From: Candidatus Fimivivens sp.
GTDB taxonomy: Bacteria; Patescibacteriota; Minisyncoccia; Moranbacterales; UBA1568
Assembly (NCBI GenBank): GCA_035560715.1
Contig: DATMYW010000034.1
Span: 16,439-80,438, forward strand
Reading direction: 5' to 3'
DNA length: 64,000 bases
Shown: one piece after another, positions 1 through 64,000 of the stretch
Layout of the letters: each line of letters starts with the position of its first letter
Numbering within the stretch: position 1 is the stretch's first letter
The notes under the pieces: model-generated
The model's input: only the letters and a program-made list of their open reading frames with translations
The model's database searches: none
Told to the model about the DNA's origin: nothing
Translations under genes and position numbers: made by a program

Positions 1-890
1 CTTGGTGTCGACCCAGAGTCCGACGGCAATCTTCGGACCGAGTGCGGACAGGGTGAGAACGTTCTTCTCGGATTCCGACGCGGTGTAGAAGTGGTCGCCG
101 GTCGTCGTATTGACGAACCTATAGACAGGGGATGTGCCGTCCAGCTGCGTCGCATAGGCGTAGAACGCGACGCCTTCGTCAAAATATCCGGAGCTCTCGT
201 TCCCGAGAATCGCGTCGCGTTCATCTTTGGAAACAGTGTAGAAGTGGTCGCCGGTTGTATGGCTCACTAGCCGATAGACCGGAACGCTTCCAGCCAGTTG
301 TTCCGTTTGCGAATAGAAAGCTATCCCTTCGAATACGTATCCATATACGCTGGTATTCGCTACTACGGATTTTTCCGATTCCGAAGCAGTGTAAAAATGG
401 TCGCCGGTCCGAGGATTCGCGAACCGGTATACCGGAGAAGTTGTGATCGCTTTCGCTTCCTCTGTCGATGCCGTATAGAAATGGTCACCGGTCTGTCCAT
501 TGACAAAGCGGTACACGGAAACTGTCTGATCGTTCGCGTACGGAAAGACGTAATACGCGACACCTTCAAAGGTATATCCCCACTGCGGATTGTTTCCGAT
601 AGCGGCCTTCTCATCTTCCGATACCGTGTAAAAATGGTCGCCGTTCAGGTAGTTACTGAAGCGATAGACGGGAACGGTTCCGTCGACCCGTGTGGTGAAC
701 GCATAAAATGCTGTCCCTTCAGCGACGTAGCCCCATGTCGTCGAATTCGTGACTGCGGTACGCTCGCCTTCGTCCACTGTATAGAAATGATCTCCCGTTT
801 TCGAGCTGCTGAATCTGTATACCGGCACCGATCCTGTCAGTTGGGAAGGAAGCGCATAGAATGCGATTCCCTCGGTAGCATAAGCGGGCG
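1..890 (-). repeat. Intragenic tandem coding repeats with a period of about 138 nt (46 aa) inside the secreted protein
   Basis: The peptide blocks PVYRF..N..TGDHFYT and EG.AFYA recur 6-7 times in the translated minus frame. Confidence 0.6.
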
Positions 891-1020
891 GGTTCGTCGG
901 CTCATAGAAGGCGATGTTTTCGTACGTATAATTTCCTGAAGCAAAAACCGGCTTTCCGGAAAGAAGAAAGGTGCTTACAGTAGCCATGAACACTATGACG
1001 CCAAAAAGCCGTATTCTCAT
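1..1020 (-). CDS. Secreted tandem-repeat protein, partial. The start codon is at 1018-1020 and the C-terminus lies beyond the window edge. It has an N-terminal signal peptide MRIRLFGVIVFMATVSTFLLSG followed by at least 6.5 copies of a roughly 46-aa repeat, VPVYRF.N..TGDHFYT.SE.EK...N...WGY..EG.AFY.
   Basis: Manual reverse-complement translation of 1-1020 gives one open frame from the ATG at 1018-1020 to the window edge. The ORF track omits it because there is no stop inside the window. The N-terminus is hydrophobic, and motifs repeat with a period of about 138 nt. It resembles the YRxYNxxTGDHFYT repeats of secreted or cell-wall-associated bacterial proteins (DUF5648-like, recalled from memory). 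Confidence 0.6.
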   Translation of the reverse strand, partial: MRIRLFGVIVFMATVSTFLLSGKPVFASGNYTYENIAFYEPTNPPAYATEGIAFYALPSQLTGSVPVYRFSSSKTGDHFYTVDEGERTAVTNSTTWGYVAEGTAFYAFTTRVDGTVPVYRFSNYLNGDHFYTVSEDEKAAIGNNPQWGYTFEGVAYYVFPYANDQTVSVYRFVNGQTGDHFYTASTEEAKAITTSPVYRFANPRTGDHFYTASESEKSVVANTSVYGYVFEGIAFYSQTEQLAGSVPVYRLVSHTTGDHFYTVSKDERDAILGNESSGYFDEGVAFYAYATQLDGTSPVYRFVNTTTGDHFYTASESEKNVLTLSALGPKIAVGLWVDTK

Positions 1021-1210
1021 CCCTTTCGTTTCATTGACTTCTGACAAGTCGAACTTTCGATATCTATACGTCCAGTATAGCAGATTGCTTTCAGGAAGTG
1101 ATTATCGAACCATGATACCCGGATCATTGTGAGCATATTCCGAATCCTGATATAATCGGGTCAAGATAGGGATTCCGGCTACGGGTAGATAGACCGAAAA
1201 CCGCCCAAAT

Positions 1211-2509
1211 ATGGATCGCTTCATGTCCGCGTACCGCCGTCTCGGAACCCTCCTGTCCGAGAAACGATATTTCGTGTACCTTTTCCTCGGGGTATTCCTG
1301 CTTTTTATCGGTATCACGGGGGCGAGGCGGCCTGATATGGTTACCTATCCCCAGTTTTATGCCGAGGACGGGGTGTTCTGGTACTCCGAAGGATATAACG
1401 CACGTCATTTCTGGGAACCGTTCCTCGTGCCGAAGCAGCGATACTTCCAGACGATCTCCCGGTTCGGGGGGCTTCTGGGGAACATGGTCGACATCGGACA
1501 TGCGCCACTCGTTTTCAATGCGATCGCCATCCTGGTCCTCGTTTCCCCGGCGCTCTATTTCCTGTCTTCGCGATTCGAAAAGCTCGTTCCGAACGTTCTT
1601 ACTCGTCTGCTTTGCGCGGTCGCATACCTGTCGCTTTTGGGGACGGCCGAAACGCACGCGAACCTGACGAACGCCCAATGGCGACTTGCCTTCCTGATGT
1701 ACCTTATCGTTATCGCTCCAGCGAGTCGAAAGATCGCTTGGAATGCATTTGACGGCGTCATGTTGGCATTGGCTGGACTGAGCGGGCCGTTCGTATTCTT
1801 CGCGCTGCCGGTTGCGATCGTCAATTATTATTTCACTTCGTTCAAGGGACGAATCCATCGAGTCGTCATCTTGTCCGTTGCGTTTCTGATTCAGATCTAC
1901 AGTTATCTGTTCATCGTGAACGACGCCGCCCGGTCGTCGGCCCCGCTTGGCATGAACCTCGTCACGTTTTCCAAGATCGTGTCCGGAAACATTTTCATAG
2001 CCGGGATATTCGGCACCGATATAGTGAAAAATGTCCGCAACATCTCGGGCTGGGATTCGGGGTTCGTCCCGGTTTTGATAGCGATTTTCGGATTTTCGCT
2101 CTTGGGGTACGTCGTCTTGAAGGCCGGATGGGAGTTGAGATGTTTCATCGTGTTCGCATTCATGATATTTCTCGCCGGACTGTTTTCACCGCAGGTCAGT
2201 CTCGACAAACCGCAGTGGGAAGTTATGGCTGTAGGCTCGGGCGGACGATACTATCTCTTTCCGACTTTGGCCTGGGTTATGTCTCTTGGCTGGCTGTTGC
2301 TGAACTCGGAAAGGAAATTTTTCAGAAACATGGCGGCAGCATTGATGATCTGTCTTGTTTTCATCGGCATTCCTCGCGACTTCACGTTTTCAAAATACCG
2401 TGATTTCCAATTCCAGAGGCAGGTGAGCGAGTTCAAGTCGCTCGACATCGGTCAGTCGTATACGTTTCGTATCGTCCCGAAGTGGGACATGACGCTTGTC
2501 CGGAAGTAA
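1211..2509 (+). CDS. Polytopic integral membrane protein of about 12 TM segments, possibly a glycosyltransferase or polymerase; function unassigned
   Basis: The 432-aa ORF has many long hydrophobic segments and is divergent from the repeat-protein gene. A candidate promoter, TTGTGA-18-TATAAT, lies near 1135-1165. Confidence 0.55.
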   Translation: MDRFMSAYRRLGTLLSEKRYFVYLFLGVFLLFIGITGARRPDMVTYPQFYAEDGVFWYSEGYNARHFWEPFLVPKQRYFQTISRFGGLLGNMVDIGHAPLVFNAIAILVLVSPALYFLSSRFEKLVPNVLTRLLCAVAYLSLLGTAETHANLTNAQWRLAFLMYLIVIAPASRKIAWNAFDGVMLALAGLSGPFVFFALPVAIVNYYFTSFKGRIHRVVILSVAFLIQIYSYLFIVNDAARSSAPLGMNLVTFSKIVSGNIFIAGIFGTDIVKNVRNISGWDSGFVPVLIAIFGFSLLGYVVLKAGWELRCFIVFAFMIFLAGLFSPQVSLDKPQWEVMAVGSGGRYYLFPTLAWVMSLGWLLLNSERKFFRNMAAALMICLVFIGIPRDFTFSKYRDFQFQRQVSEFKSLDIGQSYTFRIVPKWDMTLVRK

Positions 2510-2590
2510 ACGGTATTGCCAGCGACATTTCCGAAAATATAGAAAGCCCGGACGGCACGCGAGGTGCTCGTCCGGGTTATGGTTGCCGGT

Positions 2591-2806
2591 TCATCGCCAG
2601 CCTTTTTGGCGGGCGACTTTCAGGCGGGGTCGTGTGCTCCGTTTCGGTCCCTTCGCAAGTCTTTTGGGACTTGGAAAACGTCGTGAGGAACCGCCATTTC
2701 TTATTTCTTTGGGCGGAACAAGGAATGGACGTCTCGCGATGGGGAGAAGAGAGAAAGCGAGCAGGTAGCCGGCATCTGTCAGGTCAAAATTCATGAAATG
2801 TGACAT
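2591..2806 (-). CDS. Possible small basic protein of 71 aa with a K/R-rich C-terminus
   Basis: It is the only ORF in a 470-nt region that is otherwise non-coding. It is preceded on the minus strand by a strong Shine-Dalgarno sequence, GGAGGA-5nt-ATG (plus coordinates 2812-2817). It has no recognisable domain. Confidence 0.25.
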   Translation of the reverse strand: MSHFMNFDLTDAGYLLAFSLLPIARRPFLVPPKEIRNGGSSRRFPSPKRLAKGPKRSTRPRLKVARQKGWR

Positions 2807-2892
2807 GGCGGTCCTCCATGGATTCGTTTGTAAGGTACCTGCTCATGGTGCCTGCAAACAGGCGGAAAGTCAAAATGAAGTATCGCGCGGAG

Positions 2893-2921
2893 TTGACACA
2901 TTATAAATAGTAGTATAGAAT
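2893..2921 (+). promoter_or_regulatory. Sigma70-like promoter TTGACA-17nt-TAGAAT upstream of the 2977 ORF
   Basis: TTGACA is at 2893-2898 and TAGAAT at 2916-2921, with an exact 17-nt AT-rich spacer. The downstream gene starts at 2977. Confidence 0.4.
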
Positions 2922-2976
2922 GGCATATTCTCGGTGCTAGGTCTTTCAAAATTCTCAATCCAAATATTCGTATCCC

Positions 2977-3330
2977 ATGTTAGCAAATGTCAATCATCCC
3001 ACAGAAGAATCCGAAACCGTCAAAAAGAAGGAGCACGTAAGGGTGCGATTCATGTACGTCGACTCCGTTCAGGTCGCCAAAGTCAGCGTCGAAAATTCTC
3101 CGAGACGTGACGGCGCATTGTTGTTCAAGGTTTGGACACTTGTCAACGAGCATCTGATAACGGCGGGATGTTCGAAAATACCACTCGAACATTTCGATCA
3201 GATCGCAAGGGAGAGCGGTTATACGATGTATGAGTTCGCGCTTCGGAGAAATAAGGTCCCCAAAACCTTCCGTGATAATGCGGAATTCACCATCAATCTC
3301 GTAGCGCACCCAAAGAGAATAATCTACTGA
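2977..3330 (+). CDS. Hypothetical protein, 117 aa, no recognisable domain
   Basis: The ORF is bracketed by a promoter-like element upstream and a strong hairpin terminator immediately downstream. Its GC content is somewhat lower than that of neighbouring genes. Confidence 0.4.
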   Translation: MLANVNHPTEESETVKKKEHVRVRFMYVDSVQVAKVSVENSPRRDGALLFKVWTLVNEHLITAGCSKIPLEHFDQIARESGYTMYEFALRRNKVPKTFRDNAEFTINLVAHPKRIIY

Positions 3331-3334
3331 CCAC

Positions 3335-3367
3335 AAAAAAGCACGGAACCCTCCCCGTGCTTTTATT
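3335..3367. terminator. Bidirectional rho-independent terminator between convergent genes
   Basis: AAAAAA, then GCACGG, an AACCCTCC loop, CCGTGC, then TTTTATT. The hairpin has an A-tract on one side and a T-tract on the other. It is 5 nt after the stop of the 2977 gene and 12 nt after the stop of the minus-strand GT2 gene. Confidence 0.55.
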
Positions 3368-3378
3368 ATGCCGATATC

Positions 3379-4158
3379 TCAGGATCGGTCGGATCCGTCC
3401 GAAGGCTCGAGTATTTTCTCGTAGCGCCCAGAAAGATCGCTGCAACGAATGCGCAGGAGCGCGAAGAACATGTCGATCGAATCGTGAATGATTCGGACAT
3501 TGGTATTGCGAGGGTCGCGGCGTATGGTGACCGGAAGGATAGTGACGCGATATCCTCGTTTTCGCGCAATAAAGAGGAGTTCCGCGTCGAATGCGAAACG
3601 ATCGATCGTGACGGTCTTGAAGAGGTCGAATGCTACCTTCCGGCGGAAGAGTTTGAAGCCGCACTGCGTATCGGAGAACTCGAAGCTTCCGAGAATGAAA
3701 ATTTGCAGGAGGTGGAATCCGCGGGTCGTGATCGTGCGATACCACGGGGTGGGCTCTTCCGGGCGGGCGCCGGAGGCGAGTCTCGACGCGATAACCATGT
3801 CGGCATCCGACTTGTCGAGCACCGCGACGAACTCCTCGAGTTCCTCGATCGGGATGGTCAGGTCGGCATCCACGAAGAGGACGGGATCGAACGACGACTT
3901 GAGGATGCCGGCTTTCACGGCTGCTCCTTTGCCGAGATTCTTGGGGAATCGGATATGGATGAGTGGGAAATCGAGGTGTTCTTTCGCGAAGGAGTCGACG
4001 ATGTCTTGTGTGCCGTCCGGACTGCCGTCGGTCACCACGATAATCTCGTGGCGGTCAAAATGATCGCGCAGATAGGCGTGTACGGCCCGCACGTTCGCGG
4101 CGATTACCTCCGCTTCCTTGTAGCAGGGGATGACGACGGATATTTCCGGATGTTTCAT
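3379..4158 (-). CDS. GT2-family glycosyltransferase, a soluble polyprenyl-phosphate hexose synthase of the DPM1/ArnC type
   Basis: MKHPEISVVIPCYKE, then VTDGSPDGT, then DADL, the classic GT2 DxD architecture with no C-terminal TM. The start was moved to the internal ATG (residue 62 of the track ORF, whose own start is GTG) because GT2 enzymes begin a few residues before the VVIPxYxE motif. Confidence 0.8.
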   Translation of the reverse strand: MKHPEISVVIPCYKEAEVIAANVRAVHAYLRDHFDRHEIIVVTDGSPDGTQDIVDSFAKEHLDFPLIHIRFPKNLGKGAAVKAGILKSSFDPVLFVDADLTIPIEELEEFVAVLDKSDADMVIASRLASGARPEEPTPWYRTITTRGFHLLQIFILGSFEFSDTQCGFKLFRRKVAFDLFKTVTIDRFAFDAELLFIARKRGYRVTILPVTIRRDPRNTNVRIIHDSIDMFFALLRIRCSDLSGRYEKILEPSDGSDRS

Positions 4159-4697
4159 ACGGTGGTCGTTCGGACGGAAGAGGGCATGTATTTTCTTCAG
4201 TATACCAGCAAAGCCAGGGTCTTGGAAACGGCATGGGGTCGCCGGGGGATATCCGGAGCGGATAAAAAAAGAGCCGCCGTAAAGAGGAGGAAAAAAGAGG
4301 TGATTCATGATTATCATGAAATTCAGGAGGGTCCTGATCACTTCTCTTCCTACACTTCGCGGCGGCTGCGATACGACGAGGGATGGCGTCTTGGATTACG
4401 GATTTTGTCTCGCTGCTTCTAAGCGAAACTCTCCGATTATCGAGCAACCACCCCTGTACGTCCATCATAGTCCGTATGACCCATCTGTCAAGGGTTGGAA
4501 AAGGACGTATTCAAGCGGAACAAGACGCGCAGGTACGCGGCGGCCGATGCCGCACGAATCCTGCCTGAGACGTCGGAATTTTAATGCCGACCTTAGTGAT
4601 CGCTATGATTGCCTCTCGGACCGAAATGTTCTAATATATGGGGGAAATCGCTGCCGGCGTTCAGTCGGGTTTGGGCGTGTACCAGTTAATCCAGCCT

Positions 4698-5639
4698 ATG
4701 GAAGATCAGAAACATTTTTTGTCGGTCGTCGTGCCGCTCTATAACGAGGAAGGGAACGTGAAGGAGCTTCACGCGCGGATCAAGAAGTCGGTCGAGCGTA
4801 TCGGCGACCCGTACGAGATCCTCTTTGTCGACGATGGATCGACCGACGGAACGCTCGCGGATTGCGAGGGACTTTCACCGCTCACGTTGATACGGTTTCG
4901 CAAGAATTTCGGGCAGACAGCCGCGTTCGACGCCGGCATCAAGCAGGCGAAGGGTGACATCGTAATCACTATGGATGGCGACCTGCAGAACGATCCGGAC
5001 GACATCGCGTCACTTGTCGGAAAGATGGACGAAGGGTATGACGTCGTATCCGGCTGGCGTTTCGAGCGCAAGGATCCGATCATGAAGAAAATCTTCTCGC
5101 GTACCGCGAACCTGTTGCGCGGATTTCTCGTCAAGGACGGCATCCACGACTCCGGCTGCAGTCTCAAGGCGTACCGGAGGGAGTGCTTCGAGGGGGTGGA
5201 AATGTTCGGCGAGATGCACCGGTTCATTCCGGCGATGCTTATGATGGACGGATTCCGCGTAGCCGAAGTCAAGGTGTCGCATCATCCGCGGGTACATGGG
5301 AAGACGAAATACAACTGGAAGCGCGGTATCAAGGGGTTTGTCGACATGCTCGCGTTGTGGTTCTGGCGAAACTACTCATACCGGTCGCTCCACCTGTTCG
5401 GCGGGACCGGACTCGTGTCCGTGGCGTTCGGGTCGCTTATCCTGATGTGGATGTTCATCGAAAAGGTCTTCTATGCGGCGTCACTTTCGGAGAGGATATG
5501 GCCGCTTGTCGGGACGCTTCTCATTCTTGTCGGTGTCCAATTGTTCGTCTTCGGAATACTCGTGGATATTTCGGTGAAGATCTATTATCGACAGCGCAAC
5601 CGGATGAACTACTCGGTCAGGGAGGTTATCAATTCATAG
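4698..5639 (+). CDS. GT2 polyprenyl-phosphate sugar transferase with two C-terminal TM helices (GtrB/ArnC-like)
   Basis: LSVVVPLYNEEGN, then FVDDGSTDGT, then DGDLQNDP, plus C-terminal hydrophobic helices. The start is taken at Met21 of the track ORF (MEDQKHFLSVVVP). Confidence 0.8.
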   Translation: MEDQKHFLSVVVPLYNEEGNVKELHARIKKSVERIGDPYEILFVDDGSTDGTLADCEGLSPLTLIRFRKNFGQTAAFDAGIKQAKGDIVITMDGDLQNDPDDIASLVGKMDEGYDVVSGWRFERKDPIMKKIFSRTANLLRGFLVKDGIHDSGCSLKAYRRECFEGVEMFGEMHRFIPAMLMMDGFRVAEVKVSHHPRVHGKTKYNWKRGIKGFVDMLALWFWRNYSYRSLHLFGGTGLVSVAFGSLILMWMFIEKVFYAASLSERIWPLVGTLLILVGVQLFVFGILVDISVKIYYRQRNRMNYSVREVINS

Positions 5640-5652
5640 ATCACGAATACGT

Positions 5653-6978
5653 ATGAATATCGCAGTGATCGGGACCGGGTATGTGGGTTCGGTGACGGGT
5701 GCGTGCTTCGCGGAAATGGGCAACACCGTCATCTGTGTCGACAAGGACCGGAACAAGATAGCGCAGTTCGAATCGGGTAAGGCGCCCCTCCATGAGAAGG
5801 GACTCGACGAGCTCGTGCTTCGGAACCTCAAGAACGGGACCTTGTCATTCACGACCGATTTCGAGTCTGCCGTCGGGAAGAGTGACATCGTGTTCATCGC
5901 CGTGGGGACGCCGCCGAATGAGGACGGGAGCGCGGACCTCTCGCACGTGCTCGGAGTGGCCACCGATCTCGGACGATCCATGGATCACGAGGTTATCGTG
6001 GTGGACAAGTCGACGGTACCGGTCGGCACCGCCGCCCTGGTCGCGAAGACGATTGCGGAGCAGCTGGATCGACGCGGAGTTGATATACCGTTTCAAGTGG
6101 TGAGCAACCCGGAGTTTCTCGCGCAAGGAACCGCCGTGAAGGACTTTTTGGAGCCGAGCCGCATCGTGGTCGGATCGGACGATGAGAAGGCCATCGAAAC
6201 GATGCGTGAACTGTATGCCCCGTTCACCCGTCGGGAAGGGCGTTTTTTCGCCATGGACGAGAAAACGGCTGAGATCGTGAAATACGCCTCGAACTGCTTC
6301 CTCGCGATGAAGATCTCGGCGGCGAACGAGCTGGCCAATATCTGCTCGAAGGCGGGTGCCGACTACGAGAATGTCCGGAAGGCGATGGGAGCGGACCCTC
6401 GAATCGGCGAAGCGTTCCTGTACGCGAGCGCCGGCTTCGGCGGTTCCTGCTTTCCGAAGGACGTGAAGGCGCTCGTGAAGACGGCTGCCGATTTCGGATA
6501 CGACGCACGCATGCTCCGGCAGACGCTCGATACCAATGAAAGGCAGAAGCTCGTGCTGGCGCAGATGGTCACGGCGAAATTCGGCGAGGATCTGACCGGG
6601 AAGACGTTCGGCGTGTGGGGGCTCGCGTTCAAGGCCGGAACGGACGACATGCGCGAATCTCCCGCGATCACCGCTGTCAACGAGCTTGTAAGACGCGGGG
6701 CTCACGTGCGGGCGCACGATCCGGAAGCCATGAGGATGGCACGGACCCCGGAATATTTCGGTGACAACCCGTCCATCGCATATTTCGAGGACAAGTATGA
6801 AGCGCTCGACGGTGCGGATGCGATGCTCGTCATCACCGAGTGGAAAGAATTCCGTACCCCGGATTTCGAGCGGATCAGAACTTCGTTGAATCGGCCGATC
6901 GTATTTGATGGCCGATTGCTGTATGAGCCCAAGAAAATGAGCGGACTCGGTTTCGAATACTATTCGATAGGGAGATAG
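5653..6978 (+). CDS. ugd: UDP-glucose 6-dehydrogenase
   Basis: MNIAVIGTGYVGSVTGACFAEMG N-terminal Rossmann fold and the GGSCFPKD catalytic-Cys motif. The 441-aa length is full-size for the UDPGDH family. Confidence 0.9.
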   Translation: MNIAVIGTGYVGSVTGACFAEMGNTVICVDKDRNKIAQFESGKAPLHEKGLDELVLRNLKNGTLSFTTDFESAVGKSDIVFIAVGTPPNEDGSADLSHVLGVATDLGRSMDHEVIVVDKSTVPVGTAALVAKTIAEQLDRRGVDIPFQVVSNPEFLAQGTAVKDFLEPSRIVVGSDDEKAIETMRELYAPFTRREGRFFAMDEKTAEIVKYASNCFLAMKISAANELANICSKAGADYENVRKAMGADPRIGEAFLYASAGFGGSCFPKDVKALVKTAADFGYDARMLRQTLDTNERQKLVLAQMVTAKFGEDLTGKTFGVWGLAFKAGTDDMRESPAITAVNELVRRGAHVRAHDPEAMRMARTPEYFGDNPSIAYFEDKYEALDGADAMLVITEWKEFRTPDFERIRTSLNRPIVFDGRLLYEPKKMSGLGFEYYSIGR

Positions 6979-6979
6979 T

Positions 6980-8125
6980 ATGAAAGTACTGTTCCTCAAC
7001 TATGAATATCCTCCGCTCGGTGGCGGTGCGGGGAACGCGACAGCGTATCTCCTGAAGGAGTACGCGAAAATGCCGGATCTTGAAGTGCATCTCGTCTCAT
7101 CGGCCGTGGGGGCGGAGTATGTCCGAGAGAATGTCGGAGAGCATGTCGTGATCCATCGGCTGCCGATCGGCAAGGATGACCGGAACCTGCACTATCAGTC
7201 CCGAAGCAACCTCCTCTCGTATTCGTGGCGGGCCTACTTCTTTTCCCGAAAACTGATTCGTCAGGAGGGCAATTTCTCCCTTATTCACGCCTTCTTTACG
7301 GTCCCGTGCGGGTTTCTCGCGATGGTGCTCGGTTTTGAGTTCAAATTGCCGTATATCGTGTCGCTGCGGGGAGCCGACGTCCCCGGATACAGTGAACGGT
7401 TCAAGCTCCTCTACTCCGTGTTCAGGCCGCTTGCACGCATCGTCTGGCGTAGATCGGCGGATGTCATCTCGAACAGTCGGGGATTGCGTGACCTCGCCCT
7501 CATGACGGATGCCCGGCAGGAAATCGAAATCATTCCGAACGGCGTCGATACCGGTCAATTTCATCCCGATCATGAGCGCGTATCGGACGGTATGGTCCGC
7601 ATATTGGTCGTCTCACGGCTCACTCCTCGCAAGGGTGTCCGCTTCCTGGTGCGTGCGATGGCGTCGCTTCCGGAGTCGGCGCGGCTCGTCATCGCCGGAG
7701 CCGGAGGGGAACGTGAATATCTCGAGTCGCTCGCCGCGGAGTGCGGCGTGACGGAGCGTGTCGATTTCCGGGGTCTCGTCCCGCACGACGGGACGCCCGC
7801 GGTCTATCGTGAATGCGATATCTTCTGCCTCCCGTCCTTGAACGAGGGGATGAGCAATACGGTGCTCGAGGCGATCGCGTCCGGACTGCCTATCGTGGCG
7901 ACGGTGACCGGCGGAACGGAGGAGCTGGTCACCGACGGCGAGAACGGATTCTTCGTGAAGACCGGATCTGCGGAAGATCTCTCCGAAAAGCTCGTAAAAC
8001 TCGTTTCGGACGCGGAACTCCGAACACGTATGGGATCTGAGAGTCGGACCAGGGCCGAGTCGATGAGTTGGAATACCGTGGCGAAACGCTACGAGGATGT
8101 CTATACCAAGTCAGTGAATCGATGA
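6980..8125 (+). CDS. GT4-family glycosyltransferase
   Basis: MKVLFLNYEYPPLGGGAGN N-terminus, and the C-terminal E..(8)..E motif region ...NEGMSNTVLEAIASGLPIVAT... Confidence 0.85.
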   Translation: MKVLFLNYEYPPLGGGAGNATAYLLKEYAKMPDLEVHLVSSAVGAEYVRENVGEHVVIHRLPIGKDDRNLHYQSRSNLLSYSWRAYFFSRKLIRQEGNFSLIHAFFTVPCGFLAMVLGFEFKLPYIVSLRGADVPGYSERFKLLYSVFRPLARIVWRRSADVISNSRGLRDLALMTDARQEIEIIPNGVDTGQFHPDHERVSDGMVRILVVSRLTPRKGVRFLVRAMASLPESARLVIAGAGGEREYLESLAAECGVTERVDFRGLVPHDGTPAVYRECDIFCLPSLNEGMSNTVLEAIASGLPIVATVTGGTEELVTDGENGFFVKTGSAEDLSEKLVKLVSDAELRTRMGSESRTRAESMSWNTVAKRYEDVYTKSVNR

Positions 8126-8619
8126 CGGCGATGTCCAGGATAATCATTGTCGATGCGGAAGACGCCATTATCGGCCACAAGGAACGCGGCACATTGAACC
8201 GAGATGATATTTATCGTGTCTCGGCATTGTGGATTACGAATTCGAAAGGCGAAAGCCTGCTCGCGCAGCGATCGTTCTCAAAGAAGCACAGTCCTGGAAT
8301 GTGGGGTCCGGCCGTCGCGGGAACCAATGACGAAGGTGAGTCATACGACGCGAATATCGTGAAAGAGGCGGAGGAGGAGTTGGGCATATCCGACGTTCCG
8401 TTCATTCGAAGGGGAAAAATGCGTCATCGCGGCGAACATGAGTATTTCCTTCAGTGGTATTCGGCGGTAATCGACGAGCCTGAATGGCATTTCATCATCC
8501 AGGAGGACGAAGTCGAACGAATCAAATGGTTTTCGCCCGAGGAGTTGAAAATCGCGATCGTCGGACATCCCGAGGATTTCATATCGGGAATGGAAATGTA
8601 CATCGAGAGGTTCGTGTGA
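8122..8619 (+). CDS. NUDIX hydrolase
   Basis: Nudix box G-x5-E-x7-KEAEEELGI. The ATG overlaps the upstream stop (ATGA) at 8122, so translational coupling is likely. Confidence 0.75.
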   Translation: MTAMSRIIIVDAEDAIIGHKERGTLNRDDIYRVSALWITNSKGESLLAQRSFSKKHSPGMWGPAVAGTNDEGESYDANIVKEAEEELGISDVPFIRRGKMRHRGEHEYFLQWYSAVIDEPEWHFIIQEDEVERIKWFSPEELKIAIVGHPEDFISGMEMYIERFV

Positions 8620-8639
8620 TTGGCAAATATGAGAACCCT

Positions 8640-9008
8640 ATGAAGAACTATGACTCGTGGATGAAGGGATTCATGGAGGGATGGAAGAACCGGGATGTCG
8701 AGGCGGTCATGGCGACGATCGCCGGGAACTGCGCCTATTATGAGACTGTTTTCGACGAACCGTGTCCGGATATCGATGCTATTCGCGGACTCTGGAAAGT
8801 TGTTCCGGAGAATCAGAAAGACATAGAGTATTCATACGAGATTCTTGCGGAGAACGAGGAATACGGTATCTTTCATTTCCAGCTGGCAAGAACGGTTCTG
8901 CCCGAGGGGAACCGGGTGGAGATGGACGGCATCTTCCAGATATCCGTTGATGAGGCGGGGCGGTGCATCTATTTCAGGCAATGGCGTTCCGTTCGGGAAA
9001 TCCGATAA
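8640..9008 (+). CDS. Small SnoaL/NTF2-like fold protein
   Basis: The 122-aa product has the W/D pattern typical of NTF2-like proteins. The start is taken at MKNYDSW, residue 53 of the track ORF. Confidence 0.4.
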   Translation: MKNYDSWMKGFMEGWKNRDVEAVMATIAGNCAYYETVFDEPCPDIDAIRGLWKVVPENQKDIEYSYEILAENEEYGIFHFQLARTVLPEGNRVEMDGIFQISVDEAGRCIYFRQWRSVREIR

Positions 9009-9206
9009 TATTCCGCGAATGAAAATGAACGGAAACCCCTGGCAGACCCCGGGCTATTTTCTGTTTACCGAGATTTGTTTGAATGTGTAGAACATGAAAC
9101 GGCTCGAGCAGCCGATCATCCGTTAGAGACTTTCTCTGTGGGATGAGACTTCGAAAAACATGCACATCCCATTCAGGTTCTGAGACAAAAGCATGAGGCA
9201 TCCGGA

Positions 9207-9246
9207 GTTACATCTGATACGCTGTCGCATATCAGATGTAACTTTA
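9207..9246 (+). terminator. Perfect 13-bp inverted repeat hairpin with TTTAT tail between convergent genes
   Basis: GTTACATCTGATA, then a 10-nt loop, then TATCAGATGTAAC, followed by TTTAT. It lies 25 nt from the trpB stop and about 200 nt after the + strand gene. Confidence 0.4.
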
Positions 9247-9270
9247 TCGGGGATGGGATTTTGAGAAGAA

Positions 9271-10500
9271 TCAGTTCAGGTTCATCCGATCGGCGACGTA
9301 GTCGATGTCCTTATCTCCACGACCCGAGAGATTGACGAGGAGTATCGCGTCCTTGTCCATGTCCGGAGCGATCTTGATCGCATGGGCGACGGCGTGAGCG
9401 CTTTCAAGGGCGGGGATGATGCCTTCCGTCTTCGAAAGGACGGAGAACGCCTCGAGCGCTTCCTTGTCGTTTGCGGTCGCATAGGTGACGCGGCCGGTAT
9501 CCTTGAGATGGGCGTGCTCGGGTCCGACGCCCGGGTAGTCGAGTCCGGAGGCGACGGAATGGACCGGGTCCGGCACGCCATTGTCATCTTGGAGCAGGTA
9601 CGTGAACATGCCATGGATGGCGCCCGGCTTGCCGAATGTCAGTGTCGCGGCATGATCGCCCTTTTTAAAGCTTCTGCCGGCCGGCTCGACGCCGATCATG
9701 TCGACGGCGTCATTCAGGAATGCGCTGAAAAGGCCTAGGGCGTTCGACCCGCCGCCGACACAGGCTACAAGCACATCCGGGAGTCTTCCCTCGCGTTCGA
9801 GTATCTGCCGACGCGCTTCTTCGCCGACTATCGACTGGAAGTCGCGCACCATCATCGGGTACGGATGCGGTCCGACGACGGAACCGATTCCGAAGAACGT
9901 GTGATCGTGATCGGCAATGAACGCCCCAAAGGCACTATCGACGGCGTCTTTGAGGCACCGTCCGCCGGATCCGACCGCTACGACGTTCGCGCCGAGCATA
10001 CGCATGCGTAGCACGTTCGGATGCTGCTTTTCGATGTCGATCGCACCCATATGGATCTCACACTCGAGACCGACGAGTGCGGCCGCGGTCGCAAGAGCGA
10101 CACCGTGTTGGCCGGCGCCGGTTTCAGCGAGAAGTTTCGTCTTCCCCATCCGTTTCGCGAGGAGCGCCTCGCCGAGCGTGTGATTGATCTTGTGTGCCCC
10201 GGTATGGTTCAGATCTTCACGTTTCAGATAGATTTTGGCACCTCCGAGCTTTTCCGTCAGACGCTTCGCGAAGAATATCGGGGAGGGGCGTCCGACATAC
10301 TCCGCGAGAAGACGTCGGTATTCGTCCATGAAGGCTGGGTCTTTGCGCGCCTCCTCGTATGCGCCGGTAACTTCGTCGAGCACCGGACCGAGTTCAGGCG
10401 GTACGAGGCGTCCTCCGTATTCGCCGAAATAGCCTTGGTTGTCGGGAAGTTTTCCGAGTACCGTTATGACCGTTTTGCCGGAAAATAATGAAGGGGTCAT
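9271..10500 (-). CDS. trpB: Tryptophan synthase beta chain
   Basis: [37 protein letters not shown] and the rest of the PLP-fold core. The start is taken at MTPSLFSG, Met46 of the track ORF. No trpA is adjacent. Confidence 0.9.
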
Positions 10501-10639
10501 AGGGATTGAATGTGAATGATAGAAGTGACATCCGCGAGGGCTTCGCGGATCAAACGTATGTGCGTCGCCAGGAAAAGGTCGAGGCGCCCCGGAAAAGGAA
10601 GTGATCGTTCGAAGACATAGGATGGGGAATGACACATTG

Positions 10640-10667
10640 AAAAACCGCCTGTTACGGAACAGGCGGT
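10640..10667 (-). terminator. Intrinsic terminator of the trpB leader: attenuator segments 3 and 4 followed by UUUUU
   Basis: On the minus strand, ACCGCCTGTT, then a CCGT loop, then AACAGGCGGT, then TTTTTC. The stem is a perfect 10 bp. Confidence 0.7.
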
Positions 10668-10692
10668 TCGGGTACGAAGGGTCACACGAAAA

Positions 10693-10734
10693 TCACCGCC
10701 TGTTCTGAGAGGCGGTCCACCACGCGAGCTGCAT
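10693..10734 (-). CDS. trp leader peptide, 13 aa, MQLAWWTASQNRR, with tandem Trp codons
   Basis: Minus strand: ATG CAG CTC GCG TGG TGG ACC GCC TCT CAG AAC AGG CGG TGA. The TGG TGG pair is at 10717-10722. The stop codon lies at the 3' end of attenuator segment 2. Confidence 0.6.
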   Translation of the reverse strand: MQLAWWTASQNRR

Positions 10735-10767
10735 CGATCGGTTCGGTGTGATGTGCATATCGTCCAC

Positions 10768-10796
10768 AGTATAGGTATGTGTGTCGAGGCTGTCAA
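10768..10796 (-). promoter_or_regulatory. Consensus sigma70 promoter TTGACA-17nt-TATACT driving the trp leader and trpB
   Basis: On the minus strand, TTGACA is at 10791-10796 and TATACT at 10768-10773, with an exact 17-nt spacer. It sits between the upstream gene stop (10823) and the leader ATG (10734). Confidence 0.6.
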
Positions 10797-10822
10797 ACGG
10801 ATGCCGTCTCCTGACGCGAAGT

Positions 10823-11425
10823 TCAGTCGAGGAATGACAGAATTATATCGGAAAGGGAGCTGTTTTCGAATATTCCCGAAGGTATGACCGGGTTATCGCC
10901 GAACTCGTCATGTCTGATGCCTGAAAGCATGACGGTCCGCAGCCCCGATGATTTCCGAGAAAACATTTCGGAAACTGAACGGAAGAAATTTCCGAAGCGG
11001 TCTGCTGTCGACCGGATATCGATGACATCACCCGGAGTATCGGGTGTCCGAAAGACGCCGCATAGGGATATCACCCTGAGCGGCAGAATCGTGCGACCTG
11101 CGGCGAGAAGCGCGATCAGGGTACCAATACTGCAGGATATGACGGATACGACTCCTTCGGTTGTGATCAGATCCGAAAGTCTTTTCGATGCCAGGTGGAG
11201 GGATTTCGATGTCACGCTCCCGTTCCATTCGAAGCGGATGACCTCGTAGCCGCGCTGCCGCAAGGCGGGTATCCATGCTTCCTCCGAACCGGAGTAATCG
11301 GGGATGACGTTGAACAGTCCGTAGAGTCGCACGATGCCTTTCTGGACGAAGGGATTCGACGACCTGAGATACCTCGCGCCGGGAACGACGACGATGACGC
11401 GTCGTTGATCGCTCATAGTCCCCAT
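10823..11425 (-). CDS. Alpha/beta-hydrolase fold protein, esterase/lipase-like
   Basis: A strand-turn-helix around SCSIG, a GxSxG-like nucleophile elbow, and secondary-structure periodicity typical of small alpha/beta hydrolases. Confidence 0.5.
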   Translation of the reverse strand: MGTMSDQRRVIVVVPGARYLRSSNPFVQKGIVRLYGLFNVIPDYSGSEEAWIPALRQRGYEVIRFEWNGSVTSKSLHLASKRLSDLITTEGVVSVISCSIGTLIALLAAGRTILPLRVISLCGVFRTPDTPGDVIDIRSTADRFGNFFRSVSEMFSRKSSGLRTVMLSGIRHDEFGDNPVIPSGIFENSSLSDIILSFLD

Positions 11426-11853
11426 GCGGTGTCGGAAAACCGCTCTCCCGAAAACAGGTGGTCGAGTGTCACCCGGATGCGGCGGATATCATCGGCGTCG
11501 AGCGGCATATATCCGTCCTTGTGTCCCGGAGCGAACGGCTCGCCGTATTGTTGCATGACGGCGTCCTTCGCGCGGCCATAGAGGTGGATGTGGAGCGACG
11601 GTTTCCAATTGCCGTTGTCCTGGTAGTTGATGCGGCCGATTTCGACTCCGATCTCCGCCATCGCGGCTTTCAACGCTTCTCCGGAGGCGATCGTCAGTCG
11701 CATGAGCTCGATTGCCTGGCGCGGGGTGAGGAACGTGCGATCCTCGACCGGGACTTTCGGGCTTATTTTCATATGCCCTCCCTCGAGTCGGTCGATCTCC
11801 GGCGTCTCATGGGATTCGAGAACGAAGTCGCCGGTTTCGTAGATGATGGCCAT
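11413..11853 (-). CDS. HIT-superfamily-like protein with a variant triad HxHxY
   Basis: The block GRINYQDNGNWKPSLHIHLYGR matches the HIT signature region (N.G..agq.v.HxHxHxx), with the third His replaced by Tyr. Confidence 0.45.
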   Translation of the reverse strand: MAIIYETGDFVLESHETPEIDRLEGGHMKISPKVPVEDRTFLTPRQAIELMRLTIASGEALKAAMAEIGVEIGRINYQDNGNWKPSLHIHLYGRAKDAVMQQYGEPFAPGHKDGYMPLDADDIRRIRVTLDHLFSGERFSDTAWGL

Positions 11854-11874
11854 ACGTTCTTACGGAGAAAGTGT

Positions 11875-12237
11875 TTAATAGCTACGGAGGATATCGTCGA
11901 TCGCGGCAAGCATCGATTCTTGGGAATCATATTCGCGAAATACGCGTGTCAGTCTCTTCAGTGACGAGGAAGGGGCGGTGCCGGACCGGTGAATACATGC
12001 GATCGGTATGCCGGCAGCCTCAGCTCGCCCGAGCTCGATGCCGACGCCGGTTGCCGGTACCGAGACGTCCGCTACCACTAACTGACAGCTCGGGATAACC
12101 GCCCTGGAGTCCTCGTTTATCCCGTTTTCATGCGGAAAAACGAAGACAGGGCCGTCCTCCGGGAAATGTTGCCGGATGGGGCGATAAAGTTCGTTTACGT
12201 AATCGAAAGACCTCGAATGGCAGACGTATATTCGCAT
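11875..12237 (-). CDS. Nucleoside 2-deoxyribosyltransferase-like (NDT/DNPH1-like Rossmann) protein
   Basis: MRIYVCHS at the N-terminus and ATGVGIELGRAEAAGIPIA, the conserved Glu block of the family. The start is taken at the internal Met, leaving a 90-bp divergent intergenic region. Confidence 0.45.
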   Translation of the reverse strand: MRIYVCHSRSFDYVNELYRPIRQHFPEDGPVFVFPHENGINEDSRAVIPSCQLVVADVSVPATGVGIELGRAEAAGIPIACIHRSGTAPSSSLKRLTRVFREYDSQESMLAAIDDILRSY

Positions 12238-12338
12238 ATGATCGGAAAGTATCCCCCTTTCTGAAATCTCAGGTCCCTGGTACCATAGAGAGTGAAACGG
12301 CTTCATTATAGCCCGTAATCGCATAGGTGACAAAACGT

Positions 12339-13301
12339 ATGGCCGTAATCGCGAAAGAATTGAGAAAGAAGGTCATTTTTGTGTTAAAAGCCGCGATGGC
12401 GGTCGCTCTGATCGTCCTTTTGGTCATCAAGGTGGACTGGACGAAGATCTGGTCCGAGGTGTCGGAAGCGTCACCGCTGTTGCTATTGGTCGCGACGCTG
12501 CTTTATGTCGCGGGACTGTTCATGTGTATCGAACGCTGGTGGCGCGCCGCCCACTACAAGAAGTTCGCCATGACGTTCTGGGATGCGGCAGAATTCTTTT
12601 TTGCCGGACTGTTCCTGAACAATTTCCTGCCCTCGTTCTTCGGAGGTGACGCGTATCAAAGCTACATCCTCGGGAAATCCGAGCACCGGTATCCCGCCGC
12701 GATTTCGACCGTGATGTTCACGCGCTTCATCGGCCTGTGGGCCACGATATCCCTTTTTTTTACGTTCGGGCTGCTTGGTTGGAGTCGGGTGTTCACGAAA
12801 CCCGTGTTCGAATGGTTCGGCATCGGATTGCTGTTCTTCCTGGTCGCGGACTTGGTCCTCGTCTTCGTGTACGCGCATCCACGGTTCAAGCGGTTCGTCG
12901 AATGGCTTCCCGAGAAGATCAGGTGTTTCTTTTCCGAAATCGGAGGGTATGCGAAGTGGCCGTTCCTGCGGGAGAACTTCATTCTTTCGACGGCATTCGC
13001 GTTCGTCGGTGTCGGCATGTTCAACCTGATGCTGTTCTTCGCGCTCGGTGAACGGGTTCCGATTTTTCCGTACCTGGCTACCGTATTTCTTATCAGTCTC
13101 GTCTCGAGCCTGCCGGTCTCAATCAACAATATCGGACTCAAGGAGTGGGCATACTTCACGTTTTTCCCGCTTATCGGTATCCGTCCCGAAGCGGCGCTCG
13201 CCGTAGCGTTGCTCGGGCGGTTCATACAGATCCTGATCAGTCTTGTCGGGGCACCGTTCTTCTTCAGGGAAAAAAAAGAATACGGAACCGATCGGGCATA
13301 A
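12339..13301 (+). CDS. Integral membrane protein, flippase-like UPF0104 / lysylphosphatidylglycerol-synthase TM-region family
   Basis: About 8 TM helices. This family is commonly found beside GT2 enzymes in glycolipid loci. The start is taken at the ATG for MAVIAKELRKK. Confidence 0.5.
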   Translation: MAVIAKELRKKVIFVLKAAMAVALIVLLVIKVDWTKIWSEVSEASPLLLLVATLLYVAGLFMCIERWWRAAHYKKFAMTFWDAAEFFFAGLFLNNFLPSFFGGDAYQSYILGKSEHRYPAAISTVMFTRFIGLWATISLFFTFGLLGWSRVFTKPVFEWFGIGLLFFLVADLVLVFVYAHPRFKRFVEWLPEKIRCFFSEIGGYAKWPFLRENFILSTAFAFVGVGMFNLMLFFALGERVPIFPYLATVFLISLVSSLPVSINNIGLKEWAYFTFFPLIGIRPEAALAVALLGRFIQILISLVGAPFFFREKKEYGTDRA

Positions 13302-13358
13302 CCGATCGGTAATGCTTATCCTGATGCGTACCGATTTCGAGTAAGATCGGAGTTCGGA

Positions 13359-15101
13359 TTATCGGTTCAGCCTGTTCCACGTAGGCAGGGCGAGTATGTG
13401 CTTCATCTCCTCGGTCGTTTCCATGGAATCTTCCGATTGTCTCTCCTGGGTCACGAAGAGCGGGTTCGGTTTGAAGAAATGTACCGTCAATGAGCCGAAT
13501 TCACGCTTCCCTAAAGGTATGAAATGGACGTTCGCCCTGGGTGTTTTTCCGGTCTGGAGGACGATGAAATAGTTTCCTTCGCGATACAGCGGCGAATCAT
13601 GAGGTTCCGAGAAGTAGCGTATGCCGAGTCGCGACAGGTGATACCAGAAAGCCGGCTCGAACTCCGCGACTGAGGAAAGGTATACCGGATAGCCGTTTTC
13701 ACTGGCGATCGAGGAGATGTAGACCGCGATACGTTCCTGTTGCGATAGGGTGATGCGTGAGGTATTCGGAAACACGTCTTCCGTTTCAAGCGGAGAGGAC
13801 GATGTCGAGTCGTCTTGGAGTCGATCGAAAACGGAAATGATTCCCGATATATTCGAGCCGATAAGCATGCCCGAAAAAAGAACGATCAGGACGAGACCGG
13901 CGGGTGAGTTTCGGAACGGCCTGTGCGATCGGATGGCGTCGAGAATGAGTCCGAAGAGCAGGAACGGTAGAGGGGAGACGAGCAGGAAAAACCGCGGATA
14001 GATACGATAGGTCCGGGCGAGTGAGAAGTAGTACGAAAAAGAAACGACGAACCACAATGAAAGGATGAGAATGACGTCCTTTTTCTTATCCTTCCGCTCC
14101 CGGAGAAGTCCGATGAGAAGCGTAGCGGCACCTGCCGTGAAAAAGACGATCGCTGACAGGTTCACGAACAGTTCCGAGAGCGTACGATGCCGCATCAAAG
14201 CGTCAAGAGTGACCACTTTTCGAGCATTGATTTCACCGAGTCCCGAAAGGAGGAAAAAATACGACGTTATATGGTGGTGTGCGTCGTCGATAAGTGCGGC
14301 AGTGGAATCGGCGGCGCCTCCTCCGATCGTTGACTTGGCGAACTTATTTACAAAAAATCCGACGTTTTCTCCATGTGTCACGATATCACTCGCAATCATA
14401 GGGGAATAGACGATCGCTACGAGGATGAGTGCCGCGATCCAGGTCCTGAGAGGAAAACGGGGACGTTTGACGAGTAAAAAAATGACGATCACTGCCGGTA
14501 CCGTAAAAAAGGCGTTGAAGTGAATCTGCGTGACGGCAGCGCCCGACAGGGCGGCGATCAGAAACCAGCGGTTCCGATGTCGTTCGCTCTCGTCTACGCA
14601 TCTCAGGATGGCATAGAAGCAACCGAGGACGAGAAACGGCAGGACGTTCGGGCTCCAGGAGAAGCGAGCATACGAGACCGTATACAGTGACGTCGCGAAC
14701 AGAGCGGTGACGGACAGGGAGACCGTCTTCGACAGCACCCTTCTGGAGAAAAAATAAACGAGGGGAATAGTGAGGATTGACGACACGAGGACGACCATGG
14801 CGTGGCCGGTCGGCGTATTGCCGAACACCAGGGCCGAGAGATATTGAGCATAATAGAAAATCGGGCCGAGACGGAGCGCCCGCCCGCCGCCCGCGGTCGG
14901 ACCCAGGAGCGGGAGGTTTCCGGGTCCGTTCGTTACCGCCCCGGAGACGATGTTGAAATCGTATGTCTGGTCGATCTCGAAATGAAGCCAATCATGGAAA
15001 CGATAGGCTCGCAAAGTCACTCCTATGCAGAGAATCATGAACAGCGCCAGGAGTTCCCACTTTCTGGATCGGGTCATCACGCTGATCTCGCGAAGATTCA
15101 T
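13359..15101 (-). CDS. GT-C-like polytopic membrane glycosyltransferase, paralogue 1 of 5
   Basis: Shares the N-terminal blocks LRAYRFHDWLHFEIDQTYD, then LGPIFYYAQY, with four other genes in the window. It is 580 aa with about 12 TM segments. Confidence 0.65.
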   Translation of the reverse strand: MNLREISVMTRSRKWELLALFMILCIGVTLRAYRFHDWLHFEIDQTYDFNIVSGAVTNGPGNLPLLGPTAGGGRALRLGPIFYYAQYLSALVFGNTPTGHAMVVLVSSILTIPLVYFFSRRVLSKTVSLSVTALFATSLYTVSYARFSWSPNVLPFLVLGCFYAILRCVDESERHRNRWFLIAALSGAAVTQIHFNAFFTVPAVIVIFLLVKRPRFPLRTWIAALILVAIVYSPMIASDIVTHGENVGFFVNKFAKSTIGGGAADSTAALIDDAHHHITSYFFLLSGLGEINARKVVTLDALMRHRTLSELFVNLSAIVFFTAGAATLLIGLLRERKDKKKDVILILSLWFVVSFSYYFSLARTYRIYPRFFLLVSPLPFLLFGLILDAIRSHRPFRNSPAGLVLIVLFSGMLIGSNISGIISVFDRLQDDSTSSSPLETEDVFPNTSRITLSQQERIAVYISSIASENGYPVYLSSVAEFEPAFWYHLSRLGIRYFSEPHDSPLYREGNYFIVLQTGKTPRANVHFIPLGKREFGSLTVHFFKPNPLFVTQERQSEDSMETTEEMKHILALPTWNRLNR

Positions 15102-15130
15102 ACGTCATCGATGAAGCGTGTACTGTCCGG

Positions 15131-16960
15131 TCAGCGGAGACTGGAGGCCGGAACTATCCGTACGTAATTGTCGTCCCGATCACCGATGACGATGACCTTT
15201 TCGGAATCGATGTCGCCATACAGCCTCCGAAAATCGATGATGTCGTTGACGGAGCCCGAAAGCTTCAATGATCGGGATTTCCGACCTGCCGAGACGACGA
15301 AATAGTCGAACGTTTTCCCCCGTATGTCCTTGACGGAGAAACCGATATTGCAGGTCCCGACGAACTCAGTGCACACCGCTCCCTTGTCTGACCAAACGAC
15401 GAGATCGTGCGCACCTGGCAGGGAGTTGAGGTACGCGGCCGCCTCATAGCTTCCGTCTCCCATATCCTTCGTGTTAAGGAGATAGCGATCGGGAAGCAGC
15501 GGCGAGGCGTAGGCGAAGAAAAACGGACGTATCCGGATCAACGAAACCGTCAGGACGGTGAATAGCAGCGCGGCGGTAACGAGTCGGACCGTGTGTTTGG
15601 GCCGTTTGACGAGGTGAAGCAGCCGTTCCGCTCCGATGGCCGCTATGACGAACGCGAGGGGATAGAGGATGATCTGATACCGGACGGTCGCGACGACTCC
15701 GTTCGCCGTCGATGCGGCATAGTAGAGCAGGATGAACAGCGCGAGATATATGACCATGTTCTTTTCTCGAATCGGCGATCCTTCTCGTCTGGTCGCTGAC
15801 ATGAGGCCGACGATGAAAAGGATCAGAATCAGTGGGTGCATACCGAAGATAAGACTGTATACGTCGGCGAGTACGGCGCCGGCGACTGCCATGAGCGGAC
15901 CCTCCGAGGCGACCCCGATCCCTTTCGGGGAGGAGAGAATCCCTTCGAAATCGAACGGCCGCATGCCGAGATACGTATCCGCGAATACGAACAGGATCAG
16001 ACTGAGAAATATCGACATGAGAATCGTAGCGAGCGCGCGGCGGAACCTGGAAAAAAAGTCGAACACGGGTACGAGCATCCTATTGGAGAGGAATAAGGTA
16101 TCGATCGCGACGAACAGCAGAAGTCCCGCGAAGGCGGGCCACGTCTTCTCGAACGCCTTGCTACCGAAGGTTCCTTCGAGAAGGACGTCCGGATGTTTCC
16201 AGGTAGCCGGATACAGCGTGTAAAACGTCAGGAGGGACACGGCCGCCAATACGAGGTAGTCCGTGAATGCCTTCTTAATGTACTCGCGAAGCGGCGGTTT
16301 TTCGTCGGAAAAGACGTATTCGAGGAAGGGGAGGGCGAGAAAGAAGACATACAATATGTTGGCGACGTACTTCGTGAGCAGCGAAAGACCGAGAAAGACG
16401 CCTGATGCGATCAGGTACCACGCTTTCGGTTGTTTGCGGTAGGCGAACATCGACAGGAGAGACAGAGGAAGGAAAATCCAGAGGAGCGAGTCGGGATTGA
16501 TAATCATCGCTATGCCGAGAAGAATCGGCGAGAGGCCGATCATGACTGAACTGATGAGCGCGACGGTTTTTCCGGCGATGCGTTTGAGAAAAAAATAGAA
16601 TGCCGGAAGCATAAAAATGCAGAACAGGAATATGGGAAGTCGGAACCAGAAATTGATCCCATCTATGTCCGAAAGGACGGCGTCGGTCTTTATTTCGCCA
16701 CGGACATGCTCGTACACCATCGGATCGTATCTGAGCAGACCGAATCCGGAGAGGAGCGCGACCGTGATGCCCGGCTTGTCATTGATGTCGGTCGAATTCC
16801 ATCGGTGTGCATCGATCGCTGACCAGAATTTTGAAATGCGGCCGTATGTCCAGTACGGCTCGTCGACGGCAGAATAGGTGCCCAGGCGCGTGAGACCGAG
16901 GAATAGGTCGACGCAGATGATGGCGGTCAGAATGACGACGGATCCGTATTTCTTTATCAT
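15131..16960 (-). CDS. GT-C family (ArnT/PMT, GT39/GT83-like) membrane glycosyltransferase
   Basis: 609 aa and polytopic. It has a DE motif in the first extracytoplasmic loop (AVDEPYWTYG), as in ArnT/PMT-type enzymes that use polyprenyl-phosphate sugar donors. Confidence 0.65.
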   Translation of the reverse strand: MIKKYGSVVILTAIICVDLFLGLTRLGTYSAVDEPYWTYGRISKFWSAIDAHRWNSTDINDKPGITVALLSGFGLLRYDPMVYEHVRGEIKTDAVLSDIDGINFWFRLPIFLFCIFMLPAFYFFLKRIAGKTVALISSVMIGLSPILLGIAMIINPDSLLWIFLPLSLLSMFAYRKQPKAWYLIASGVFLGLSLLTKYVANILYVFFLALPFLEYVFSDEKPPLREYIKKAFTDYLVLAAVSLLTFYTLYPATWKHPDVLLEGTFGSKAFEKTWPAFAGLLLFVAIDTLFLSNRMLVPVFDFFSRFRRALATILMSIFLSLILFVFADTYLGMRPFDFEGILSSPKGIGVASEGPLMAVAGAVLADVYSLIFGMHPLILILFIVGLMSATRREGSPIREKNMVIYLALFILLYYAASTANGVVATVRYQIILYPLAFVIAAIGAERLLHLVKRPKHTVRLVTAALLFTVLTVSLIRIRPFFFAYASPLLPDRYLLNTKDMGDGSYEAAAYLNSLPGAHDLVVWSDKGAVCTEFVGTCNIGFSVKDIRGKTFDYFVVSAGRKSRSLKLSGSVNDIIDFRRLYGDIDSEKVIVIGDRDDNYVRIVPASSLR

Positions 16961-17091
16961 AAGTTCCGATGAATTGTGCGAGAAGCTTATGGAAATCAGG
17001 CGGAGGAATTCAGGGCGATGATAGCACGAATGCAGGTCATTCGCAACCGTCCGGGATGCGGAACGATGCCTCGGATAAGGGTCTGAACCGG

Positions 17092-17120
17092 TTTACAGGG
17101 TGTTCGCACCGAGGTATACT
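17092..17120 (+). promoter_or_regulatory. Sigma70-like promoter TTTACA-17nt-TATACT for the five-gene membrane glycosyltransferase operon
   Basis: TTTACA is at 17092-17097 and TATACT at 17115-17120, with an exact 17-nt spacer, 60 nt upstream of the 17182 start. The -10 hexamer is the same as in the trpB promoter. Confidence 0.45.
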
Positions 17121-17181
17121 GTCGTCGTGTCCGACACCGGCCTGGTCACATGTCTTTAGCCAATATGATAGCTCACTCGCC

Positions 17182-18945
17182 ATGAAGAAAAACATCATCG
17201 GCTGGAGCGGATTCGTGCTGCTCCTCATCATCACGGCCTCGATTTTCGTACGTGCGTACCGGTTCGACGACTGGCTTTATTTCAAGATGGACCAGTCCAG
17301 GGACGCATTCATGATAACCAACGCCGTCGAGAACGGTCCGCAGTACCTGCCGCTCCTGGGCGCCCGTGCAGGCGCGGTGAAACTCGATCACGGCTTTCTC
17401 CGTCTTGGACCTATCTTCTATTACTTCCAGTACCTTTCCGGCGTCATTTTCCACTCAACGCAGCCGTACGTGTACGCGTATCCCGACCTTTTCTTTTCGG
17501 TGCTCGCGATACCGATGCTCTACCTTCTGGTCAGGCGGTTTTTTTCGAAGCGAAATTCGCTGTTCATCGTGGCGATGTACGCGTTCTCATTCATCATAAT
17601 CCAGTATTCCCGCTTCGCATGGAATCCGAATTCACTGCAGTTCTTTCAACTCGTCAGTTTTTACGGATTGCTGCGATTCCTGAACGAACCCGTTGAAAAG
17701 CGGAAGAAGTGGTGGCTCGCGATGTGGGCGACCGGAATGACGATCGGCTCGCAGCTGCATTTCTTCGGATTTTTCAGTTTGGTGGGTATCTCGGGACTGG
17801 TCGTCCTGGCGCATTTCCGGATGTGGGAGAGTCGTCAATGGGCCGCCGTTATGAAGCGTGACGTGTTGCGAACGATCTTCCGTCATGTCGGCACCGCGGC
17901 ACTCGTCTTTTTTGTCTTCTACGCACCGGTTTTTATCAGCGACGTCTACAGGGGTGGTGAGAATACGCGCAATTTCTTCGAGGCGATCGGTTCCAAACCC
18001 GCTGACAAGCCGCTTAGCCAGAAATTGATCAAGGATATCACCGAAAACGTGAAGTACTACTGTCTTATCACGACCTCGCAGTGTTATGATGGCGGTGTCA
18101 GGAAGCACATTCCTGCCATAGTGGCGACGGCACTTATAATGCTGTCGGGTGTCATGCTGGTCATCCGTGGCCTTCTGAGTAGGACACTCGATCGATCAAA
18201 GCGAGATTTTCTGTTTCTGCTTGTCGCCTGGGTGACCGTCTTTACGGTCCTGACGATTCCGGTATCGTTTCAGTTGCGGCCGAGGTTCTTTATCGTCGTC
18301 TTCGCGATTCCGTTCATTTCGGTCGCCCTCCTGTTCGAATATCTAGAGGAAAAAGTGAAACCGGGACAGGCGCTCGCGTTCGCGTTTCTGGTGACGGCCG
18401 GAATCATCGCATGGAATACGACTGGCACGTATGCCTGGTTCAGGGAGCAGGCGGAGTCCCAGAATCACGCATTCGACGTGCAGCGGACGCTTATTCTCAA
18501 GGTCAAGGACGGCGTTACGCTCGGTGAACTGCAGGGAGTCACCGATTGGATGTATGAGAGGCATCGTTCCGGAGCGGCGCTGTATTACTATGTGAAACCG
18601 GAGCATGTCAGGCCTGTCGATTATCTTCTGTATCTCAAGCATGATTCCGAACTCCGTTACGCCACCATGTCGGAGAAGAGCGAACCCGAAGCACAGTTTT
18701 TCGCGATTACCCCGGCTGACAGCGGCATCGATGCCGCACGCAAGAAATTCGGAGATTCCCTGACGGTCGTCGATTCGGCCCAGTTCGGACAGTTGGTCGT
18801 TTCCGAACTCGATTATCCGGGCCGTTCGGCGACCGGAGATCGCCGATTCAACCGGACCGATGGGAAGTCGGACCGCGTGTTCTGGAAAGACGTATTCGGA
18901 GTGACCGACACTGACAGCGCCATACGGATAGATGCCTCGGAGTGA
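17182..18945 (+). CDS. GT-C-like polytopic membrane glycosyltransferase, paralogue 2 of 5
   Basis: VRAYRFDDWLYFKMDQSRD, then LGPIFYYFQY, then AYPDLFFSVLAIPMLY, then YSRFAWNPNSL. The start is taken at MKKNIIG, Met72 of the track ORF. Confidence 0.7.
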   Translation: MKKNIIGWSGFVLLLIITASIFVRAYRFDDWLYFKMDQSRDAFMITNAVENGPQYLPLLGARAGAVKLDHGFLRLGPIFYYFQYLSGVIFHSTQPYVYAYPDLFFSVLAIPMLYLLVRRFFSKRNSLFIVAMYAFSFIIIQYSRFAWNPNSLQFFQLVSFYGLLRFLNEPVEKRKKWWLAMWATGMTIGSQLHFFGFFSLVGISGLVVLAHFRMWESRQWAAVMKRDVLRTIFRHVGTAALVFFVFYAPVFISDVYRGGENTRNFFEAIGSKPADKPLSQKLIKDITENVKYYCLITTSQCYDGGVRKHIPAIVATALIMLSGVMLVIRGLLSRTLDRSKRDFLFLLVAWVTVFTVLTIPVSFQLRPRFFIVVFAIPFISVALLFEYLEEKVKPGQALAFAFLVTAGIIAWNTTGTYAWFREQAESQNHAFDVQRTLILKVKDGVTLGELQGVTDWMYERHRSGAALYYYVKPEHVRPVDYLLYLKHDSELRYATMSEKSEPEAQFFAITPADSGIDAARKKFGDSLTVVDSAQFGQLVVSELDYPGRSATGDRRFNRTDGKSDRVFWKDVFGVTDTDSAIRIDASE

Positions 18946-21152
18946 TCGTAATCGGACGAAAATTCATCTTATTCAATCACATGCGGGAGCTGATACGGAA
19001 AAGCGGCAGTTACCTAAGAAGGCATCACATACTCGCCGCTTTCGTGGCGTATGCCGCCTTGGCGCTTGTCTTTACGTACCCGTTGGTCTTCAACCTGACA
19101 TCGGTGATTCCGAAGGGAGGGCGGGACTCATTCCTGGTGATCGCGACTATAGAGCGGCTGTCGGATATCGTGAGGGAGCAGGGGTGGCGAAACGGTTTCA
19201 TCACCCTTGCGAAGACATACCAGTTGAACAGTTATCTTCCTTATGTCGTCATCGGACAGTTCACGACCGCATACGGAGCGAATAACATCCTGTTTCTCGG
19301 GAGTTTCCTATTTTCTGCGATCGGGGCGTACATGCTTGCGTATCACCTTACGAAAAGCGGTCCCGGATCGTTTTTGGCAGGTCTCATTTTCGCGTTCTCC
19401 CCGTTTCATACCTATCAGTCGACGGCCATCCATGTCGGATCGATGCATCAGGAGCTGTTGCCATTTTTCGCGTTGTACCTGATGCGCTTTTTCGAGGGTT
19501 TCCGATTCAGGCACTTTGCCATCGTTTCCGTACTGGCCGCGCTTATCGCGCTGACCGAACATCAGTTGCTCGCGTTCACGGTGATCTTCACGGCTGGATT
19601 TCTCGCGTATGCCGTCGTCACAAACAGGCGTGTCATCAGGGACAAGAGATTCTGGGCGTATTTTTCGGTTTCCGGCGCGCTGCTCTTCGTCTTTGCTCTC
19701 GTCCTGTTCAAACCGCTGCTTTCCGTGACATTTTCCGGAAACAATTATCTCGATCCCGGCATCAAGAGTGTACGGAATCTGTCAGCGTACGCGGTCGATA
19801 CGGTCCTCCCTCCGCAGTTTCACGGCATCTGGCCGGGGCTCAACGAATTCCTGCAGGAAAATGTCTTCCATACGTCGCACAAAGGGGATTCGTACTATGT
19901 CGGTCCGACGGTCTTCCTACTGATCGGATATGTCCTGTTCCGTCTGTTCGGGTCGCGTCGTTTAGCTTCTGATGATGGCGGAATGCTCCGTTTTTGGATT
20001 ATCGTGACTCTCGGTTTTCTCGTATTGTCGTTCGGTCCGACGATGAGCCTGTATCGCTGGACGATCCCTCTTCCGTATTTCGTTATTTATAAACTCGTCC
20101 CGTTTTACTCGAATATCAGGACCGTCGGACGTTTTCTGGTATTCGCGATCCTGGGTGCCTCCGTTCTTTCCGCGTATGCCGTGGCCGATATCCGCCGGCG
20201 AAATGTATCGAAGAACGTCGCCCGTGTCGCGATGGTGTGCGCATGCGCACTGGTTCTTGTCGAATATTGGATCGCCCCGATCCGTACGACCGTTTTTACG
20301 CATTCACCGTTCTATGACCGAATCGCGGAAGACGGAGGGACATACAGACTGCTTGAGATTCCGGGCAGCACGAACGATGTCTTTTTCAACTACGAATGGA
20401 TCACCAGGAACGTCCATCACAAGGAATTGCTCAACGGAATGCCGATGGCACGTGAGATCGACGGTCAGTTCGACTTCCAAAAGAATACGCCAGTGGTTCG
20501 CGAACTGCTCTACTCGATCCCGAAGGGGAGCGACCCGCTGGGAAAGAGCCAGAACGATATTCTCCGGGGTTTCGAATGGGTGCAGGCTCCGGATATTCTC
20601 AATTATGCGGGCGTCGGATTCGTGACGGTAAGCAAGGAGTACACGTCCGCGGAAGTGCGGGACACCGTCGAGCGATTCATGAGAGCATACGTTCCTTCCG
20701 CGGAGCGGATTGAGGACGAATTCCTGATCGCATATGCGATACCGAGACTGGATCCGATGGGAATCTATGCCGTGTTCCGGATCGATGGCGGGGGATTTTC
20801 CGATGTCTTTCCCGCTACCGACGGTTCCATGCGACGGGAAATCGGCGACGGCGCACGACTGAACGTCGTAAACATGGAGTCGGTACCCAAGCGGGTAAAG
20901 ATCGTCGTCAGCGCCCAATCGGTCAGTGATATCGGCTTCGACGTCACGACTGATGGGATTGCGGGTACAAGACGGAATCAGGTAAGTCCTGATGCGGGGG
21001 AGTATCTTTTTGAGACGACGCTCCTTCCCGGAAACAATGAGCTCGTCTTCCATGTGACGGATCGGAACGGGAATCCCGTGGCCGTCCGAGAGAAAAAGAA
21101 GGATCGTTTCAGGGCACTTATCGTCAGTGCCGTTTCGATCGTGACGGAATAA
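18942..21152 (+). CDS. Large polytopic membrane protein of 736 aa, probably a GT-C-fold transferase from a different family than the paralogue set
   Basis: About 13 TM segments followed by a roughly 250-aa soluble C-terminal domain. It overlaps the upstream stop by 4 nt (GTG start). Confidence 0.6.
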   Translation: MIVIGRKFILFNHMRELIRKSGSYLRRHHILAAFVAYAALALVFTYPLVFNLTSVIPKGGRDSFLVIATIERLSDIVREQGWRNGFITLAKTYQLNSYLPYVVIGQFTTAYGANNILFLGSFLFSAIGAYMLAYHLTKSGPGSFLAGLIFAFSPFHTYQSTAIHVGSMHQELLPFFALYLMRFFEGFRFRHFAIVSVLAALIALTEHQLLAFTVIFTAGFLAYAVVTNRRVIRDKRFWAYFSVSGALLFVFALVLFKPLLSVTFSGNNYLDPGIKSVRNLSAYAVDTVLPPQFHGIWPGLNEFLQENVFHTSHKGDSYYVGPTVFLLIGYVLFRLFGSRRLASDDGGMLRFWIIVTLGFLVLSFGPTMSLYRWTIPLPYFVIYKLVPFYSNIRTVGRFLVFAILGASVLSAYAVADIRRRNVSKNVARVAMVCACALVLVEYWIAPIRTTVFTHSPFYDRIAEDGGTYRLLEIPGSTNDVFFNYEWITRNVHHKELLNGMPMAREIDGQFDFQKNTPVVRELLYSIPKGSDPLGKSQNDILRGFEWVQAPDILNYAGVGFVTVSKEYTSAEVRDTVERFMRAYVPSAERIEDEFLIAYAIPRLDPMGIYAVFRIDGGGFSDVFPATDGSMRREIGDGARLNVVNMESVPKRVKIVVSAQSVSDIGFDVTTDGIAGTRRNQVSPDAGEYLFETTLLPGNNELVFHVTDRNGNPVAVREKKKDRFRALIVSAVSIVTE

Positions 21153-21161
21153 CAGAAACGT

Positions 21162-22775
21162 ATGCGTTTACGGTTCCCGCCGATGAAGTTGAGGTCCGGG
21201 GAAGGGATGGCGCTTGCCGCGACTTTGGCGGCAGGCGTTTTCCTACGAGCATACCGCTTTCATGACTGGTTGCACTTCGGTTCCGACCAGTCGCGGGATG
21301 CCGTTATCGCGTCGGGCGCCGCGTCAGGGAATATCCCGTGGCCGTTGCTCGGTCCGGAGGCGGCACATACGGGTTTTCATCTCGGACCCGCCTACTATTA
21401 CTTCCAGATCGTATCAGCGAAACTGTTCGGTCGCGCTCCGGAGGTGTTCGCATATCCCGACCTGCTGTTTTCGGTTCTTTCGATCCCGCTCCTCTATGTG
21501 CTGCTCGCAAGGTTTGTACGACGTCCCATCGCGCTGTCACTCACGTTCGTATACGCCGTTTCCTCCTACTCTGTTTACTACTCGAGATTCGCGTGGAATA
21601 CGAACCCGATCCCATTCTTTTCGATGCTGTTCATCCTGTCTCTGTCGGAAATCCTGCATTTCGGCGGTCGATCGCGATGGATGTGGGTCATTTTGCTCGG
21701 AATATCCGTCGGGATCGGTGTGCAGCTGCACACGATGCTGCTGACGCTTTTCCCGATCGTCACGATCATGACCGCCGCCGTTGGCCTGCGATACGATTTT
21801 CGGGCCTGGAACCGCTGGCTTGCCGTACTGGCGATCGCGTTGTGTCTCAATGGGCCGCAGATCGTTGACGGCTTCGCTACGGGCTTCGCGAATACGCGTC
21901 AGTTCCTCTCCGTTTCTTCCGATAAGTCCGGCAGCGGGGCCTCTCGGCTGGTCCGGAATCTGGAAAACGCGGTGCTGTGTCATGCGGAGGCGAATGCGGT
22001 CATGCTTTCGGCGGTCGGAGAGAACGACAAATGCTCTTACATATCGCTGTGGAAGCATCCGTCGGTGTCCATGGCCAGGCTCGGCCGGAGACAGTTCGTT
22101 ACAAGGAGTCTGGGGTACGTTCTCAGTATGGCGTTTTCCGTCGCCGGGTACTGGTCGCTCGCGAGGCAATTCCGAAATGAGTCCGATCGACGGAAAAAGA
22201 TTCTGCTCGGTATCGTGCTCCTGTACGTCGTTCTCACTTTCGTGTTGTCGGTACCCGTTCTCTTCGATGCCCCGCTTCGGTACTTCCTGCATACGATATT
22301 CGTCCCGTTCCTGTTCGTCGCTCTGATGATCGAGCGGTATGGAACATCCGCTCGGGGACATCTCATTTCGGCCACCCTCGGTATCGCCGCGGTACTCGTG
22401 ACGACGAACCTATATGCACTCGGCTCGCAGGCGTCCCATCTCGCCGGCATGACCAGGGGAGACGATGGATTCGCGGTCCTCGATCAGGTTGAGTCTCTGG
22501 TACAGTTCGCCGTCAGCTCCTCGTCCGGCAATGAAGGGTACCTTCTCGGACGTCATACCTATTTCTCCGCGTACGCATCCCCACTTGCCTACGTGGCTTC
22601 TCTTCGCGGGTACGTCCTTCGCCGGGCGGAATCGATCGATGATGTCCCCACCGGTGCGGACGTATTCTATCTCTGGCGCCCCACTCCTCCGGATACGGAA
22701 AAAAGGTTCGACGGACGCGCGGTGGAGCGATCCGTCACGATCGGGAATCTCGAGTTTTACATGGTGAGAAAATAG
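21162..22775 (+). CDS. GT-C-like polytopic membrane glycosyltransferase, paralogue 3 of 5
   Basis: LRAYRFHDWLHFGSDQSRD, then LGPAYYYFQ, then AYPDLLFSVLSIPLLY, then YSRFAWNTNPIPF. Confidence 0.7.
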   Translation: MRLRFPPMKLRSGEGMALAATLAAGVFLRAYRFHDWLHFGSDQSRDAVIASGAASGNIPWPLLGPEAAHTGFHLGPAYYYFQIVSAKLFGRAPEVFAYPDLLFSVLSIPLLYVLLARFVRRPIALSLTFVYAVSSYSVYYSRFAWNTNPIPFFSMLFILSLSEILHFGGRSRWMWVILLGISVGIGVQLHTMLLTLFPIVTIMTAAVGLRYDFRAWNRWLAVLAIALCLNGPQIVDGFATGFANTRQFLSVSSDKSGSGASRLVRNLENAVLCHAEANAVMLSAVGENDKCSYISLWKHPSVSMARLGRRQFVTRSLGYVLSMAFSVAGYWSLARQFRNESDRRKKILLGIVLLYVVLTFVLSVPVLFDAPLRYFLHTIFVPFLFVALMIERYGTSARGHLISATLGIAAVLVTTNLYALGSQASHLAGMTRGDDGFAVLDQVESLVQFAVSSSSGNEGYLLGRHTYFSAYASPLAYVASLRGYVLRRAESIDDVPTGADVFYLWRPTPPDTEKRFDGRAVERSVTIGNLEFYMVRK

Positions 22776-22778
22776 CCT

Positions 22779-24362
22779 ATGCACGCAATTCTCCGACGAA
22801 TCGGAATCAAGAAAGCGGTGATCATTTCACTTGCGATCATCACGGTGCTCGGCCTGTCGATTCGGACGTATCGCTTTCACGATTGGCTCAGGTTCAATGC
22901 TGACCAATCCCGTGACGCCGGTATCGTGAGTGATGTCCTCGACGGGAAGATCGCGCTTCCGCTGTACGGTCCGAAGGCCGGAGGGACGGAGTTCCGACTC
23001 GGTCCGGCTTTCTATCACTTTGAGATCTTTTCCGCTTGGTTGTTCGGCAACCGGCCGGACGTGATGGCGTATCCCGACCTGTTTTTCTCGATCCTGACGA
23101 TTCCGCTCCTCTATATCTACCTTCGCAGGCGGTTCGGGATGCGGATATCGTTGTCGCTTACGTTTTTGTATGCGGTTTCCTTCTATACGGTCAAATATTC
23201 GCGATTCGCATGGAATCCGAACTCGCTTCCGTTCTGGTCGCTGTCGTTTTTGCTCGGATTTCAGAAACTGTCCGAGGGAGCGCCGTCCGGCGGGAAACGA
23301 TGGTGGTTCTGGCCAGCAGTGACGGGTGTCGCGCTCGGCGTGGTGGTCCAGCTTCATACCCTGGCACTGGTCGCGTTTCCCACGATGGCCGTCCTGTCGT
23401 TCGCCTACCTGGCGCTTATTCGGAAACGGGATATACGGAAGCCGCTCGCCGTGGTATTCCTGATCGCTGTCGCCTGGAATGCCACTCAGGCATACGGGGA
23501 ATTCCGGACCGGCGGTGAGAATACGCGCGCGTTCATGAGCGGAGTCGGTACGAAGGAGAAGAAAGGGAGCGGCATGGCGCGCAACGCCATTAAGGAGGCG
23601 GTCTGCTATACGGATGCGAACGTCTACGTGCTTTCTTCCCGAGACCGTTCCGATACGTGCGAGATCAAGGGTATCACGAAGGGATCCGGTGCGGTCGTAT
23701 CCTTGCTTGGGCTTATTTTCATGATCGGCGGAATCGCACACTCGATACGTTCCGTGCTGAGAGAGCGGGACGAGCGGCGCGCATTCTTCACGCTCCAATT
23801 CCTGTCCGTCATGACGCTGTTCGCGCTCACGCTGCTTCCGCTTGCCAACGAGATATCGATGCGCTTCTTCCTCGTCATGACGTTCATGCCGTTCGTCTTC
23901 CTGGGCATGTGGATCGAATTCCTCGCGGAGCGCTTGCCGAAGCCTGCGGCGATGATCATATCCGGCATCGTCATCGTGTCGCTCGTCATGATGAACGCCG
24001 TCTCGATCGGACGTTCGTTCGTCGAATATGCCGGATACGCGACCCTGTCGGGAGGTGGGATGGATAACGTGACACTGAAGGAAGTGGAACAAGCGTCGGC
24101 CTTTATCGTCGCGAATGCGGGGGATTCGGATTCCGCGTATCTCGTCGGCGATGCGAAATATCTTTTCAAGGCACAGAAGTCCATCGACTATCTGACCAGG
24201 CGGGTCGGCATCCGCGTCTTACAGCCCGGGAAAAAAACGACCGAAGGCGTTCCGGTCTTTCTGGTCGACAACAGCGACAAGGCCGATGAGATCCTGGCCG
24301 CCGGCCACGTCGAGGCGTACGGCGTACTCGGTCGATTCACGATATTCAAACGCGAACTATGA
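22779..24362 (+). CDS. GT-C-like polytopic membrane glycosyltransferase, paralogue 4 of 5
   Basis: IRTYRFHDWLRFNADQSRD, then LGPAFYHFE, then AYPDLFFSILTIPLLY, then YSRFAWNPNSLPF. Confidence 0.7.
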   Translation: MHAILRRIGIKKAVIISLAIITVLGLSIRTYRFHDWLRFNADQSRDAGIVSDVLDGKIALPLYGPKAGGTEFRLGPAFYHFEIFSAWLFGNRPDVMAYPDLFFSILTIPLLYIYLRRRFGMRISLSLTFLYAVSFYTVKYSRFAWNPNSLPFWSLSFLLGFQKLSEGAPSGGKRWWFWPAVTGVALGVVVQLHTLALVAFPTMAVLSFAYLALIRKRDIRKPLAVVFLIAVAWNATQAYGEFRTGGENTRAFMSGVGTKEKKGSGMARNAIKEAVCYTDANVYVLSSRDRSDTCEIKGITKGSGAVVSLLGLIFMIGGIAHSIRSVLRERDERRAFFTLQFLSVMTLFALTLLPLANEISMRFFLVMTFMPFVFLGMWIEFLAERLPKPAAMIISGIVIVSLVMMNAVSIGRSFVEYAGYATLSGGGMDNVTLKEVEQASAFIVANAGDSDSAYLVGDAKYLFKAQKSIDYLTRRVGIRVLQPGKKTTEGVPVFLVDNSDKADEILAAGHVEAYGVLGRFTIFKREL

Positions 24363-25999
24363 TCCCTATGAACGATATTCTTCGTCGATTGCTGAGCCGG
24401 ACCAGGACCATACCGACATGGGTGTGGATACTGACCGCTATCCTGGCCGTCGGCATCGTGCTGCGTACGTACCACTTCCGGGAGTGGATGACATTCAATC
24501 CGGATCAGGCGCGCGACGCGCTTCTGGTTCAGGATGTCCTGGCCGGCCGCGCGCCGCTGCCCCTGTTGGGTCCGCAGGCCGGTAATACGGCCTTCAAACT
24601 CGGTCCGATCTTCTATCATTTCGAGATCGTTTCGGCAAAACTGTTCGGTACGGACGCGGTCAGCATGGCCTATCCCGACCTGATGTTCTCCATCCTGACC
24701 ATGCCGCTCCTTTTTGCGTTCTTGCTGAATTTTTTCGGCAAACGTCTCGCGCTCGTCCTTACCGCGCTGTATTCGGTCTCCTTTTTCATCGTCACGTATT
24801 CCCGCTTCGCCTTCAATCCGAATTCCATTCCGTTCTTCACACTGCTCTTCCTGACCGGCCTGCTTGCGATCATGAATGCCGGGAAGAGCGAGAAACTTTC
24901 TTCCGCGTCGATGGCAGGTATCGCCATGGGAGTCGGTATCCAGCTTCATGCCCTGCTTCTGGTCGCGATGCCGATCGTCGCCGCGACCGTGTTCATTTTC
25001 CAGTTTGCCCGCAGTCGGTTCGTTTGGAAGAGCGCCCTGACGATGCTAGCCTGTTCCCTCCTGATGAACATTCCCCAGATTGTCGACGGATCGCAGGCCG
25101 GCGGATCCAATTTTCGCGCGTTCGTCGGCGGCGCGGGTGCGGAGACGCGATCATCCGATTCGAAACTGGCGCGGAACACCGTGAACGACATCAGTTGTCA
25201 TATCCAGGGAGTAGCTTATATCGCGACCGGCATCGGAAACGGTGATAAATGCGACCTGATGAACCTGCGATCGCGGATCGCGTCAAAAGGGATACGGACC
25301 AATGTTGAGGATATCGTGATCGCCGCGATCGGGGTATTGCTGTATGTCGGGGGATCGGCCTTGTTAGTGATCCGCGCCCGACGGGAAACCGATGAGCAAA
25401 AGCGGAATTTCCTCCTATTGTGCGGTTCCTACTCACTTGTCGTGTTCCTGATATTCATTCCCGTTTCCGCAAGCGTCTCGATACGTTATTTTATCGTGAT
25501 CGCATTTGTTCCGTTTCTGTTTATCGGCCTCTGGATTCGGGTCATAGCGGATCGATTCCAAGAAAAGGTCGCGAAGTCCGTATGCCTGTTGGCGATGGTC
25601 GGATTTGCGACTTCGAACGTATCGTCGATCTCGGACGCCGTGGCGAAACTCTCCGACGGAAGCGCGAGTACGGTCGATGTCGCCGTATATGGCGAGGTCG
25701 AACGCATGGGATCGTATATCATGGACGGGAACGTGTCCGATCGGGAAATCTATCTGTCAGGTGGAAGCAAGTACCTGAAGCGGTTCTATATGCCGCTCAA
25801 GTATTTCGCCGCACGAGGCGGTATCGTCCTGACGAAGGTCGACAGCGAGCGTCCGGTCGATCCGAACGTTCCGATGTATTCCATCACGAAACGCCGACCC
25901 GGGACAGTATCGTCTGGTGTCGATGTGACGCTCCGACGAGATTTCGGAAATGTCAGTATCGTCAGGGTTGAAACTTCTGGTGCTGAATCGGACGAATAA
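24359..25999 (+). CDS. GT-C-like polytopic membrane glycosyltransferase, paralogue 5 of 5
   Basis: LRTYHFREWMTFNPDQARD, then LGPIFYHFE, then AYPDLMFSILTMPLLF, then YSRFAFNPNSIPF. It overlaps the upstream gene by 4 nt. Confidence 0.7.
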   Translation: MIPMNDILRRLLSRTRTIPTWVWILTAILAVGIVLRTYHFREWMTFNPDQARDALLVQDVLAGRAPLPLLGPQAGNTAFKLGPIFYHFEIVSAKLFGTDAVSMAYPDLMFSILTMPLLFAFLLNFFGKRLALVLTALYSVSFFIVTYSRFAFNPNSIPFFTLLFLTGLLAIMNAGKSEKLSSASMAGIAMGVGIQLHALLLVAMPIVAATVFIFQFARSRFVWKSALTMLACSLLMNIPQIVDGSQAGGSNFRAFVGGAGAETRSSDSKLARNTVNDISCHIQGVAYIATGIGNGDKCDLMNLRSRIASKGIRTNVEDIVIAAIGVLLYVGGSALLVIRARRETDEQKRNFLLLCGSYSLVVFLIFIPVSASVSIRYFIVIAFVPFLFIGLWIRVIADRFQEKVAKSVCLLAMVGFATSNVSSISDAVAKLSDGSASTVDVAVYGEVERMGSYIMDGNVSDREIYLSGGSKYLKRFYMPLKYFAARGGIVLTKVDSERPVDPNVPMYSITKRRPGTVSSGVDVTLRRDFGNVSIVRVETSGAESDE

Positions 26000-26189
26000 C
26001 AGGCGGTCGACCGTCGTGGCAGCTCGGGACATGTTTGACGTTCCAGTTGTCACAAGCCTTTGCCTGAGTATCGGAATCGACCCTCAAGCAAGCAATATTT
26101 TGTCAATCATCGAAAAACGGGTACACTGACGGTGAAAGAGACGGCTAGCCTACCGCGGCGCTTGCGGCAACGAAACCGGAACCTTCACA

Positions 26190-26657
26190 ATGAAAAAGAG
26201 ACTATTTCATATCGGGGATGTCATGAACCTTCTATTCTTTTATGACAATAACAAGAGTGAGTTATTCGGGGGAGAGGAAGAAACCGAAGGGCTTGATGTC
26301 TTATTCTCGTTCATGCTCGGAATGAACGTCGAGGATTTGAAAGGAGTGTTCGGTACCGATCCGATGATCCGAAAATTGCTGCAGCGGTTGTGCTATAAGA
26401 GTCTTTGGTACCAGTTGAGGGGGACTTTCAATCAAAAATGTCTGCATAAGACGTTTATCAATGCGAAAAGAAGGGCCCGGTACTCCGTCGACGAGGAAGA
26501 ACTCGAGTCGCATTGGCTCAGGGAGCAGGCGGAACGATACGGTGAGATGCATGAGGTTTTGTCGATCGGCTACCTGTATATACCCTTGAGCATGCCCGGC
26601 TCTCGTCAGAAGAAAATAGCGAAGTCAGCGATTCATCGGACCGTGAACACGAATTGA
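26190..26657 (+). CDS. Hypothetical protein, 155 aa, orphan, lower GC
   Basis: The ORF sits in a locally AT-richer segment. It has a promoter-like TTGTCA-16-TACACT upstream and a hairpin terminator downstream. Confidence 0.4.
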   Translation: MKKRLFHIGDVMNLLFFYDNNKSELFGGEEETEGLDVLFSFMLGMNVEDLKGVFGTDPMIRKLLQRLCYKSLWYQLRGTFNQKCLHKTFINAKRRARYSVDEEELESHWLREQAERYGEMHEVLSIGYLYIPLSMPGSRQKKIAKSAIHRTVNTN

Positions 26658-26666
26658 AACAGATAA

Positions 26667-26699
26667 CCCTCCGGATCGAACGTTCGGAGGGTCGTTTTG
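26667..26699. terminator. Hairpin terminator CCCTCCG, an 11-nt loop, CGGAGGG, then TCGTTTTG, shared by convergent genes
   Basis: A 7-bp GC-rich stem followed by a U-rich tract. It lies between the + orphan gene and the minus-strand flippase gene. Confidence 0.4.
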
Positions 26700-26745
26700 A
26701 TGTATTGTATTGTCGGGCACGAACCAAGTATTGAGCGATCGGGAT

Positions 26746-28218
26746 TTATGAACGAGCGATACCCGGAAGAAGGCGGCGGATAGGAACCCAATCGGTCGGT
26801 TCCAGGACCCTGGCGGCGAACAGGATGACGAAGTGGAGCAGAAACAGGCAGGCTCCCGAGAAGATGAAGGAATACGTGTCGGCCGGGAGGAAACGGGAGA
26901 GAAAGAGGAGCACTGCCGACGATCCGAACGAGACGATCCAGAGGCGGAGCGGTATGTGAACCCTGAAGTGACTGTCGGTGAAGACGAGAATGCCGACCAT
27001 AAGGATGAACGTGACGATCGTCGTTGCGATTGCCGATCCGACGATTCCGTAGATGGGGATGAGAAGTGCATTGAGGGCGGCAGATGCGACAAGTCCGACA
27101 CCTGAGACATACATGGGAATCTTCACGAGTCCGGCGCCACTGATAGCGAAAGCGAGGACATAAAAAACAGTTAGAAACCCGTTTCCGACCGCAAACACGC
27201 TCAATGATGCGGTGGCTTCGGCGTATGCACTTCCGTAAAAAAGGCTAATGAACGGTCCGGCATAGACCGAAAGCAGGGTCACTGCAGGAAAGAGGATCAG
27301 AGCCAGAAGTCGAAGCGCCTTGTTCACGAGTTTCGAGGTTTCAGCTTGGTCGCGATTTGCCGACGTCTTGGAAATCGCCGGCAACAGGATGATGGTAAGC
27401 GCGTAGAAGAGGTAGTATGGGATATTCCCCACGGTAATGACCGCGTTATACAGGCCGGTGAGGTGGTCGTCATGCAGTAGTGCTTTTACCAGAAAGAGAT
27501 CCAGAGAAGTTATCATCTGGTAAAACAGCATGAAAAGCGTCAGTGGCCAAGCGTAATCGAGCAGTTTTTTTGCCGGGAAGTCCGGTGAGTCCGTGTTTTT
27601 TACCTCGGGGAAGTATTTTTTCGTAATGAGGGCGTCGCAGACCAGCGCGACTCCGAACACGAGCAGGGGGGAAACGATGTAACCGGCAACGGCTCCTCGG
27701 ACTCCGAACAACCATGCCAAGAGGATGATGAAGGTCATCCTCGTGACCGAACGAGTGGTCTTGAGCGCGGCTTGGAGTCTGAAGAAGTGAAGTCCGGTGA
27801 AATATGAAAAATAGAAAGATGCGGCGGCGAATGACGGGATGATAAGCGATGAGAGTTGAAAGAGGGGGGTAAGAGTCGCATCGCCGAGAGCTGCCGCAAT
27901 CAGCGGGGAGAGCAGGAAAAACGCGAGTGTGACGGTCGCCATGATCGTCGTTTGGAGAAATATCGTCTTTCTCTTGATACCGAGTATCCGATCGGGGTGC
28001 GTCTCGAAAATCTCGCTCATGTACTTCGACATGGCGGTTGGCACTCCGTTTCCGATGAGTATGATTACCGTCGTCGTCAGGTTCACAATAAGACCGTACC
28101 GTCCGTAATCGGAGGGGCCGAGCAATCTCCCGACTACGGAATGGATGACGTATCCGGAGGCGTTGAAAATGATTTCCGAAACGGTCAGCCAAACGAGGGC
28201 GCGTGAAAAACTTTTCAT
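26746..28218 (-). CDS. Polysaccharide/O-antigen flippase, Wzx-like, MOP/PST family
   Basis: 490 aa, about 14 TM segments, and N-terminal residues matching PST-family transporters. Confidence 0.75.
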   Translation of the reverse strand: MKSFSRALVWLTVSEIIFNASGYVIHSVVGRLLGPSDYGRYGLIVNLTTTVIILIGNGVPTAMSKYMSEIFETHPDRILGIKRKTIFLQTTIMATVTLAFFLLSPLIAAALGDATLTPLFQLSSLIIPSFAAASFYFSYFTGLHFFRLQAALKTTRSVTRMTFIILLAWLFGVRGAVAGYIVSPLLVFGVALVCDALITKKYFPEVKNTDSPDFPAKKLLDYAWPLTLFMLFYQMITSLDLFLVKALLHDDHLTGLYNAVITVGNIPYYLFYALTIILLPAISKTSANRDQAETSKLVNKALRLLALILFPAVTLLSVYAGPFISLFYGSAYAEATASLSVFAVGNGFLTVFYVLAFAISGAGLVKIPMYVSGVGLVASAALNALLIPIYGIVGSAIATTIVTFILMVGILVFTDSHFRVHIPLRLWIVSFGSSAVLLFLSRFLPADTYSFIFSGACLFLLHFVILFAARVLEPTDWVPIRRLLPGIARS

Positions 28219-28227
28219 GTGAATAGA

Positions 28228-28827
28228 TTAGGAGTTCAACGATGTCAGGATAGATGAGAACACGTCCTCTTTCGACCGATCGGCGTCGATACGGACAAGT
28301 CCCCATCGCTTTGTCATCGATGCGAAAACGCGTCGTTTCTCTTCGATGTATTCGATGCCTTGCTCCGGAACCCGCTCACGCCGCATGACCGCCTCCGGGG
28401 CGATATCAAGAAAGAATGCGGCATCGGGTCGGGGTATGAAATGCTCGCCGGGACAACGGAAAACGTGCGGCCTTGAGAGGTATGCGAGGTTGATGAACGT
28501 ATCATAGAAGTATCGGTCCGACAGCAGTATATCCGTGCCTTTTTTTCGAAGAGAACGGAGGAAGAATCGGAAACGGACGAGATCGACGGCAAAAAATATG
28601 CGACGAAGAAGCATGGAAAGGGGCGTTGCTTTCGTGTTCGCCGCTTCTTCGCCCGGTTTAAACTCGCTTTTCCCGCGCGTGTTCCGGTTGAGCCGATTCG
28701 CCAGAGAAAATTCGACGGCATGGAAATAGGCGACTCTCTTTCCGTCGTTTTCGAAATGCTCACGTAAAAGCGAAAGCTGTGTGGATTTTCCGGAGCCGTC
28801 GGTTCCGGAAAGGGTGATAAGTATCAT
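28228..28827 (-). CDS. tmk: Thymidylate kinase-like P-loop kinase
   Basis: ITLSGTDGSGKSTQ Walker A and the LSDRYFYDT (DRY) motif. It lies 10 nt upstream of wzx in the same operon. Confidence 0.65.
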   Translation of the reverse strand: MILITLSGTDGSGKSTQLSLLREHFENDGKRVAYFHAVEFSLANRLNRNTRGKSEFKPGEEAANTKATPLSMLLRRIFFAVDLVRFRFFLRSLRKKGTDILLSDRYFYDTFINLAYLSRPHVFRCPGEHFIPRPDAAFFLDIAPEAVMRRERVPEQGIEYIEEKRRVFASMTKRWGLVRIDADRSKEDVFSSILTSLNS

Positions 28828-28927
28828 GGGGAATGAATCATGAATATGAAATCAGGCAGGCTCGCCGAGTGCCACGTAATGAAAAGCGCTTGAAATAGGG
28901 AAATACTGTCCATAAAGTATCAGAAAA

Positions 28928-28936
28928 TGGTATAAT
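28928..28936 (+). promoter_or_regulatory. Extended -10 promoter TGGTATAAT
   Basis: TG-n-TATAAT, a perfect hexamer with an extended TG, sits 26 nt upstream of the 28962 start in the divergent region. Confidence 0.35.
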
Positions 28937-28961
28937 AGGCAAACCTGATGAGATATATCCT

Positions 28962-30401
28962 ATGGACCGGCTGACAAGATATTCGGATGGTCTGTTCCTG
29001 ACGTTTCTCTTCCTGCTACCTTTTCAGACGATATATTTGCTGCGTGAGCCATTGGTCGACGGGGAGAAGTGGCAGTACGGCACGATCGGCATTTACCTGT
29101 CCACTTTGGTATTGGCGTGCGCGGTCATGATCGGGGCGGTATTGAAAATGAAGGCGTCAGGGAGCGAATCAATCAGTGTCAGAATAAAAAAATTGTGGCG
29201 GGTTCGGAAAGCCGATGCTTTTCTTCTTCTCATCGTTTTTTGGTCAGGTCTGTCGATCCTCTGGGCGCAGGATGCCGTCTTGGCCGGGTATACGTTCGTA
29301 AAAATCGTTCTCGCCGCGGATGCGTTCGTCCTGACGCGGGAACTGGTGCGACGAGGGAAGGGGAAACGAATCGTGATGATACTCTTCGTGGCAGGCGTAA
29401 TCCAGTCCGCTATCGGTATCGGCCAGTTTCTCACACAGGAAACGTTTTCATCCACCCTGCTCGGGACAAGTCTTCACGAGCCCTGGCAAGCGGGTTCGTC
29501 GGTCCTGAAAATCGGAATAGGACGTTTTTTGCGCGCGTATGGTACCTTTCCCCATCCGAATATGTATGGGGTCTTTCTTGCGGCCATATTGTTGATGGCG
29601 CTGAATATGGTAATTACTTCTGCCTCTACCCCGCAGTCTCGAGCACTCGACACCCCCCCTTTGAAAGAAAAACGGTTTAAAGGCTGCGTCAGCCATTTTC
29701 TCTCTTTCGTAAAGGGAGTACCGAGTCTGCGAGGGGAAGTATTTTACATACGGATTGGAATACTGTCTGGTATCCTTATCATTCTTCTCGGACTCGTCGT
29801 GTCCTTTTCCCGTCTGGCGTGGGGAGGATTTTCGCTCGGGTTCGCATTCTTTTTATGGCAACGATATTCGCGGTTCAGCAAATCGAAGGACAAGACGTGG
29901 AGATATTTGCTCGCTATTTCCGCTACCATCACCATATCAATAGCAGTATTCACCGGCATATTGCATGAAACGGTCTTTCCTCGGTTCGACGGATCAGTTG
30001 TCGGGCGGGAAAGATCGGTAGTCGACCGTATGTCTACGTATGCGGATGCTATAAAGCTCATCAAAGATCATCCGATACTCGGCATAGGGGCGGGAAATTA
30101 CACCGTCGAATTGATACGTATGAATCCGAATCGTCCCATTTGGGCCCTTCAGCCGGCGCACGACGTGCCGCTCCTCATCGTTGCCGAACTCGGACTCGTC
30201 GGCTTCGTTCTGTCGTTCCTTTTCACCGCGACGTACCTGATGGGCGTATTCGAAACGAAAAACGCCCCGATACATATCGGAGCGCTGTTCGTGTTGGCAC
30301 CAAGCCTGTTGCTGGACCATTTCCTGTGGACATCGAACTTTGGACTGCTGTTTCTTTTCGTTCTGCTCGGTATTATCGCCGAATCGGGATCCGATGAATG
30401 A
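28962..30401 (+). CDS. O-antigen ligase / Wzy-like polymerase family membrane protein
   Basis: 479 aa, polytopic, with a periplasmic loop carrying the Wzy_C-like block ...SFSRLAWGGF... Confidence 0.7.
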   Translation: MDRLTRYSDGLFLTFLFLLPFQTIYLLREPLVDGEKWQYGTIGIYLSTLVLACAVMIGAVLKMKASGSESISVRIKKLWRVRKADAFLLLIVFWSGLSILWAQDAVLAGYTFVKIVLAADAFVLTRELVRRGKGKRIVMILFVAGVIQSAIGIGQFLTQETFSSTLLGTSLHEPWQAGSSVLKIGIGRFLRAYGTFPHPNMYGVFLAAILLMALNMVITSASTPQSRALDTPPLKEKRFKGCVSHFLSFVKGVPSLRGEVFYIRIGILSGILIILLGLVVSFSRLAWGGFSLGFAFFLWQRYSRFSKSKDKTWRYLLAISATITISIAVFTGILHETVFPRFDGSVVGRERSVVDRMSTYADAIKLIKDHPILGIGAGNYTVELIRMNPNRPIWALQPAHDVPLLIVAELGLVGFVLSFLFTATYLMGVFETKNAPIHIGALFVLAPSLLLDHFLWTSNFGLLFLFVLLGIIAESGSDE

Positions 30402-30539
30402 ATACGCTCCTCTCGACGTTCGAAATACGAAATCAAAAATGAATACTCCTCGCGACAAGCCGCTGCGAATGCGCCATAAGGAGATCCGATCCTGTCATCG
30501 TTCCTTGTTGTCCGTTTTCTGATAACTGTTTGCTGCAGA

Positions 30540-32060
30540 TCAATACATGATCACCGCGACGGGTTGCATCTTGGCGACCGGTTTGACGATGTCGTTTTCC
30601 TTGACGCTCGCGATGACGGCATCCGCGTTCTTATAGTGGGCACTGTCCTGCTCGATGACCTTGGACGAGCGGCCGTTGTAGAGCTTCACGCCACGGGTCG
30701 CGAGTTTCTTGTCGAGTTCTTCTCGGCTTTGCGGGACGACCGATTCGGCCGCGGCCTTCGGCTTTCCGGCGCCGTGGTTGCACGAGAAGAACGTAGACTC
30801 GTTGCCGTCCGTACCGACGCAGAGATAGCCTTCCGTCGACATCGAGGTCGGGATGAACGCGGGCTCGCCGGTCTCGCGGAAAAGGGGGTGATCCGACATG
30901 CGAGACGGTCCGTAGGCTCGGCTGGTCCCGTTCCGATGGATCCAGGCATTCTTACCGAAATGTTCTTCCTCGGAGACCAGGATATGCGGCATGTCATATA
31001 CCAACTCGAATCCCGGATCCCGTCCCAATACTTCCTTGATCGTCTCGGATACGTTGTGCGCGATGATGGCACGGTTCGCATGCGCGAAGTTGGAGCACGC
31101 GTTCCGGGCCTCCATGTACATCTTTCCGTCCTCGCCGTCGCCCTCGAACGTAAACAGCTCTTCCTTGGCGCCGAAATCGAAGTCTTTGATCTTCTTCGCG
31201 ATCGCGTCGATAACGCGCTTTCGGGGCGTGAAGAATGTCATCCTGCCGAGCCACGCCATGAGGGCTTGCGAGCGGTGTTCCCGCTTTTTGGCCGTATACA
31301 TGTACATGGTGTACTGGCCGAGAATGCCGGACCCGCAGTGGACCATGAACAGATACTGCCCCTTTCGGATTCCGAGTTTTTGCGCCAGGACGGGATCTTC
31401 GAGATCGGTCACCCTCATCAGATCGAGGAAATGATTTCCTGCGGCGCCGAGAATGCCTGACCGGAACTTGGCGAAAAAAAGAAACAGTCTCGGGATGACC
31501 TCGTAGATGCTCTTTCTGGAGACTTCCTTGCCGTAGAAGTTTCCACGATCGAGGGAATTCTCCCGTTCAAACTTCGTTTCGATGCCAAGATGATCTATTG
31601 CCGCACCGACACCCTTGCGACAGATATCCACGATGACACGGAAGGGAAGAACCGTGCCGATAAGGGATTTAGTCGGAACTCGCTCCACGAGCTTCTGAAA
31701 CAGCTTGTCGATATCTTCTGAAGACAGGTCGTTTTCCGTCATGTTCGTCCGAATGAGTCGCATTCCGCAGGCCGGATCCGTGTCGTTGACCTGGGGGAGT
31801 ATGAATTTTTCCGAGGCGATGGTCGTACCGGTCGCGTTCTTTCGTCCGGGCTTCGAATGGACATCTGCCATCGCGGCGACATGACGAAACAGGCCGTCAT
31901 TGCTTGCGACGCATTCCAATTGGGCAAGCGTGCTGTCGGCCGGCAGCAATTCATCCTGCACATGAAACACGACCGGAACCTTCATCCGGTCGGTCTTCAT
32001 CTCGCTCCGAAAGCCGCCGGTTCTCGTGAAATCGTTTTCGTCGATCATATTCCTATTCAT
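30540..32060 (-). CDS. rtcB: RNA-splicing ligase RtcB family (3'-phosphate/5'-OH RNA ligase)
   Basis: AMADVHSKPGRKNATGT (His/metal site) and SCNHGAGK (NHGAG motif). The 506-aa length fits the family. Confidence 0.85.
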   Translation of the reverse strand: MNRNMIDENDFTRTGGFRSEMKTDRMKVPVVFHVQDELLPADSTLAQLECVASNDGLFRHVAAMADVHSKPGRKNATGTTIASEKFILPQVNDTDPACGMRLIRTNMTENDLSSEDIDKLFQKLVERVPTKSLIGTVLPFRVIVDICRKGVGAAIDHLGIETKFERENSLDRGNFYGKEVSRKSIYEVIPRLFLFFAKFRSGILGAAGNHFLDLMRVTDLEDPVLAQKLGIRKGQYLFMVHCGSGILGQYTMYMYTAKKREHRSQALMAWLGRMTFFTPRKRVIDAIAKKIKDFDFGAKEELFTFEGDGEDGKMYMEARNACSNFAHANRAIIAHNVSETIKEVLGRDPGFELVYDMPHILVSEEEHFGKNAWIHRNGTSRAYGPSRMSDHPLFRETGEPAFIPTSMSTEGYLCVGTDGNESTFFSCNHGAGKPKAAAESVVPQSREELDKKLATRGVKLYNGRSSKVIEQDSAHYKNADAVIASVKENDIVKPVAKMQPVAVIMY

Positions 32061-32071
32061 GGATCGGCTCC

Positions 32072-32458
32072 TTAGGACGCATCGTCTGAGTCTTCGACGT
32101 CCGGTTCGATCGAATCGAAAATACGCCGCAAGCGTTCCGCGGTCTCCGGCGGGACGGACGTCGCATACTCGGAGAGTACGAGGGACAGCGCTCGTTTGAT
32201 CTCGTGCTCCGGAGTGGTCACTTCAGTCAACTCCGATGCCGAGAAATCCATCGTGGGCAGTTCGTCCGGGTCCGCGTTCTCGTCTCTCGCGTGATTATCC
32301 AATATCCCACGTATCACGGATACGTCCGTGGAAGCCGACTCGACGTTGTCCGACGACACATACGCCTTTCGAAGAAAGGATTCGAGTGACGCATAAAAAC
32401 GATTTTCAGACTCCTTCTCAGATGAACCATCCCACATTGGAAATTCCGGGTTTGACAT
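32072..32458 (-). CDS. Acidic hypothetical protein of 128 aa, translationally coupled upstream of rtcB
   Basis: Strongly acidic (D/E-rich) with no recognisable domain. It lies 11 nt before the rtcB start and 44 nt after the MBL hydrolase gene. Confidence 0.45.
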   Translation of the reverse strand: MSNPEFPMWDGSSEKESENRFYASLESFLRKAYVSSDNVESASTDVSVIRGILDNHARDENADPDELPTMDFSASELTEVTTPEHEIKRALSLVLSEYATSVPPETAERLRRIFDSIEPDVEDSDDAS

Positions 32459-32502
32459 ACTCGTTCACTGTTGGATTATCATGCTTAATTATACACCATG
32501 GC

Positions 32503-33171
32503 TTATCGAAGGGATAATACTGATCCAGGAACCAGTTCCTTTGTTCTTGCCCGGGTTCCGACCAGTCGGGAAAATTCGATCGTATCCGCGACGATAGCCG
32601 GGAAAGTGCCGTAGTGCATCGGGATGACAGTTTTCGGTCGGATAAGCTCGACCGCCCTCGCGGCGGCACGGATGTCCATTGTAAACGTACCGCCGATAGG
32701 TAACAGAGCCACATCGATTTTTTCTTCGGCAAGGAACGCCATATCACTGAAAAGAGCGGTGTCGCCCGCATGATACAGCGATATGTCAGGGTGTCGCACG
32801 ATGAATCCGCACGGCACGCCGACTCCGCACGAATGGATCGCCGGAACGAAGGTGATGCGGATTCCGCCGGTTCCGATCGTCCCGCCGATATTTCCGGAAA
32901 CGACCTGCGTAATTCCCTCGTCGCGGAAACGGTTCGCGAGTTCAGCGACCGCTACGACGGTCGCCCGCGCGCGCTTCGCGATCGATACGGCATCGTCGAA
33001 ACCGTGGTCGGCGTGATCATGTGTGACGAGTACGATATCCGCCGAATCGATATCGTCCGGAGACGCGAGCGGGCTTTGCGGGTTCCCGTCGATCCACGGA
33101 TCGAACAGGATTGTCTTTCCGCCGATCTTCAGTTCGAATGCGGCGTGACCGAGGAAACGGAGTTCGGACAT
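32503..33171 (-). CDS. Metallo-beta-lactamase-fold metal-dependent hydrolase (UPF0173 family)
   Basis: The HDHADH motif plus downstream His/Asp ligands. The start is taken at MSELRFLGHAAF, Met12 of the track ORF. Confidence 0.8.
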   Translation of the reverse strand: MSELRFLGHAAFELKIGGKTILFDPWIDGNPQSPLASPDDIDSADIVLVTHDHADHGFDDAVSIAKRARATVVAVAELANRFRDEGITQVVSGNIGGTIGTGGIRITFVPAIHSCGVGVPCGFIVRHPDISLYHAGDTALFSDMAFLAEEKIDVALLPIGGTFTMDIRAAARAVELIRPKTVIPMHYGTFPAIVADTIEFSRLVGTRARTKELVPGSVLSLR

Positions 33172-33299
33172 AAGGGGGTTGTAAGCATGTCGGATCAAAA
33201 CCACGACGTATCACCAAGGAATGCCATGACGGACTACCTCAAAAAGCGCTCTGCCGATTCACGGACGCCCGAGTCCCAGAGTCGTTCCGACTACGGACT

Positions 33300-33575
33300 C
33301 TAATCCAGAATGCTTGCCAATGCGACGATTCCATACAGCCCGTCCAGCTCGTCGGTCAGCGTCTTGATATCCGCACGTGTCCCCTCGATGACAACCGTGA
33401 TGAGACCGCTGTAATTCCGCAGCCCTGTCCGACCAAGGTTCACGCCGAGGCGCGAAATGATGTTGTTCCCGTGCCTGGAGAGTATCTCGTTGATTTTTCC
33501 AGCGTGCGTCTCGCGCTCCTTCACGAGAATGGTCACCGTCGCGATATGGGACTGGGGCTTCGATGTTTCGGTCAT
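33300..33575 (-). CDS. Small ACT-like regulatory protein (NikR-C / TM1266-like fold)
   Basis: A 91-aa beta-alpha-beta-beta-alpha-beta pattern with a KINEIL...G.NIISRLGV block. Confidence 0.4.
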   Translation of the reverse strand: MTETSKPQSHIATVTILVKERETHAGKINEILSRHGNNIISRLGVNLGRTGLRNYSGLITVVIEGTRADIKTLTDELDGLYGIVALASILD

Positions 33576-33642
33576 ATTCGTTTGATTATTGACGCAAATA
33601 ATTGAGTATCGGATAAATCAAAACACCAGACACATTCATGAA

Positions 33643-34764
33643 TCAGAGATTTTCATAAACTTTCGCATAGCGCTTCGCGGTTTCCTTCAGATCGAATTCC
33701 CGCTCGACGTAGGCGCGGGCAGCCAAACCCATCGTTTTGACCAACGCACGATCGTTCTCGAATCGCTGGACGGCCGTCAGGAACGCGTCACCGTCACCGC
33801 GGGGGATGGTAATCGTGAAATCGGCAGCCGAAAATTCCGTAAAGAGCGGAATGTCGGAAAGGATGACCGGCTTGGCGCAGGCATACGGTTCGATGACCGC
33901 GAGCGGAACATCGAACTTTCCCTTCATGTCGCCGACCGGAAAGGCGATCACATCGGCAAGATTATACAACCCGAGAACATCGCCAAAGGTATCGGAGCAG
34001 TGAAACCGGTTGCCGAGACCCGCCTCTTTAAATTTCCCCATGACCTCGTTTTTCTTCGCGACGTCGGCTTCGTTCTTCAGACGGAGCGCCCAAAAGAATC
34101 GAACGGGGGAATCGGGGTGTTCGCGATGATATCTGATCATGGCGTCTGCGAGCATATCGGTCGCGCCCAATCGGGCGTATTCACCGACGTACGACACGAT
34201 GAAGTCATCCTTCGTGAATCCGAAACGTTTCAACAGTTCCGGATTCTTGGGTGCCGGACGGAAATGGTCGAGGTCTATTCCGGGATATATGCGCTCCACC
34301 CCCGCAAATCCCATCTCCTCGAGTCGGTGCTTCGACCGATCGGCATACGTGATGATCCGGTCCGCGAAGAGCATTTTTTTCAGGTCTTCCTCGGAATAGA
34401 GGTCCTCGCGCAGCGTGGCGACGGTCTGAATGGTCTTGCCGCGGGTCGGACGAACCAGGTTTCGGATGATCCACGAGTTGAGTTTCGTCGGCGTGAAGAG
34501 ATAGTGGGTCACGTCGAACCGGTTGCGGAATCGAAACAGCGAGAAGAAGAGCTCGGCCTTTGCGCGCAAGTCGAATCGTCCCGAAGAGTAGATCGGTTCC
34601 TGTGAGACGGACCCCGGAAGGGCGTCGATCGTGCCGCTCGTGAGGATCGAAGCCGGAATGCCCGAAAGCGACTTCGCCAGGAAATAGGCGAAGTTCTTGG
34701 ATCCTTCGTCCCACGGGGGACAGAGCGGTCGAGTGACGAGGAGCACGTTTTTTTTCTGGGGCAT
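33643..34764 (-). CDS. GT4-family glycosyltransferase
   Basis: The N-terminus MPQKKNVLLVTRPLCPPWDEG and the C-terminal GT4 motif region. The start is moved to Met34 of the track ORF. Confidence 0.8.
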   Translation of the reverse strand: MPQKKNVLLVTRPLCPPWDEGSKNFAYFLAKSLSGIPASILTSGTIDALPGSVSQEPIYSSGRFDLRAKAELFFSLFRFRNRFDVTHYLFTPTKLNSWIIRNLVRPTRGKTIQTVATLREDLYSEEDLKKMLFADRIITYADRSKHRLEEMGFAGVERIYPGIDLDHFRPAPKNPELLKRFGFTKDDFIVSYVGEYARLGATDMLADAMIRYHREHPDSPVRFFWALRLKNEADVAKKNEVMGKFKEAGLGNRFHCSDTFGDVLGLYNLADVIAFPVGDMKGKFDVPLAVIEPYACAKPVILSDIPLFTEFSAADFTITIPRGDGDAFLTAVQRFENDRALVKTMGLAARAYVEREFDLKETAKRYAKVYENL

Positions 34765-34780
34765 ATGTCGTTCTTGGCGG

Positions 34781-35206
34781 TTATCGTTCCCGGTAAATCT
34801 CCCTCTTCGTGCCGTCATCTGCCGATACGGAGACGCTCGTGCGGCCCGAATCCGGTACGACATCCGGAGTCACGAGCCTCGTATCTCCCTTGGCGACCGA
34901 CAGATCACCGGTCGAAAGCGTCGATCCTCCGCGCGTTACGGTATATGTGAAGCGGGTCGCTTTGGAATGATTCGTGACCAGGAAAGACGACGAGTCGGCA
35001 TTGCGTGTCTCGAAGGAGAGTGTCCACCAGTCTTTCCCGCGATCCGGATCGAAGGCGCGTTCTATCCCGAAGAACAATATGCCGACGGCGATCGAAAACA
35101 TGACGATGGTCGCACAAGCCGGCCCCCACTCGCTTTCCGTGAGCCGGGCAAGGGATACGAGCTTCCTTTCGCTCGTGTCGGTGTCGCGATTACTGTTTCC
35201 GTTCAT
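34781..35206 (-). CDS. Small membrane-anchored protein with one TM segment; hypothetical
   Basis: It runs in series on the minus strand with flanking genes (17-nt overlap upstream). It has one hydrophobic helix and a Ser/Thr-rich exposed tail. Confidence 0.4.
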   Translation of the reverse strand: MNGNSNRDTDTSERKLVSLARLTESEWGPACATIVMFSIAVGILFFGIERAFDPDRGKDWWTLSFETRNADSSSFLVTNHSKATRFTYTVTRGGSTLSTGDLSVAKGDTRLVTPDVVPDSGRTSVSVSADDGTKREIYRER

Positions 35207-37175
35207 AGATTTGTATGGATGTACCGTCGAAAATACGGGAGAACGCGTGCGATTTTTCGAATTGAGACGAGTCGTATCGTGGATTGACGGCGAGCAGGTT
35301 CACCCGAAGGTCGGCGAAGCACGTCTGCCCATCCGACAGATTCGGTGCGGAAATCATGCGGAGCGTGCACTGTTCGCGGGGATTCGTCTCGTCCTCATAC
35401 CGCTTGAAGAGCCCTCTGGAAAGCGGATACGAGTACCCCTTCATGAAAAGCAGTTTCATCCACGAATCGGCAGCGAGATAATTATGGTCCTTGAGAGGGA
35501 GATCGCCTGGCAGCGCATGATCGGAGAGGTATATCGATGCGTCGAATACCTCGATCGCATCCTGCGTCCTGACCGATCCAGGCAGTGACGACTGATTATC
35601 CTGCGAACCGTCCCATGCCGGAAAGGAAAACAATATCAGTGACGCGAACAGGAATGCCGTTCCCGGCAGCAACACACCCGATATCCTGCCGACCGGATTG
35701 CGGAAATATGACGGAAACGCCGCGAGAAACAGTCCGGCAAGGATGGTCATGGGAAACGAAAGGTAGGTGCCGATACGATCCGAGGGAATATTGAGAAACA
35801 GCCATCCTGGACGGATAGTCATGAGGAGCAGTATGCCACCCCAACCCAACAGGAAGGGAAACGTGACGGATCTGCGGAGCGGCCGGATCGCTGCCGCGAG
35901 GACGAGTGCGGCGATGCCGATCGCCATACGGGCGGTCCCGGTACTTTGCGTCGCCTGGAGGAACGTGAGGCCGGTCCGCGTAGATTTCAACGGGGTGCCG
36001 ACGGCGGTCGTGACGGCGTTGGTTTCGATGTAAGTCGGCATGGCGATCAAGAAGAAGAACGATCCAGCGAAGACGAGTGCAAGAGCCGGATACGGAGACA
36101 TGAACAACCGTAGGAATTTTTTCAGAAGTCCTGACAGATTACGGAATGACATGCCGATGAGGGAGATCGCCGTACCGAAAATCGAGAACCCGAGAACGAA
36201 CGCGGAGAGGTGATGCGTATATGCGAGCGTGAGCGTAACGAGCAGACCGAGACCGAGAAAACGTGAGTCTTCCTCCGTGAACGCCCGGAAGAACGACAAG
36301 ATGACGAGCGGAATCATCAGGTTCCCGAATAGGTTACCGACCACGCCGCCTGAAACGAACTTCGTCTCGGGAGATGCCAGGGTGAAGAGCGGTCCGGCGA
36401 AAAAGAGTACGGCGAGTCCCGCAGTGACCGGCGAAATGTCACGATCGCGGAATAACGGTACCGAAAGACGAACCGACAGGACGAATAGCGCGATAATCGA
36501 CAGCAGGTTCACGAGAAGCAGGAACGATATCGGGAATGCGGAGAAGAAGGAGGAGCCGGACAGTTTCGCGATCGCCGCGAAGGGAAGGTGTTCGCCGATG
36601 ATGAAGTCCGATATCGGTTCCGGGGCGGAGAGCGACGTGTGACCGTCGCCTCTGTCGACGATCTCACGCTTGGAATAGTCCGGCAACCTTCCAGTATCGA
36701 CGATGACCTTGGACCAGTACATGTGATGACCGAGATCCGTGGCGGTCGGCAGACCGGCATCGAACAGATAGAAGGTCTTCAGGAAGACCGTCAGACCGAA
36801 GAGTAACAAGAAAACCGCGCGTTCCGTGTCCGAGAATCGGACTGCAGATCCGAAAGTATCGGGGCGAGAGTTGATCGGCGTCCGTTTCGAGATGAAGAAA
36901 CGTAGAAATATCAGTCTTAGGACGGCTGAGGCGATCGGTACGACCGTCAGGGCAAGTAGCAGGACGGGAACGGTAAGTCCCACTCCGGCCCGGCCGATGG
37001 CCATCATAGAGAAATCGAGCGAACCGATTCCGAGCACGAATGAGAAGGTGAGCCGTTCGAGAGGGGAGAGACGGAAGGACGGACCGAACAGACCCCAAAT
37101 CAAAAGATGCCCGAAAGCGGGAATCGCGAGCGTGACCAGAAGAAACGGAAGGAAAGTAATCATAGGTCGGCGCAA
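35190..37175 (-). CDS. Large polytopic membrane protein of 661 aa, probably GT-C-fold and related to the 18942 gene product
   Basis: At least 13 TM segments plus a C-terminal soluble domain. It has a TATDLGHHMYW block analogous to the PFHTYQSTAIHVGSMHQ block of the 18942 product. Confidence 0.6.
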   Translation of the reverse strand: MRRPMITFLPFLLVTLAIPAFGHLLIWGLFGPSFRLSPLERLTFSFVLGIGSLDFSMMAIGRAGVGLTVPVLLLALTVVPIASAVLRLIFLRFFISKRTPINSRPDTFGSAVRFSDTERAVFLLLFGLTVFLKTFYLFDAGLPTATDLGHHMYWSKVIVDTGRLPDYSKREIVDRGDGHTSLSAPEPISDFIIGEHLPFAAIAKLSGSSFFSAFPISFLLLVNLLSIIALFVLSVRLSVPLFRDRDISPVTAGLAVLFFAGPLFTLASPETKFVSGGVVGNLFGNLMIPLVILSFFRAFTEEDSRFLGLGLLVTLTLAYTHHLSAFVLGFSIFGTAISLIGMSFRNLSGLLKKFLRLFMSPYPALALVFAGSFFFLIAMPTYIETNAVTTAVGTPLKSTRTGLTFLQATQSTGTARMAIGIAALVLAAAIRPLRRSVTFPFLLGWGGILLLMTIRPGWLFLNIPSDRIGTYLSFPMTILAGLFLAAFPSYFRNPVGRISGVLLPGTAFLFASLILFSFPAWDGSQDNQSSLPGSVRTQDAIEVFDASIYLSDHALPGDLPLKDHNYLAADSWMKLLFMKGYSYPLSRGLFKRYEDETNPREQCTLRMISAPNLSDGQTCFADLRVNLLAVNPRYDSSQFEKSHAFSRIFDGTSIQIYERKQ

Positions 37176-37176
37176 C

Positions 37177-37443
37177 TCATTTCACGGCTTGTTTCCGTAT
37201 GAGAATCCCGGGATCGATGCAGTTCCACTGACAGCCGTCTTTGGCTCCTTTGACCCCGGTCATAATCAACGTGCCGCGACATGACGACAGCATCGTATCG
37301 CAGCGCGCTTTCTGATCCGCGATGTATTGCCAGTTCGGCTCATACCCGAAATATCGCAGACCGAGGACGGTAAGCGTCAGAATTCCGGTAATCCAAATGG
37401 CGAAACGAAGAAGGCTGAACATAGGCGTAACTTCACACATCAT
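37177..37443 (-). CDS. Small Cys-rich membrane protein of about 80-90 aa, coupled to the downstream large membrane protein
   Basis: One TM helix (MFSLLRFAIWITGILTLTVLGL) and six Cys in the tail. Its stop overlaps the start of the 35190-37175 gene. The track ORF extends to 37560, but the hydrophobic N-terminus begins at internal Met residues. Confidence 0.35.
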   Translation of the reverse strand: MMCEVTPMFSLLRFAIWITGILTLTVLGLRYFGYEPNWQYIADQKARCDTMLSSCRGTLIMTGVKGAKDGCQWNCIDPGILIRKQAVK

Positions 37444-37568
37444 ATCACAGAATTGTCCGGTACGGCACCTGATGCCCGCCAGAATTCTTGCATTTTCTCG
37501 TCGGAGTCGTATCATATCTGGGAATGAGCGCGAAAGGACCGCCATTCGTAATACGTACAAGAGTCACT

Positions 37569-38897
37569 ATGCGCGATACGAAAGCCGAATCGAAGGGACA
37601 GTCTCACCCGAAGGAAACCGTAGCCGTCATGGGTCTCGGCTATGTCGGGTTGCCGCTCGCCCTCCTGTCCCGCGAGAGCGGATATGAGGTGATCGGCTTC
37701 GACGTGAACGCGGAACTGGTCGGGAAGATTAATGAGGGTATTTGTCCGATTCCGGACGACGAGAAGGTCGTCAGCAAGTTTACCGAGAACCGATTCCCCG
37801 CGACGACCGATCCGAAGGAACTCTTGAAGGCCGATGTCGTGCTTATCGCCGTGCCGACTCCCGTAGACGAGATGCAGAACCCGGTTTATGACTACGTGGT
37901 CGGGGCGTCCACCCTTTCTGCTGACAATCTCAAGCACGGAGCCTTGGTCGTACTCGAATCGACGGTCAATCCCGGGGCTTGTGAGGAGCTCGTGCGCCCG
38001 ATTTTCGAGAAACGCGGCCATAGGATCGGAACCGACGTAGAGATCGCGCACTCACCGGAACGCATCGACCCCGGGAAGTCCGTTTTCAGCAAGGGGTGGC
38101 ATATCGGAAATACGCCGCGAGTTGTCGGTTCGTTCACCCAGGAGGGGACTCGCCGAGCGCTCGGCTTCTACCGCTCGATCATCGATGCCGAGATCCGTCC
38201 GATGAAGTCTATCCGCGAAGCGGAGGCGGTCAAGATTCTCGAGAATACCTTCCGCGACATCAATATCGCCTTCATCAATGAGATCGCGCAGTGCTTCGAC
38301 ATGCTCGATATCGACGTCCTCGATGTCATCGAAGGTGCGAAGACGAAGCCGTATTCCTTCCTGGCGCATTATCCGTCCTGCGGAGTCGGCGGGCACTGCA
38401 TCCCGGTCGACCCGTACTACCTCATCGAGCAGGCGCAGAAGGCCGGATTCGACCACAAGTTCATGCGACGCGCCCGGGAGGTGAACAACTTCATGCCGGA
38501 ATACACCGTCGAGCGGATGCAGGACGCCCTCAATTCGATCAAGCGACCGATGAAGGGCGAGAAGATCGGCGTGATGGGACTCGCGTACAAGGCGAACGTG
38601 GACGACCTCCGTGAATCGCCCGCGTTCAAGATCATAAAACACCTGAAGCGGCACGAGGCGGACGTGATCACGTTCGATCCGCACATACCCGATAAGAGCG
38701 ATACGAAGACCCTGGAGGAATTCCTTAAGAAGGTCGACCATATCCTGCTCACGGTCAATCACGACGCCTTCACCGAGATCGACCCGGCGCTCTTCCGGGA
38801 ACACGGCATCCAGGTCATCGTCGATGGCAAGAACTGTCTCGACAAGGACGCCGTCAAGGCGGAGGGTATCGTTTACCGAGGCATCGGACGGCAGTAG
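37569..38897 (+). CDS. Nucleotide-sugar dehydrogenase, UDP-ManNAc/UDP-GlcNAc 6-dehydrogenase family (WecC/WbpA-like)
   Basis: The Rossmann N-terminus VAVMGLGYVGLPLA and the catalytic Cys region. The start is taken at MRDTKAESK, Met28 of the track ORF. Confidence 0.85.
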   Translation: MRDTKAESKGQSHPKETVAVMGLGYVGLPLALLSRESGYEVIGFDVNAELVGKINEGICPIPDDEKVVSKFTENRFPATTDPKELLKADVVLIAVPTPVDEMQNPVYDYVVGASTLSADNLKHGALVVLESTVNPGACEELVRPIFEKRGHRIGTDVEIAHSPERIDPGKSVFSKGWHIGNTPRVVGSFTQEGTRRALGFYRSIIDAEIRPMKSIREAEAVKILENTFRDINIAFINEIAQCFDMLDIDVLDVIEGAKTKPYSFLAHYPSCGVGGHCIPVDPYYLIEQAQKAGFDHKFMRRAREVNNFMPEYTVERMQDALNSIKRPMKGEKIGVMGLAYKANVDDLRESPAFKIIKHLKRHEADVITFDPHIPDKSDTKTLEEFLKKVDHILLTVNHDAFTEIDPALFREHGIQVIVDGKNCLDKDAVKAEGIVYRGIGRQ

Positions 38898-38914
38898 ACG
38901 ATGGCATGATTGAG

Positions 38915-38949
38915 ACAAAAACCCCGGGATTTACCCGGGGTTTTTCTTT
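38915..38949 (+). terminator. Rho-independent terminator ACAAAAA, CCCCGGG, an ATTTA loop, CCCGGGG, then TTTTTCTTT
   Basis: A perfect 7-bp GC stem with a U5 tract, 18 nt after the dehydrogenase stop. It lies inside the 5' part of track ORF 38906-39976, which argues for the later start at 39026. Confidence 0.6.
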
Positions 38950-39025
38950 ACGGCTGGAAAAAACTGGTGTACGATACGATTGTGGAAGAAACGGGTGTAA
39001 ACCGCATAAACATCATGCGTACCGT

Positions 39026-39976
39026 ATGAAACTGATCGTAAACATGCCGGCGTTCAACGAAGAGGAGAAGCTCGCGGAGACGATCCGTCGCGTTCCGAGG
39101 ACGTTCAAGGGTATTGACGAAGTATTGGTGCAGATCATCGATGACGGTTCGACCGACGGGACCGTGGATGAGGCGAAGAAGGGCGGAGCGGATATCGTTC
39201 TTTCGCATGACGGCAATCGGGGGCTCGGCGTCATGTTCCGCACGGCGCGCGAGAGCGCGCTCGAGAACGGTGCCGATATCCTCGTGAATATCGATGCTGA
39301 TGGACAGTTCGATCCGTACGATATTCAGAAAATTATCGACCCGATCCTCGCGCATAAGGCGGACATGGTCATCGCGGACCGTTTCTCGAAGAGTACAGCC
39401 GAAAACATACCGTTCATAAAAGACGTTTTAAACCGTCTCGGCGCGTGGGCGGTCGGAAAGGCGCTCGGTAAACCGGTCGTCGATCTGACGTGTGGGTTCC
39501 GCGGCCATAACCGTGAGACGCTTTTGAGACTGAATGATCCGAGTGGCTTCACGTATACTCAGGAGACGATTATCGATGCTATCGGTAAGAATCTCAAGTT
39601 GACATGGATACCAGTGAAAGTTACCTACTTCGCGGGACGCAAGTCACGCGTAGTGAAGACGATCTGGAAGTATGTCTCGAGTTCTACCCGTATCATTATC
39701 CGGGCGTTCCGTGATGTTCGTCCGATGACTTTTTTCGCAAAACCCGGTTTCTATTTGATGGGACTTTCGGTGATCCTGTTCGTTATCTTCGTGGCGCTTT
39801 ATATCCCGGATATGAAGATTACGCCGTATCGGAACTATCTTATCTCGTCACTCGCGTCGTTTTTGATAGGGCTGCAGTTGGTCGTGTTCGGTCTGATTGC
39901 CGACATGGTTCGTGGAACGAAACAGCTCAACGAGGAGATCCTCTACAAGATGCGTAAGGACAAGTACGCGAAATAA
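39026..39976 (+). CDS. GT2 polyprenyl-phosphate sugar transferase with C-terminal TM helices (GtrB/ArnC-like), third copy
   Basis: MKLIVNMPAFNEEEK, then IDDGSTDGT, then DADGQFDP, plus two C-terminal TM helices. Confidence 0.8.
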   Translation: MKLIVNMPAFNEEEKLAETIRRVPRTFKGIDEVLVQIIDDGSTDGTVDEAKKGGADIVLSHDGNRGLGVMFRTARESALENGADILVNIDADGQFDPYDIQKIIDPILAHKADMVIADRFSKSTAENIPFIKDVLNRLGAWAVGKALGKPVVDLTCGFRGHNRETLLRLNDPSGFTYTQETIIDAIGKNLKLTWIPVKVTYFAGRKSRVVKTIWKYVSSSTRIIIRAFRDVRPMTFFAKPGFYLMGLSVILFVIFVALYIPDMKITPYRNYLISSLASFLIGLQLVVFGLIADMVRGTKQLNEEILYKMRKDKYAK

Positions 39977-40038
39977 TGTCTGGTCGTTCGGGCCGAGGGA
40001 CGCCCGTGGCGCCCCTCTTTCCATTTCACTTTAAGGAT

Positions 40039-41139
40039 ATGAAGATCCTCTTCGTTTCGCGGGCCTATCCGCCGATCATGGGCGGGATCGAGCGGCAGAA
40101 CTTCGAACTCGGACGATCACTCGGAAAAATCGCCGACATCACGATCGTCGCGAACACCCGTGGCAAGAAATTCCTGCCTATATTCCTGACGTACGCGATG
40201 ATACGGATCATCTTCGATTTGCCGCGCCACGACGTGCTCCTGTTCGGCGACGGCGTGCAGGCACCGCTCGGGGTCGTGGCGAAGTTTTTCTTTCGGAGTA
40301 AAAAGGTCGTCGCGGTCGTGCACGGATTGGATGTGACCTTTTGTCAGAAGAAATCGCTCATGGGCCGCATCTATCGCGCAGTGAACATCCCGTCGCTGCG
40401 GACGCTCGACCGACTGATCATGGTCGGCCGACATACGATCGACGAGGCGGTCAAGGTGGGCGTCGATCGGAACCGATGCGTTTTCGTACCGAACGGCCTT
40501 TTTCCGGACGAACTTCGTGAGGCTCATACCCGCGTTGAACTCGAGGCCCTGACGGGGATGGACCTCACCGGCAAGAAAGTCATCCTTCGCGTCGGACGCT
40601 TCGTCCCGCACAAAGGGGTCGCATGGTTCATAGATTCGGTCATGCCCTTGTTGCCGTCGGAATTCGTGCTCGTGGCCGCCGGCGGTCGCAACGGGAAGAC
40701 CGTGGGCGACCGCGACGCGTACGCCGATGCCGAAGACGCCATGCTCCGACACGCACTTGAAAATCGCGTGCGGTTATTGCCGAACGTCGCGCAGAACGAC
40801 CTGAAAATACTGTTCAACACGGCCGATGCGTACGTGTCGCCGAATATCGAGGTGCCCGGGTCGATGGAAGGATTCGGCATCAACGCGATTGAGGCGGCCG
40901 CCTGCGGGCGGGTCGTCGTCTGTGCCGATTTTCAGGGGCTCAAGGACGCCATACAAGACGGCGAAAACGGGTTCATGGTGCCACAAGGAGACTCGCAGGC
41001 GTGGGCTGCGAAAATCCGTGCCGCGTTCGCGGACGGATTCGACCGCGCAGCCTTCGGCGAGAAGGCGCGGATCTATACGGCGGCGCATTTCTCGTGGGAC
41101 GGCATCGCGAATCGGTATCTGGAAGTGCTCAGCAAATAA
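40039..41139 (+). CDS. GT4-family glycosyltransferase
   Basis: MKILFVSRAYPPIMGGIE N-terminus with an AAGGAT SD-like sequence 6 nt upstream, and the C-terminal GT4 Glu motifs. Confidence 0.8.
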   Translation: MKILFVSRAYPPIMGGIERQNFELGRSLGKIADITIVANTRGKKFLPIFLTYAMIRIIFDLPRHDVLLFGDGVQAPLGVVAKFFFRSKKVVAVVHGLDVTFCQKKSLMGRIYRAVNIPSLRTLDRLIMVGRHTIDEAVKVGVDRNRCVFVPNGLFPDELREAHTRVELEALTGMDLTGKKVILRVGRFVPHKGVAWFIDSVMPLLPSEFVLVAAGGRNGKTVGDRDAYADAEDAMLRHALENRVRLLPNVAQNDLKILFNTADAYVSPNIEVPGSMEGFGINAIEAAACGRVVVCADFQGLKDAIQDGENGFMVPQGDSQAWAAKIRAAFADGFDRAAFGEKARIYTAAHFSWDGIANRYLEVLSK

Positions 41140-41150
41140 CCGCGCCGCTC

Positions 41151-42062
41151 ATGTTCTGGATCTATCTGGCGCTGATAGCGGCGGCGTTACAGGCGGTCGA
41201 GGCGGCCATCAAGAAAAAGCTCCTTCGAGAAGCCGATACGAACGTCGTCATCGGGACGGTGTCGTTTTTGGGAGCGTCCGTCCTGTTTTTTATCGCGATG
41301 TACGTCCATTCGGGGCAGGTCTGGCATCCCGGTCTCTCGGCGAGGTTCTGGGAGGCGATGTTTTTTTATGCGGGACTCAATATCGCGGCCTCGTGGTACG
41401 GATACAAGGCCCTCGACCTGGCGGAATTTACGTTTCTTGCGCCGTTCATGACCCTGACCAGCCTGACGATGGCCATCCCACCCATATTCTTGTTAGGTGA
41501 ATTCCCAAGCATCGCTTCACTGTCAGGTATCATCCTGGTGATAGCGGGAACGGCCGTCATGACGTTTCGGAGGAAGCGGAAGGACAAGGTGTGCGAAAGT
41601 GAAGACGAACGTCGCCGGAACAACAGGAAAGGACTCATGTATTTGCTCATCACTGCGGGGTGTTTCACGTTCACGCCGACCCTGGGTAAGGTCACGATAC
41701 AGGAAAGCACGCCCCTGTTCGCCTCGTTCGTGGTCTTCATGCTTATCGGGCTCGGATTCATGATCATATCGGTCTGTATCGGGAAGTTCGGGAAACTCCG
41801 TTCGGTGCTGACCGAGAAGGGGTACCGCGTCACGCTGGTCGCGATTTTAGTGACCGCCGTGCTCACGTTCATCGAGAACGCCAGCGCCAACACGGCCATG
41901 ACGATGGCACCGGTCGCGACGGTCATGGCGCTCAAGCGAACCGCACCGCTCTTCTCCTTCATTATCGGCATCACGTACTTCCGCGAACGCAAGGACATCC
42001 TCAAGAAACTTGCCGGTGCCGTCCTCATGGTCGCCGGCGCGATAATTATTTCGATACTGTAA
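41151..42062 (+). CDS. EamA/DMT-superfamily transporter, 10 TM
   Basis: Two repeated 5-TM halves. The start is at MFWIYLALIAA, Met51 of the track ORF. Confidence 0.7.
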   Translation: MFWIYLALIAAALQAVEAAIKKKLLREADTNVVIGTVSFLGASVLFFIAMYVHSGQVWHPGLSARFWEAMFFYAGLNIAASWYGYKALDLAEFTFLAPFMTLTSLTMAIPPIFLLGEFPSIASLSGIILVIAGTAVMTFRRKRKDKVCESEDERRRNNRKGLMYLLITAGCFTFTPTLGKVTIQESTPLFASFVVFMLIGLGFMIISVCIGKFGKLRSVLTEKGYRVTLVAILVTAVLTFIENASANTAMTMAPVATVMALKRTAPLFSFIIGITYFRERKDILKKLAGAVLMVAGAIIISIL

Positions 42063-42297
42063 CCTGAATCGCAATGACTTTTTTCATCGACCTGCTCGGT
42101 GATAATCGCGATTGCACATTTCGAATTCCTGAACGGTTCGAGGTAGTTAGCTCGGGCCGTATATTCTTGGCTGGGGTTGACGGAATTTTAGAATATGTTA
42201 TCATTGCGAGTCTTATTTAAGACAGCGATCTTTAAAAAAAATGTATTTTCTCAACGCCATTTTGGCAAAATCCGGCTTCGTCCAGGAGGGATAGGTC

Positions 42298-43449
42298 ATG
42301 AATCACAGCAAGATATTGGTACTCGGCGTCGGAATGATGGGTCTGAATTATGTCGAGAAGCTGCTTGAGATCGGCATTGATCCGGCCACCATGATCGGTG
42401 TCGATATCGACGAAAGCAAGTTTGATCTCGTACGGAAAAAGGTTCCGCAGGCGGCCGGCATCGAGTTTGTCAAGAACATCCCCGGTCGACCCCTGAAAGA
42501 ATTTGTGAACGTGTTCGAAATTGAGTCAGTGTTCCTGTGCACCAACACGCCCAGTCATCACCGGCTCCTCGTCGAGCTGATGGAACACGGGATCACGAAG
42601 ATCTTCTGCGAAAAGCCGCTGGCACTGAACATGGACGGCGTGCTCGACGTGCAGAAGGCGAAAATGAGGACTGGAGCAAACATCTTTACCGCTTTCTTGA
42701 TGAATTTTTCGCCCGCGTTGATGCATCTGATCGAACGCATGCTTGCGGAAGACCTGGTGCTGATCCAGGGCGAGGCCTCGTGGGGAAAAAACCGATTCTT
42801 TGATCCGAGGCCGACGGCCGGCGATCTGGAAGACGAATCCGTTCATCCGACCGGAGTGTTCCATACCCTGGTGCATGCGGGCCGTCAGGAGATTGATTCC
42901 ATCCACGTGAGTGCCAGGCTCTCCTGGTTCGACTACATCGACAAGGAAGCTCAGGCGAAAGCCAATCTGATTGACCCGTATTTTCCGCTCAAAGTGAATT
43001 CTTCCGCCTTCATCACGGAGTCACTCCGCTACCCGTCGGTCCCGTTCGACGTGCTGCTTCATACAAACAGCTCATACGTAAAGGGTAAGCAGGTGAGACG
43101 AGTCGAATGCACCTTCGCGAAACGTGACAACCCAATCCGTCCGTATCTCGCAACGGAGATGAACTTCGATACGCCCGAAGGCGATACTCTGGAATGCACA
43201 TTGCTGCAGGCGAAGACGGTGGAAGAGAAACTGGCATTCAAGGTGAACAAGCTGGCGATCGAGACGAAGGCGTTCCAGGAATTCGTCAGGACTGGACATG
43301 TCGATCCACGCCTCACCGACTACCTGTCGGCCAGGATGTCCGTGAAAGTCACCAAAGCCATCGTCACGAGCGACTCGCTCAACGGCGCGGTCGTCATGGC
43401 ATACGGAGATGAACAGGACCTGTTGTTTCGGAAAGTCGTCAACGGATGA
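42298..43449 (+). CDS. Gfo/Idh/MocA-family NAD(P)-dependent oxidoreductase, likely sugar-nucleotide oxidoreductase
   Basis: ILVLGVGMMGLNY Rossmann N-terminus and the EKPLALNMDGV block. A strong SD, CAGGAGGG, lies 8 nt upstream of the start, after a 235-nt AT-rich intergenic region. Confidence 0.8.
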   Translation: MNHSKILVLGVGMMGLNYVEKLLEIGIDPATMIGVDIDESKFDLVRKKVPQAAGIEFVKNIPGRPLKEFVNVFEIESVFLCTNTPSHHRLLVELMEHGITKIFCEKPLALNMDGVLDVQKAKMRTGANIFTAFLMNFSPALMHLIERMLAEDLVLIQGEASWGKNRFFDPRPTAGDLEDESVHPTGVFHTLVHAGRQEIDSIHVSARLSWFDYIDKEAQAKANLIDPYFPLKVNSSAFITESLRYPSVPFDVLLHTNSSYVKGKQVRRVECTFAKRDNPIRPYLATEMNFDTPEGDTLECTLLQAKTVEEKLAFKVNKLAIETKAFQEFVRTGHVDPRLTDYLSARMSVKVTKAIVTSDSLNGAVVMAYGDEQDLLFRKVVNG

Positions 43450-43579
43450 ATCCCGATATCGGTACGAAAAACCCCGAGAGGCTGTACGGTCTCTCGGGCT
43501 ATTTATTTATGACTGGAATCAGGAAGGTCGATATTCTGCAAAGGCTTCTTTTTTTGTCCATATACGCTATAATTGAACT

Positions 43580-44785
43580 ATGGTCATAGGCATAGATGCC
43601 TCATTTCTGCGGAAACCCGGGACCGGAATCGGGCAGGTGACGGAACAGGTGCTCCGGGTTTTGGCGTTATTGCCTGAATCGGCTAAACACCAATTCGTGC
43701 TCTACCTCGAAGAATATGCGGATACGTCGTCTTTGCCCGGAAACTTTCGAAAGCACGTTTTTTTGCCAAGTTGGAGGCGGGACGATATCCCGAGACGCTA
43801 CCTGTGGGAGCGGATGCTTGCGACCAAGGCAGTGGAGGATGGTTGTAACGCGTTCATAAGTCTGTCCCAATCAGCGACCGTTTTCCCGTATACCATACCC
43901 AGATCGGAGGGTATACGCCACCTCATGGTCGTGCACGACATCGTTCCCGTCCTGTTTCCGGCGTACCGCAGGAAATTCACGAGCCGGCTTCATCTGGGAG
44001 CGATCATGACCGCGATAGGAAAGGCGGAGCGGATACTGGCGGTTTCGAACACGACGAAACGCGACCTCGAACTCAATCTCGACATTCCCTCGGAGAAGAT
44101 AGCGGTAGCGTACCCGGATTGTTCGAATCGGTTCCGGGAACCGATTCCCGAAAACGACGCGTTCCGGGTTCTCGGAAAATACGATCTCACATCCGGCTAT
44201 ATTTATCATGGCGGGGGACTGGAAATCCGGAAGAACACCGAACGCCTTCTGCAGGCGTATGCCGAAATACTGACGGACCGGAACGGAGATGTGCCGCCGC
44301 TCGTTATTTCCGGAACGATACACGACCGACGCAACCGCATGTCGACGGATGTCGTCGGCATCATTCGAAAGTTGAAAATCCAGGATCATGTGAAGCTTCT
44401 CGGATTCGTTCCCGACGAGGATTTGCCAGCATTGTATAAGGAGGCCCTTTTCTTCGTCTTCCCTTCCCTCTACGAGGGATTCGGCATACCGATCCTGGAG
44501 GCGTTCGCCGAAGGGACCCCGATCTTGGCCGGACGAACCGCGGGCGCCGTCCCCGAAGTTGCCGGACATGCGGCCCTGCTCGTAGAGACGCAGGACATAT
44601 CGGCCATCAGGGTGGGCTTGGAAAGGCTCATAAACGACGCGTCCTTCCGTGATACACTCACGGAACGGGGAACTGAGCGGGTAAAGGACTTTTCCTGGGA
44701 AAAGTTCGCCCAGGCGTTACTCGACGAAACCCTGAAAAATGACGACCAAAACGAGTCCGATCTTTCGGAAACCTCGTCATCTTAG
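43580..44785 (+). CDS. GT4-family glycosyltransferase
   Basis: MVIGIDASFL N-terminus and the C-terminal EGFGIPILEAFAEGTPI motif. Confidence 0.8.
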   Translation: MVIGIDASFLRKPGTGIGQVTEQVLRVLALLPESAKHQFVLYLEEYADTSSLPGNFRKHVFLPSWRRDDIPRRYLWERMLATKAVEDGCNAFISLSQSATVFPYTIPRSEGIRHLMVVHDIVPVLFPAYRRKFTSRLHLGAIMTAIGKAERILAVSNTTKRDLELNLDIPSEKIAVAYPDCSNRFREPIPENDAFRVLGKYDLTSGYIYHGGGLEIRKNTERLLQAYAEILTDRNGDVPPLVISGTIHDRRNRMSTDVVGIIRKLKIQDHVKLLGFVPDEDLPALYKEALFFVFPSLYEGFGIPILEAFAEGTPILAGRTAGAVPEVAGHAALLVETQDISAIRVGLERLINDASFRDTLTERGTERVKDFSWEKFAQALLDETLKNDDQNESDLSETSSS

Positions 44786-44816
44786 CAACGGTTTCCCTAA
44801 TCGCGTCTCTACACAT

Positions 44817-46397
44817 ATGAACATACGCACGTTCGTTCCGACTATTTCGATGTCCCTCATCGCAAAGAGCCTTCTGCTCGCGAGCGGTGTCGTGACCACG
44901 GCGCTTCTTATACTGTCGTACGTCGGAGTATCATCCCTCGGCATGATGGACTTTCTGTTCCTTTTCTTGATGTCCACGTTGGCAGCCGCATATCGACCCG
45001 GTTGGGCATTCCTCCTCCTCGTTTCGGTTTTGCCTCTCGAAATCGTCAATCTTGCTCCAACAGCCATCGGAAGCGCTATCCGCCCGTATCAATTCCTCAT
45101 GATAACGATCTATGCGGGTCTTGCCGTCCGTTTATTCGCTCAGCGCCCGCTCTTAGGGTGGCCGCGACTCCACATCGGCGACCTATTCGTGTTCCTGATT
45201 CCGATCGGAGCCGTCTTCGCCATACCAAACGCCGTGGATCGCAACGTCTCGCTCCATCTTTCGGTGATTCTATTTTCATTCGTCGCGCTCTATTTCCTTT
45301 TTCGCATGTACGTTCGCACTTCGGCGGACGTCGGGAAAATTCTGCCGTTTCTCATCCTCTCCGCCGTTCTTACCTCCGTCTGGTCGATATCGCAGAACCT
45401 GCTCTTCCTATCGGGAAGGGAATCTTTCGAAGTCATGCCCGGAAGGCCGAACGGCCCCTTTGCCGAAGCGGACTGGCTCGGTATGTTTCTCGGTACGGCA
45501 TGTTCGATCCTGATAACGGCGGGATATCTCATAGCGTCACGTTCAACGTCCATCCGTGAGTATTTTCGAATGAAACGTTCCGTATACCTGTTTCTAGGCA
45601 TGACATCGCTCTTTGTCGCGCTGATCGTCACCATGAGCAGAAGCGCATGGCTCGGAACGGCAGTTTCGGTACTCACGGCCTTCCTGCTCATATTCATTTC
45701 CCGAAGGCGCCAGGTCGGATCGATCCTCCTGATGACGATAGCGTCGACCGGAACCCTCGCGCTGCTGTTGGTATTCGCCGTTCCGTTGACCGATTTCGAC
45801 ATATTCGGTCGTGCCGCGAGCATCGGGTCGGGATTACAGTCCATTACGGTATCATGTGAACGAAAGACGGCTTTGCCGGATACCGTCATATCGACGGAAT
45901 CACTCGCCCTCTACGGATGCAGACATATAGACCTCGATGAAGTGGACAGTGAACGGACTGCCGGACGATATGTCACGGAAATCGATCGAAACGACCCGAA
46001 CGTATCCATCCGAAGACGAATTTATGCGCATTCCGTCTCACTCGGATTCGAACATCCCATTCAGGGAATCGGGTGGGGGAGCATCACCGCCTTTCTTGGG
46101 CAGGACGGTCGTGGCGCCGGGTTGAACGCGAGCAACATATTCCTTGAAACGTGGCTCGGAAGCGGCCTCCTCGGCCTCGTCGGGTTGACGGGCTTTCTTA
46201 TTGTTCTCGCATACCGTTCGGTCCGAGATTTCGTCATGTTCAGGGGCGCGTTCTCATTTTTCATGGTATCATCCTTCGCGGGAATCATCACGTTCAACCT
46301 TTTCAATTCCGGAATCCTGCTCGGATTCTTTTGGGCGCTCCTCGGTATTGCCGGATCGTATCTGTTCCATGAATCCGATTTCTCCGAAACGCTATGA
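44817..46397 (+). CDS. O-antigen ligase / polymerase-like membrane protein (Wzy_C domain)
   Basis: About 12 TM segments, with the TMSRSAWLG block typical of Wzy_C. The start is taken at MNIRTF, Met27 of the track ORF, just after the upstream stop. Confidence 0.7.
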   Translation: MNIRTFVPTISMSLIAKSLLLASGVVTTALLILSYVGVSSLGMMDFLFLFLMSTLAAAYRPGWAFLLLVSVLPLEIVNLAPTAIGSAIRPYQFLMITIYAGLAVRLFAQRPLLGWPRLHIGDLFVFLIPIGAVFAIPNAVDRNVSLHLSVILFSFVALYFLFRMYVRTSADVGKILPFLILSAVLTSVWSISQNLLFLSGRESFEVMPGRPNGPFAEADWLGMFLGTACSILITAGYLIASRSTSIREYFRMKRSVYLFLGMTSLFVALIVTMSRSAWLGTAVSVLTAFLLIFISRRRQVGSILLMTIASTGTLALLLVFAVPLTDFDIFGRAASIGSGLQSITVSCERKTALPDTVISTESLALYGCRHIDLDEVDSERTAGRYVTEIDRNDPNVSIRRRIYAHSVSLGFEHPIQGIGWGSITAFLGQDGRGAGLNASNIFLETWLGSGLLGLVGLTGFLIVLAYRSVRDFVMFRGAFSFFMVSSFAGIITFNLFNSGILLGFFWALLGIAGSYLFHESDFSETL

Positions 46398-47551
46398 AAA
46401 CCATCGCGATCGATATCCGTCTCATCGGGAGGGACAGGACCGGTGATGAGGCGGTCTTTCGGAATCTCGTCCGGTCAGTGCTCGAGCTGGACCGGACCGA
46501 CCGATACCTATTGCTGACGGATCGGAGTGACCGGGAGACGATTGAACGTATCCACACCGACCTCGGAAAATCGGGGCGTCTGCGGGAGAATGCGGAGGTC
46601 GTGTATCTTCATTCATCCAACCGGTTCTCATGGAACCTGTTTGCAGTACCTTCGTTCCTTCGGCATCGTCGAATCGATATCTTCCATACGCAATACATTT
46701 TGCCGGCTTTCGTTCCCCGGCGTACGCGGATCGTGACGCATATCCACGACGTGTCGTTCCGCGCGTTTCCGAACCTTATCGGCGCTATCGATCGGCTCTT
46801 TCTTTCAGTATTCATCCCACGGACCATGCGTCGATCCGATGTCATCGTGACCCCGTCGCACTTCACCAAGGATGAGATCGTCAAGTTGTACGAAGTATCC
46901 CCGGAACGCATAGTGGTCGTTCCGAACGCGGTCGACCCGTCTTTTCTGGTCGAACCGTCTTCTCACGAACTTGAACGTGCCCGCTCGGCAAACGGTCTTC
47001 CGGATGCCTTTTTCCTCTCGGTCGGAACTATGCAACCCCGCAAGAACATCCCCCTGCTTATCCGCGCGTTCGCCGATGTCCATACCAGGTTTCCGGAAAT
47101 GAAGTTGGTGCTGGTCGGTGGGCGCGGTGGAAAACGGTACGATCACGATATCGATATCGCCTTATGCGAAATGAACCTGGGAAACGCCGTCATCTTTCCG
47201 GGATATGTCGCCCAAGAGGACATGCCGAGCGTATTCCGTCTCGCACGCGGATTCGTTTTTCCTTCCCGATATGAGGGATTCGGAATACCCATATTGGAAG
47301 CCTTTGCCGCCGGAATTCCGGTCGCCGCCTCCGATATCCCTCCCTTTCGGGAGGTGGGGGGTGAGGCGATAGCCTATTTCGGTCCGACAGACGTTGCCGC
47401 CTGCGCGGAAACATTGTATACTCTTCTCGACGATAACGAAGTCGAAAAAGGACGCGGTCGGGCCGCTAATGAACGACTCGCGCAATATTCCTGGGAGAAG
47501 AGTGCTCAGGCAATGGTTTCGTGCTATCAGTCTTTTTCGGACGAGGCGTAA
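46394..47551 (+). CDS. GT4-family glycosyltransferase
   Basis: The C-terminal YEGFGIPILEAFAAGIPV motif. It overlaps the upstream stop by 4 nt. Confidence 0.85.
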   Translation: MKTIAIDIRLIGRDRTGDEAVFRNLVRSVLELDRTDRYLLLTDRSDRETIERIHTDLGKSGRLRENAEVVYLHSSNRFSWNLFAVPSFLRHRRIDIFHTQYILPAFVPRRTRIVTHIHDVSFRAFPNLIGAIDRLFLSVFIPRTMRRSDVIVTPSHFTKDEIVKLYEVSPERIVVVPNAVDPSFLVEPSSHELERARSANGLPDAFFLSVGTMQPRKNIPLLIRAFADVHTRFPEMKLVLVGGRGGKRYDHDIDIALCEMNLGNAVIFPGYVAQEDMPSVFRLARGFVFPSRYEGFGIPILEAFAAGIPVAASDIPPFREVGGEAIAYFGPTDVAACAETLYTLLDDNEVEKGRGRAANERLAQYSWEKSAQAMVSCYQSFSDEA

Positions 47552-47601
47552 TCCTCTGCGAACTTAATCGGCGACGGCGCAGTCCGTCCAATACAAACGA
47601 T

Positions 47602-48795
47602 ATGAGAAATCCATTCGGGCAGAATCATAAGACACCCTCTCTATCGGGACAGAATCGGCACCATCGGATACGCATCGCGATCATAACGATCGCCGCCGTG
47701 CTGTTGGTCATCGGCGGCATCCTCGCCTGGAGGGCCGGATCCGTCATGGAAAAGATTTCGATGGGAAAAGGAAACATCTTCTCAAACATAGTGAAATCGC
47801 TTCCGGGAACGCAGTCGAAGCTCGAGGGTGAGGATGCTGGTCGTATCAATATTCTTCTTCTGGGTGAACGCGGTGCCGGTGTCGACGGAGGCAGTTTCCT
47901 GACGGACACCATCATGGTGCTTTCGGTTCATCCCGGAGACGGCAAGGAAGATGCGCCGAAGGCGTCGCTCGTATCCATTCCCCGCGACCTCTATGTGACA
48001 GTGCCTGGATCGTCGGAACAGCGCAAGATCAATGCGGTCAATGCGCTTGGAGAGGAGAAGGGAGTGGGAAAAGGCATGGAGAACATGAAGACGATCGTGT
48101 CACAAGTGACGGGGCAACCGATTCATTACGCGATAACCATCGATTTCAAGGGATTCGAGCAGCTGATCGACGCCTTAGGTGGGATTACCGTTCATCTCGA
48201 TCAGGCGTTCACCGAAGGGGTCCAATTCCATCAGCCGCAGGTCTGCGACGGATACGTCTATACGGTTCCGACCAAGCCGGCGCAATACGAGCACAAATAC
48301 AAGACCAGTTCCACGGGCGTGAAGCGACTCACCAAGTCTTACCTTCTCTGTTACAACAAGGACGAGGAGTGTGGCGGCACGTTCCAACTGAATGCGGGCG
48401 ACAATGTGCTTGATGGCGCGAAGGCTCTGTGTTACGCGCGCTCACGCGACGCGACCAGCGATTTCGACCGGGCACGTCGTCAGCAGGAAGTCATCAAACA
48501 GATAAAGGAGAAGGCTCTCTCGCTCGGTCTCCTGTCCGACTATTCCAAAATTGACGGCGTAATGAACAGCCTCGGTGACAATGTCCGCACCGATATGGAA
48601 GGATGGGAGTTAAAGCGGCTTTACGATCTCTATAAGTCGGTCGGGAACGCTTCTCTCGCACAGAAGGTTCTCGATACATCGGACGGCGGACTCCTCTATC
48701 ATCCGGAAAACAGTGATCCTACCGCCGGATATATCCTCCTTCCGATCGGCGACAGCTACGAAAAGATTCAAGCGTTGTTTTCGAGTCTCCCGTAG
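47602..48795 (+). CDS. LytR-CpsA-Psr (LCP) family glycopolymer phosphotransferase
   Basis: An N-terminal TM anchor, then INILLLGERGAG....TDTIMVLS, the LCP signature. The start is taken at MRNPF, Met28 of the track ORF. Confidence 0.8.
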   Translation: MRNPFGQNHKTPSLSGQNRHHRIRIAIITIAAVLLVIGGILAWRAGSVMEKISMGKGNIFSNIVKSLPGTQSKLEGEDAGRINILLLGERGAGVDGGSFLTDTIMVLSVHPGDGKEDAPKASLVSIPRDLYVTVPGSSEQRKINAVNALGEEKGVGKGMENMKTIVSQVTGQPIHYAITIDFKGFEQLIDALGGITVHLDQAFTEGVQFHQPQVCDGYVYTVPTKPAQYEHKYKTSSTGVKRLTKSYLLCYNKDEECGGTFQLNAGDNVLDGAKALCYARSRDATSDFDRARRQQEVIKQIKEKALSLGLLSDYSKIDGVMNSLGDNVRTDMEGWELKRLYDLYKSVGNASLAQKVLDTSDGGLLYHPENSDPTAGYILLPIGDSYEKIQALFSSLP

Positions 48796-48876
48796 CGCGC
48801 CGGCTTTGAGCGTGTCTGATGAGACAAACGTCGGCGTATTCTGTCTTCGGGGAGACGTGTAAATCGCATAAATATC

Positions 48877-49689
48877 ATGGGACCGAAGCTCTCCATCGCC
48901 ATCTGCAGCTACCGCAATCCGGAACTGCTTCGTCTCTGTATCGAATCGGTGTATCGCCATGTACGCGGGTTCGATTTCGAGGTGCTGGTGACGGACAGCG
49001 ATACGGAGGAGTCGACACGACTCGTAATTCGGGATTTTCCACAGATCGTCTTTCAGCCGAATACGAGGAACGTCGGTTTTCCCGTTCTCGTCAATCAATC
49101 GCTTGAGCGCTCGACGGGCGAATACGTCTTTTTGATCAATCACGACATCATCCTGACCGAGGGTTCGGCCGACGCTTTACTGCGATTCATGGTATCGCAC
49201 CCTGATGTCGGGATGGTCGGCCCGCGTCAGGTCAACTTCAATGGCAGCGAGCAGACATCCTGTTTCAGATTCTATCGGCCCTGGACGATCGCGTATCGTC
49301 GGACGCTGCTCGGCCGACTGCCGATAGGCAAGAAGCACCTTGACTGGTTCCTCATGAACGATTACGATCGTGACACGTCGAGATCGGTAGATTGGATCAT
49401 GGGATCCGCAATGCTCGTCCGCAGAGAGGCAATGCATGCCGTTGGGCTTATGGATACACGTTTTTTTCTCTATATGGAGGACGTCGATTGGTGCCGGAGA
49501 TTCTGGGACGCGGGATGGAAGGTGGTACATCAGCCCAACGTCACCGTATATCACTATCACGGCAAGGGAAGCGCGAAAGGAGGTTTCCTGCGTTCGCTCT
49601 TCCTGAACCGGCTTACGTGGTACCATATTTCGAGCGCAGCGAAATATTTTCTCAAATATCTCGGAAAACCGCTTCCGAAACATCAATAG
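48877..49689 (+). CDS. GT2-family glycosyltransferase (rhamnosyl/galactofuranosyl-transferase-like)
   Basis: LSIAICSYRNPELL, then DSD, then the ...MEDVDWCRRF block typical of WbbL-like GT2 enzymes. Confidence 0.8.
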   Translation: MGPKLSIAICSYRNPELLRLCIESVYRHVRGFDFEVLVTDSDTEESTRLVIRDFPQIVFQPNTRNVGFPVLVNQSLERSTGEYVFLINHDIILTEGSADALLRFMVSHPDVGMVGPRQVNFNGSEQTSCFRFYRPWTIAYRRTLLGRLPIGKKHLDWFLMNDYDRDTSRSVDWIMGSAMLVRREAMHAVGLMDTRFFLYMEDVDWCRRFWDAGWKVVHQPNVTVYHYHGKGSAKGGFLRSLFLNRLTWYHISSAAKYFLKYLGKPLPKHQ

Positions 49690-49698
49690 AATCTACAC

Positions 49699-51021
49699 AT
49701 GGATGAATCGGCACCAACTGACGGATTGACGAAGGCGGACCGCGTATCGACGCCGGGTCCGGTGGAGAATGAAGAAAGAAACCGTATGCTCATCAAGCGG
49801 ATATTATACGTCTTTTTCGTTCTCGGCGCAGCATTCTTCGCGTATCAGTTCGGCGTTGAGCGCGGCAGATCGGATTCACCGACCGTCGACGGATCAGCCC
49901 TGATCCGGCCCGGAGAAGCGTTATTCGTCAATTCGGAGTCACGCGACAAAACCATTGACTTTTCGCTCTATTGGAGGGTATGGAATATACTGAAGGACAA
50001 ATACGTCGATCGATCCAATCTGGACGCCAGAAAACTCTTCTACGGATCCATCAAGGGTATGCTTGCGGCGACCGGCGATCCGTATACGACCTTCTTCGAT
50101 CCGGAAGAGCAGAAATCGTTCAACGAGGACATGTCTGGGAAATTCGAGGGTATCGGAGCCGAAATGGGCATGCGGGACGGCGTTCTTACGGTCATAGCAC
50201 CGCTCGACGCTTCTCCCGCGGAGAAAGCCGGACTCCGTCCGAATGACAAGATCCTGAAGGTTGACGGCGAAAAAACCACGAACCTGAGTCTTGAGGAGGC
50301 AGTCGGAATGATTCGCGGTCCAAAGGGTACTGAAGTGAGCCTCAACATCTTCAGCGAGGGCGGGCAGGAAGCACGCGACGTTACCGTGGTGCGCGACATA
50401 ATCAACGTAAAAAGCGTGAGAACCGATTTTCGAGATGACGGTACCGCGATCATTCGCGTGAGCAAGTTCGGGGATACGACGGAAAAGGAGTTCAGAAACG
50501 CAGCAGAGACCGTCGCCGGAAAGAATCCTACCGGCATCGTTCTTGATTTGCGCAGCAATCCGGGGGGATTGCTCGATGCGGCAGTCGCCATGGGAAGCCT
50601 TATGATTCCGTCGGGACGACCGGTCGTCTGGGAGGAAGATGCCAAGGGAAACCGAACCGCTGAACGGACTTCGGGCGGGGACATACTCTCGAAAATTCCC
50701 ACCGTGGTCCTTATCGATGAGGGGAGCGCAAGCGCATCAGAAATTCTTGCCGGCGCGCTTCGTGAGGATAGGGACAACGTCGAACTCGTCGGGAAAAAGT
50801 CTTATGGAAAGGGTTCCGTACAGGAACTCGTGCCGCTCGGCACCAGCATGTCGGTCAAAGTGACCATAGCGCGATGGCTTACGCCTGATGGCAATCAGAT
50901 AAACGACAAGGGAATTGCACCGGATACGGAGGTTTCTATCACGATCGACGATATAAAGGCCGGACGCGATCCGCAGATGGATAAAGCGCTCGAAGTACTG
51001 ACCGGGCGCCTCCATCGTTAG
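49699..51021 (+). CDS. Carboxyl-terminal processing protease (S41 family) with PDZ domain
   Basis: A TM anchor, a PDZ domain (GLRPNDKILKVDG), and the S41 catalytic Ser/Lys region (GSASASEILAG....KKSYGKGSVQ). An alternative start at Met30 (49786) is possible. Confidence 0.85.
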   Translation: MDESAPTDGLTKADRVSTPGPVENEERNRMLIKRILYVFFVLGAAFFAYQFGVERGRSDSPTVDGSALIRPGEALFVNSESRDKTIDFSLYWRVWNILKDKYVDRSNLDARKLFYGSIKGMLAATGDPYTTFFDPEEQKSFNEDMSGKFEGIGAEMGMRDGVLTVIAPLDASPAEKAGLRPNDKILKVDGEKTTNLSLEEAVGMIRGPKGTEVSLNIFSEGGQEARDVTVVRDIINVKSVRTDFRDDGTAIIRVSKFGDTTEKEFRNAAETVAGKNPTGIVLDLRSNPGGLLDAAVAMGSLMIPSGRPVVWEEDAKGNRTAERTSGGDILSKIPTVVLIDEGSASASEILAGALREDRDNVELVGKKSYGKGSVQELVPLGTSMSVKVTIARWLTPDGNQINDKGIAPDTEVSITIDDIKAGRDPQMDKALEVLTGRLHR

Positions 51022-51132
51022 GGTGTCGGACAAGGAAGGATCTCTGGCGAGTGATGGATTGTAGCGCCTTGACCAGGAGCGACTCTATCTGTAAAATATG
51101 GTTCGGTTAGTAATTCTTGACTGAATCGACTT

Positions 51133-51408
51133 ATGACAAAGACGATCGTAAAACCCCTTGGAGAAAACGTTCTCATTGCTCCGGAAAAGGCGGAGAAAAA
51201 GACGGCTGCGGGGATTTATCTCCCAGACAGTGCTTCCGAAGAGCGCCCGCAGCAAGGCAAGGTACTTGCAGTCGGTGATGGCGAGTCCGTCTCCGTGAAG
51301 AAAGGTCAGACCGTCATCTATACACGCTATGGCGGAACAGAGGTCAAGATCGACGGGGAGGACCGACTGCTTGTTCCGTTCAAGGACGTGCTCGCGATCG
51401 TCGAGTAG
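51133..51408 (+). CDS. groS: Co-chaperonin GroES
   Basis: The 91-aa product matches Cpn10 along its full length, including the mobile loop. No groEL follows. Confidence 0.9.
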   Translation: MTKTIVKPLGENVLIAPEKAEKKTAAGIYLPDSASEERPQQGKVLAVGDGESVSVKKGQTVIYTRYGGTEVKIDGEDRLLVPFKDVLAIVE

Positions 51409-51555
51409 TCCCGCATATTACCGCGCGCTGTCCTGGGGGAAAAGTATACATTCTATAGGGTTCCCGAATATGTAATCGGATTGACACCGGTCGTTTTTGA
51501 GTGTACCGTGAGTCAATCACATTACCAATACATCAACCCTAAGGAGGGCAGTACC

Positions 51556-52359
51556 ATGAGAATACCCGTAATAGGTACGGGGCATCCGGAGAAAACGTCG
51601 GCATGTGAGATGGCATATTGCCATGGTAAACTGTATCTGTCGCTGACTCAGGAGGCATTCCGCTTTCTCTCGGAATCCGATATCCCGAATCTCACCCGAC
51701 CCGCGGATACGTACGGGAATATTTTGGGACTCCGAGCCTCATTCTCGGTTCCCAAGAGTCAGCATGACCGACTCGGTTTCGGATCAGTATTCATTCCCGA
51801 TTACAAAATGCCGTATTCTTCGGGTCGGGAAAAGAATTCGTTCACCTGGTCATATCAGATCGCTCCGTCAACCGAATCCCTGCAAAACGTAATCTCGACT
51901 CTCGCAAACATCTCGGATGCTTTGCGATCATACGGATCGTCGAGACCCGTGCATCTTCCAGGGATGCATGCCGCACCCATCATTTCCAAGACCGGAAGGG
52001 ATAGTCCGTACGCGTATGGTGTCGCATTCCCAGCGGCAGTGGGTACGTTCTGGAGCGGTTCTCCTGACACTTATTCTCGGCACGAGTCGCCCGCGAACGC
52101 GATGCGCGAAGTACTCGATCTCCTGGGGCGAACTTCTGAAATGACAACGGAATGTATCGAAGCCGATTCTCAGGAAGGACTCGTGCGGATTCGCTGTCCG
52201 GATGGAAAGGGCACGTTTCTCGAGCGCGCTGTCAGTCGCACGCCTTCTTGTTATGTCCTGCTTTTTCCCAAAGGTCATCCGTCGATACGGCAGTATATCG
52301 TCCTGCTCTGCGGCGCGGCGGAAATCTTTAGAATAGCCCGCGATGCGATATCGCGTTAA
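51556..52359 (+). CDS. Hypothetical soluble protein, 267 aa, no recognisable domain
   Basis: A strong SD, AAGGAGGG, lies 7 nt upstream of the ATG (Met26 of the track ORF). A terminator hairpin follows. Confidence 0.5.
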   Translation: MRIPVIGTGHPEKTSACEMAYCHGKLYLSLTQEAFRFLSESDIPNLTRPADTYGNILGLRASFSVPKSQHDRLGFGSVFIPDYKMPYSSGREKNSFTWSYQIAPSTESLQNVISTLANISDALRSYGSSRPVHLPGMHAAPIISKTGRDSPYAYGVAFPAAVGTFWSGSPDTYSRHESPANAMREVLDLLGRTSEMTTECIEADSQEGLVRIRCPDGKGTFLERAVSRTPSCYVLLFPKGHPSIRQYIVLLCGAAEIFRIARDAISR

Positions 52360-52366
52360 CGAACAT

Positions 52367-52396
52367 GCCGGACATCAAAACTGTCCGGCTTTCGAT
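52367..52396 (+). terminator. Hairpin terminator GCCGGACA, a TCAAAAC loop, TGTCCGGC, then TTTCGATT
   Basis: An 8-bp stem with a U-rich tail, 8 nt after the stop, between convergent genes. Confidence 0.45.
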
Positions 52397-52427
52397 TCGT
52401 CACTGAAGAAGTCGGGCTGAACGTCGA

Positions 52428-53246
52428 CTATCGGATATCCGAACACGCACCCTTGAGCGTCCGTACCGAGAAGAAACCGAGATCGAAGAGGTGTACGGCA
52501 CCGTTAAATGCGTCATCGGCAGTGTCTGCGCAAAGAAGGATGTTCGAAGCGACGGGAAGTTCCCCTCGTCGTTTTTCGATTTCATGATAGGGAATGTTCA
52601 GCGCACCCGTTATGCGATCCTTACCCGACGTCTCAGACGACCGTATATCGACGGGATAGTAAGAGATTTCCCCCTGGGAAATCAGGCTTTTCCACGTCGC
52701 GGCGTCGATAAAGGTTACCTTGGAACGATCAATGGGCGAGGATGAATTCGGCGCAGTGATGACCGACCCGCCTGCCTGGATCCATCCGCCAAGATCGTCG
52801 GCCACGAACGCGTACGGCACCTCCTTTTTCGAAAGAGCTTCCGAAGCGCCCTCATCTTTCGATGCGTCGCCTGATGATACGAGCAGTACGGTTCCGCCTT
52901 CGGGAACATCAAGTCCGGCCAATTGATCGGGAGACGCGATATCGATCGATCCAGCCGCATGGGAGAGAGCGAACTCAGAATCCGATCGGAGGTCTGCGAC
53001 GATGACGGGAGTACCCGCAGTGAGCATCGACCGGAGATCGCTCACCGAAAGCGAGGGGAGAGACCGCTTCTCCGATGCCGACCGCGTATCATCGCCGGTC
53101 GATCCGGTGACCTGTCGTGTCACGGAACCCTTTATCGCGAAAAATCCGAGAACGATCACTACCAGACCGAAACCGATCAGCATCGCGATCGAGTCTTGTT
53201 TCGAGGTCATTCGAGTTTCCGTTGTTGTGTTCATGTCCGTGTTCAT
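52428..53246 (-). CDS. Membrane-anchored rhodanese-like (sulfurtransferase-fold) protein with tandem domains
   Basis: An N-terminal TM anchor and two rhodanese-like halves. The active-site loop, LLCADTADDAF, has the Cys but no canonical Arg. Confidence 0.55.
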   Translation of the reverse strand: MNTDMNTTTETRMTSKQDSIAMLIGFGLVVIVLGFFAIKGSVTRQVTGSTGDDTRSASEKRSLPSLSVSDLRSMLTAGTPVIVADLRSDSEFALSHAAGSIDIASPDQLAGLDVPEGGTVLLVSSGDASKDEGASEALSKKEVPYAFVADDLGGWIQAGGSVITAPNSSSPIDRSKVTFIDAATWKSLISQGEISYYPVDIRSSETSGKDRITGALNIPYHEIEKRRGELPVASNILLCADTADDAFNGAVHLFDLGFFSVRTLKGACSDIR

Positions 53247-53326
53247 TCGGGAGCATCCTCCCTTCGGGCCCAGTATATCACCTTTTCATGATTTCTTGGA
53301 GCCCGACAGCACGTCGAGACAACGAC

Positions 53327-54322
53327 TTAGCCGAGTATTGCGCCTATGAATTCCGGGCGACCGTTCAAAAAATCCCGAATCGGCATAGGCGCCTTTCCTT
53401 CCGGCTGAATTTCCTCGATGAACACGACTCCGAGTCCCGTGCGCACGGCGACGTTCTCACCCATCTCGAACACTTCTCCGAATTTCCTCTCCACCGAGGG
53501 ATCTGACTTCTGAATTGATATCTTTGTCAGCTTGAGACGGAGCAACCCTTCCTCACGTCTCCAGAACGTGAATATGCCCGGCCATGGATGAAGTCCTCGA
53601 TAACGGTTCAGAATCGCGATGGCGGTATCATTCCAGAATATCCGACCGTCCTCGCGTTCGATCAGTTCGCACAGTGTAGCGTCCGATCCGCATTGTTCCC
53701 TCGGTGTGATCCGTTTTTCGATCCAGCGGGGGATCACGCCGTCGAGAAGCCTTAGTCCATCCTCGGACATGCGTTTCAGGAGACTTTCGGTCGTATCGCC
53801 GTCATCGATGACGAGCGATACCTGGGAAAGGATCGGCCCGGTATCCACGCCTTCGTCCATCAGCATGACGGTGACACCGGTCTCGGTATCGCCGCAAAGC
53901 AGCGCGTTCTGAACCGGCGAGGCACCGCGCCATCGTGGCAGCATCGACGCATGAACGTTCACGCATCCGAAACCGGGCATATCCAGTACGTCCTGCGGAA
54001 GGATGCGTCCGTACGCCGCGACGATAACGAGGTCCGGCTCGTATGATCTGAGTCTCGCGACGGCATTCTCATCGAAACGAACGGGCTGTTCGACCGGAAT
54101 CTTCCTGTCGATGGCGATTTGTTTGACGGCAGAGGGAACGATTTCACGCTTCCGACCCGCCGGTTTGTCATGTCTGGTATAGACGGCAACGACATTGTAT
54201 CCGCGATCCAGAATGCCTGAAAGTATGTCACCCGCGAATGTCGGAGTGCCCATGAATACGACTCGGACTTTTGGAACCGGGGGAACATCCGTCGGATCCG
54301 TCTTGACCGAATCAGAGTGCAT
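53327..54322 (-). CDS. fmt: Methionyl-tRNA formyltransferase
   Basis: VVFMGTPTFAGD, then the HASMLPRWRGASP (SLLP-like) motif, then the C-terminal domain. The start is taken at Met63 of the track ORF, overlapping def by 11 nt. Confidence 0.85.
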   Translation of the reverse strand: MHSDSVKTDPTDVPPVPKVRVVFMGTPTFAGDILSGILDRGYNVVAVYTRHDKPAGRKREIVPSAVKQIAIDRKIPVEQPVRFDENAVARLRSYEPDLVIVAAYGRILPQDVLDMPGFGCVNVHASMLPRWRGASPVQNALLCGDTETGVTVMLMDEGVDTGPILSQVSLVIDDGDTTESLLKRMSEDGLRLLDGVIPRWIEKRITPREQCGSDATLCELIEREDGRIFWNDTAIAILNRYRGLHPWPGIFTFWRREEGLLRLKLTKISIQKSDPSVERKFGEVFEMGENVAVRTGLGVVFIEEIQPEGKAPMPIRDFLNGRPEFIGAILG

Positions 54323-54803
54323 AGTTTTTATCTGAGGATTGCCTATCGACATCGTTTTCGTTGACGCGGTCCGTAAAGAGGATGCCTTCGAGATGGTCGA
54401 ACTCATGCTGGAGCACGGCGGCGAGAAACCCTTCGGCGTCGATCCGCTTCCGTTCCCCGTTCTGATCGATGTACTCCATCGTGGCACGTTTCGACCGATC
54501 GATGACATAATACCGATCCGGAACGCTCAGACAACCCTCTTCCGACGTCATCGTCTCATCCGACAACATAGTGAAGACCGGATTAAAGAAAACGGATACG
54601 CGGCCGTCGACCTCGATGACGAACAACCGCAGCGGACGGCCTACTTGGGGTGCCGCGAGTCCGACGCCGTCTGATACGCGCATCAGACTGATCATGTCGG
54701 TAACCAGCCTGCGCATTTCCGACGTTTTGACATCCGAAACGCGGGCGGCCTTCTTTCGGAGTGCGCCTTCAGTGTCTTTGTCGATAGTGAGGATGTCCAG
54801 CAT
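54312..54803 (-). CDS. def: Peptide deformylase
   Basis: All three signature motifs are present: GLAAPQVG, EGCLS and HEFDHL. Confidence 0.9.
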   Translation of the reverse strand: MLDILTIDKDTEGALRKKAARVSDVKTSEMRRLVTDMISLMRVSDGVGLAAPQVGRPLRLFVIEVDGRVSVFFNPVFTMLSDETMTSEEGCLSVPDRYYVIDRSKRATMEYIDQNGERKRIDAEGFLAAVLQHEFDHLEGILFTDRVNENDVDRQSSDKNYAL

Positions 54804-54810
54804 ATCGTGT

Positions 54811-56802
54811 TCAGGTCAGTGAAATCGGATCGGGGTCGAACGTCCAGGCGGTTCTGATATCAAGCAATACGTTTCGCAACGGTTCGGGAAACGGCGTTTC
54901 ACGGGGCACCGTCACCAGAACGCTGCGCTCATACCGCCCACGAACCTTCGGGATAAGCGGCTTCATGGGGGATGATATCCGAACGGTCTTCGTTTCGCTG
55001 ACGAATTCCCTGAATCGATCGCACGCATCTTCCGCGGCCCGTTTCGCTTCCGATTCAATCGTATCACGAAATGATATTCGGAACAGTCGATAATTCGGCG
55101 GATATCGCAACGATTCCCGATCGCGGGAGACCTGACCCATCAGCTCGCTGACTGATTGCTGAGCAATGTGCTGCAGCAGCTGCCGTTCCGGTCGGTATGT
55201 CTGGACGATGACGGTGCCGTCCCTTCCTATGAGCGACTTGGCTCGGGAGATGACCCGAAGAAACCGCTCGTCGGCCTGATAATCGGGAAACGAGAGGAAA
55301 TTGTCCGCGTCCATGATAGCAATCAGTGAGGCTTTCGGCAACCCGCCGATATTGAGGACGGAAGGCGTTCCGATCAGTATGCCGGCCGACTGCGCCGCCT
55401 CGTACGACTTGGATCGGTCGGCCTTTCGGAAGGTCTTCTCGTCTATCCGAAACATTGTCGCGCCGCCGAACAGCCTCGCGGCCTCACGCTCGATCTTCTC
55501 CGTGCCGGTCCCAACGGTACGGAATTCCAGTGACCCGCACTTCGCGCAGCGAGGGAATGAAACCGTCCTATAGGGGCACGAAGGGCATCTGAACCCGCCT
55601 TCCCGTGTCGACCGAAGCGCCCGGTCGCAGTCGGGACATCGCGGCACTTCCTTGCACGAGACACAGACCGAAAACGAATCGAATCCGCCACGGCTGACGA
55701 TGAGCAGGACCTGTCTTCCGTCTTTCCTTGCCAAGATGACGGCGTCACGCAGTTCATCCGAAATCGGAGAATAGTTCTTTTTCCATCGTTCCTTGCGCAT
55801 ATCGACGGTCGAAATTCGTGCCGCCGGGGGATCCGGAACTCCTTCGCCGAAACGCAGAACCCTGACCTCGCCCATTCGTTCCCGCAGTGCCGTGTCGAGT
55901 CCCTCGACCGAACCTGCCAGAAGGAGTTTTGATTCGTGGAGCCGTGCCAGTGTCATGGCGACGCGGCGTGCGTCGTATCGCGGACTCATGTCCCATTGTT
56001 TGTATCCCACCGCCTCGGCTTCCTCGAGCAGTACGACGAGTCCGAGTTTCCTGAAGGGAGCGAACAGCGCCTGACGCGTACCGATGACGATATCCGCCTG
56101 ACCGGATCGGATCCGTTCCCATGCGTCGAAATACGCTCCGTCACTTTGCGAGCCGGAGAGCGTCGCTACGCGCTCCGCGCCGAAGCATCGATGGAGTTCG
56201 CGTTCCACGAAAGGGATAGCGATCAATTCCGGCACAAGCACGAGAACCTGCGATCGCCGCCCGATATCCCGCTTCGCGCCGGAAGTTATGCGTAGCGATG
56301 TCGTAATGTCGGTCTCCAGGAAGAACGGCTTCGCGTCAGACGGATCAAGAAGCGTCTTCACGGCGTCAGATTCGTCGCGAGTGAGACGGAAGGTCTGACT
56401 CGGAATGGTATCAGTCATATGAGTTTTCGCCCGTTCCTTCACGGTATGTGGAAGGAAATGCCCGAGCGTTTTCCCGAGAGGGGTAATGCATTCGGCCGAT
56501 ATCGACTCGGCGAGCACGATCTGTCCGTCGGTGATGAACGATTCGCGGATGATCGACTTCACATATCTGAACCGCCCACTCGGACGTTCTGCCGGAGCGA
56601 TACGTTCGCACGTGAGGACGATACCCCTGACCGTCCTCGGTCCGAAGGGGACCATGACGAGAGAACCGCGCGGAATGACTGATTCCGACAGATACGAATA
56701 CCGCTGCCGGTTCCGGAGGGGAATCGGTACGACCGGCACGATATCACAAAAATAGAGGGATTCCGGACTCATGTGTCCATTGTAGCCGTTCCCGACCCGC
56801 AC
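54811..56802 (-). CDS. priA: Primosomal protein N' (PriA) homologue with degenerate Walker A and DExH motifs
   Basis: Collinear with PriA throughout: VLVLVPE, IVIGTR, the CxxC...CxxC...CxxC...CxxC zinc module, and IVQTYRPE. Walker A reads ITSGAKRD and motif II reads LLEEAE. Confidence 0.75.
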   Translation of the reverse strand: MRVGNGYNGHMSPESLYFCDIVPVVPIPLRNRQRYSYLSESVIPRGSLVMVPFGPRTVRGIVLTCERIAPAERPSGRFRYVKSIIRESFITDGQIVLAESISAECITPLGKTLGHFLPHTVKERAKTHMTDTIPSQTFRLTRDESDAVKTLLDPSDAKPFFLETDITTSLRITSGAKRDIGRRSQVLVLVPELIAIPFVERELHRCFGAERVATLSGSQSDGAYFDAWERIRSGQADIVIGTRQALFAPFRKLGLVVLLEEAEAVGYKQWDMSPRYDARRVAMTLARLHESKLLLAGSVEGLDTALRERMGEVRVLRFGEGVPDPPAARISTVDMRKERWKKNYSPISDELRDAVILARKDGRQVLLIVSRGGFDSFSVCVSCKEVPRCPDCDRALRSTREGGFRCPSCPYRTVSFPRCAKCGSLEFRTVGTGTEKIEREAARLFGGATMFRIDEKTFRKADRSKSYEAAQSAGILIGTPSVLNIGGLPKASLIAIMDADNFLSFPDYQADERFLRVISRAKSLIGRDGTVIVQTYRPERQLLQHIAQQSVSELMGQVSRDRESLRYPPNYRLFRISFRDTIESEAKRAAEDACDRFREFVSETKTVRISSPMKPLIPKVRGRYERSVLVTVPRETPFPEPLRNVLLDIRTAWTFDPDPISLT

Positions 56803-56920
56803 CGCGATATTGACACGGACGCGGAATATGACCTGATAATTCGACAGGTCATATCGGAGTGCTACTATATGGTTATCAGCTCACTCCGGCAGTATTCAAT
56901 ATCAATTTCGCGTAGCCAGT

Positions 56921-58705
56921 ATGACCTCAGCCTCTGAAAACGGTCTCGATGCAATTCGCAATACCGTGAGAGAACTTGCCTCCTCTGACCGTAGACGTCA
57001 TGCTATTCCCGAATCGAATATCCGGGCCGTGAGTATTTTCCTCGATTCGCTCGGTGCCGCGAGCGCCCGTTTTGCCTGCGTCAGGTACGAGAACGGCGAC
57101 GATATCGTCACGAACGGATTGATTTGCGATCAAGAACCGCTTGGTGAAGGTGAGTATTCTTACTCGTTCGTCCCACTGGGATTCATAGTCAGCGGAAACA
57201 TCACCGTCATCAAGGACGGAAAGGGCATGAAAAATCTCGGTGAAGGAGATTTTTTGGGACTGTTTGAGACGAGCGATTGGATACAGACCGGTCAGAAAAG
57301 GCAGATCGGCGACTGGTCTCTGGTCGCATCCGGCGAAGCGATGGTTTTCTATTTCGGTCCTTCCCTGCTTACCGATGAATCCGAGGCGGCCTCCGAATTC
57401 CGGACACATCTCGTCAGCCTCGCGCGCGAAGATCACGTCCCACAGCCGATCACGACGCTCCCTTTGCTTGATTGGGTCGCGAGTCATACGATGAAGGTTC
57501 GTCCCCGGGACTGCGCCATCATCGCACACACCCATCTCCTTCCGAATAACCTGCCGCTGTTCAGACATCTTTCTTCGTTGGTCGATTTCGGAAGGATCTA
57601 CGTCATGGATAAGCCGTATTCGACGGTCCGATCGGCGCTCAACGATCTTGTCTTGGCGGGATTCGAGGTTATCCCGGTCCGGATGGAAGCTGATCTGCCG
57701 TATGAATTCGCGGTTTCCAAGAGTCTCGATGTCCTCTGGAACAAGGTGATCGACGATCAGAAGCGGCGGCAGTACCGGAAGATTCTCATCATCGACGACG
57801 GCGGGGACGTATGGCAGTCCGTTCCGTGGGACGACCTTTCCGGCGTATCTATTGCCGCAGTCGAACAGACACAACGAGGCATCGCCCGTGCGGAGCGAAC
57901 GGGGAAACGGTTTCCTCCTATCGTCAGTGTCGCATCATCGGGCATCAAGAAGAACGTGGAGTCCGAGTTCATCGGCGTTTCCGTCGTGAAGAAGCTCGAC
58001 GATCTCGGAATCCTCACGTCATCGGGACGTGTCGGCATCATCGGCATGGGCAGTATCGGTTCGGCAGTTGAGAAATCGTTGCTGGAGAGGGGAATCGACC
58101 CGCTCTTCTATGATCCGGTCTATCATGTGATGCCGGTTGATTCTCCTCGAAGACGCGATTCTCTGGACGTGCTTCTTGAGGAATGTGATCTCATCGTCGG
58201 AACGACGGGAACGGACGCACTGAAGGGCCTCCCGTTTGAACGGGTCACGACCGGCAAGAAGACGCTCGCGAGCGCGTCGTCTGCCGATCTCGAATTTTCC
58301 TCACTGCTCAAATTGGCGCCGCATCGGTCGGAGCCGTTCGAGACGGTATCGATACCGGTGCATGAGCGCCTGACGATCGATATCCTGAACGGCGGATATC
58401 CCATCAACTTTGATCGGCAGAAGGACGCGACCCCGGACGACGATATCGTATTGACGCGGTGTCTCATGTATGTCGGCGCCATGCAGGCACTCGAACTCAT
58501 TGGCGGTGACGCACCCGACCGGGCCGTCTTCAATCTCGATCCCGTTTCACAAAAGTATTTGCTGTCCCGGTGGATTGACGAGAAGAACACCTCCGGACGC
58601 ACGCCCCGTTTCTCCCGGGCGGATGTCGACGAAATCGTCAACGCTTCATCCTTCGTCGGTGGGAAGGAAATGAAGACCATCTGGATGGACCAATTGAACG
58701 GATAG
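56921..58705 (+). CDS. Two-domain protein: an N-terminal cNMP-binding-like beta-barrel fused to an S-adenosyl-L-homocysteine hydrolase-like domain
   Basis: The N-terminus has GEGDFLGLFE....AMVFYF (CAP/cNMP-like). The C-terminus has IIDDGGDV, LSGVSIAAVEQTQRGIA (compare EETTTGV), IGMGSIGSAV (GxGxxG) and LIVGTTGTD...ASASSADLEF (compare CNIGHFDxEID). Confidence 0.65.
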   Translation: MTSASENGLDAIRNTVRELASSDRRRHAIPESNIRAVSIFLDSLGAASARFACVRYENGDDIVTNGLICDQEPLGEGEYSYSFVPLGFIVSGNITVIKDGKGMKNLGEGDFLGLFETSDWIQTGQKRQIGDWSLVASGEAMVFYFGPSLLTDESEAASEFRTHLVSLAREDHVPQPITTLPLLDWVASHTMKVRPRDCAIIAHTHLLPNNLPLFRHLSSLVDFGRIYVMDKPYSTVRSALNDLVLAGFEVIPVRMEADLPYEFAVSKSLDVLWNKVIDDQKRRQYRKILIIDDGGDVWQSVPWDDLSGVSIAAVEQTQRGIARAERTGKRFPPIVSVASSGIKKNVESEFIGVSVVKKLDDLGILTSSGRVGIIGMGSIGSAVEKSLLERGIDPLFYDPVYHVMPVDSPRRRDSLDVLLEECDLIVGTTGTDALKGLPFERVTTGKKTLASASSADLEFSSLLKLAPHRSEPFETVSIPVHERLTIDILNGGYPINFDRQKDATPDDDIVLTRCLMYVGAMQALELIGGDAPDRAVFNLDPVSQKYLLSRWIDEKNTSGRTPRFSRADVDEIVNASSFVGGKEMKTIWMDQLNG

Positions 58706-58708
58706 TAT

Positions 58709-59002
58709 ATGACTGATACGAAGTACATTCTCGTCTTCGCGTTCATACTGATCAATGTCGCATCTTTCTTGATCATGCTGTTCGATAAAAGTCGGTCGCG
58801 TTCAGACGGGGCAGAGCGCATATCCGAGGGGATGCTGTTTTTCCTGGCAGCCGCATTCGGCAGTTTCGGCGTGTATGCGGGCATGTTCGCCTTCCGTCAC
58901 AAGACCAGGAAATGGCACTTCCTGATCGGTATTCCGCTCCTCATGTTTGAGAATATCGCGACGCTCTATGCCGCGTATATGATTGTGTCCGCCGTACTTT
59001 GA
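58709..59002 (+). CDS. DUF1294-family small membrane protein
   Basis: 97 aa, with MLFDKSRSR....FRHKTRKW and two TM helices. It lies 4 nt after the upstream stop. Confidence 0.6.
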   Translation: MTDTKYILVFAFILINVASFLIMLFDKSRSRSDGAERISEGMLFFLAAAFGSFGVYAGMFAFRHKTRKWHFLIGIPLLMFENIATLYAAYMIVSAVL

Positions 59003-59098
59003 CGGTATAAGCAACACTATTTTGCGGTTGTCGGGTTTCTTGTTCCTTGTCATCTTACGCATTTTCCTGCTACGCTTTGCCTACGATATCATCAGACT

Positions 59099-59650
59099 AT
59101 GAACGAACGAAAGCTCTTCTTGGGCATCCCGCTGTCACCGAAATCGAAGACGCGGATCGTGCAGTCGGTCGCCAAATGGGGCGATCTGCCGGTCTTCGCG
59201 GAGCGTCCCGAGAACCTTCACGTGACGGTGCTGTTTCTCGGGTTCGTGACCGACGAGCACGCGGTGTGGATCGCCGAAATCGCCGCGGATATCTGTTCGG
59301 AGCATGAACCGTTCGATCTGACATTCCGTACGGCGGTCACGGTTCCCGATGTCGGACCCGTGAAGATAATTCACCTCGTCGGGGACGAGAGCGAACCGCT
59401 TCTACGGCTTCAGAATGCGCTTGAGTGCGAACTGCTCGGCAAAAAGGCCGAGGGGAAATGCTTCCGTCCGCACGTGACGCTCGCACGGGTCAAGCGGCAC
59501 GAGTTCGCGTCCCTGTCGCCGGATCGCCTCCCGATATTCCCGCAGGACATTTCCATATCCGAACCGGTCATGTCGGTCGTACTTTATGAAAGCATCGGGA
59601 ACGGGGCGAAGAAACAGTACCTGCAGATGGACGAGTTTCCGCTCGGATAG
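59099..59650 (+). CDS. thpR: RNA 2',3'-cyclic phosphodiesterase (2H phosphoesterase, LigT/ThpR)
   Basis: Two H-x-T-x motifs, HVTVLF and HVTLAR, spaced as in LigT. Confidence 0.8.
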   Translation: MNERKLFLGIPLSPKSKTRIVQSVAKWGDLPVFAERPENLHVTVLFLGFVTDEHAVWIAEIAADICSEHEPFDLTFRTAVTVPDVGPVKIIHLVGDESEPLLRLQNALECELLGKKAEGKCFRPHVTLARVKRHEFASLSPDRLPIFPQDISISEPVMSVVLYESIGNGAKKQYLQMDEFPLG

Positions 59651-59736
59651 GATCAACAATCAGTAAACGGGTATCGGGAACGGGACGCGAAACAGCATCG
59701 GAAATCTTCATCCCGACAACCATCATAAGCGAGGCT

Positions 59737-60474
59737 ATGAGTGAAAGATGTCATGATGAGATACTCGGCATCCCCTTCGATACGCGGTCACAGGGAGAAT
59801 TGGAACGTATCATCGCCGGGTATCTTTGCGGCACAACGTTTCGACGTATCGCGACGGTGAACCCGGAGTTCCTTGTCCTGGCAAAAAACGATCCCGATTT
59901 CGCGAGGTGTCTCATGAGCGCCGACATTCGTATCGTCGATGGATCAGGGATCGTTCTGGTCGGGCTGCTGTCGGGTTTTGGCGTCTCCCGCTATCCCGGG
60001 GCGGACCTCATGACATTCCTCCTTTCGATAGCCGAACGGGAAGAAGTTCCCGTGTATCTGGCGGTGAACCGGGACGGACTTTCGTCATATGTCGACGTCC
60101 ATGATTCGTTGCGAAGGATATTTCCAAACCTGATTCTTTCCGGGTGTGATCTGCTCGGAACGGAGGCAGCGATTCCCGACGATATCCGCGAGGCGGGTCT
60201 GGTCCTGTGCAACTTCGGCGCGCCACGACAGGAATATTTCCTTGAGTCCCTTCGGCATACGCCAGGTTCAATCCGTCTCGCGATGGGCGTCGGCGGTTCA
60301 TTCGATTTCCTTACCGGCAAGCGGAGTCGGGCACCCCGATTGATACGCGCCATGGGCCTCGAATGGCTTTTCAGGCTCGTCACACAACCGAAGAGGTTCG
60401 TGAGGATTTGGAACGCGGTCGTCATTTTCCCTTTTTTGTGCCTATCTGATAGGATGAGAGGCGGGAAACAGTGA
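59737..60474 (+). CDS. WecB/TagA/CpsF-family glycosyltransferase (GT26, UDP-ManNAc-type transferase)
   Basis: The family blocks IATVNPEF and CNFGAPRQEYF...GVGGSFDF are present. Confidence 0.8.
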   Translation: MSERCHDEILGIPFDTRSQGELERIIAGYLCGTTFRRIATVNPEFLVLAKNDPDFARCLMSADIRIVDGSGIVLVGLLSGFGVSRYPGADLMTFLLSIAEREEVPVYLAVNRDGLSSYVDVHDSLRRIFPNLILSGCDLLGTEAAIPDDIREAGLVLCNFGAPRQEYFLESLRHTPGSIRLAMGVGGSFDFLTGKRSRAPRLIRAMGLEWLFRLVTQPKRFVRIWNAVVIFPFLCLSDRMRGGKQ

Positions 60475-60583
60475 ACAAATAGCAGATAACATAAGGCGGG
60501 ACGAATCATAAATCACAAGGCCTATAGTATTTTTAGTAAGATATTGTAGACCCTTGATGTCATTGATACCTGTTCCATGGTAA

Positions 60584-60630
60584 CTGTTTACTGTCGGCTG
60601 TTCTCCGTTTACTGTTTACTGTTTATTGCT
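60584..60630 (+). repeat. Four copies of the heptamer TGTTTAC (three in tandem) immediately upstream of the gltX start codon
   Basis: cTGTTTACtgtcggctgttctccgTTTACTGTTTACTGTTTATTgct ends 4 nt before the ATG at 60633. Confidence 0.4.
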
Positions 60631-60632
60631 CT

Positions 60633-62174
60633 ATGACTTCTCCCATACGTGTCAGATTCGCGCCGTCTCCGACGGGATATCTTCACGTCGGCGGTCTCCG
60701 GACCGCGCTCTACAACTACCTCTTCGCAATGAAGCATCAAGGTGCTTTCATACTCCGCATCGAGGACACCGATCGCGGCCGGTTCGTTGACGGGGCGCTC
60801 GAAAGTCTGGTACGAAGCCTTGAAGGCATCGGACTCGTCCCGACCGAAGGCGTCATGATTTTGGGAGATCGGCATATTTCGGAACGGGTGGTTTCGCGTC
60901 ACTCCGACGCATACCCAGGCGTGTCAGAAGTCGGTTCGCACGGACCATATATACAGTCCGAGCGACTCCATATTTATTCCGAATACGCGGAAAAGCTCAT
61001 CGCATCCGGTCACGCCTACCGGTGTTTCTGTTCACGCGAGCGACTCGACCTGCTGCGTGAAAGACAGACCGCGGATCACGAGGCTCCGAAATACGACAAA
61101 CTCTGTGCATCACTTTCGTCCGAAGAGGTAGCGGATCGGATTGCCGCAGGCGAACCGTCGGTCGTGCGGCTGAACGTTCCGAAAGATCGCGGCGATATCG
61201 TTTTCCACGACTTGGTGCGTGGCGACGTATGCATTCATGCGAACAACGTGGACGACCAGATTCTCGTCAAAACGGACGGCTACCCGACCTATCATCTTGC
61301 CAGCGTGGTCGACGACCATCTCATGGAAGTGACGCATGTCATACGCGGGGAAGAATGGCTCCCAAGCACCCCGAAGCACGTCCTTCTCTACGAAGCCTTC
61401 GGATGGGAGCCACCGATATTCGCCCACCTGACACTTCTCCTGAATCCTGACAAATCCAAACTTTCCAAACGACAGGGCGATGTCGCGGTCGAGGATTATC
61501 TTGCCAAAGGATATCTTCCAGAGGCGCTCATCAACTTCGTGGCATTTCTCGGATGGAATCCGGGGCAGGGGAGCACGAAGGAAGTATTCTCGCTTTCCGA
61601 ACTCGCCGAGGCGTTCGACTTCGCCCAGGTCAACAGGGCCGGCGCCGTATTCGACACGCGCAAGCTCGACTGGCTGAACGCCCAATACATAAAAGCGATG
61701 ACGGTCGAAGAACTCACCCGGAAGGCGCTCCCGTTCCTTCGAAAAAAGACGTACTTCATATCGGCACCGGATGAACGGAAAACCGATGACTACCTCCATC
61801 GCGTCGTTACGATCGGACAGGAAAGACTGATCATCCTCTCCGCGATCGGCGATGAGCACGCGTTTCTCTTTGCGGAGCCGGACGTCGATCCGTCACTGCT
61901 TCCGTGGAAGGGGAATACCGTCGACGATACTCGAGACGCGCTTGAACGGGCACAGAAACTGCTTGCCGATGTATCGGATTCGGACTGGACCCGCGAACGA
62001 CTCGGCGAAATTCTTCTGGAAGCCGCAGGCGAGAAACGGGGCGATTTTCTGTGGCCTCTCCGGGTCGCGCTTTCGGGAGCAAAGCAGTCTCCGCCTCCCC
62101 AGGATATCGCTTGGGTCATCGGGAAGGTATCGACCCTTTCGCGTGTGGCTTCCGCGATGGCAATCCTGTCATAG
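60633..62174 (+). CDS. gltX: Glutamyl-tRNA synthetase
   Basis: PSPTGYLHVGG (HIGH-type), KLSKRQG (KMSKS-type), and a full-length class I catalytic and anticodon-binding architecture. Confidence 0.9.
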   Translation: MTSPIRVRFAPSPTGYLHVGGLRTALYNYLFAMKHQGAFILRIEDTDRGRFVDGALESLVRSLEGIGLVPTEGVMILGDRHISERVVSRHSDAYPGVSEVGSHGPYIQSERLHIYSEYAEKLIASGHAYRCFCSRERLDLLRERQTADHEAPKYDKLCASLSSEEVADRIAAGEPSVVRLNVPKDRGDIVFHDLVRGDVCIHANNVDDQILVKTDGYPTYHLASVVDDHLMEVTHVIRGEEWLPSTPKHVLLYEAFGWEPPIFAHLTLLLNPDKSKLSKRQGDVAVEDYLAKGYLPEALINFVAFLGWNPGQGSTKEVFSLSELAEAFDFAQVNRAGAVFDTRKLDWLNAQYIKAMTVEELTRKALPFLRKKTYFISAPDERKTDDYLHRVVTIGQERLIILSAIGDEHAFLFAEPDVDPSLLPWKGNTVDDTRDALERAQKLLADVSDSDWTRERLGEILLEAAGEKRGDFLWPLRVALSGAKQSPPPQDIAWVIGKVSTLSRVASAMAILS

Positions 62175-62181
62175 TTACGCC

Positions 62182-62787
62182 ATGAAAGAGATCATCTTTG
62201 ATTTCGACGGGGTTATCCATGACACGTTCTGCTTTCATTTGGAACATTTGCGGACGTTTTTCGGTGTGACCCTGACGGCTCGGGAGTTACGCGACATGTC
62301 CAATGGAAATATTTTCGAATCCCTCCCAGAACAATTGAAAGACGCCGATTGGGGAGCATATGCTGACCATATCGGCATGAGTTTCTCGTTATTGCCATTA
62401 CGGGCTGAGATCAGGGATACGATTGAAGCGCTCGCGGCCGATTACTCCCTGCATATCATAACATCGGCAAGCGGTAAGGTTGTCGAAGATTTTCTTGTCG
62501 GTAACGGCGTCCGTAAACGGTTCGGCGATGTACTCGGCTGGGAACATGACCGATCGAAGAGCGTGAAATTCGATTCGATTTTCGAAAAATATGACGCGGA
62601 TCCATCAGGCTGCGTCTTTGTCACGGACACGCTCGGTGATATCCTTGAGGCAAGAGAGGTCGGTGTGAGAACGATCGCCATCGATACCGGATTCCACGAT
62701 CGAGAAACGCTTCTTAAAGGAAAACCTCATGCGATCATCTCCAACCTGGAAGAACTTCATCGGGTGATCGAATCGCTTGACGAATAA
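62182..62787 (+). CDS. HAD-superfamily phosphatase
   Basis: The FDFDGVIHDT motif I (DxDG) and later HAD motifs. The start is taken at MKEIIF, Met111 of the track ORF, 8 nt after the gltX stop. Confidence 0.75.
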   Translation: MKEIIFDFDGVIHDTFCFHLEHLRTFFGVTLTARELRDMSNGNIFESLPEQLKDADWGAYADHIGMSFSLLPLRAEIRDTIEALAADYSLHIITSASGKVVEDFLVGNGVRKRFGDVLGWEHDRSKSVKFDSIFEKYDADPSGCVFVTDTLGDILEAREVGVRTIAIDTGFHDRETLLKGKPHAIISNLEELHRVIESLDE

Positions 62788-62805
62788 CGTACTGATACCG
62801 AGACC

Positions 62806-63414
62806 ATGGAACGGATAGACGACGTACTTGATTTTCTCCGGAAAGCGGAAGGACTGAAGTCCGCGCTTCGGTATGGAAAAACGACGAGCGGCCGGCAGGA
62901 GTCGGCAGCCGAACATTCATGGCGGGTGGCGTTGATGTCATTCATCGTGGCCGAGCAGCTGAGTATCGATATCGACATCCGTCGAGCGATTCGGATGGCG
63001 CTTATCCATGACATTGCCGAGTCCTTGACCGGAGACATCGATTTCGTCCGCATTTCGGACGGCGAGGCGACGAAAGAGGGGAAGCACGATGCGGAGAAAA
63101 AAGCGATATCCGAACTGGGAAAGACCCTTTCCGGGAAGTCGGGCGATGATCTGTGCTCAGTCTGGAATGAATACGAGGCGGGTCAGACGGAAATCGCGCG
63201 TTACGTGAGAGCCATCGATAAACTCGAGACACTGACGCAGCTTGTCGAAAGCGGCTACGAGACCTATGATCGGCCGGAACTGATCCCGAATTACGCCGAT
63301 GCCGCCGTAAAAGCCTTCCCACAGCTGTCGCCCATGCTTGTATCCATCAAGACCAGGCTCCGAGCCGAGTTCGATAAGGCAGGATTTAAATGGATCGAAA
63401 CATACGACCTATGA
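62806..63414 (+). CDS. HD-domain phosphohydrolase (YfbR-like 5'-deoxynucleotidase family)
   Basis: ESAAEHSWRVA....HDIAESLTGDI, the H..HD...D metal-binding pattern. Confidence 0.75.
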   Translation: MERIDDVLDFLRKAEGLKSALRYGKTTSGRQESAAEHSWRVALMSFIVAEQLSIDIDIRRAIRMALIHDIAESLTGDIDFVRISDGEATKEGKHDAEKKAISELGKTLSGKSGDDLCSVWNEYEAGQTEIARYVRAIDKLETLTQLVESGYETYDRPELIPNYADAAVKAFPQLSPMLVSIKTRLRAEFDKAGFKWIETYDL

Positions 63415-63794
63415 AGTCGAAACGCGTCCGGAGCAGCATGGAACTGATCGACTTCTGGTCGATTCCACACTTTCTTTTCGGTTCCGTAACGGCCCTCATC
63501 GCCTCCGTTTTCGCGTTGCCTTCGGTAACAATGTTCATATCGACCTTCGTACTCGCTGTTTTCTGGGAGCTGTTCGAGTTCCGGAGTCACATCATCGAGA
63601 GCATGCGGAACAGGGTGACGGATATCCTGTATCCGCTTATCGCGTTTCCGATGACCTATATTTTCGCACAGAACGCCGTGAACGATCACCACCGTCGCAT
63701 ATCGCTCCTTGCCATCGTTTCTATCATCTTTTTCTACATCAACTATATGGCCTGGAAAGCGCGTTTCGAGCACGATGGTGACTTCGCGAACTAG
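63411..63794 (+). CDS. Small membrane protein with about 4 TM segments; hypothetical
   Basis: Hydrophobic segments. The ATG overlaps the upstream stop (ATGA). Confidence 0.45.
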   Translation: MKSKRVRSSMELIDFWSIPHFLFGSVTALIASVFALPSVTMFISTFVLAVFWELFEFRSHIIESMRNRVTDILYPLIAFPMTYIFAQNAVNDHHRRISLLAIVSIIFFYINYMAWKARFEHDGDFAN

Positions 63795-63851
63795 GTTATC
63801 TTTTCATATCGGGACCTTATTTTTGAGGCATTTTCGTGGTATACTGCATCC

Positions 63852-64000
63852 ATGAAGTCACGATTACGAAAATCCGATCTCTTCGCTGTTTTTGTGACCG
63901 GAATATCGCTCTCGGGCATGTTCATCGTGTCCGTCGCGAACGGAAGTGACAGCATATCGACCTTGGAACAGCAACAGGCCGATGCGGCACAGGCACGCAA
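63852..64000 (+). CDS. Partial CDS, N-terminus only: a protein with a signal-anchor followed by a Gln/Ala-rich coiled-coil-like segment
   Basis: MKSRLRKSDLFAVFVTGISLSGMFIVSVANGSDSISTLEQQQADAAQAR is open to the window end. It is not in the ORF track because no stop lies inside the window. Confidence 0.35.
   Translation, partial: MKSRLRKSDLFAVFVTGISLSGMFIVSVANGSDSISTLEQQQADAAQAR

Follow-up and report, generated by a model that had tools for sequence, protein, structure and literature searches.

An orphan trpB gene on a contig assigned to Moranbacteria is preceded by a putative tryptophan-sensing leader attenuator

Members of the CPR/Patescibacteria are thought to import finished amino acids. 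Orphan trpB genes have been described in Mycoplasma californicum and M. bovigenitalium, and indole salvage was proposed for M. californicum and termed 'unusual in prokaryotes' (PMC4081997). Indole salvage was also proposed for the orphan TrpB of Cryptosporidium (PMC4777385), and in Chlamydia trachomatis indole rescue relies on trpRBA (PMC4042155). The trpB locus described here would share with these three systems a reduced metabolism in which the last pathway step is kept and external indole plus serine yields tryptophan. With Chlamydia it would also share the regulation of the genes by tryptophan, but Chlamydia has kept trpA and uses the TrpR repressor. No attenuator was described for Mycoplasma or Cryptosporidium (PMC4081997, PMC4777385), whereas the Patescibacteria case appears to be under leader-peptide control. 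For CPR, the literature yielded no more than a brief tally of trpA and trpB (PMC8672522), with no per-genome trpA/trpB table in its supplement. The literature search returned no combination of leader peptide, attenuation and CPR, and two papers on CPR metabolism are silent on tryptophan.

The gene was analyzed within a 64-kb stretch of DNA, referred to as the window; the coordinates of all features are collected in Table 1. The longest possible trpB ORF extends to 10635, and homologues have 397-410 aa, which places the start at 10500. The protein contains a PALP domain (Pfam) and scored 566.5 bits with the trpB equivalog model TIGR00263 of NCBIfam (cutoff 392.45), while the TrpB2-type models remained below cutoff (TIGR01415, 180.9 bits vs 518.85; PRK12391, 186.4 vs 366). 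As TIGR00263 was above and TIGR01415 far below its cutoff, the protein is a canonical TrpB1. The TrpB2 family depends on O-phosphoserine and is often stand-alone. Its members are, like the window gene, TrpB homologues that often lie apart from trp operons and have been connected with the scavenging of indole; the window protein differs from them in the TIGR01415 score (181 vs 519), in its TrpB1 catalytic Asp305 and in lacking the N-terminal extension. These scores and sequence features settle for TrpB1 the placement that the earlier note on this DNA had left to be checked. That note had also named disrupted catalytic Lys/PLP residues as counting against a functional TrpB. In the full alignment, which comprised E. 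coli TrpB and 84 further sequences, these residues were intact, the window protein retaining K87, E109-H115, D305, E350, S377 and the GGGSN loop. The nearest solved structure was that of LBCA-TrpB, a reconstructed ancestral enzyme (5EY5_B, 555 bits). Near relatives with 73-88% identity occurred in many Patescibacteria lineages, and the top relatives belonged to Moraniibacteriota, Magasanikbacteria, Gracilibacteria and other Patescibacteria. A Shine-Dalgarno sequence was absent before trpB. Genes of the CPR radiation mostly lack one, and in the window merely 7 of 45 genes have it, so its absence at trpB is nothing special.

Table 1. Position, strand and basis of the features in and around the trpB locus
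Feature	Coordinates	Strand	Basis
SnoaL_2 (NTF2-like) gene, convergent with trpB	8640-9008	(+)	Pfam
Perfect 14-bp inverted repeat (AGTTACATCTGATA...TATCAGATGTAACT) separating trpB from the convergent SnoaL-like gene	9206..9243	.	read from sequence
trpB, 409 aa, canonical TrpB1 type, orphan subclade	9271..10500	(-)	TIGR00263, PALP domain, catalytic residues, tree
uORF2, 22 residues, between terminator and trpB start	10550..10618	(-)	translation
Terminator 3:4 (AACCGCCTGTT / AACAGGCGGTT), then T-run TTTTT	10640..10668	(-)	nine-locus alignment; 11-bp stem
Antiterminator 2:3 (GAACAGGCGGT / ACCGCCTGTTC, 11 bp)	10657..10705	(-)	nine-locus covariation
Leader peptide ORF MHITPNRSMQLAWWTASQNRR*, 21 codons, tandem TGG TGG	10693..10758	(-)	translation
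Hairpin 1:2 (ACCGCCT / AGGCGGT)	10695..10716	(-)	terminator-like scan match and nine-locus alignment
Sigma-70-type promoter TTGACA-17 nt-TATACT	10768..10796	(-)	scan, 11/12 matches

The earlier note had claimed that neither trpA nor any other trp gene accompanies trpB in the 64 kb, and this was confirmed with two approaches. Pfam detected no Trp_syntA, IGPS, PRAI, Glycos_transf_3, GATase or Chorismate_bind in the ~55 ORFs covering the window, and tblastn searches of the window with E. coli K-12 TrpA, TrpCF, TrpGD and TrpE (E<=0.01) returned nothing besides trpB. The ~2.6 kb past the 3' end of the window (L215) contained zero trp genes. Statements on gene absence thus refer to the window and these ~2.6 kb, within a genome that is probably near 1 Mb. 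With this coverage, trpA could sit elsewhere in the genome, perhaps with the whole pathway, and the gene would then encode an ordinary half of a tryptophan synthase whose alpha-beta complex works on indole-3-glycerol phosphate. In some groundwater Patescibacteria MAGs trpA was counted in 15% and trpB in 18% (PMC8672522), and passages of PMC11917138 show that unlinked trpA and trpB occur naturally, for example in Pelodictyon luteolum. Literature abstracts, on the other hand, describe CPR genomes as generally short of amino-acid pathways.

On its 3' side trpB faces the gene that the earlier note had called NTF2-like, which Pfam identified as SnoaL_2. The perfect inverted repeat between the two genes is probably their shared transcription stop. 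On the other side, the note had described an NDT-like, HIT-like and alpha/beta-hydrolase operon, which held in part. The NDT-like gene was weak in Pfam (21.8 bits vs a cutoff of 28.8) and had DNPH1/Rcl matches (E=6.5e-6), which bore out its assignment; the HIT-like gene was borderline (21.3 bits vs a cutoff of 21.5 in Pfam; E=0.022 in PDB). The label 'alpha/beta hydrolase' for 10823-11425 was dropped, as it was unsupported by Pfam, NCBIfam and PDB sequence searches. Neither a transporter for indole nor a source of it was identified, a point against indole salvage. The remainder of the window consisted mostly of glycosyltransferases and a series of PMT_2-type membrane proteins, and also contained GroES, PriA, Fmt, GltX and RtcB.

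NCBI labels the exact TrpB protein 'Candidatus Fimivivens sp.', a genus of the Clostridia. Based on the TrpB relatives, on the synteny of the glycosyltransferase neighbourhood with a Moraniibacteriota MAG (L082) and on the 92% identity of GltX at the far end of the window to Candidatus Moranbacteria proteins, we assign the contig to Moranbacteria (CPR/Patescibacteria). The public 'Fimivivens' label seems to result from a mistake in binning or labelling.

A scan of genome contigs with the window protein yielded at least 80 loci from many phyla, in which canonical and orphan-clade sequences were both sampled. In an NJ tree of these loci, which were selected for similarity to the query, an orphan group of 27 sequences separated with a bootstrap of 90/100 and a core of 22 with 98/100, among the matches listed. 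Next to the window protein and other Patescibacteria, the group comprised Acinetobacter marinus, a Pseudomonas MAG, Chromatiaceae, Fermentibacteria, Saccharicrinis, Halanaerobiales, Kiritimatiellia and others. Among the matches listed, trpA adjoined trpB in 48 of the 58 canonical loci, and trp neighbours were found at 0 of the 27 orphan loci in fetched stretches of up to 10 kb (the part 3' of trpB measuring at least 1.3 kb in 23/27 and less than 1 kb in 4/27). This absence from the whole subclade speaks against the ordinary tryptophan synthase half.

The catalytic residues were the same in the orphan and the canonical group, and among the matches listed K87, E109, the Thr110-His115 loop, D305, S377 and GGGSN were invariant across the 27 orphan members. 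Helix 6 of the COMM domain read TLKDAxNEAxR[DY]W in canonical and LK[DE]AVDSAF[GE]x[FY] in orphan sequences. Among the matches listed, position 171 was D in 27/27 orphan vs N in 56/58 canonical sequences, R at position 175 occurred in 1/27 vs 58/58, and R141 was changed to K in 22/27 orphan sequences; D168 and W177 were also altered in the orphan group. The window protein has D171 and G175, and its helix-6 signature LKDAVDSAF was present in 118 of the 120 best-ranked closest database clusters. In E. coli tryptophan synthase, beta-Asn171, beta-Asp168 and beta-Arg175 contact the alpha subunit (PMC8187860). According to passages of PMC11917138, stand-alone activity of TrpB is governed by the 'Res6' positions, and TrpA-dependent enzymes mostly have Asn at the 282 equivalent. 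Among the matches listed, the 190 equivalent was S in 27/27 orphan sequences and the 282 equivalent was a hydrophobic M or F; two of the three checked Res6-equivalent sites (190, 282) resemble the stand-alone state. The rewritten TrpA-docking helix across the subclade fits function without an alpha subunit, and the subclade would accordingly be expected to work without TrpA. K167, the partner of alpha-Asp56, was kept in 25/27 orphan sequences among the matches listed, which is compatible with TrpA binding and with the ordinary synthase half. Against the latter stands the subclade-wide change of the alpha-docking helix, with R175 lost and N171 replaced by D, and we regard a TrpA-dependent enzyme as unlikely.

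The 322 nt between the end of the upstream gene (10823) and trpB hold a promoter, a leader ORF and four RNA segments. The ATG of the leader lies only 9 nt past the -10 hexamer of the TTGACA-17-TATACT promoter, and the leader mRNA would therefore be near-leaderless and without a Shine-Dalgarno sequence. The WW codons of the leader abut hairpin segment 1 directly, and its stop codon TGA lies immediately 3' of segment 2. Helix 2:3 is mutually exclusive with 1:2 and with 3:4, and its predicted energies across loci ranged from -11.6 to -19 kcal/mol. For the whole leader element the folding energy was -38.5 kcal/mol (z = -4.07 vs shuffles). At its thermodynamic minimum the leader has 1:4 nested around 2:3, not 1:2 plus 3:4, and the argument for a switch therefore rests on kinetic, co-transcriptional order. 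Rfam gave no gathering-threshold match in the window, including Trp_leader RF00513, and no leader family in 10450-10850 even at E<=10. The leader peptide had zero Pfam or NCBIfam matches.

The leader was compared across ten distinct related Patescibacteria-type contigs (13 loci, some from duplicate assemblies) that covered 0.7-10 kb on the 5' side of trpB and 3.5-10 kb on its 3' side. Each of the ten has trpB as a stand-alone gene. A leader ORF containing Trp codons was present in 10/10 loci, with WW in eight, W-Q-W in L003 and one Trp in L212. The same leader layout was found 5' of trpB in eight other Patescibacteria loci, despite differing upstream genes and a GC content of 33-58%. TTGAC-N17-TATAxT preceded the leader in most related loci, L214 having no recognisable match. 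The leader peptides of the related loci were MNSTVQTTKSIAWWTAS, MSNVPFRTSIIAWWTAS, MNQENAIITRSWWTAFYNRR, MIKQTLQLNSWWTAFDRQ, MTQTNLQLTSWWTAL, MNKIHLQLNAWWTAPNCGQ and, in L214, MSSWWAVWRCGQ, besides the single-Trp variant of L212; in six related loci the homologous short leader ORFs end in ..WWTA[SFLP]...

The helices were scored on an alignment of nine sequences, the window and eight loci. In helix 1:2, 93.7% of the cells were paired, with both-side changes in 3/7 pairs; the values were 94.4% and 7/11 for the antiterminator 2:3, and 97.1% and 3/8 for the terminator 3:4. The level of covariation in helix 2:3 was matched by 2 of 500 shuffles, and slid controls, in which the 3' partner was moved by one to three columns, were 30-60% paired. 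A covariance model built from this alignment gave one strong match per locus, each 5' of trpB, and none elsewhere in the window. Searched against 316 kb of CPR loci, it found the trpB leader copy only; no co-regulated partner was seen, a further point against an ordinary tryptophan synthase half. In a metagenome scan with a DNA pattern of WW plus hairpin, none of the matches listed (at least 120) was near trpB or leader-like, and they were rejected as leaders, being chance or coding.

Two ordinary terminators of the upstream operon next to a chance short ORF could mimic such an attenuator: hairpin 1:2 is followed by a U-rich stretch and was terminator-like in the scan, and Rfam had no match to the leader. 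However, the WW ORF, its register to segment 1, the promoter (in most loci) and helix 2:3 with its 7 compensatory pairs were kept in nine loci that differ in upstream genes and in GC. These comparative data contradict the chance-terminator reading, which we consider extremely improbable. The Trp-sensing attenuator that the earlier note had placed upstream of trpB is present and far from chance, as seen from the promoter, the WW leader, the three exclusive helices and their conservation. Its layout is the anatomy of classical leader-peptide attenuation, from which we infer the switching itself. The conserved Trp-codon attenuator with its compensatory pair changes argues for a functional, Trp-responsive trpB with tryptophan as the product. 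The view of the earlier note that the gene is functional and regulated rather than a relic is borne out by the intact TrpB1, by relatives kept at this level of identity (73-88%) and by the compensatory changes in the attenuator.

A second type of Trp-sensing device was found within the subclade. In five loci (Gracilibacteria L004, Fermentibacteria L011, Gastranaerophilales L061, and L012 and L214 from two other MAG lineages) a Trp_repressor-family gene lies directly 5' of trpB. L214 combines such a gene with a leader-peptide attenuator and carries a class-I Trp/Tyr-type tRNA synthetase gene 3' of trpB. As two unrelated devices, leader peptides and TrpR-family repressors, would thus tie the gene to tryptophan, the physiological product of the subclade is probably tryptophan. 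This bears on the reading of the protein as a TrpB-fold enzyme with another job, such as another beta-substitution with a nucleophile other than indole, the deamination of serine or the detoxification of indole. The catalytic promiscuity of TrpB enzymes, together with the engineered TrpB structures present in the PDB, was counted for a role outside tryptophan synthesis. The distinct subclade also occurs in organisms in which a canonical trpBA is probably present as well (Acinetobacter, Pseudomonas MAG), a pattern that invites neofunctionalisation. Beyond the two regulatory devices, the invariant indole- and serine-handling residues (E109, D305, K87, Q114 loop) and a score far over the TrpB equivalog cutoff oppose such a role, which we consider very unlikely.

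Between the terminator and trpB a second upstream ORF, uORF2, was found in 9/10 loci. Its conserved part is 13 residues long, is free of gaps and closes with an invariant Trp plus a residue that is basic or Gln (R in 7, H in 1, Q in 1); the motif reads [FYS]-[LI]-[YF]-[RHK]-[GN]-x-[SC]-T-x-x-W-R. The mean pairwise BLOSUM62 score was 2.22 in frame, and -0.03 and 0.8 when the alternative frames were read; the third codon position was the least conserved. uORF2 is conserved at the peptide level. It had zero Pfam/NCBIfam family matches, and in L003 it is joined in frame to trpB. Sequestration of the trpB start that would be opened by a ribosome in uORF2 was considered and is unsupported, because there was no consistent fold across the nine loci. 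uORF2 probably adds a layer of translational control, and a Trp-sensing layer in translation is the most attractive guess. With TnaC-type regulatory nascent peptides uORF2 shares a short conserved peptide, an invariant Trp and a position upstream of a Trp-metabolism gene; it differs in having no sequence similarity, in lacking the conserved Asp/Pro pattern and in the varying distance to the downstream start. The resemblance is only a lead.

From sequence and comparative evidence, we consider it likely that the locus encodes a TrpA-independent, Trp-regulated enzyme that makes tryptophan from serine and external indole under leader-peptide attenuation. TrpB would act without TrpA, join serine to indole from outside the cell and supply the cell with tryptophan. 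The strong promoter would drive the near-leaderless 21-codon leader, in which the tandem Trp codons abut segment 1. When charged tRNA-Trp is scarce, a ribosome would stall at the WW codons and cover segment 1, segment 2 would pair with segment 3 to form the antiterminator, and RNA polymerase would read through into trpB. When tryptophan is plentiful, the ribosome would reach the stop codon at segment 2, the 3:4 terminator would form ahead of the U-run and transcription would end. Located 3' of the terminator and containing a single Trp codon, uORF2 would probably act as the added translational layer. A wider proposal, which we regard as possible but rather doubtful, has two linked parts. The AVDSAF subclade would be a natural, horizontally mobile, TrpA-independent TrpB1 salvage module that is wired to Trp sensing differently by phylum, with attenuators in Patescibacteria and TrpR-family repressors elsewhere; and uORF2 would be an undescribed nascent peptide that senses Trp or tRNA-Trp in translation, giving a two-stage leader.

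The wide conservation of an orphan TrpB with apparently tight regulation by Trp suggests that some CPR use indole as a currency of cross-feeding instead of importing tryptophan ready-made, and this link could serve as a clue for co-culture media and for the prediction of hosts or partners. Textbook ribosome-coupled attenuation would also be recognisable in a deep and poorly studied radiation. To date, stand-alone TrpB biocatalysts have been obtained by directed evolution or by reconstructing ancestral sequences. A natural TrpB1 clade with a rewritten TrpA-docking helix would offer a comparison set for allostery and for such biocatalysts.

Among known enzyme systems, the closest are the natural and ancestral stand-alone TrpB1 proteins, such as plTrpB and LBCA-TrpB, a TrpB1 type whose activity in the absence of TrpA has been either suggested or demonstrated (passages of PMC11917138). 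As judged from these passages, the window protein shares with them the Ser at the 190 equivalent and the hydrophobic 282/283 interface pair, but it lacks the full Res6 set (A, R and S at positions one to three). The helix-6 rewrite AVDSAF was not found in the passages of PMC11917138. The same passages describe P. luteolum as still having trpA in the genome and plTrpB as binding it, which is a further difference. On the side of regulation, the locus shares with E. coli trpL a short leader peptide in which two Trp codons lie side by side, the 1:2, 2:3 and 3:4 segments, an intrinsic terminator before the structural gene and the proposed ribosome-stalling logic. It differs in that the leader of the Moranbacteria locus would be near-leaderless and without a Shine-Dalgarno sequence, in that uORF2 follows the terminator, and in the CPR host. 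It would furthermore control a single orphan trpB and not trpEDCBA, and it resembles no Rfam family in sequence or by covariance model. Taken together, the locus joins known chemistry to a known regulatory principle; what is new is the lineage, the distinct and seemingly TrpA-independent TrpB1 subclade, and the extra conserved uORF.

A second small ORF, uORF2, lies between the terminator of the tryptophan-codon attenuator and the start of trpB. Counterparts were found upstream of trpB in eight of the fetched loci with related trpB genes (L003, L082, L084, L085, L087, L210, L211 and L212), and in L003 the ORF is fused in frame with trpB. The conserved motif spans 13 residues without gaps and ends in an invariant Trp followed by a basic residue or Gln (Arg in seven cases, His in one and Gln in one). 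The conservation is at the peptide level, and no conserved RNA structure that could account for it was found in the nine loci. No match to a known family was obtained in Pfam or NCBIfam.

The start of the trp leader ORF is located 7-9 nt past the −10 hexamer, and the leader is therefore probably translated from a leaderless mRNA. Among all gene starts of the window, a Shine-Dalgarno-like motif was present at only ∼7 of 45 genes. On the 3′ side of trpB, a perfect inverted repeat with 14-bp arms and a 10-nt loop separates trpB from the convergent SnoaL-like gene. A clear T-run after this repeat was absent on the trpB strand; on the opposite strand it is followed by TTTATC.

The identical TrpB protein is labeled ‘Candidatus Fimivivens sp.’ (Clostridia) at NCBI. 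The window GltX showed 92% identity to Moranbacteria and, because GltX, the TrpB relatives and synteny all agree, the contig was assigned to Moranbacteria/Patescibacteria. The public MAG contig is probably mis-binned or mislabelled.

Six of the seven consecutive large membrane proteins in the window carry weak PMT/PMT_2 (GT-C mannosyltransferase-like) domains, while the remaining one (18981-21152) had no Pfam match. The array looks like a paralogous expansion, and its position beside trpB is conserved in the related loci L084 and L085. The surrounding 64 kb are very rich in glycosyltransferases. No tRNA genes were found in the 64 kb, despite the presence of two RNA ligase-type genes.

Features in the window and in related loci
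Locus	Feature	Coordinates	Strand
Window	Inverted repeat	9206-9243	
Window	uORF2	10550-10618	−
Window	Seven-gene membrane-protein array	13359-25999	
Window	RtcB RNA ligase	30540-32060	
Window	LigT-type 2′,5′ RNA ligase/phosphoesterase	59099-59650	
L004	Trp_repressor family (PF01371)	9611-9874	
L011	Trp_repressor family (PF01371)	9666-9971	
L012	Trp_repressor family (PF01371)	2744-3100	
L061	Trp_repressor family (PF01371)	5110-5439	
L214	Trp_repressor family (PF01371)	9473-9742	

In L040 (4537-9656), which belongs to an Izemoplasmatales MAG, a gene cluster ending with chorismate synthase (Pfam) precedes the trpB of the orphan subclade; the four genes ahead of chorismate synthase are putative shikimate/aromatic-pathway genes as judged by eye, and neither trpA nor trpC-E was found nearby. 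In L087/L088, L210, L213 and L214 an aminoacyl-tRNA synthetase gene is located immediately 3′ of the orphan trpB, of the class II tRNA-synt_2, tRNA-synt_2b or SerRS kind or of the class I W/Y type.

In several unrelated phyla, Trp_repressor-family genes lie directly upstream of orphan-subclade trpB. In L214, TrpR occurs together with a leader-peptide attenuator (MSSWWAVWRCGQ), and a tRNA synthetase gene of the W/Y type lies downstream.

Follow-up and report, generated by a model that had tools for sequence, protein, structure and literature searches.

CPR/Patescibacteria account for a large part of bacterial diversity, yet almost none have been cultured, and their tiny genomes encode few recognisable regulators and unusual ribosomes. 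The locus described here raises the question of how a single biosynthetic gene, trpB, is controlled in such a cell. In the window, by which we mean the whole 64-kb stretch of DNA that was analysed, trpB occupies positions 9271-10500 of the minus strand, on which all other features described below also lie, and encodes a 409-aa tryptophan synthase beta subunit with a PALP domain that scores 566.5 bits against TIGR00263 (cut-off 392). Around it lie NUDIX, SnoaL, GT4 and hypothetical genes but no other trp gene, leaving trpB locally stand-alone; a lone TrpB presumably makes tryptophan from scavenged indole. The contig belongs to a Moranbacteria-like CPR/Patescibacteria bacterium and not to "Ca. 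Fimivivens". Very probably, this gene is linked to the supply of charged tRNA-Trp by a ribosome-mediated (leader-peptide) transcription attenuator. The preliminary description of the locus had already read it as a classical Trp attenuator, and a conserved ORF with tandem Trp codons (WW), covariation among four RNA segments (S1-S4) and folding analysis now support that reading, from which we infer function.

The leader opens with a sigma-70-type promoter at 10768-10796 (-35 box TTGACA, 10796-10791; 17-nt spacer; -10 box TATACT, 10773-10768), which lies where the preliminary description had placed it, matches at 11/12 positions in a promoter scan and keeps both hexamers unchanged across close relatives. 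Nine nucleotides 3' of the -10 box, and with no Shine-Dalgarno sequence, ATG 10758-10756 begins a 21-aa leader peptide ORF, sORF1 (10693-10758; MHITPNRSMQLAWWTASQNRR and a stop codon). Originally a 13-codon ORF had been proposed with its start at ATG 10734, which proves to be an internal, non-conserved Met codon; the conserved start is ATG 10758, invariant in all loci and in frame with UGG-UGG with no intervening stops. This frame and start codon are kept in the 13 CPR loci compared despite a divergent N-terminus, whose residues are variable and which places 10-12 codons ahead of WW in 11 of the 13. The tandem Trp codons noted earlier in the mini-ORF (UGG-UGG, 10717-10722), the putative sensing site, are invariant in 13/13 CPR loci and always stand directly 5' of S1. 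The stop codon is similarly constrained: the UGA of the window (10695-10693) shares its first base with the last base of S2, many relatives stop within the S1-S2 loop, and across all loci the position ranges from that loop to in or just after S2.

With a comparable promoter, the distance from the end of the -10 box to the leader ATG is 6-9 nt in 12 of 14 loci, a geometry with no room for a Shine-Dalgarno sequence, and such sequences are by computation seldom used in the host organism. Given this spacing and the absence of a Shine-Dalgarno sequence, the 5'UTR ahead of sORF1 probably spans no more than 3 nt, if the mRNA is not leaderless altogether; promoter geometry places the likely transcription start at or near AUG 10758, from which sORF1 is predicted to be translated. 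Two longer reading frames over the same DNA, a 99-aa TTG ORF (10497-10796) and a 454-aa GTG-extended trpB from 10635, were rejected since no gene is called there in relatives and indels are not multiples of three; ATG 10500, which also lacks a Shine-Dalgarno sequence, is the conserved start of trpB.

Downstream of the Trp codons, the leader carries four segments with competing partners. S1 (ACCGCCUCUC, 10707-10716) starts at the nucleotide after UGG-UGG and pairs over 7 bp with S2 (AACAGGCGGU, 10695-10704) as an anti-antiterminator; S2 can instead pair with S3 (ACCGCCUGUU, 10658-10667) in a 10-bp antiterminator with a 27-nt loop; and S3 can pair with S4 (10644-10653), the 3' arm of an intrinsic terminator (10640-10668) that consists of 10-11 bp, a CCGU loop and the U5 tract at 10644-10640. 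All four segments, the loop, the U5 tract and the stop codon fall at the coordinates first assigned to them, and the terminator, said to lie about 140 nt before the trpB ATG, is separated from it by 139 nt as counted from the U-tract. Within 60 nt there are three occurrences of the 10-mer AACAGGCGGT or its complement, against a chance expectation of 0.05 per 64-kb window. A fourth copy, at 25998, was dismissed as a chance match. A U-rich stretch that follows S2 (10692-10689) is also conserved, with T37 and T38 invariant in the alignment, and together with the S1:S2 hairpin it appears terminator- or pause-like.

Calculated helix energies in the window are -12.0 kcal/mol for S1:S2, -16.1 kcal/mol for S2:S3 (-19.0 with an inner hairpin) and -16.5 to -18.6 kcal/mol for S3:S4, values that suggest a balanced switch decided kinetically, as in E. 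coli trpL. The expectation that the free leader would fold as S1:S2 plus S3:S4 is borne out only in its consequence: at equilibrium the window leader is predicted to stack S1:S4 on S2:S3, and a helix still precedes the U-tract.

To what extent these elements are maintained was assessed in a comparative set of 12 distinct loci whose TrpB proteins are 73-100% identical (alignment A2) and one out-of-sample locus, L216, giving 13 CPR loci of 31-56% GC, and in all 13 the in-frame ATG...UGG-UGG ORF, the four segments and the U-tract are present. This comparison of orthologues had been put forward as a check in the preliminary description, and it returned both a retained WW ORF and covariation in S1-S4. 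Pair counts are from the 12-sequence A2, as a 13-sequence MAFFT alignment that includes L216 (A4) misaligns S3 of L214 and L216. In A2, S1:S2 is 91.7% paired with double changes at 2 pairs, the S3:S4 core is 96.2% paired with double changes at 2 pairs and is followed by an invariant U-tract (T85-T89), and S2:S3 is 96.4% paired with double changes at 4 of its 10 pairs, including pairs used by the antiterminator only; pair 27:75, for example, is UA in five loci, CG in four and GC in two. Control helices slid along the alignment are only 28-53% paired, and 0/500 shuffles equalled the observed S2:S3 values, although shuffles ignore relatedness and part of the covariation among 13 loci is inherited. 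Whole helices also shift in concert, with ACCGCC/GGCGGU replaced by ACUGCC/GGCAGU or GCUGUCC/GGACAGC across all four segments, while conservation of the leader outside the helices is low in the alignment. Taken together, these patterns argue that the three helices are maintained through compensatory changes, with the S2:S3 antiterminator the best supported.

The genes upstream of the leader-trpB unit are unrelated among the loci (RecO, PspC/RNase J, TrpR and LPG synthase), which indicates that the leader travels with trpB and not with the upstream gene. This bears directly on whether the hairpin and U-tract, a generic signature of intrinsic terminators, might simply terminate the upstream gene or act as a constitutive insulator, with the WW mini-ORF and the repeats arising by coincidence. 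In the window, that gene (10823-11425) shares the strand of trpB, and just 27 nt separate its end from the -35 box. However, a strong promoter sits between it and the hairpin, the promoter-WW-S1-S4 unit is kept with trpB where upstream genes are unrelated, the antiterminator-specific pairs covary and the 10-mer repeat is well beyond chance, so that such an origin for the structure is scarcely credible.

Folding with a ribosome mask is consistent with an attenuator read by the ribosome. With the mask at a stalled UGG, the antiterminator forms without the terminator in 10 of 12 loci and in L216, and with the mask at the stop codon the terminator forms in all loci; the expected switch is thus recovered in 11/13 CPR loci. 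The exceptions are the window itself and L215, in which the terminator remains the minimum-free-energy structure when S1 is masked (-24.9 versus about -19 kcal/mol for the antiterminator fold), so that in these two loci read-through would have to rest on co-transcriptional kinetics, as in E. coli. A covariance model built from these sequences assigned 49.5 bits to L216, which lies outside the model, and at most 20.6 bits to 80 unrelated trpB loci. No second copy of the attenuator was found elsewhere in the 64-kb window.

Beyond this set, the best TrpB in species-representative genomes is 70% identical. Of the top three of these loci, L001 lacks a leader and L003 carries a TrpR-like gene in its place, whereas L002 (TrpB 68% identical) shows a divergent leader with W-Q-W, a terminator and the second small ORF described below; an antiterminator in L002 is not clear in the simple mask-folding model. 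A metagenome scan with the motif TGGTGGACCGCYT-N4-14-RGGYGG returned at least 120 chance matches in GC-rich DNA and, among the matches listed, no downstream terminator or trpB.

The locus thus combines an ORF with cognate codons, an intrinsic terminator, an antiterminator that competes with it for its 5' arm so that only one of the two can form, a geometry suited to ribosome masking and a gene of the matching pathway. From these sequence elements, their conservation and covariation, the thermodynamic feasibility of the folds and the identity of trpB, we infer termination at the U-tract and a response to Trp. Transcription would start at AUG 10758 or a few nucleotides ahead of it, giving a leaderless or near-leaderless mRNA on which a ribosome would load. 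When Trp-tRNA is scarce, the ribosome would stall once UGG-UGG (10722-10717) occupies its decoding centre, covering S1 and leaving S2 to pair with the emerging S3 and S4 to stay single-stranded as polymerase passes the U-tract into sORF2, the second small ORF, and trpB. When Trp-tRNA is ample, the ribosome would reach the stop codon and cover S2, S3:S4 would form and transcription would end at 10640. If no ribosome loads, S1:S2 (or S1:S4) with S3:S4, or S1:S4 stacked on S2:S3, would place a helix before the U-tract and lead to termination.

Could the same switch be run by a trans-acting factor, such as an uncharged tRNA in the manner of a T-box, a TRAP-like protein or TrpR, and not by the translating ribosome? 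A TrpR gene lies directly upstream of trpB in some relatives (L216 and L003), and several promoters have palindromic -35/-10 spacers, indicating that some members of the clade may also be under repressor control. L216, however, carries both TrpR and the attenuator, which suggests that the two are additive and not alternatives. A scan of the entire window against Rfam at gathering threshold returned nothing, nor did one of 9000-12500 at E up to 10, families such as Trp_leader (RF00513) and T-box included, and the roughly 120 nt from transcription start to terminator are too few for a T-box. Furthermore, the conserved frame and start of sORF1, the position of WW 5' of S1 and that of the stop codon relative to S2 are required only if a ribosome reads the leader, and we regard control by a trans-acting factor in its place as improbable.

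The products of attenuation deserve similar scrutiny, as the attenuator-derived sRNA and functional leader peptide of Sinorhizobium meliloti (rnTrpL/peTrpL) provide a precedent for trans-acting roles (PMC6614838, PMC7298713), and the terminated RNA predicted here would be about 120 nt, abundant, stable and highly structured. That the RNA and/or peptide act mainly in trans, with cis control of trpB secondary, is nevertheless very unlikely: the N-terminal sequence of the sORF1 peptide is not conserved, its conserved WWTA[SF] tail is accounted for by overlap with S1, conservation outside the leader helices is low and there is no second target-like copy within the window. Any trans-acting role, where present, would add to cis attenuation.

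Read-through transcripts would encode sORF2 before trpB. This 22-residue ORF (10550-10618) starts 21 nt past the U-tract and, like trpB, is not preceded by a Shine-Dalgarno sequence; its conserved block, F-L-Y-R-[GN]-x-S-T-[FH]-[SY]-W-R, ends at UGG-CGA (10570-10565). sORF2 was found in 12 of the 13 CPR loci with TrpB at least 73% identical and also in L002, and its ATG is kept in all 13 sORF2-bearing loci. The exception, L216, has no separate sORF2 and carries UGG-CGA inside its leader peptide. An HMM of sORF2 gives members 23-32 bits against a background of at most 13, and no second sORF2 was found elsewhere in the 64-kb window. Codon-pair differences are divided 120/148 between synonymous and nonsynonymous in frame and 6/251 and 18/205 in the shifted frames, a synonymous share of 45% versus 2% and 8%, and the peptide motif persists from 55% to 31% GC despite low nucleotide identity. 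This pattern points to a peptide under purifying selection.

What the peptide does is the least certain step in our reading; most likely, sORF2 controls or enables translation of the Shine-Dalgarno-less trpB. One specific and rather doubtful form of this idea is a regulatory nascent peptide that pauses or arrests at UGG-CGA in response to free tryptophan or indole and so gates ribosome delivery to trpB. With the ribosome at the conserved UGG-CGA, the residues F-L-Y-R-x-x-S-T-F-x-W would lie in the exit tunnel, and gating could rest either on coupling or, in the manner of L089 and L002, whose sORF2 is fused in frame to trpB, on in-frame read-through. Were this so, indole salvage in CPR would be under two serial ribosome-based sensors, one of tRNA-Trp charging at sORF1 and one of a metabolite at sORF2, both operating without Shine-Dalgarno sequences.

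Alternatively, the block could be an RNA or DNA element, such as a protein-binding site or a structure, or the degenerate remnant of a TrpB N-terminal extension. In favour of such an origin are the in-frame fusions in L089 and L002, conservation of UGG-CGA at the nucleotide level (of the 12 copies that carry Arg, 11 have CGA after Trp, a codon that makes up only 6-23% of Arg codons), its presence within the leader peptide of L216 in place of a separate sORF2, and the missing Shine-Dalgarno sequence of sORF2. Against both, the excess of synonymous differences is confined to the sORF2 frame, the peptide motif outlasts the shift in GC, the ATG is universally kept, and in 11 of 13 loci sORF2 either lies in a different frame from trpB or terminates ahead of it. 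Structure is also lacking: RNAalifold of 8 relatives identified no conserved pairs between the W-R-R of sORF2 and the start of trpB. The 8-bp hairpin described earlier at 10529-10549 (AUCCGCGA/UCGCGGAU), right after the sORF2 stop, is indeed present in the window; it has no conserved counterpart in relatives and was on these grounds dropped as part of the system. We therefore consider an untranslated element or a remnant to be a doubtful account, and sORF2, read as a translated ORF, is a candidate new regulatory peptide, small and well suited to experiment.

As the attenuation mechanism itself is textbook knowledge, the element surprises only to a limited degree. A conserved, covarying attenuator in at least 13 CPR loci would imply close coupling of translation and transcription, initiation on mRNA with essentially no 5' leader, and tryptophan from a lone TrpB as a regulated variable in CPR cells. 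In the literature library searched, no paper linked CPR with leader-peptide attenuation, and 8 sORF1/sORF2 peptides matched nothing in Pfam or NCBIfam at E up to 10. As the element escapes the models of Rfam, Pfam and NCBIfam, the covariance model built here could be used to annotate it.

The closest parallel in logic is E. coli trpL (RF00513), which precedes trpEDCBA. In both, a short ORF places two adjacent UGG codons just ahead of segment 1; the two also share four segments that form 1:2, a 2:3 antiterminator and a 3:4 terminator with a U-tract, a 1:2 hairpin followed by U-rich sequence resembling a pause site, and a terminator at least as stable as the antiterminator, hence a kinetic choice. 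In contrast, they have no sequence or covariance-model similarity, the CPR leader ORF lacks a Shine-Dalgarno sequence and begins 6-9 nt past the -10 box, and E. coli trpL serves a five-gene pathway operon whereas the CPR element serves one salvage-type gene and has a second conserved small ORF past its terminator.

Leader peptides whose translation begins right at the 5' terminus of the mRNA with no Shine-Dalgarno sequence, as is probably the case here, are known from Deinococcus deserti, where one precedes trpEGD (PMC4007540), from Corynebacterium glutamicum (PMC3890552) and from the poly-Cys sORFs of mycobacteria (bioRxiv 10.1101/834739), and in each of these groups, as here, the regulatory codons match the downstream pathway. 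Those cases belong to other phyla, have mapped transcription starts where the CPR start is placed by promoter geometry alone, and none has been described with a second sORF conserved at the peptide level. Nor is an attenuator in front of trpB as unusual as the preliminary description had proposed, since attenuators before trpB-first operons of C. diphtheriae (trpB1EDGC and trpB2A) were predicted in 2005 (Seliverstov et al. 2005, PMC1262725) and L014, from an actinobacterial MAG, provides a further example. In L014, MHIVTQWWIA and a stop codon are followed by CGCC/GGCGG/CCGCC/GGCGGUG-U6 directly upstream of trpB, with the ATG 6 nt past a -10-like box, a layout very similar to that in CPR. It differs in scoring 20.6 bits with the CPR model and in having a Shine-Dalgarno sequence before trpB, and actinobacterial trpB genes head multi-gene operons in genomes with the complete pathway, unlike the lone CPR trpB.

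Chlamydia trachomatis trpRBA offers a parallel in biology, namely a reduced-genome, host-dependent bacterium that retains the last Trp step or steps (indole salvage) under Trp-dependent control, with TrpR beside trpB as in L216 and L003. There, the unvalidated TrpL annotation describes an atypical peptide of 59 aa whose Trp codons are not adjacent, and YtgR attenuates in trans via a WWW motif (PMC7755916), whereas the CPR leader has the compact layout of a classical attenuator acting in cis. For sORF2, the nearest comparison is TnaC, whose nascent chain senses free L-Trp in the exit tunnel (PMC8429421, PMC8450073). Both are short upstream ORFs in Trp-related leaders with conserved amino acids that include an essential Trp; however, they have no sequence similarity, sORF2 lacks the W-x3-D-x7-P-stop arrangement and conserves neither D nor P, nothing beyond W-R(CGA) is conserved in it and its stop position varies by nearly 90 nt, and the gene it precedes is biosynthetic, not catabolic. 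The Salmonella mgtCBR leader likewise has two consecutive short ORFs, each able to affect downstream expression (PMC3641672), although its signals are Pro, ATP and Mg2+ and each ORF governs alternative stem-loops, while sORF2 has no conserved RNA structure. Set beside these systems, the trpB leader represents a familiar mechanism whose lineage and setting are new and to which one extra part, sORF2, has been added.

Reading the minus strand of the window places every element of the putative trpB attenuator where the preliminary description had located it. The promoter (TTGACA at 10796-10791, a 17-nt spacer and TATACT at 10773-10768), recovered independently by a promoter scan with 11/12 matches, is followed by a leader ORF carrying UGG-UGG at 10722-10717 and by the RNA segments S1 (ACCGCCUCUC, 10716-10707), S2 (AACAGGCGGU, 10704-10695), S3 (ACCGCCUGUU, 10667-10658) and S4 (10653-10644, the same 10-mer as S2). 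The terminator loop between S3 and S4 is CCGU, a U5 run ends at 10640, and the next long ORF, trpB, opens at a conserved ATG at 10500. S1:S2 followed by GAUUUUCG is terminator- or pause-like, and was flagged as such by the promoter scan. Within 60 nt of leader there are three occurrences of the 10-mer or its complement, against a chance expectation of 0.05 per window; a fourth exact copy (AACAGGCGGT, 25998-26007, plus strand) overlaps the stop codon of an unrelated gene (24359-25999), lacks attenuator-like surroundings and was judged a chance match. The extra hairpin described earlier at 10529-10549 has no conserved counterpart in relatives. Rfam families gave zero matches, at gathering threshold across the window and at E up to 10 in 9000-12500. 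About 75 nt before the main promoter, the 3' end of the upstream gene contains an additional promoter-like site, TCGAAA-16-TATAAT (10842-10869, minus strand, 10/12 matches).

The expectation that orthologous trpB loci would conserve the tandem-Trp ORF and show covariation in S1-S4 was borne out. Contigs encoding TrpB homologues were sampled by search, with the leader disregarded in selection, and 13 distinct loci have TrpB of 73-100% identity (the window, L081, L082, L085, L086, L087, L089, L090, L211, L212, L214, L215 and L216). Upstream of trpB, all 13 have the full unit: a promoter, an ORF whose ATG is in frame with UGG-UGG, the four segments and a U-tract. Their GC content ranges from 31 to 56% and their upstream genes are unrelated (hypothetical proteins, RecO, PspC/RNase J, TrpR), which indicates that the element belongs to trpB and not to the gene before it. 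N-termini vary among the leader peptides (MHITPNRSMQLAWWTASQNRR in the window, MSNVPFRTSFIAWWTAS in L081, MNSTVQTTKSIAWWTAS in L082, MNRTNVIISNSWWTAFRNRW in L087, MINQTLKLNSWWTAFDRQ in L211, MTQTNLQLTSWWTAL in L214 and MSSWWAVWRCGQ in L216), yet 10-12 codons precede the Trp pair in 11 of the 13, and the leader stop codon lies in the S1-S2 loop or immediately 3' of S2.

The helices change in concert: the GC-rich loci have ACCGCC/GGCGGU, whereas L211, L212 and L214 have ACUGCC/GGCAGU and L216 has GCUGUCC/GGACAGC. In the 12-sequence leader alignment, 91.7% of cells are paired in S1:S2 (double changes at 2/7 pairs), 96.4% in S2:S3 (4/10 pairs) and 96.2% in the S3:S4 core (2/7 pairs); one S2:S3 pair, 27:75, is U-A in five sequences, C-G in four and G-C in two. 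Sliding the registers by 1-3 columns drops pairing to 28-53%, and none of 500 shuffles reached the observed S2:S3 pairing or covariation, a statistic that overstates independence, given a small sample of related sequences. Some covarying S2:S3 pairs belong to neither S1:S2 nor S3:S4, which points to selection on the antiterminator itself. The terminated conformation was built into a covariance model with L216 left out; this model scores 65-93 bits on member loci and 49.5 bits (E about 5e-9) on the held-out L216, but at most 20.6 bits on 80 unrelated trpB loci and the remainder of the window.

Folding energetics reproduce the proposed switch between antiterminator (S2:S3) and terminator (S3:S4) in most loci, the window itself being one of two exceptions. 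The window energies are -12.0 kcal/mol for S1:S2, -16.1 for S2:S3 (-19.0 including a hairpin in its loop) and -16.5 to -18.6 for S3:S4. When the ribosome was imitated by masking RNA up to 13 nt past the A-site codon, a stall at UGG gave the antiterminator, with no terminator, as the minimum-energy fold in 10/12 loci and in L216, while a ribosome at the stop codon gave the terminator in all loci. The terminator nonetheless persists under the stall mask in the window and L215 because S3:S4 is extended there to 11-12 bp, and read-through at these two loci would require S2:S3 to form first, during transcription. Such a kinetic choice is likewise made in E. coli, where 3:4 is the more stable helix as well. 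The free full-length leader frequently folds as S1:S4 stacked on S2:S3, which also puts a helix before the U-tract, so an untranslated leader should terminate through either folding route.

The leader start had been placed at an ATG at 10734, which is not conserved among relatives. The invariant in-frame start is instead the ATG at 10758-10756, giving a 21-aa peptide, and it stands 9 nt after the -10 hexamer in the window. This gap is 6-9 nt in 12/14 loci, whose promoters match 8-12 of 12 consensus positions, and it leaves no space for a Shine-Dalgarno (SD) sequence; with the transcription start deduced from the promoter, the leader peptide is thus probably translated from a leaderless or near-leaderless mRNA. 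This reading fits the organism, as a loose SD motif accompanies at most 19/48 crude gene calls in the window (counted within the first 50 codons). Some window genes begin a few nt past a TATAAT-like box; for the gene at 43580 the distance from TATAAT to the ATG is 6 nt. These patterns suggest widespread SD-independent or leaderless initiation in this organism. SD sequences are also absent before trpB and before the second small ORF described below. In an alignment of GC-rich relatives, the SD-less trpB ATG is preceded at ~15-25 nt by a conserved ATTCAT(C) motif (window 10505-10525, minus strand) that may be a non-SD initiation signal. Leaderless leader peptides are documented in Deinococcus deserti, including one for trpEGD (PMC4007540), and occur in Corynebacterium and Mycobacterium too (PMC3890552; bioRxiv 10.1101/834739).

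Between terminator and trpB lies a second small ORF that the preliminary description had missed, sORF2 (10618-10550, minus strand, 22 aa). It starts 21 nt past the U-tract, and all but one of the 13 loci have it with a conserved ATG, as does L002, a more distant locus. Its conserved block, F-L-Y-R-[GN]-x-S-T-[FH]-[SY]-W-R, persists at 31% GC as S-L-Y-H-N-C-C-L-F-V-W-R-R, and a profile HMM gives members 23-32 bits versus at most 13 bits for other six-frame segments (about 1.2 Mb). Among GC-rich loci, 120/268 differing codon pairs are synonymous in the sORF2 frame versus 6/257 and 18/223 in shifted frames, which points clearly to purifying selection acting on the peptide. Conservation ends at a near-invariant UGG-CGA: of the 12 copies with Arg after Trp, 11 encode it by CGA, a codon that makes up only 6-23% of the genomes' Arg codons, and the block's other Arg codon is free to vary. 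Past W-R, sequence, length (22-47 aa) and frame relative to trpB all vary; relative to the trpB ATG, the stop falls anywhere between -49 and +38 nt, and in L089 and L002 sORF2 continues in frame into trpB. We read sORF2 as a putative translated regulatory or coupling ORF that would deliver or withhold ribosomes for trpB. It might also act as an arrest peptide in loose analogy to TnaC (PMC8429421, PMC8450073), although sORF2 does not share the motif layout of TnaC. Neither sORF2 nor the leader peptide matches any curated family. L216 has the attenuator without a separate sORF2, its trpB starting 23 nt past the U-tract, so sORF2 is dispensable for the attenuator. UGG-CGA does occur within the L216 leader peptide.

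The stand-alone trpB (9271-10500, minus strand) encodes a canonical TrpB (TIGR00263, 566 bits versus a cut-off of 392; PALP domain present). No other trp genes occur within the 64-kb window, whose surroundings comprise a cell-envelope glycosylation locus, RtcB and PriA. The exact TrpB and PriA (54811-56802, minus strand) proteins are deposited under "Candidatus Fimivivens sp.", an Oscillospiraceae genus. The closest TrpB relatives, at 73-88% identity, carry the labels Moraniibacteriota, Magasanikbacteria or Patescibacteria, and the named relatives of TrpB are without exception Patescibacteria; every named relative of PriA, an independent marker, is from Moranbacteria, and GT4, NUDIX, UDP-glucose-dehydrogenase and LPG-synthase neighbours are common to syntenic loci. 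Together these indicate that the contig comes from a Moranbacteria-like bacterium of the candidate phyla radiation (CPR), and the "Fimivivens" label most likely reflects mis-binning.

Several loci carry further candidate regulatory features. In L216 (2428-2466 and 2473-5415) the order is trpR (TIGR01321), attenuator, trpB, trpS (TIGR00233), and a 38-nt palindrome just upstream of its trpR (TTGTATTACTATAGTACTACAGTACTATAGTAATACAA, GTACT/AGTAC half-sites) resembles a TrpR operator. In the GC-rich relatives the -35/-10 spacers are tracts of palindromic sequence or of alternating purines and pyrimidines (GTACGCGCGCGTAC in L081, about 1010-1040; ACACGTGT in L085, with an equivalent in L086; ACACACATAC in the window, 10774-10790), which could be operators overlapping the promoter. 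In L003, a locus from a MAG with the label Gracilibacteria, a group in which UGA may be a sense codon, a TrpR/YerC-like gene adjoins trpB on the upstream side (about 2560-3000) and ends ...PRWWKDFKSW, followed by a hairpin and U7; its 3' end might itself be a Trp-sensing leader.

An attenuator before trpB is less unusual than first described, as in C. diphtheriae both trpB1EDGC and trpB2A have a predicted one (PMC1262725). L014, an actinobacterial MAG locus labelled Leucobacter soli, has a four-segment design much like the present one upstream of trpB (2837-2935; MHIVTQWWIA and a stop, then CGCC/GGCGG/CCGCC/GGCGGUG-U6), with the leader ATG 6 nt past TACACT and a covariance-model score of 20.6 bits. 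Some Patescibacteria are reported with trpA and trpB (PMC8672522), but no paper in the literature searched ties CPR to attenuation or to leader peptides. In function, the closest analogue is trpRBA, the indole-salvage operon of Chlamydia, where a cis TrpL is doubtful and attenuation acts in trans via YtgR (PMC7755916). Conservation, covariation and energetics leave ribosome-mediated attenuation of trpB well supported from sequence. The element is best filed as a distinct form of leader-peptide attenuation, of probable leaderless type, with a CPR host, a stand-alone trpB as its predicted target and a peptide-conserved sORF2 after the attenuator; it would work in the same mode as E. coli trpL but falls outside the curated Trp_leader family.

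Follow-up and report, generated by a model that had tools for sequence, protein, structure and literature searches.

Introduction

The question raised by this locus is what a Moranbacterium, a member of the CPR (Patescibacteria), does with a compact divergent cluster of large membrane-protein genes, five of which belong to one family. CPR bacteria, uncultivated and with minimal genomes, are thought to spend their lives attached to other cells, which makes surface chemistry central to their biology, and to our knowledge almost nothing is known of that chemistry. The stretch of 64,000 nucleotides analysed here (the window) had been annotated from its sequence as carrying an expansion of GT-C-like glycosyltransferases. 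Our search of the literature on glycosyltransferases (GT-C, GT39, mannosyltransferase, ArnT) of Moranbacteria, CPR, Patescibacteria and Parcubacteria found no description of this expansion.

Results

Seven GT-C-fold proteins in a divergent cluster

The cluster spans 12.6 kb, with the pair G-A transcribed leftward (A being the second gene) and B-X-C-D-E transcribed rightward as an operon that B opens; one further membrane protein, Y, is encoded separately. Paralogues A to E are referred to as the F family.

13359 to 15101, minus strand: paralogue A, 580 aa (572 aa in the public call), F-family GT-C, motif DQTYD
15131 to 16960, minus strand: G, 609 aa, canonical DE-motif GT-C of the PMT_2 type
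17092 to 17120, plus strand: candidate sigma-70-like promoter, TTTACA-17-TATACT, 62 nt upstream of the B start
17182 to 18945, plus strand: paralogue B, 587 aa (identical in the public gene call), F-family GT-C, motif DQSRD
18942 to 21152, plus strand: X, 736 aa from GTG at 18942 or 723 aa from ATG at 18981, predicted remote GT-C
21162 to 22775, plus strand: paralogue C, 537 aa (530 aa in the public call), F-family GT-C, motif DQSRD
22779 to 24362, plus strand: paralogue D, 527 aa, F-family GT-C, motif DQSRD, the structure-modelled member
24359 to 25999, plus strand: paralogue E, 546 aa, F-family GT-C, motif DQARD
35190 to 37175, minus strand: Y, 661 aa, DUF1616/DUF6541-type polytopic membrane protein

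All five F-family reading frames were recovered at these positions, and their paralogy is confirmed: pairwise blastp comparisons align nearly the full length with E values of 1e-40 to 1e-89, far beyond chance (1e-40 to 1e-54 for A against B-E). Their divergence is greater than the initial annotation had estimated, as the measured identities are 26-37% and not 35-45%. C, D and E are mutually closest (34-37%; C against D and E, 34-36%), and A and B share 26-31% with the others. The four collinear blocks described for the family do align in MAFFT, but the regular expressions proposed for them all match only in B, C and D; E, with DQARD, fails block 1 at its [ST] position, and A matches block 1 alone.

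The family assignment follows from profile searches, in which A (37.8 bits), B (29.2), C (29.2), D (29.9), E (34.3) and G (40.8) all exceed the gathering threshold of Pfam PMT_2 (PF13231), 26.1 bits. B also matches Pfam PMT with 37.7 bits, and D already carries the NCBI name 'glycosyltransferase family 39 protein'; X and Y fall below the PMT_2 threshold. G has no blast similarity to the F family, and a comparison of the two profiles gives an hhalign probability of 94.8% across the TM2-TM5 core, a local alignment that is confined to this core and places no DQ against DE. The earlier reading of G as an ArnT/PMT-like GT-C with a DE motif holds, with D33, E34, W37 and R41 invariant in 71/71 G-family members; it keeps the DE motif but lacks a MIR domain.

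Comparison at the level of fold was needed because searches of PDB sequences came back nearly empty: the F profiles gave either a marginal match to Pmt2 (E 0.008) or nothing relevant, and the X and Y profiles gave no matches. The AlphaFold model of D superposes on solved GT-C enzymes, with ArnT as the top Foldseek match and Pmt1-Pmt2 and EmbA-EmbB among the others, and its helices agree with the roughly 12 transmembrane segments expected for each paralogue. A crude hydropathy count of 7-9 underestimates the helices and was set aside. The F family thus has the structural hallmark of the GT-C superfamily, namely a polytopic protein of about 11-13 transmembrane helices whose structure superposes on solved members. 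We conclude that the five paralogues are a lineage-restricted ArnT/PMT_2-like subfamily of the GT-C fold, and that the array extends a well-known enzyme class by a new branch and represents no new type of system or mechanism.

X had been regarded as an unrelated member of the operon, which is not borne out, as its profile matches that of the F family (hhalign 94%, E 1e-7) and its AlphaFold model (pLDDT 88.9) has an AftD/STT3 fold. The Foldseek matches are led by AftD (1.2e-8), followed by OST, DPY19 and PglB. On this model X is predicted to be a remote member of the GT-C class whose membrane domain resembles AftD/STT3, the likeness being at fold level only, since the score against GT-C_AftD (PF11847) is 16 bits (E 0.0031), below the 26-bit gathering threshold. 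D62 is present in at least 90% of X-family members. The C-terminus of the model (about residues 600-735) forms a CBM-like beta-sandwich with Foldseek matches to CBM35, CBM6 and CBM29, which suggests that the acceptor may be a glycan; many homologues of about 600 aa do not have this domain.

Y had been counted among the extracytoplasmic transferases, and its link to GT-C is indirect. Family members match Pfam DUF1616 and DUF6541, and an earlier profile built from 9 sequences gave no clear link to F, G or X. With 50 sequences the Y profile aligns with that of X (hhalign 93%, E 3.4e-7, 252 columns) and with X alone, scoring 3.9% against F and 28% against G. Y is therefore a probable remote GT-C as far as profiles can tell. 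The divergent cluster consists of seven GT-C-fold integral-membrane proteins predicted to be glycosyltransferases, and the count at the locus is seven or eight when Y is considered.

The first-loop motif is conserved and differs from that of ArnT

The acidic motif DQxRD had been placed at the site of the GT-C acidic motif, and our alignments agree with this placement. D42 and D46 lie in loop 1, which follows TM1 and links the first long hydrophobic helix (residues 12-30) to the second (residues 98-115); the orientation is deduced from the positively charged N-terminus. The conservation is nearly complete: D42 and D46 are each found in 179/180 F-family members, Q43 in 169/180 (E in 4/180), R45 in 162/180 and H193 in 180/180, and D-Q-x-x-D is kept in all five window copies. 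In a relaxed alignment with E. coli ArnT, of 52% overall probability, DQSRDA falls opposite DETRYA with high posterior probability in the loop-1 stretch only. Thus D-Q-x-R-D-A in the F family replaces D-E-x-R-Y-A of ArnT in the first extracytoplasmic loop, and the counterpart of the ArnT YFEKP motif is F-R-L-G-P. Both RYA and YFEKP are functionally required in ArnT (PMC5377068). As the Glu of 'DE' is Gln, the Tyr of 'RYA' is Asp and the YFEKP lysine is absent, the chemistry of ArnT is not simply transferable to the F family, and the altered motif is a sequence signature open to testing.

Gene order and junctions

The operon had been described as joined by 4-nt overlaps, which holds without ambiguity only for D/E, where the E start lies within an ATGA overlapping the D stop. 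The B/X overlap requires the GTG start at 18942, and public calls that start X at the ATG at 18981 leave a 35-nt gap; X and C are separated by 9 nt, and C and D by 3 nt. The proposed promoter sequence is present as a consensus match (10/12 positions) in the 221-bp divergent intergenic region. The whole 13.8-kb region contains 12 promoter-like sites compared to 8.4 +/- 3.2 in shuffled sequences, so that no enrichment is seen and the site alone is weak evidence. The reading frame at 26190-26657 (155 aa) is probably not part of the operon, as it follows E after a 190-nt gap with a promoter-like site; it has no family match and a single weak homologue (in locus L063). Scanning all 64,000 nucleotides with Rfam and for tRNAs gave no RNA elements.

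The expansion is shared across Moranbacteria

We checked related genomes for the array, and similar arrays are found across Moranbacteria, several genomes sharing the gene order; the order G- F+ X+ F+ F+ F+ (gene family and strand) is shared by loci L066 and L007. In the phylogeny each window paralogue groups separately with its orthologues, which come from 12-47 other loci of Moranbacteria (the A clade holds 40 sequences from 35 loci). Identity across genomes is 40-64%, higher than within the genome, the closest orthologue of B (in L066) reaching 64%. These separate clades show that the expansion is old, as the initial annotation had supposed, and judging from these sequences the paralogues are ancient and maintained. 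The genomes of Moranbacteria are about 1 Mb.

Candidate donor synthases and flippases

Three genes near the cluster are candidates for the supply of lipid-linked sugar.

4638 to 5639, plus strand: ArnC/GtrB/PgfS-type GT2, candidate polyprenyl-phosphate sugar synthase; the true start may be near 4698
12327 to 13301, plus strand: LPG_synthase_TM/TIGR00374 flippase-like membrane protein, convergent with A, candidate flippase for a lipid-linked sugar
26746 to 28218, minus strand: Wzx/MurJ-superfamily flippase, convergent with the operon, alternative flippase candidate (Polysacc_synt E 5.7e-26)

Three GT2s in the window had been taken for polyprenyl-phosphate sugar synthases, which is consistent with their resemblance to ArnC/PgfS, PpgS and AglJ, although every one of them scores far under its NCBIfam equivalog cut-off. 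The GT2 at 4638-5639, which adjoins a UDP-glucose dehydrogenase (Ugd) gene, matches ArnC (E 3.4e-50; 171 bits, cut-off 529) and PgfS (E 4.1e-46; 158 bits, cut-off 500) over the full length of these models, and two window GT2s match the PpgS model. The protein at 12327-13301 has a Pfam E value of 1.1e-29 and scores 61 bits against TIGR00374 (cut-off 43.2). No GtrA-type flippase was found among the small ORFs of the window. The neighbourhood is conserved: ArnC-like GT2, Ugd, GT4, flippase-like protein and Wzx each occur no farther than 10 kb from F genes in 19-27 of the 75 Moranbacteria loci (ArnC-like GT2 in 23/75, TIGR00374 flippase-like homologue in 19/75, Wzx-type flippase in 27/75). The wider window also encodes Wzy_C proteins, five GT4s, an LCP ligase and TagA/WecG. 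At its left edge lies a gene for a secreted repeat protein.

Discussion

The scheme of a GT-A Und-P-sugar synthase, a flippase and a GT-C is established for Gram-positive wall polymers (PMC8035078). The multi-component transmembrane glycosylation systems of these bacteria (CsbB/GtrB-type GT2, flippase, and YfhO, GtlB, GacL or CsdB/D/F) follow the same parts logic as the window, with a membrane GT2 (here a candidate, similar to ArnC/PgfS), candidate flippases and GT-Cs (PMC8035078), and in both the parts sit in a wall-glycopolymer gene region with LCP ligase and TagA. They differ in having one GT-C per system, of the YfhO type and not the PMT_2/ArnT type, compared to seven or eight at this locus, and in the GtrA-type flippase, which is not detected here. 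Another parallel is provided by the mycobacterial GT-Cs (AftA-D, EmbA-C, PimE, Mpt, and the PpgS/Rv3779 GalN system), many of which act as paralogues on one envelope glycan; PpgS has its likeness in the two matching GT2s, and AftD and Emb carry a CBM-like domain as X does, AftD being its best structural match. The window proteins are nevertheless much smaller and are not members of the mycobacterial families by sequence, and decaprenyl-phosphoarabinose pathway genes are not seen.

The best explanation of these observations, and in our judgement a moderately probable one, is that the GT-Cs transfer lipid-linked sugars outside the membrane to a wall-linked glycopolymer. The analysis itself establishes the paralogy, the GT-C fold, and the conservation of motif and neighbourhood, on which the proposed donor, flippase, acceptor and roles of the paralogues are built. 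Cytoplasmic, membrane-anchored GT2s would put single sugars on polyprenyl phosphate, the main candidate being the ArnC/GtrB-like enzyme at 4638-5639 and further candidates the two PpgS/AglJ-like GT2s. The lipid-linked sugar would be moved outward by either the TIGR00374-like or the Wzx-type candidate, and each GT-C would pass it to an acceptor on the outer face, with the invariant loop-1 Asp as a putative catalytic or donor-binding residue. The acceptor would most probably be a polymer whose synthesis is encoded around the cluster (Wzx-type flippase, Wzy_C-domain proteins, GT4s, TagA, LCP), and the paralogues may differ in the linkage they form or in the position at which they act, as do mycobacterial Aft/Emb/Mpt and the lactococcal Csd pairs. 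Combinatorial surface glycosylation, suggested by the initial annotation, may be the role of the array. Nothing in the sequence separates a glycopolymer from a protein or lipid acceptor, and the GT2 scores, far below the cut-offs, point to no particular sugar.

Proteins as acceptors, on which view the F family are O-glycosyltransferases comparable to the PMTs of eukaryotes and actinobacteria or to streptococcal PgtC2/PgfM1, we consider rather unlikely. Sugars would then pass from polyprenyl phosphate to Ser/Thr-rich stretches in proteins that are secreted or sit in the membrane, such as pili, S-layer or repeat-rich surface proteins, each paralogue recognising different substrates, and the secreted repeat protein in the window would fit. 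PMT_2 and PMT are indeed the top Pfam families, the match of the main GT2 to PgfS (E 4e-46) is to a donor synthase of protein glycosylation, and GtrB together with a GT-C enzyme O-glucosylates streptococcal Ser/Thr-rich regions (PMC12041528). However, true PMTs (GT39) typically have a MIR domain and a DE motif and are about 700-760 aa long, whereas the F family has 527-587 aa, DQ in place of DE and no MIR domain in any paralogue; in addition, polysaccharide assembly genes dominate the genomic context and X bears a CBM-like module. A membrane glycolipid or lipoglycan, modified as lipid A is by ArnT or built up outside the cell by successive paralogues as lipomannan is by mycobacterial PimE/MptA/MptB, seems to us very unlikely as the product, even though the ArnT signature is the closest to the loop-1 motif and ArnT is the top Foldseek match of D. 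ArnT (CAZy GT83, undecaprenyl-phosphate-L-Ara4N:lipid A transferase) shares with the F family its GT-C fold, a length of about 530-590 aa, a small C-terminal extracytoplasmic alpha/beta domain and a residue-for-residue alignment of D-[EQ]-x-R-x-A. The ArnC-like GT2 and Ugd are placed as in the arn operon, and mycobacteria have multi-enzyme extracytoplasmic lipoglycan lines with which seven or eight GT-Cs at one locus can be compared. Against this, the best score against the ArnT equivalog (NF009784) is 19.4 bits (paralogue E) with a cut-off of 567, the required RYA and YFEKP residues are altered, homologues of ArnA, ArnB and ArnD are not seen in the window, and CPR bacteria are generally regarded as lacking LPS. 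The F family also differs from ArnT in sequence (about 11% identity), in its tandem expansion and in its CPR host.

It is extremely improbable that some or all paralogues are not glycosyltransferases at all and serve as transporters, flippase-associated factors or catalytically dead scaffolds within a heteromeric complex. GT-C enzymes are known to form heteromers (Pmt1-Pmt2, EmbA-EmbB) and there are weak matches to the NCBIfam 'flippase activity-associated protein Agl23' (18-32 bits, cut-off 126), but every invariant polar residue of the F family is kept in all five copies. We reject a transporter role, as Foldseek matches to transporters reach only a probability of <= 0.41 and a TM-score of <= 0.17.

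The array points to an elaborate sugar decoration of the Moranbacteria cell surface, and the presence of seven GT-Cs in 12.6 kb, their phylum-wide arrangement and the maintained orthologue groups argue that these organisms invest heavily, and under selection, in extracytoplasmic glycosylation. A wider reading, which we offer as speculation and think unlikely, is that Moranbacteria build or remodel a complex surface glycan outside the membrane with a phylum-conserved line of seven or more GT-Cs. It is just as speculative that the DQxRD family, the DE-type G, the CBM-bearing X and the DUF1616/DUF6541 protein Y might form the CPR counterpart of the mycobacterial arabinogalactan/LAM machinery. If so, variable copies of the C/D/E type could diversify the surface glycan for host attachment or phage evasion. 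For the databases, the X family, whose listed homologues are all annotated as 'hypothetical protein' or unnamed, gains a GT-C assignment, and the DUF1616/DUF6541 family of Y gains a probable link to the same fold.

Organization and paralogy of the array

The five paralogous membrane glycosyltransferase genes A to E, members of a family marked by a DQxRD motif and referred to here as the F family, lie beside G, a PMT_2-type GT-C with a DE motif, and around X, a 736-aa membrane protein inside the B-E operon. The ORF map reads as follows.

13359-15101, minus: A (F family), leftward
15131-16960, minus: G, leftward
17182-18945, plus: B (F family), rightward
18942-21152, plus: X, rightward
21162-22775, plus: C (F family), rightward
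22779-24362, plus: D (F family), rightward
24359-25999, plus: E (F family), rightward

A 221-bp intergenic region divides leftward A and G from rightward B-X-C-D-E. The initial annotation had described the rightward genes as joined by 4-nt overlaps behind a TTTACA-17-TATACT promoter. The D/E junction is an unmistakable ATGA overlap, but that of B and X requires a GTG start at 18942, and public gene calls start X at ATG 18981, giving 723 aa. The promoter site itself was found at 17092-17120, but the region is not enriched in such sites. A soluble ORF of 155 aa (26190-26657, plus) lies 190 nt downstream of E, with its own promoter-like site at 26100-26127 and, after it, the region's strongest terminator-like hairpin (26666-26692); no family match was found for it, and its sole homologue is a weak one (30% identity) in the related locus L063.

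By blastp, A to E match one another pairwise over near full length (E 1e-40 to 1e-89, 26-37% identity), with C, D and E mutually closest, and none of G, X and Y (a 661-aa membrane protein, 35190-37175, minus) has blast-level similarity to them. The four collinear blocks on which the family had been proposed were aligned across A-E by MAFFT; their literal patterns match completely in B, C and D, but E reads DQARD and A fits the first block only. C276 and C294 (D numbering) are two cysteines that 90% or more of the family members keep; they lie in a loop of the B-E types and are missing from A, which suggests an extracytoplasmic-loop disulfide setting the A type apart from the other paralogues.

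Enzyme class of the F family

All of A-E pass Pfam PMT_2, and B additionally PMT, while in NCBIfam the matches, to Agl23 and ArnT, are weak; public auto-annotation already calls F-family proteins "glycosyltransferase family 39 protein" or "ArnT-like". For D, an AlphaFold model was made from an alignment of 58 sequences (pLDDT 92.7, pTM 0.92). Compared with the PDB using Foldseek, it matched ArnT, AglB, STT3, PglB, ALG12, AftA and Pmt1/2/4 with probability 1.0, while transporters reached at best a probability of <= 0.41 and a TM-score of <= 0.17. The refuting condition set in the initial annotation, a placement outside GT-C such as among transporters, was thus not borne out: the F family is GT-C.

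Conservation was counted over 180 members of the family, drawn from the window and 75 further loci. R29, D42 and D46 each occur in 179 of the 180, Q43 in 169 (with Glu there in only 4) and R45 in 162; G64, G75 and H193 are invariant (180/180), and N148, Q191, R142, N248, R362 and N406 are kept in at least 93%. When the family profile was aligned to E. coli ArnT (MG1655) by relaxed hhalign, D42-Q-S-R-D-A47 paired with D31-E-T-R-Y-A36, and posterior confidence peaked in exactly this stretch. ArnT needs two motifs of its first periplasmic loop, RYA and YFEKP, for activity (PMC5377068). The F family retains the signature Asp and Arg, but Gln stands where ArnT has Glu, Asp where it has Tyr, and F-R-L-G-P in place of YFEKP; the family is thus ArnT-like in architecture, yet no true ArnT. 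True PMTs differ in having a MIR domain and a DE motif, both missing from the F family, and G differs in carrying an invariant D33-E34...W37...R41.

X and Y

The initial annotation regarded X as unrelated to the paralogues, which did not hold. Database homologues of X are all "hypothetical protein", a few with DUF6311, and single members of its family match PMT_2, GT87, YfhO, AftD and STT3 weakly; the X profile, by comparison with the F profile, gives 94% probability (E 1e-7) across the GT-C core. The X model (pLDDT 88.9) matches AftD (E 1.2e-8), yeast and human STT3, DPY19, PglB, AftA and ArnT, and its C-terminal beta-sandwich (about residues 600-735) matches CBM35, CBM6 and CBM29 modules. 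X is therefore a GT-C whose C-terminal part is probably a glycan-binding module; this module is absent in many X homologues of about 600 aa. The Y family matches Pfam DUF1616 and DUF6541, and its profile of 50 sequences matches that of X (93%, E 3.4e-7, 252 columns) with no match to the F and G profiles. From these profile matches Y is probably a GT-C as well, although this is unproven.

Lineage, distribution and age

An NCBI protein identical to D bears the label "Candidatus Fimivivens sp." (Oscillospiraceae, Clostridia), whereas every close homologue of D, X or Y is labelled Moranbacteria/Moraniibacteriota or, more broadly, Patescibacteria. A pattern scan, taking one genome per species, gathered 172 relatives in 75 loci. 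Nearly all of these loci bear the label Moranbacteria or a broader one, Parcubacteria or Patescibacteria. L063 (Moraniibacteriota), the locus that matches best, has Wzx, Wzy_C and RtcB in common with the window as well, at 595-1030 bits. Since homologue labels and synteny all point to Moranbacteria, the window looks like Moranbacterium DNA under a wrong public taxonomic label.

Profile searches of the 75 loci showed that tandem F-gene arrays are the rule, the largest having up to six or seven F genes (L057, L063, L047, L034); G-family genes adjoin the arrays and X-family genes lie within or behind them. The window's order, G- F+ X+ F+ F+ F+, recurs in L066 and as a mirror image in L007. In a neighbour-joining tree every window paralogue falls in a separate clade with sequences of other loci (35 loci for A, 47 for B, 18 for C, 19 for D and 12 for E); A branches with B and C with E, D joining C and E next. 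Identity to the best match in another genome is 44% for A, 64% for B, 43% for C, 54% for D and 40% for E, above the within-genome values. In agreement with the earlier suggestion, the expansion is therefore old, and it has been maintained; the C, D and E types are the less stable ones. The F family is small: across 1.84 billion representative proteins, an exhaustive profile search gave no more than 608 clusters at E <= 1e-30. The annotated homologues recovered here are almost all Moranbacteria.

Envelope-glycan neighbourhood and possible role

The window is an envelope-glycan region, which besides further GT4s and GT2s holds the following.

3379-4341: PpgS-like GT2
4638-5639: ArnC/PgfS-like GT2, then a TuaD-like UDP-glucose dehydrogenase and a GT4
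12327-13301: TIGR00374 flippase-like protein
26746-28218: Wzx-type flippase
28962-30401, plus: Wzy_C (O-antigen ligase/polymerase-like) membrane protein
38906-39976: AglJ/PpgS-like GT2, alongside a UDP-ManNAc-dehydrogenase-like enzyme
44739-46397, plus: Wzy_C (O-antigen ligase/polymerase-like) membrane protein
47521-48795: LCP ligase
59737-60474: TagA/WecG homologue

Homologues of the ArnC-like GT2, Ugd, GT4, the flippase-like protein and Wzx were found no more than 10 kb from F genes in 19-27 of the 75 loci, of which many are truncated. By their predicted functions, the Wzy_C pair, the LCP ligase and the TagA/WecG homologue indicate a polymer that would be built on a lipid carrier and later attached to the wall. 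Multi-component transmembrane glycosylation systems have been described for Gram-positive wall polymers, and the neighbourhood has their parts list (PMC8035078). Our best reading is that the GT-C paralogues would hand lipid-linked monosaccharides to a wall glycopolymer, each installing a separate linkage; the donor sugar, flippase and acceptor in this reading are inferred. Protein O-glycosylation is a serious rival, as the window's parts are compatible with the GtrB/GT-C scheme too (PMC12041528), and lipoglycan assembly is another.

The initial observation of the expansion was confirmed and its interpretation supported, subject to the corrections made above. A literature search found no published description of the expansion, the DQxRD signature or the assignment of X and Y to GT-C. 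The F family and the families that accompany it are a new lineage-specific branch of a class of enzymes already well known, and their array is unusually dense and conserved.

Three further ORFs were noted in the window. A secreted protein (1-1010, minus; signal peptide MRIRLFGVIVFMATVSTFLLSGKPVFA) continues past the left window edge and carries, in six or more tandem copies, a degenerate repeat of about 51 aa (153 nt) with the motif VPVYRFxNxxTGDHFYT...EGxAFYA; it is possibly a surface protein and conceivably a glycosylation substrate. A polytopic membrane protein of 432 aa (1211-2509, plus) has no Pfam or NCBIfam match, nor was a homologue found in any of the 75 related loci; it could be one more enzyme of the envelope glycan, for instance a polymerase or an acyltransferase. 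Finally, a methionyl-tRNA formyltransferase ORF (53327-54508, minus) has about 80 additional N-terminal residues ahead of Formyl_trans_N, which probably reflect an over-long ORF call and no real extension.
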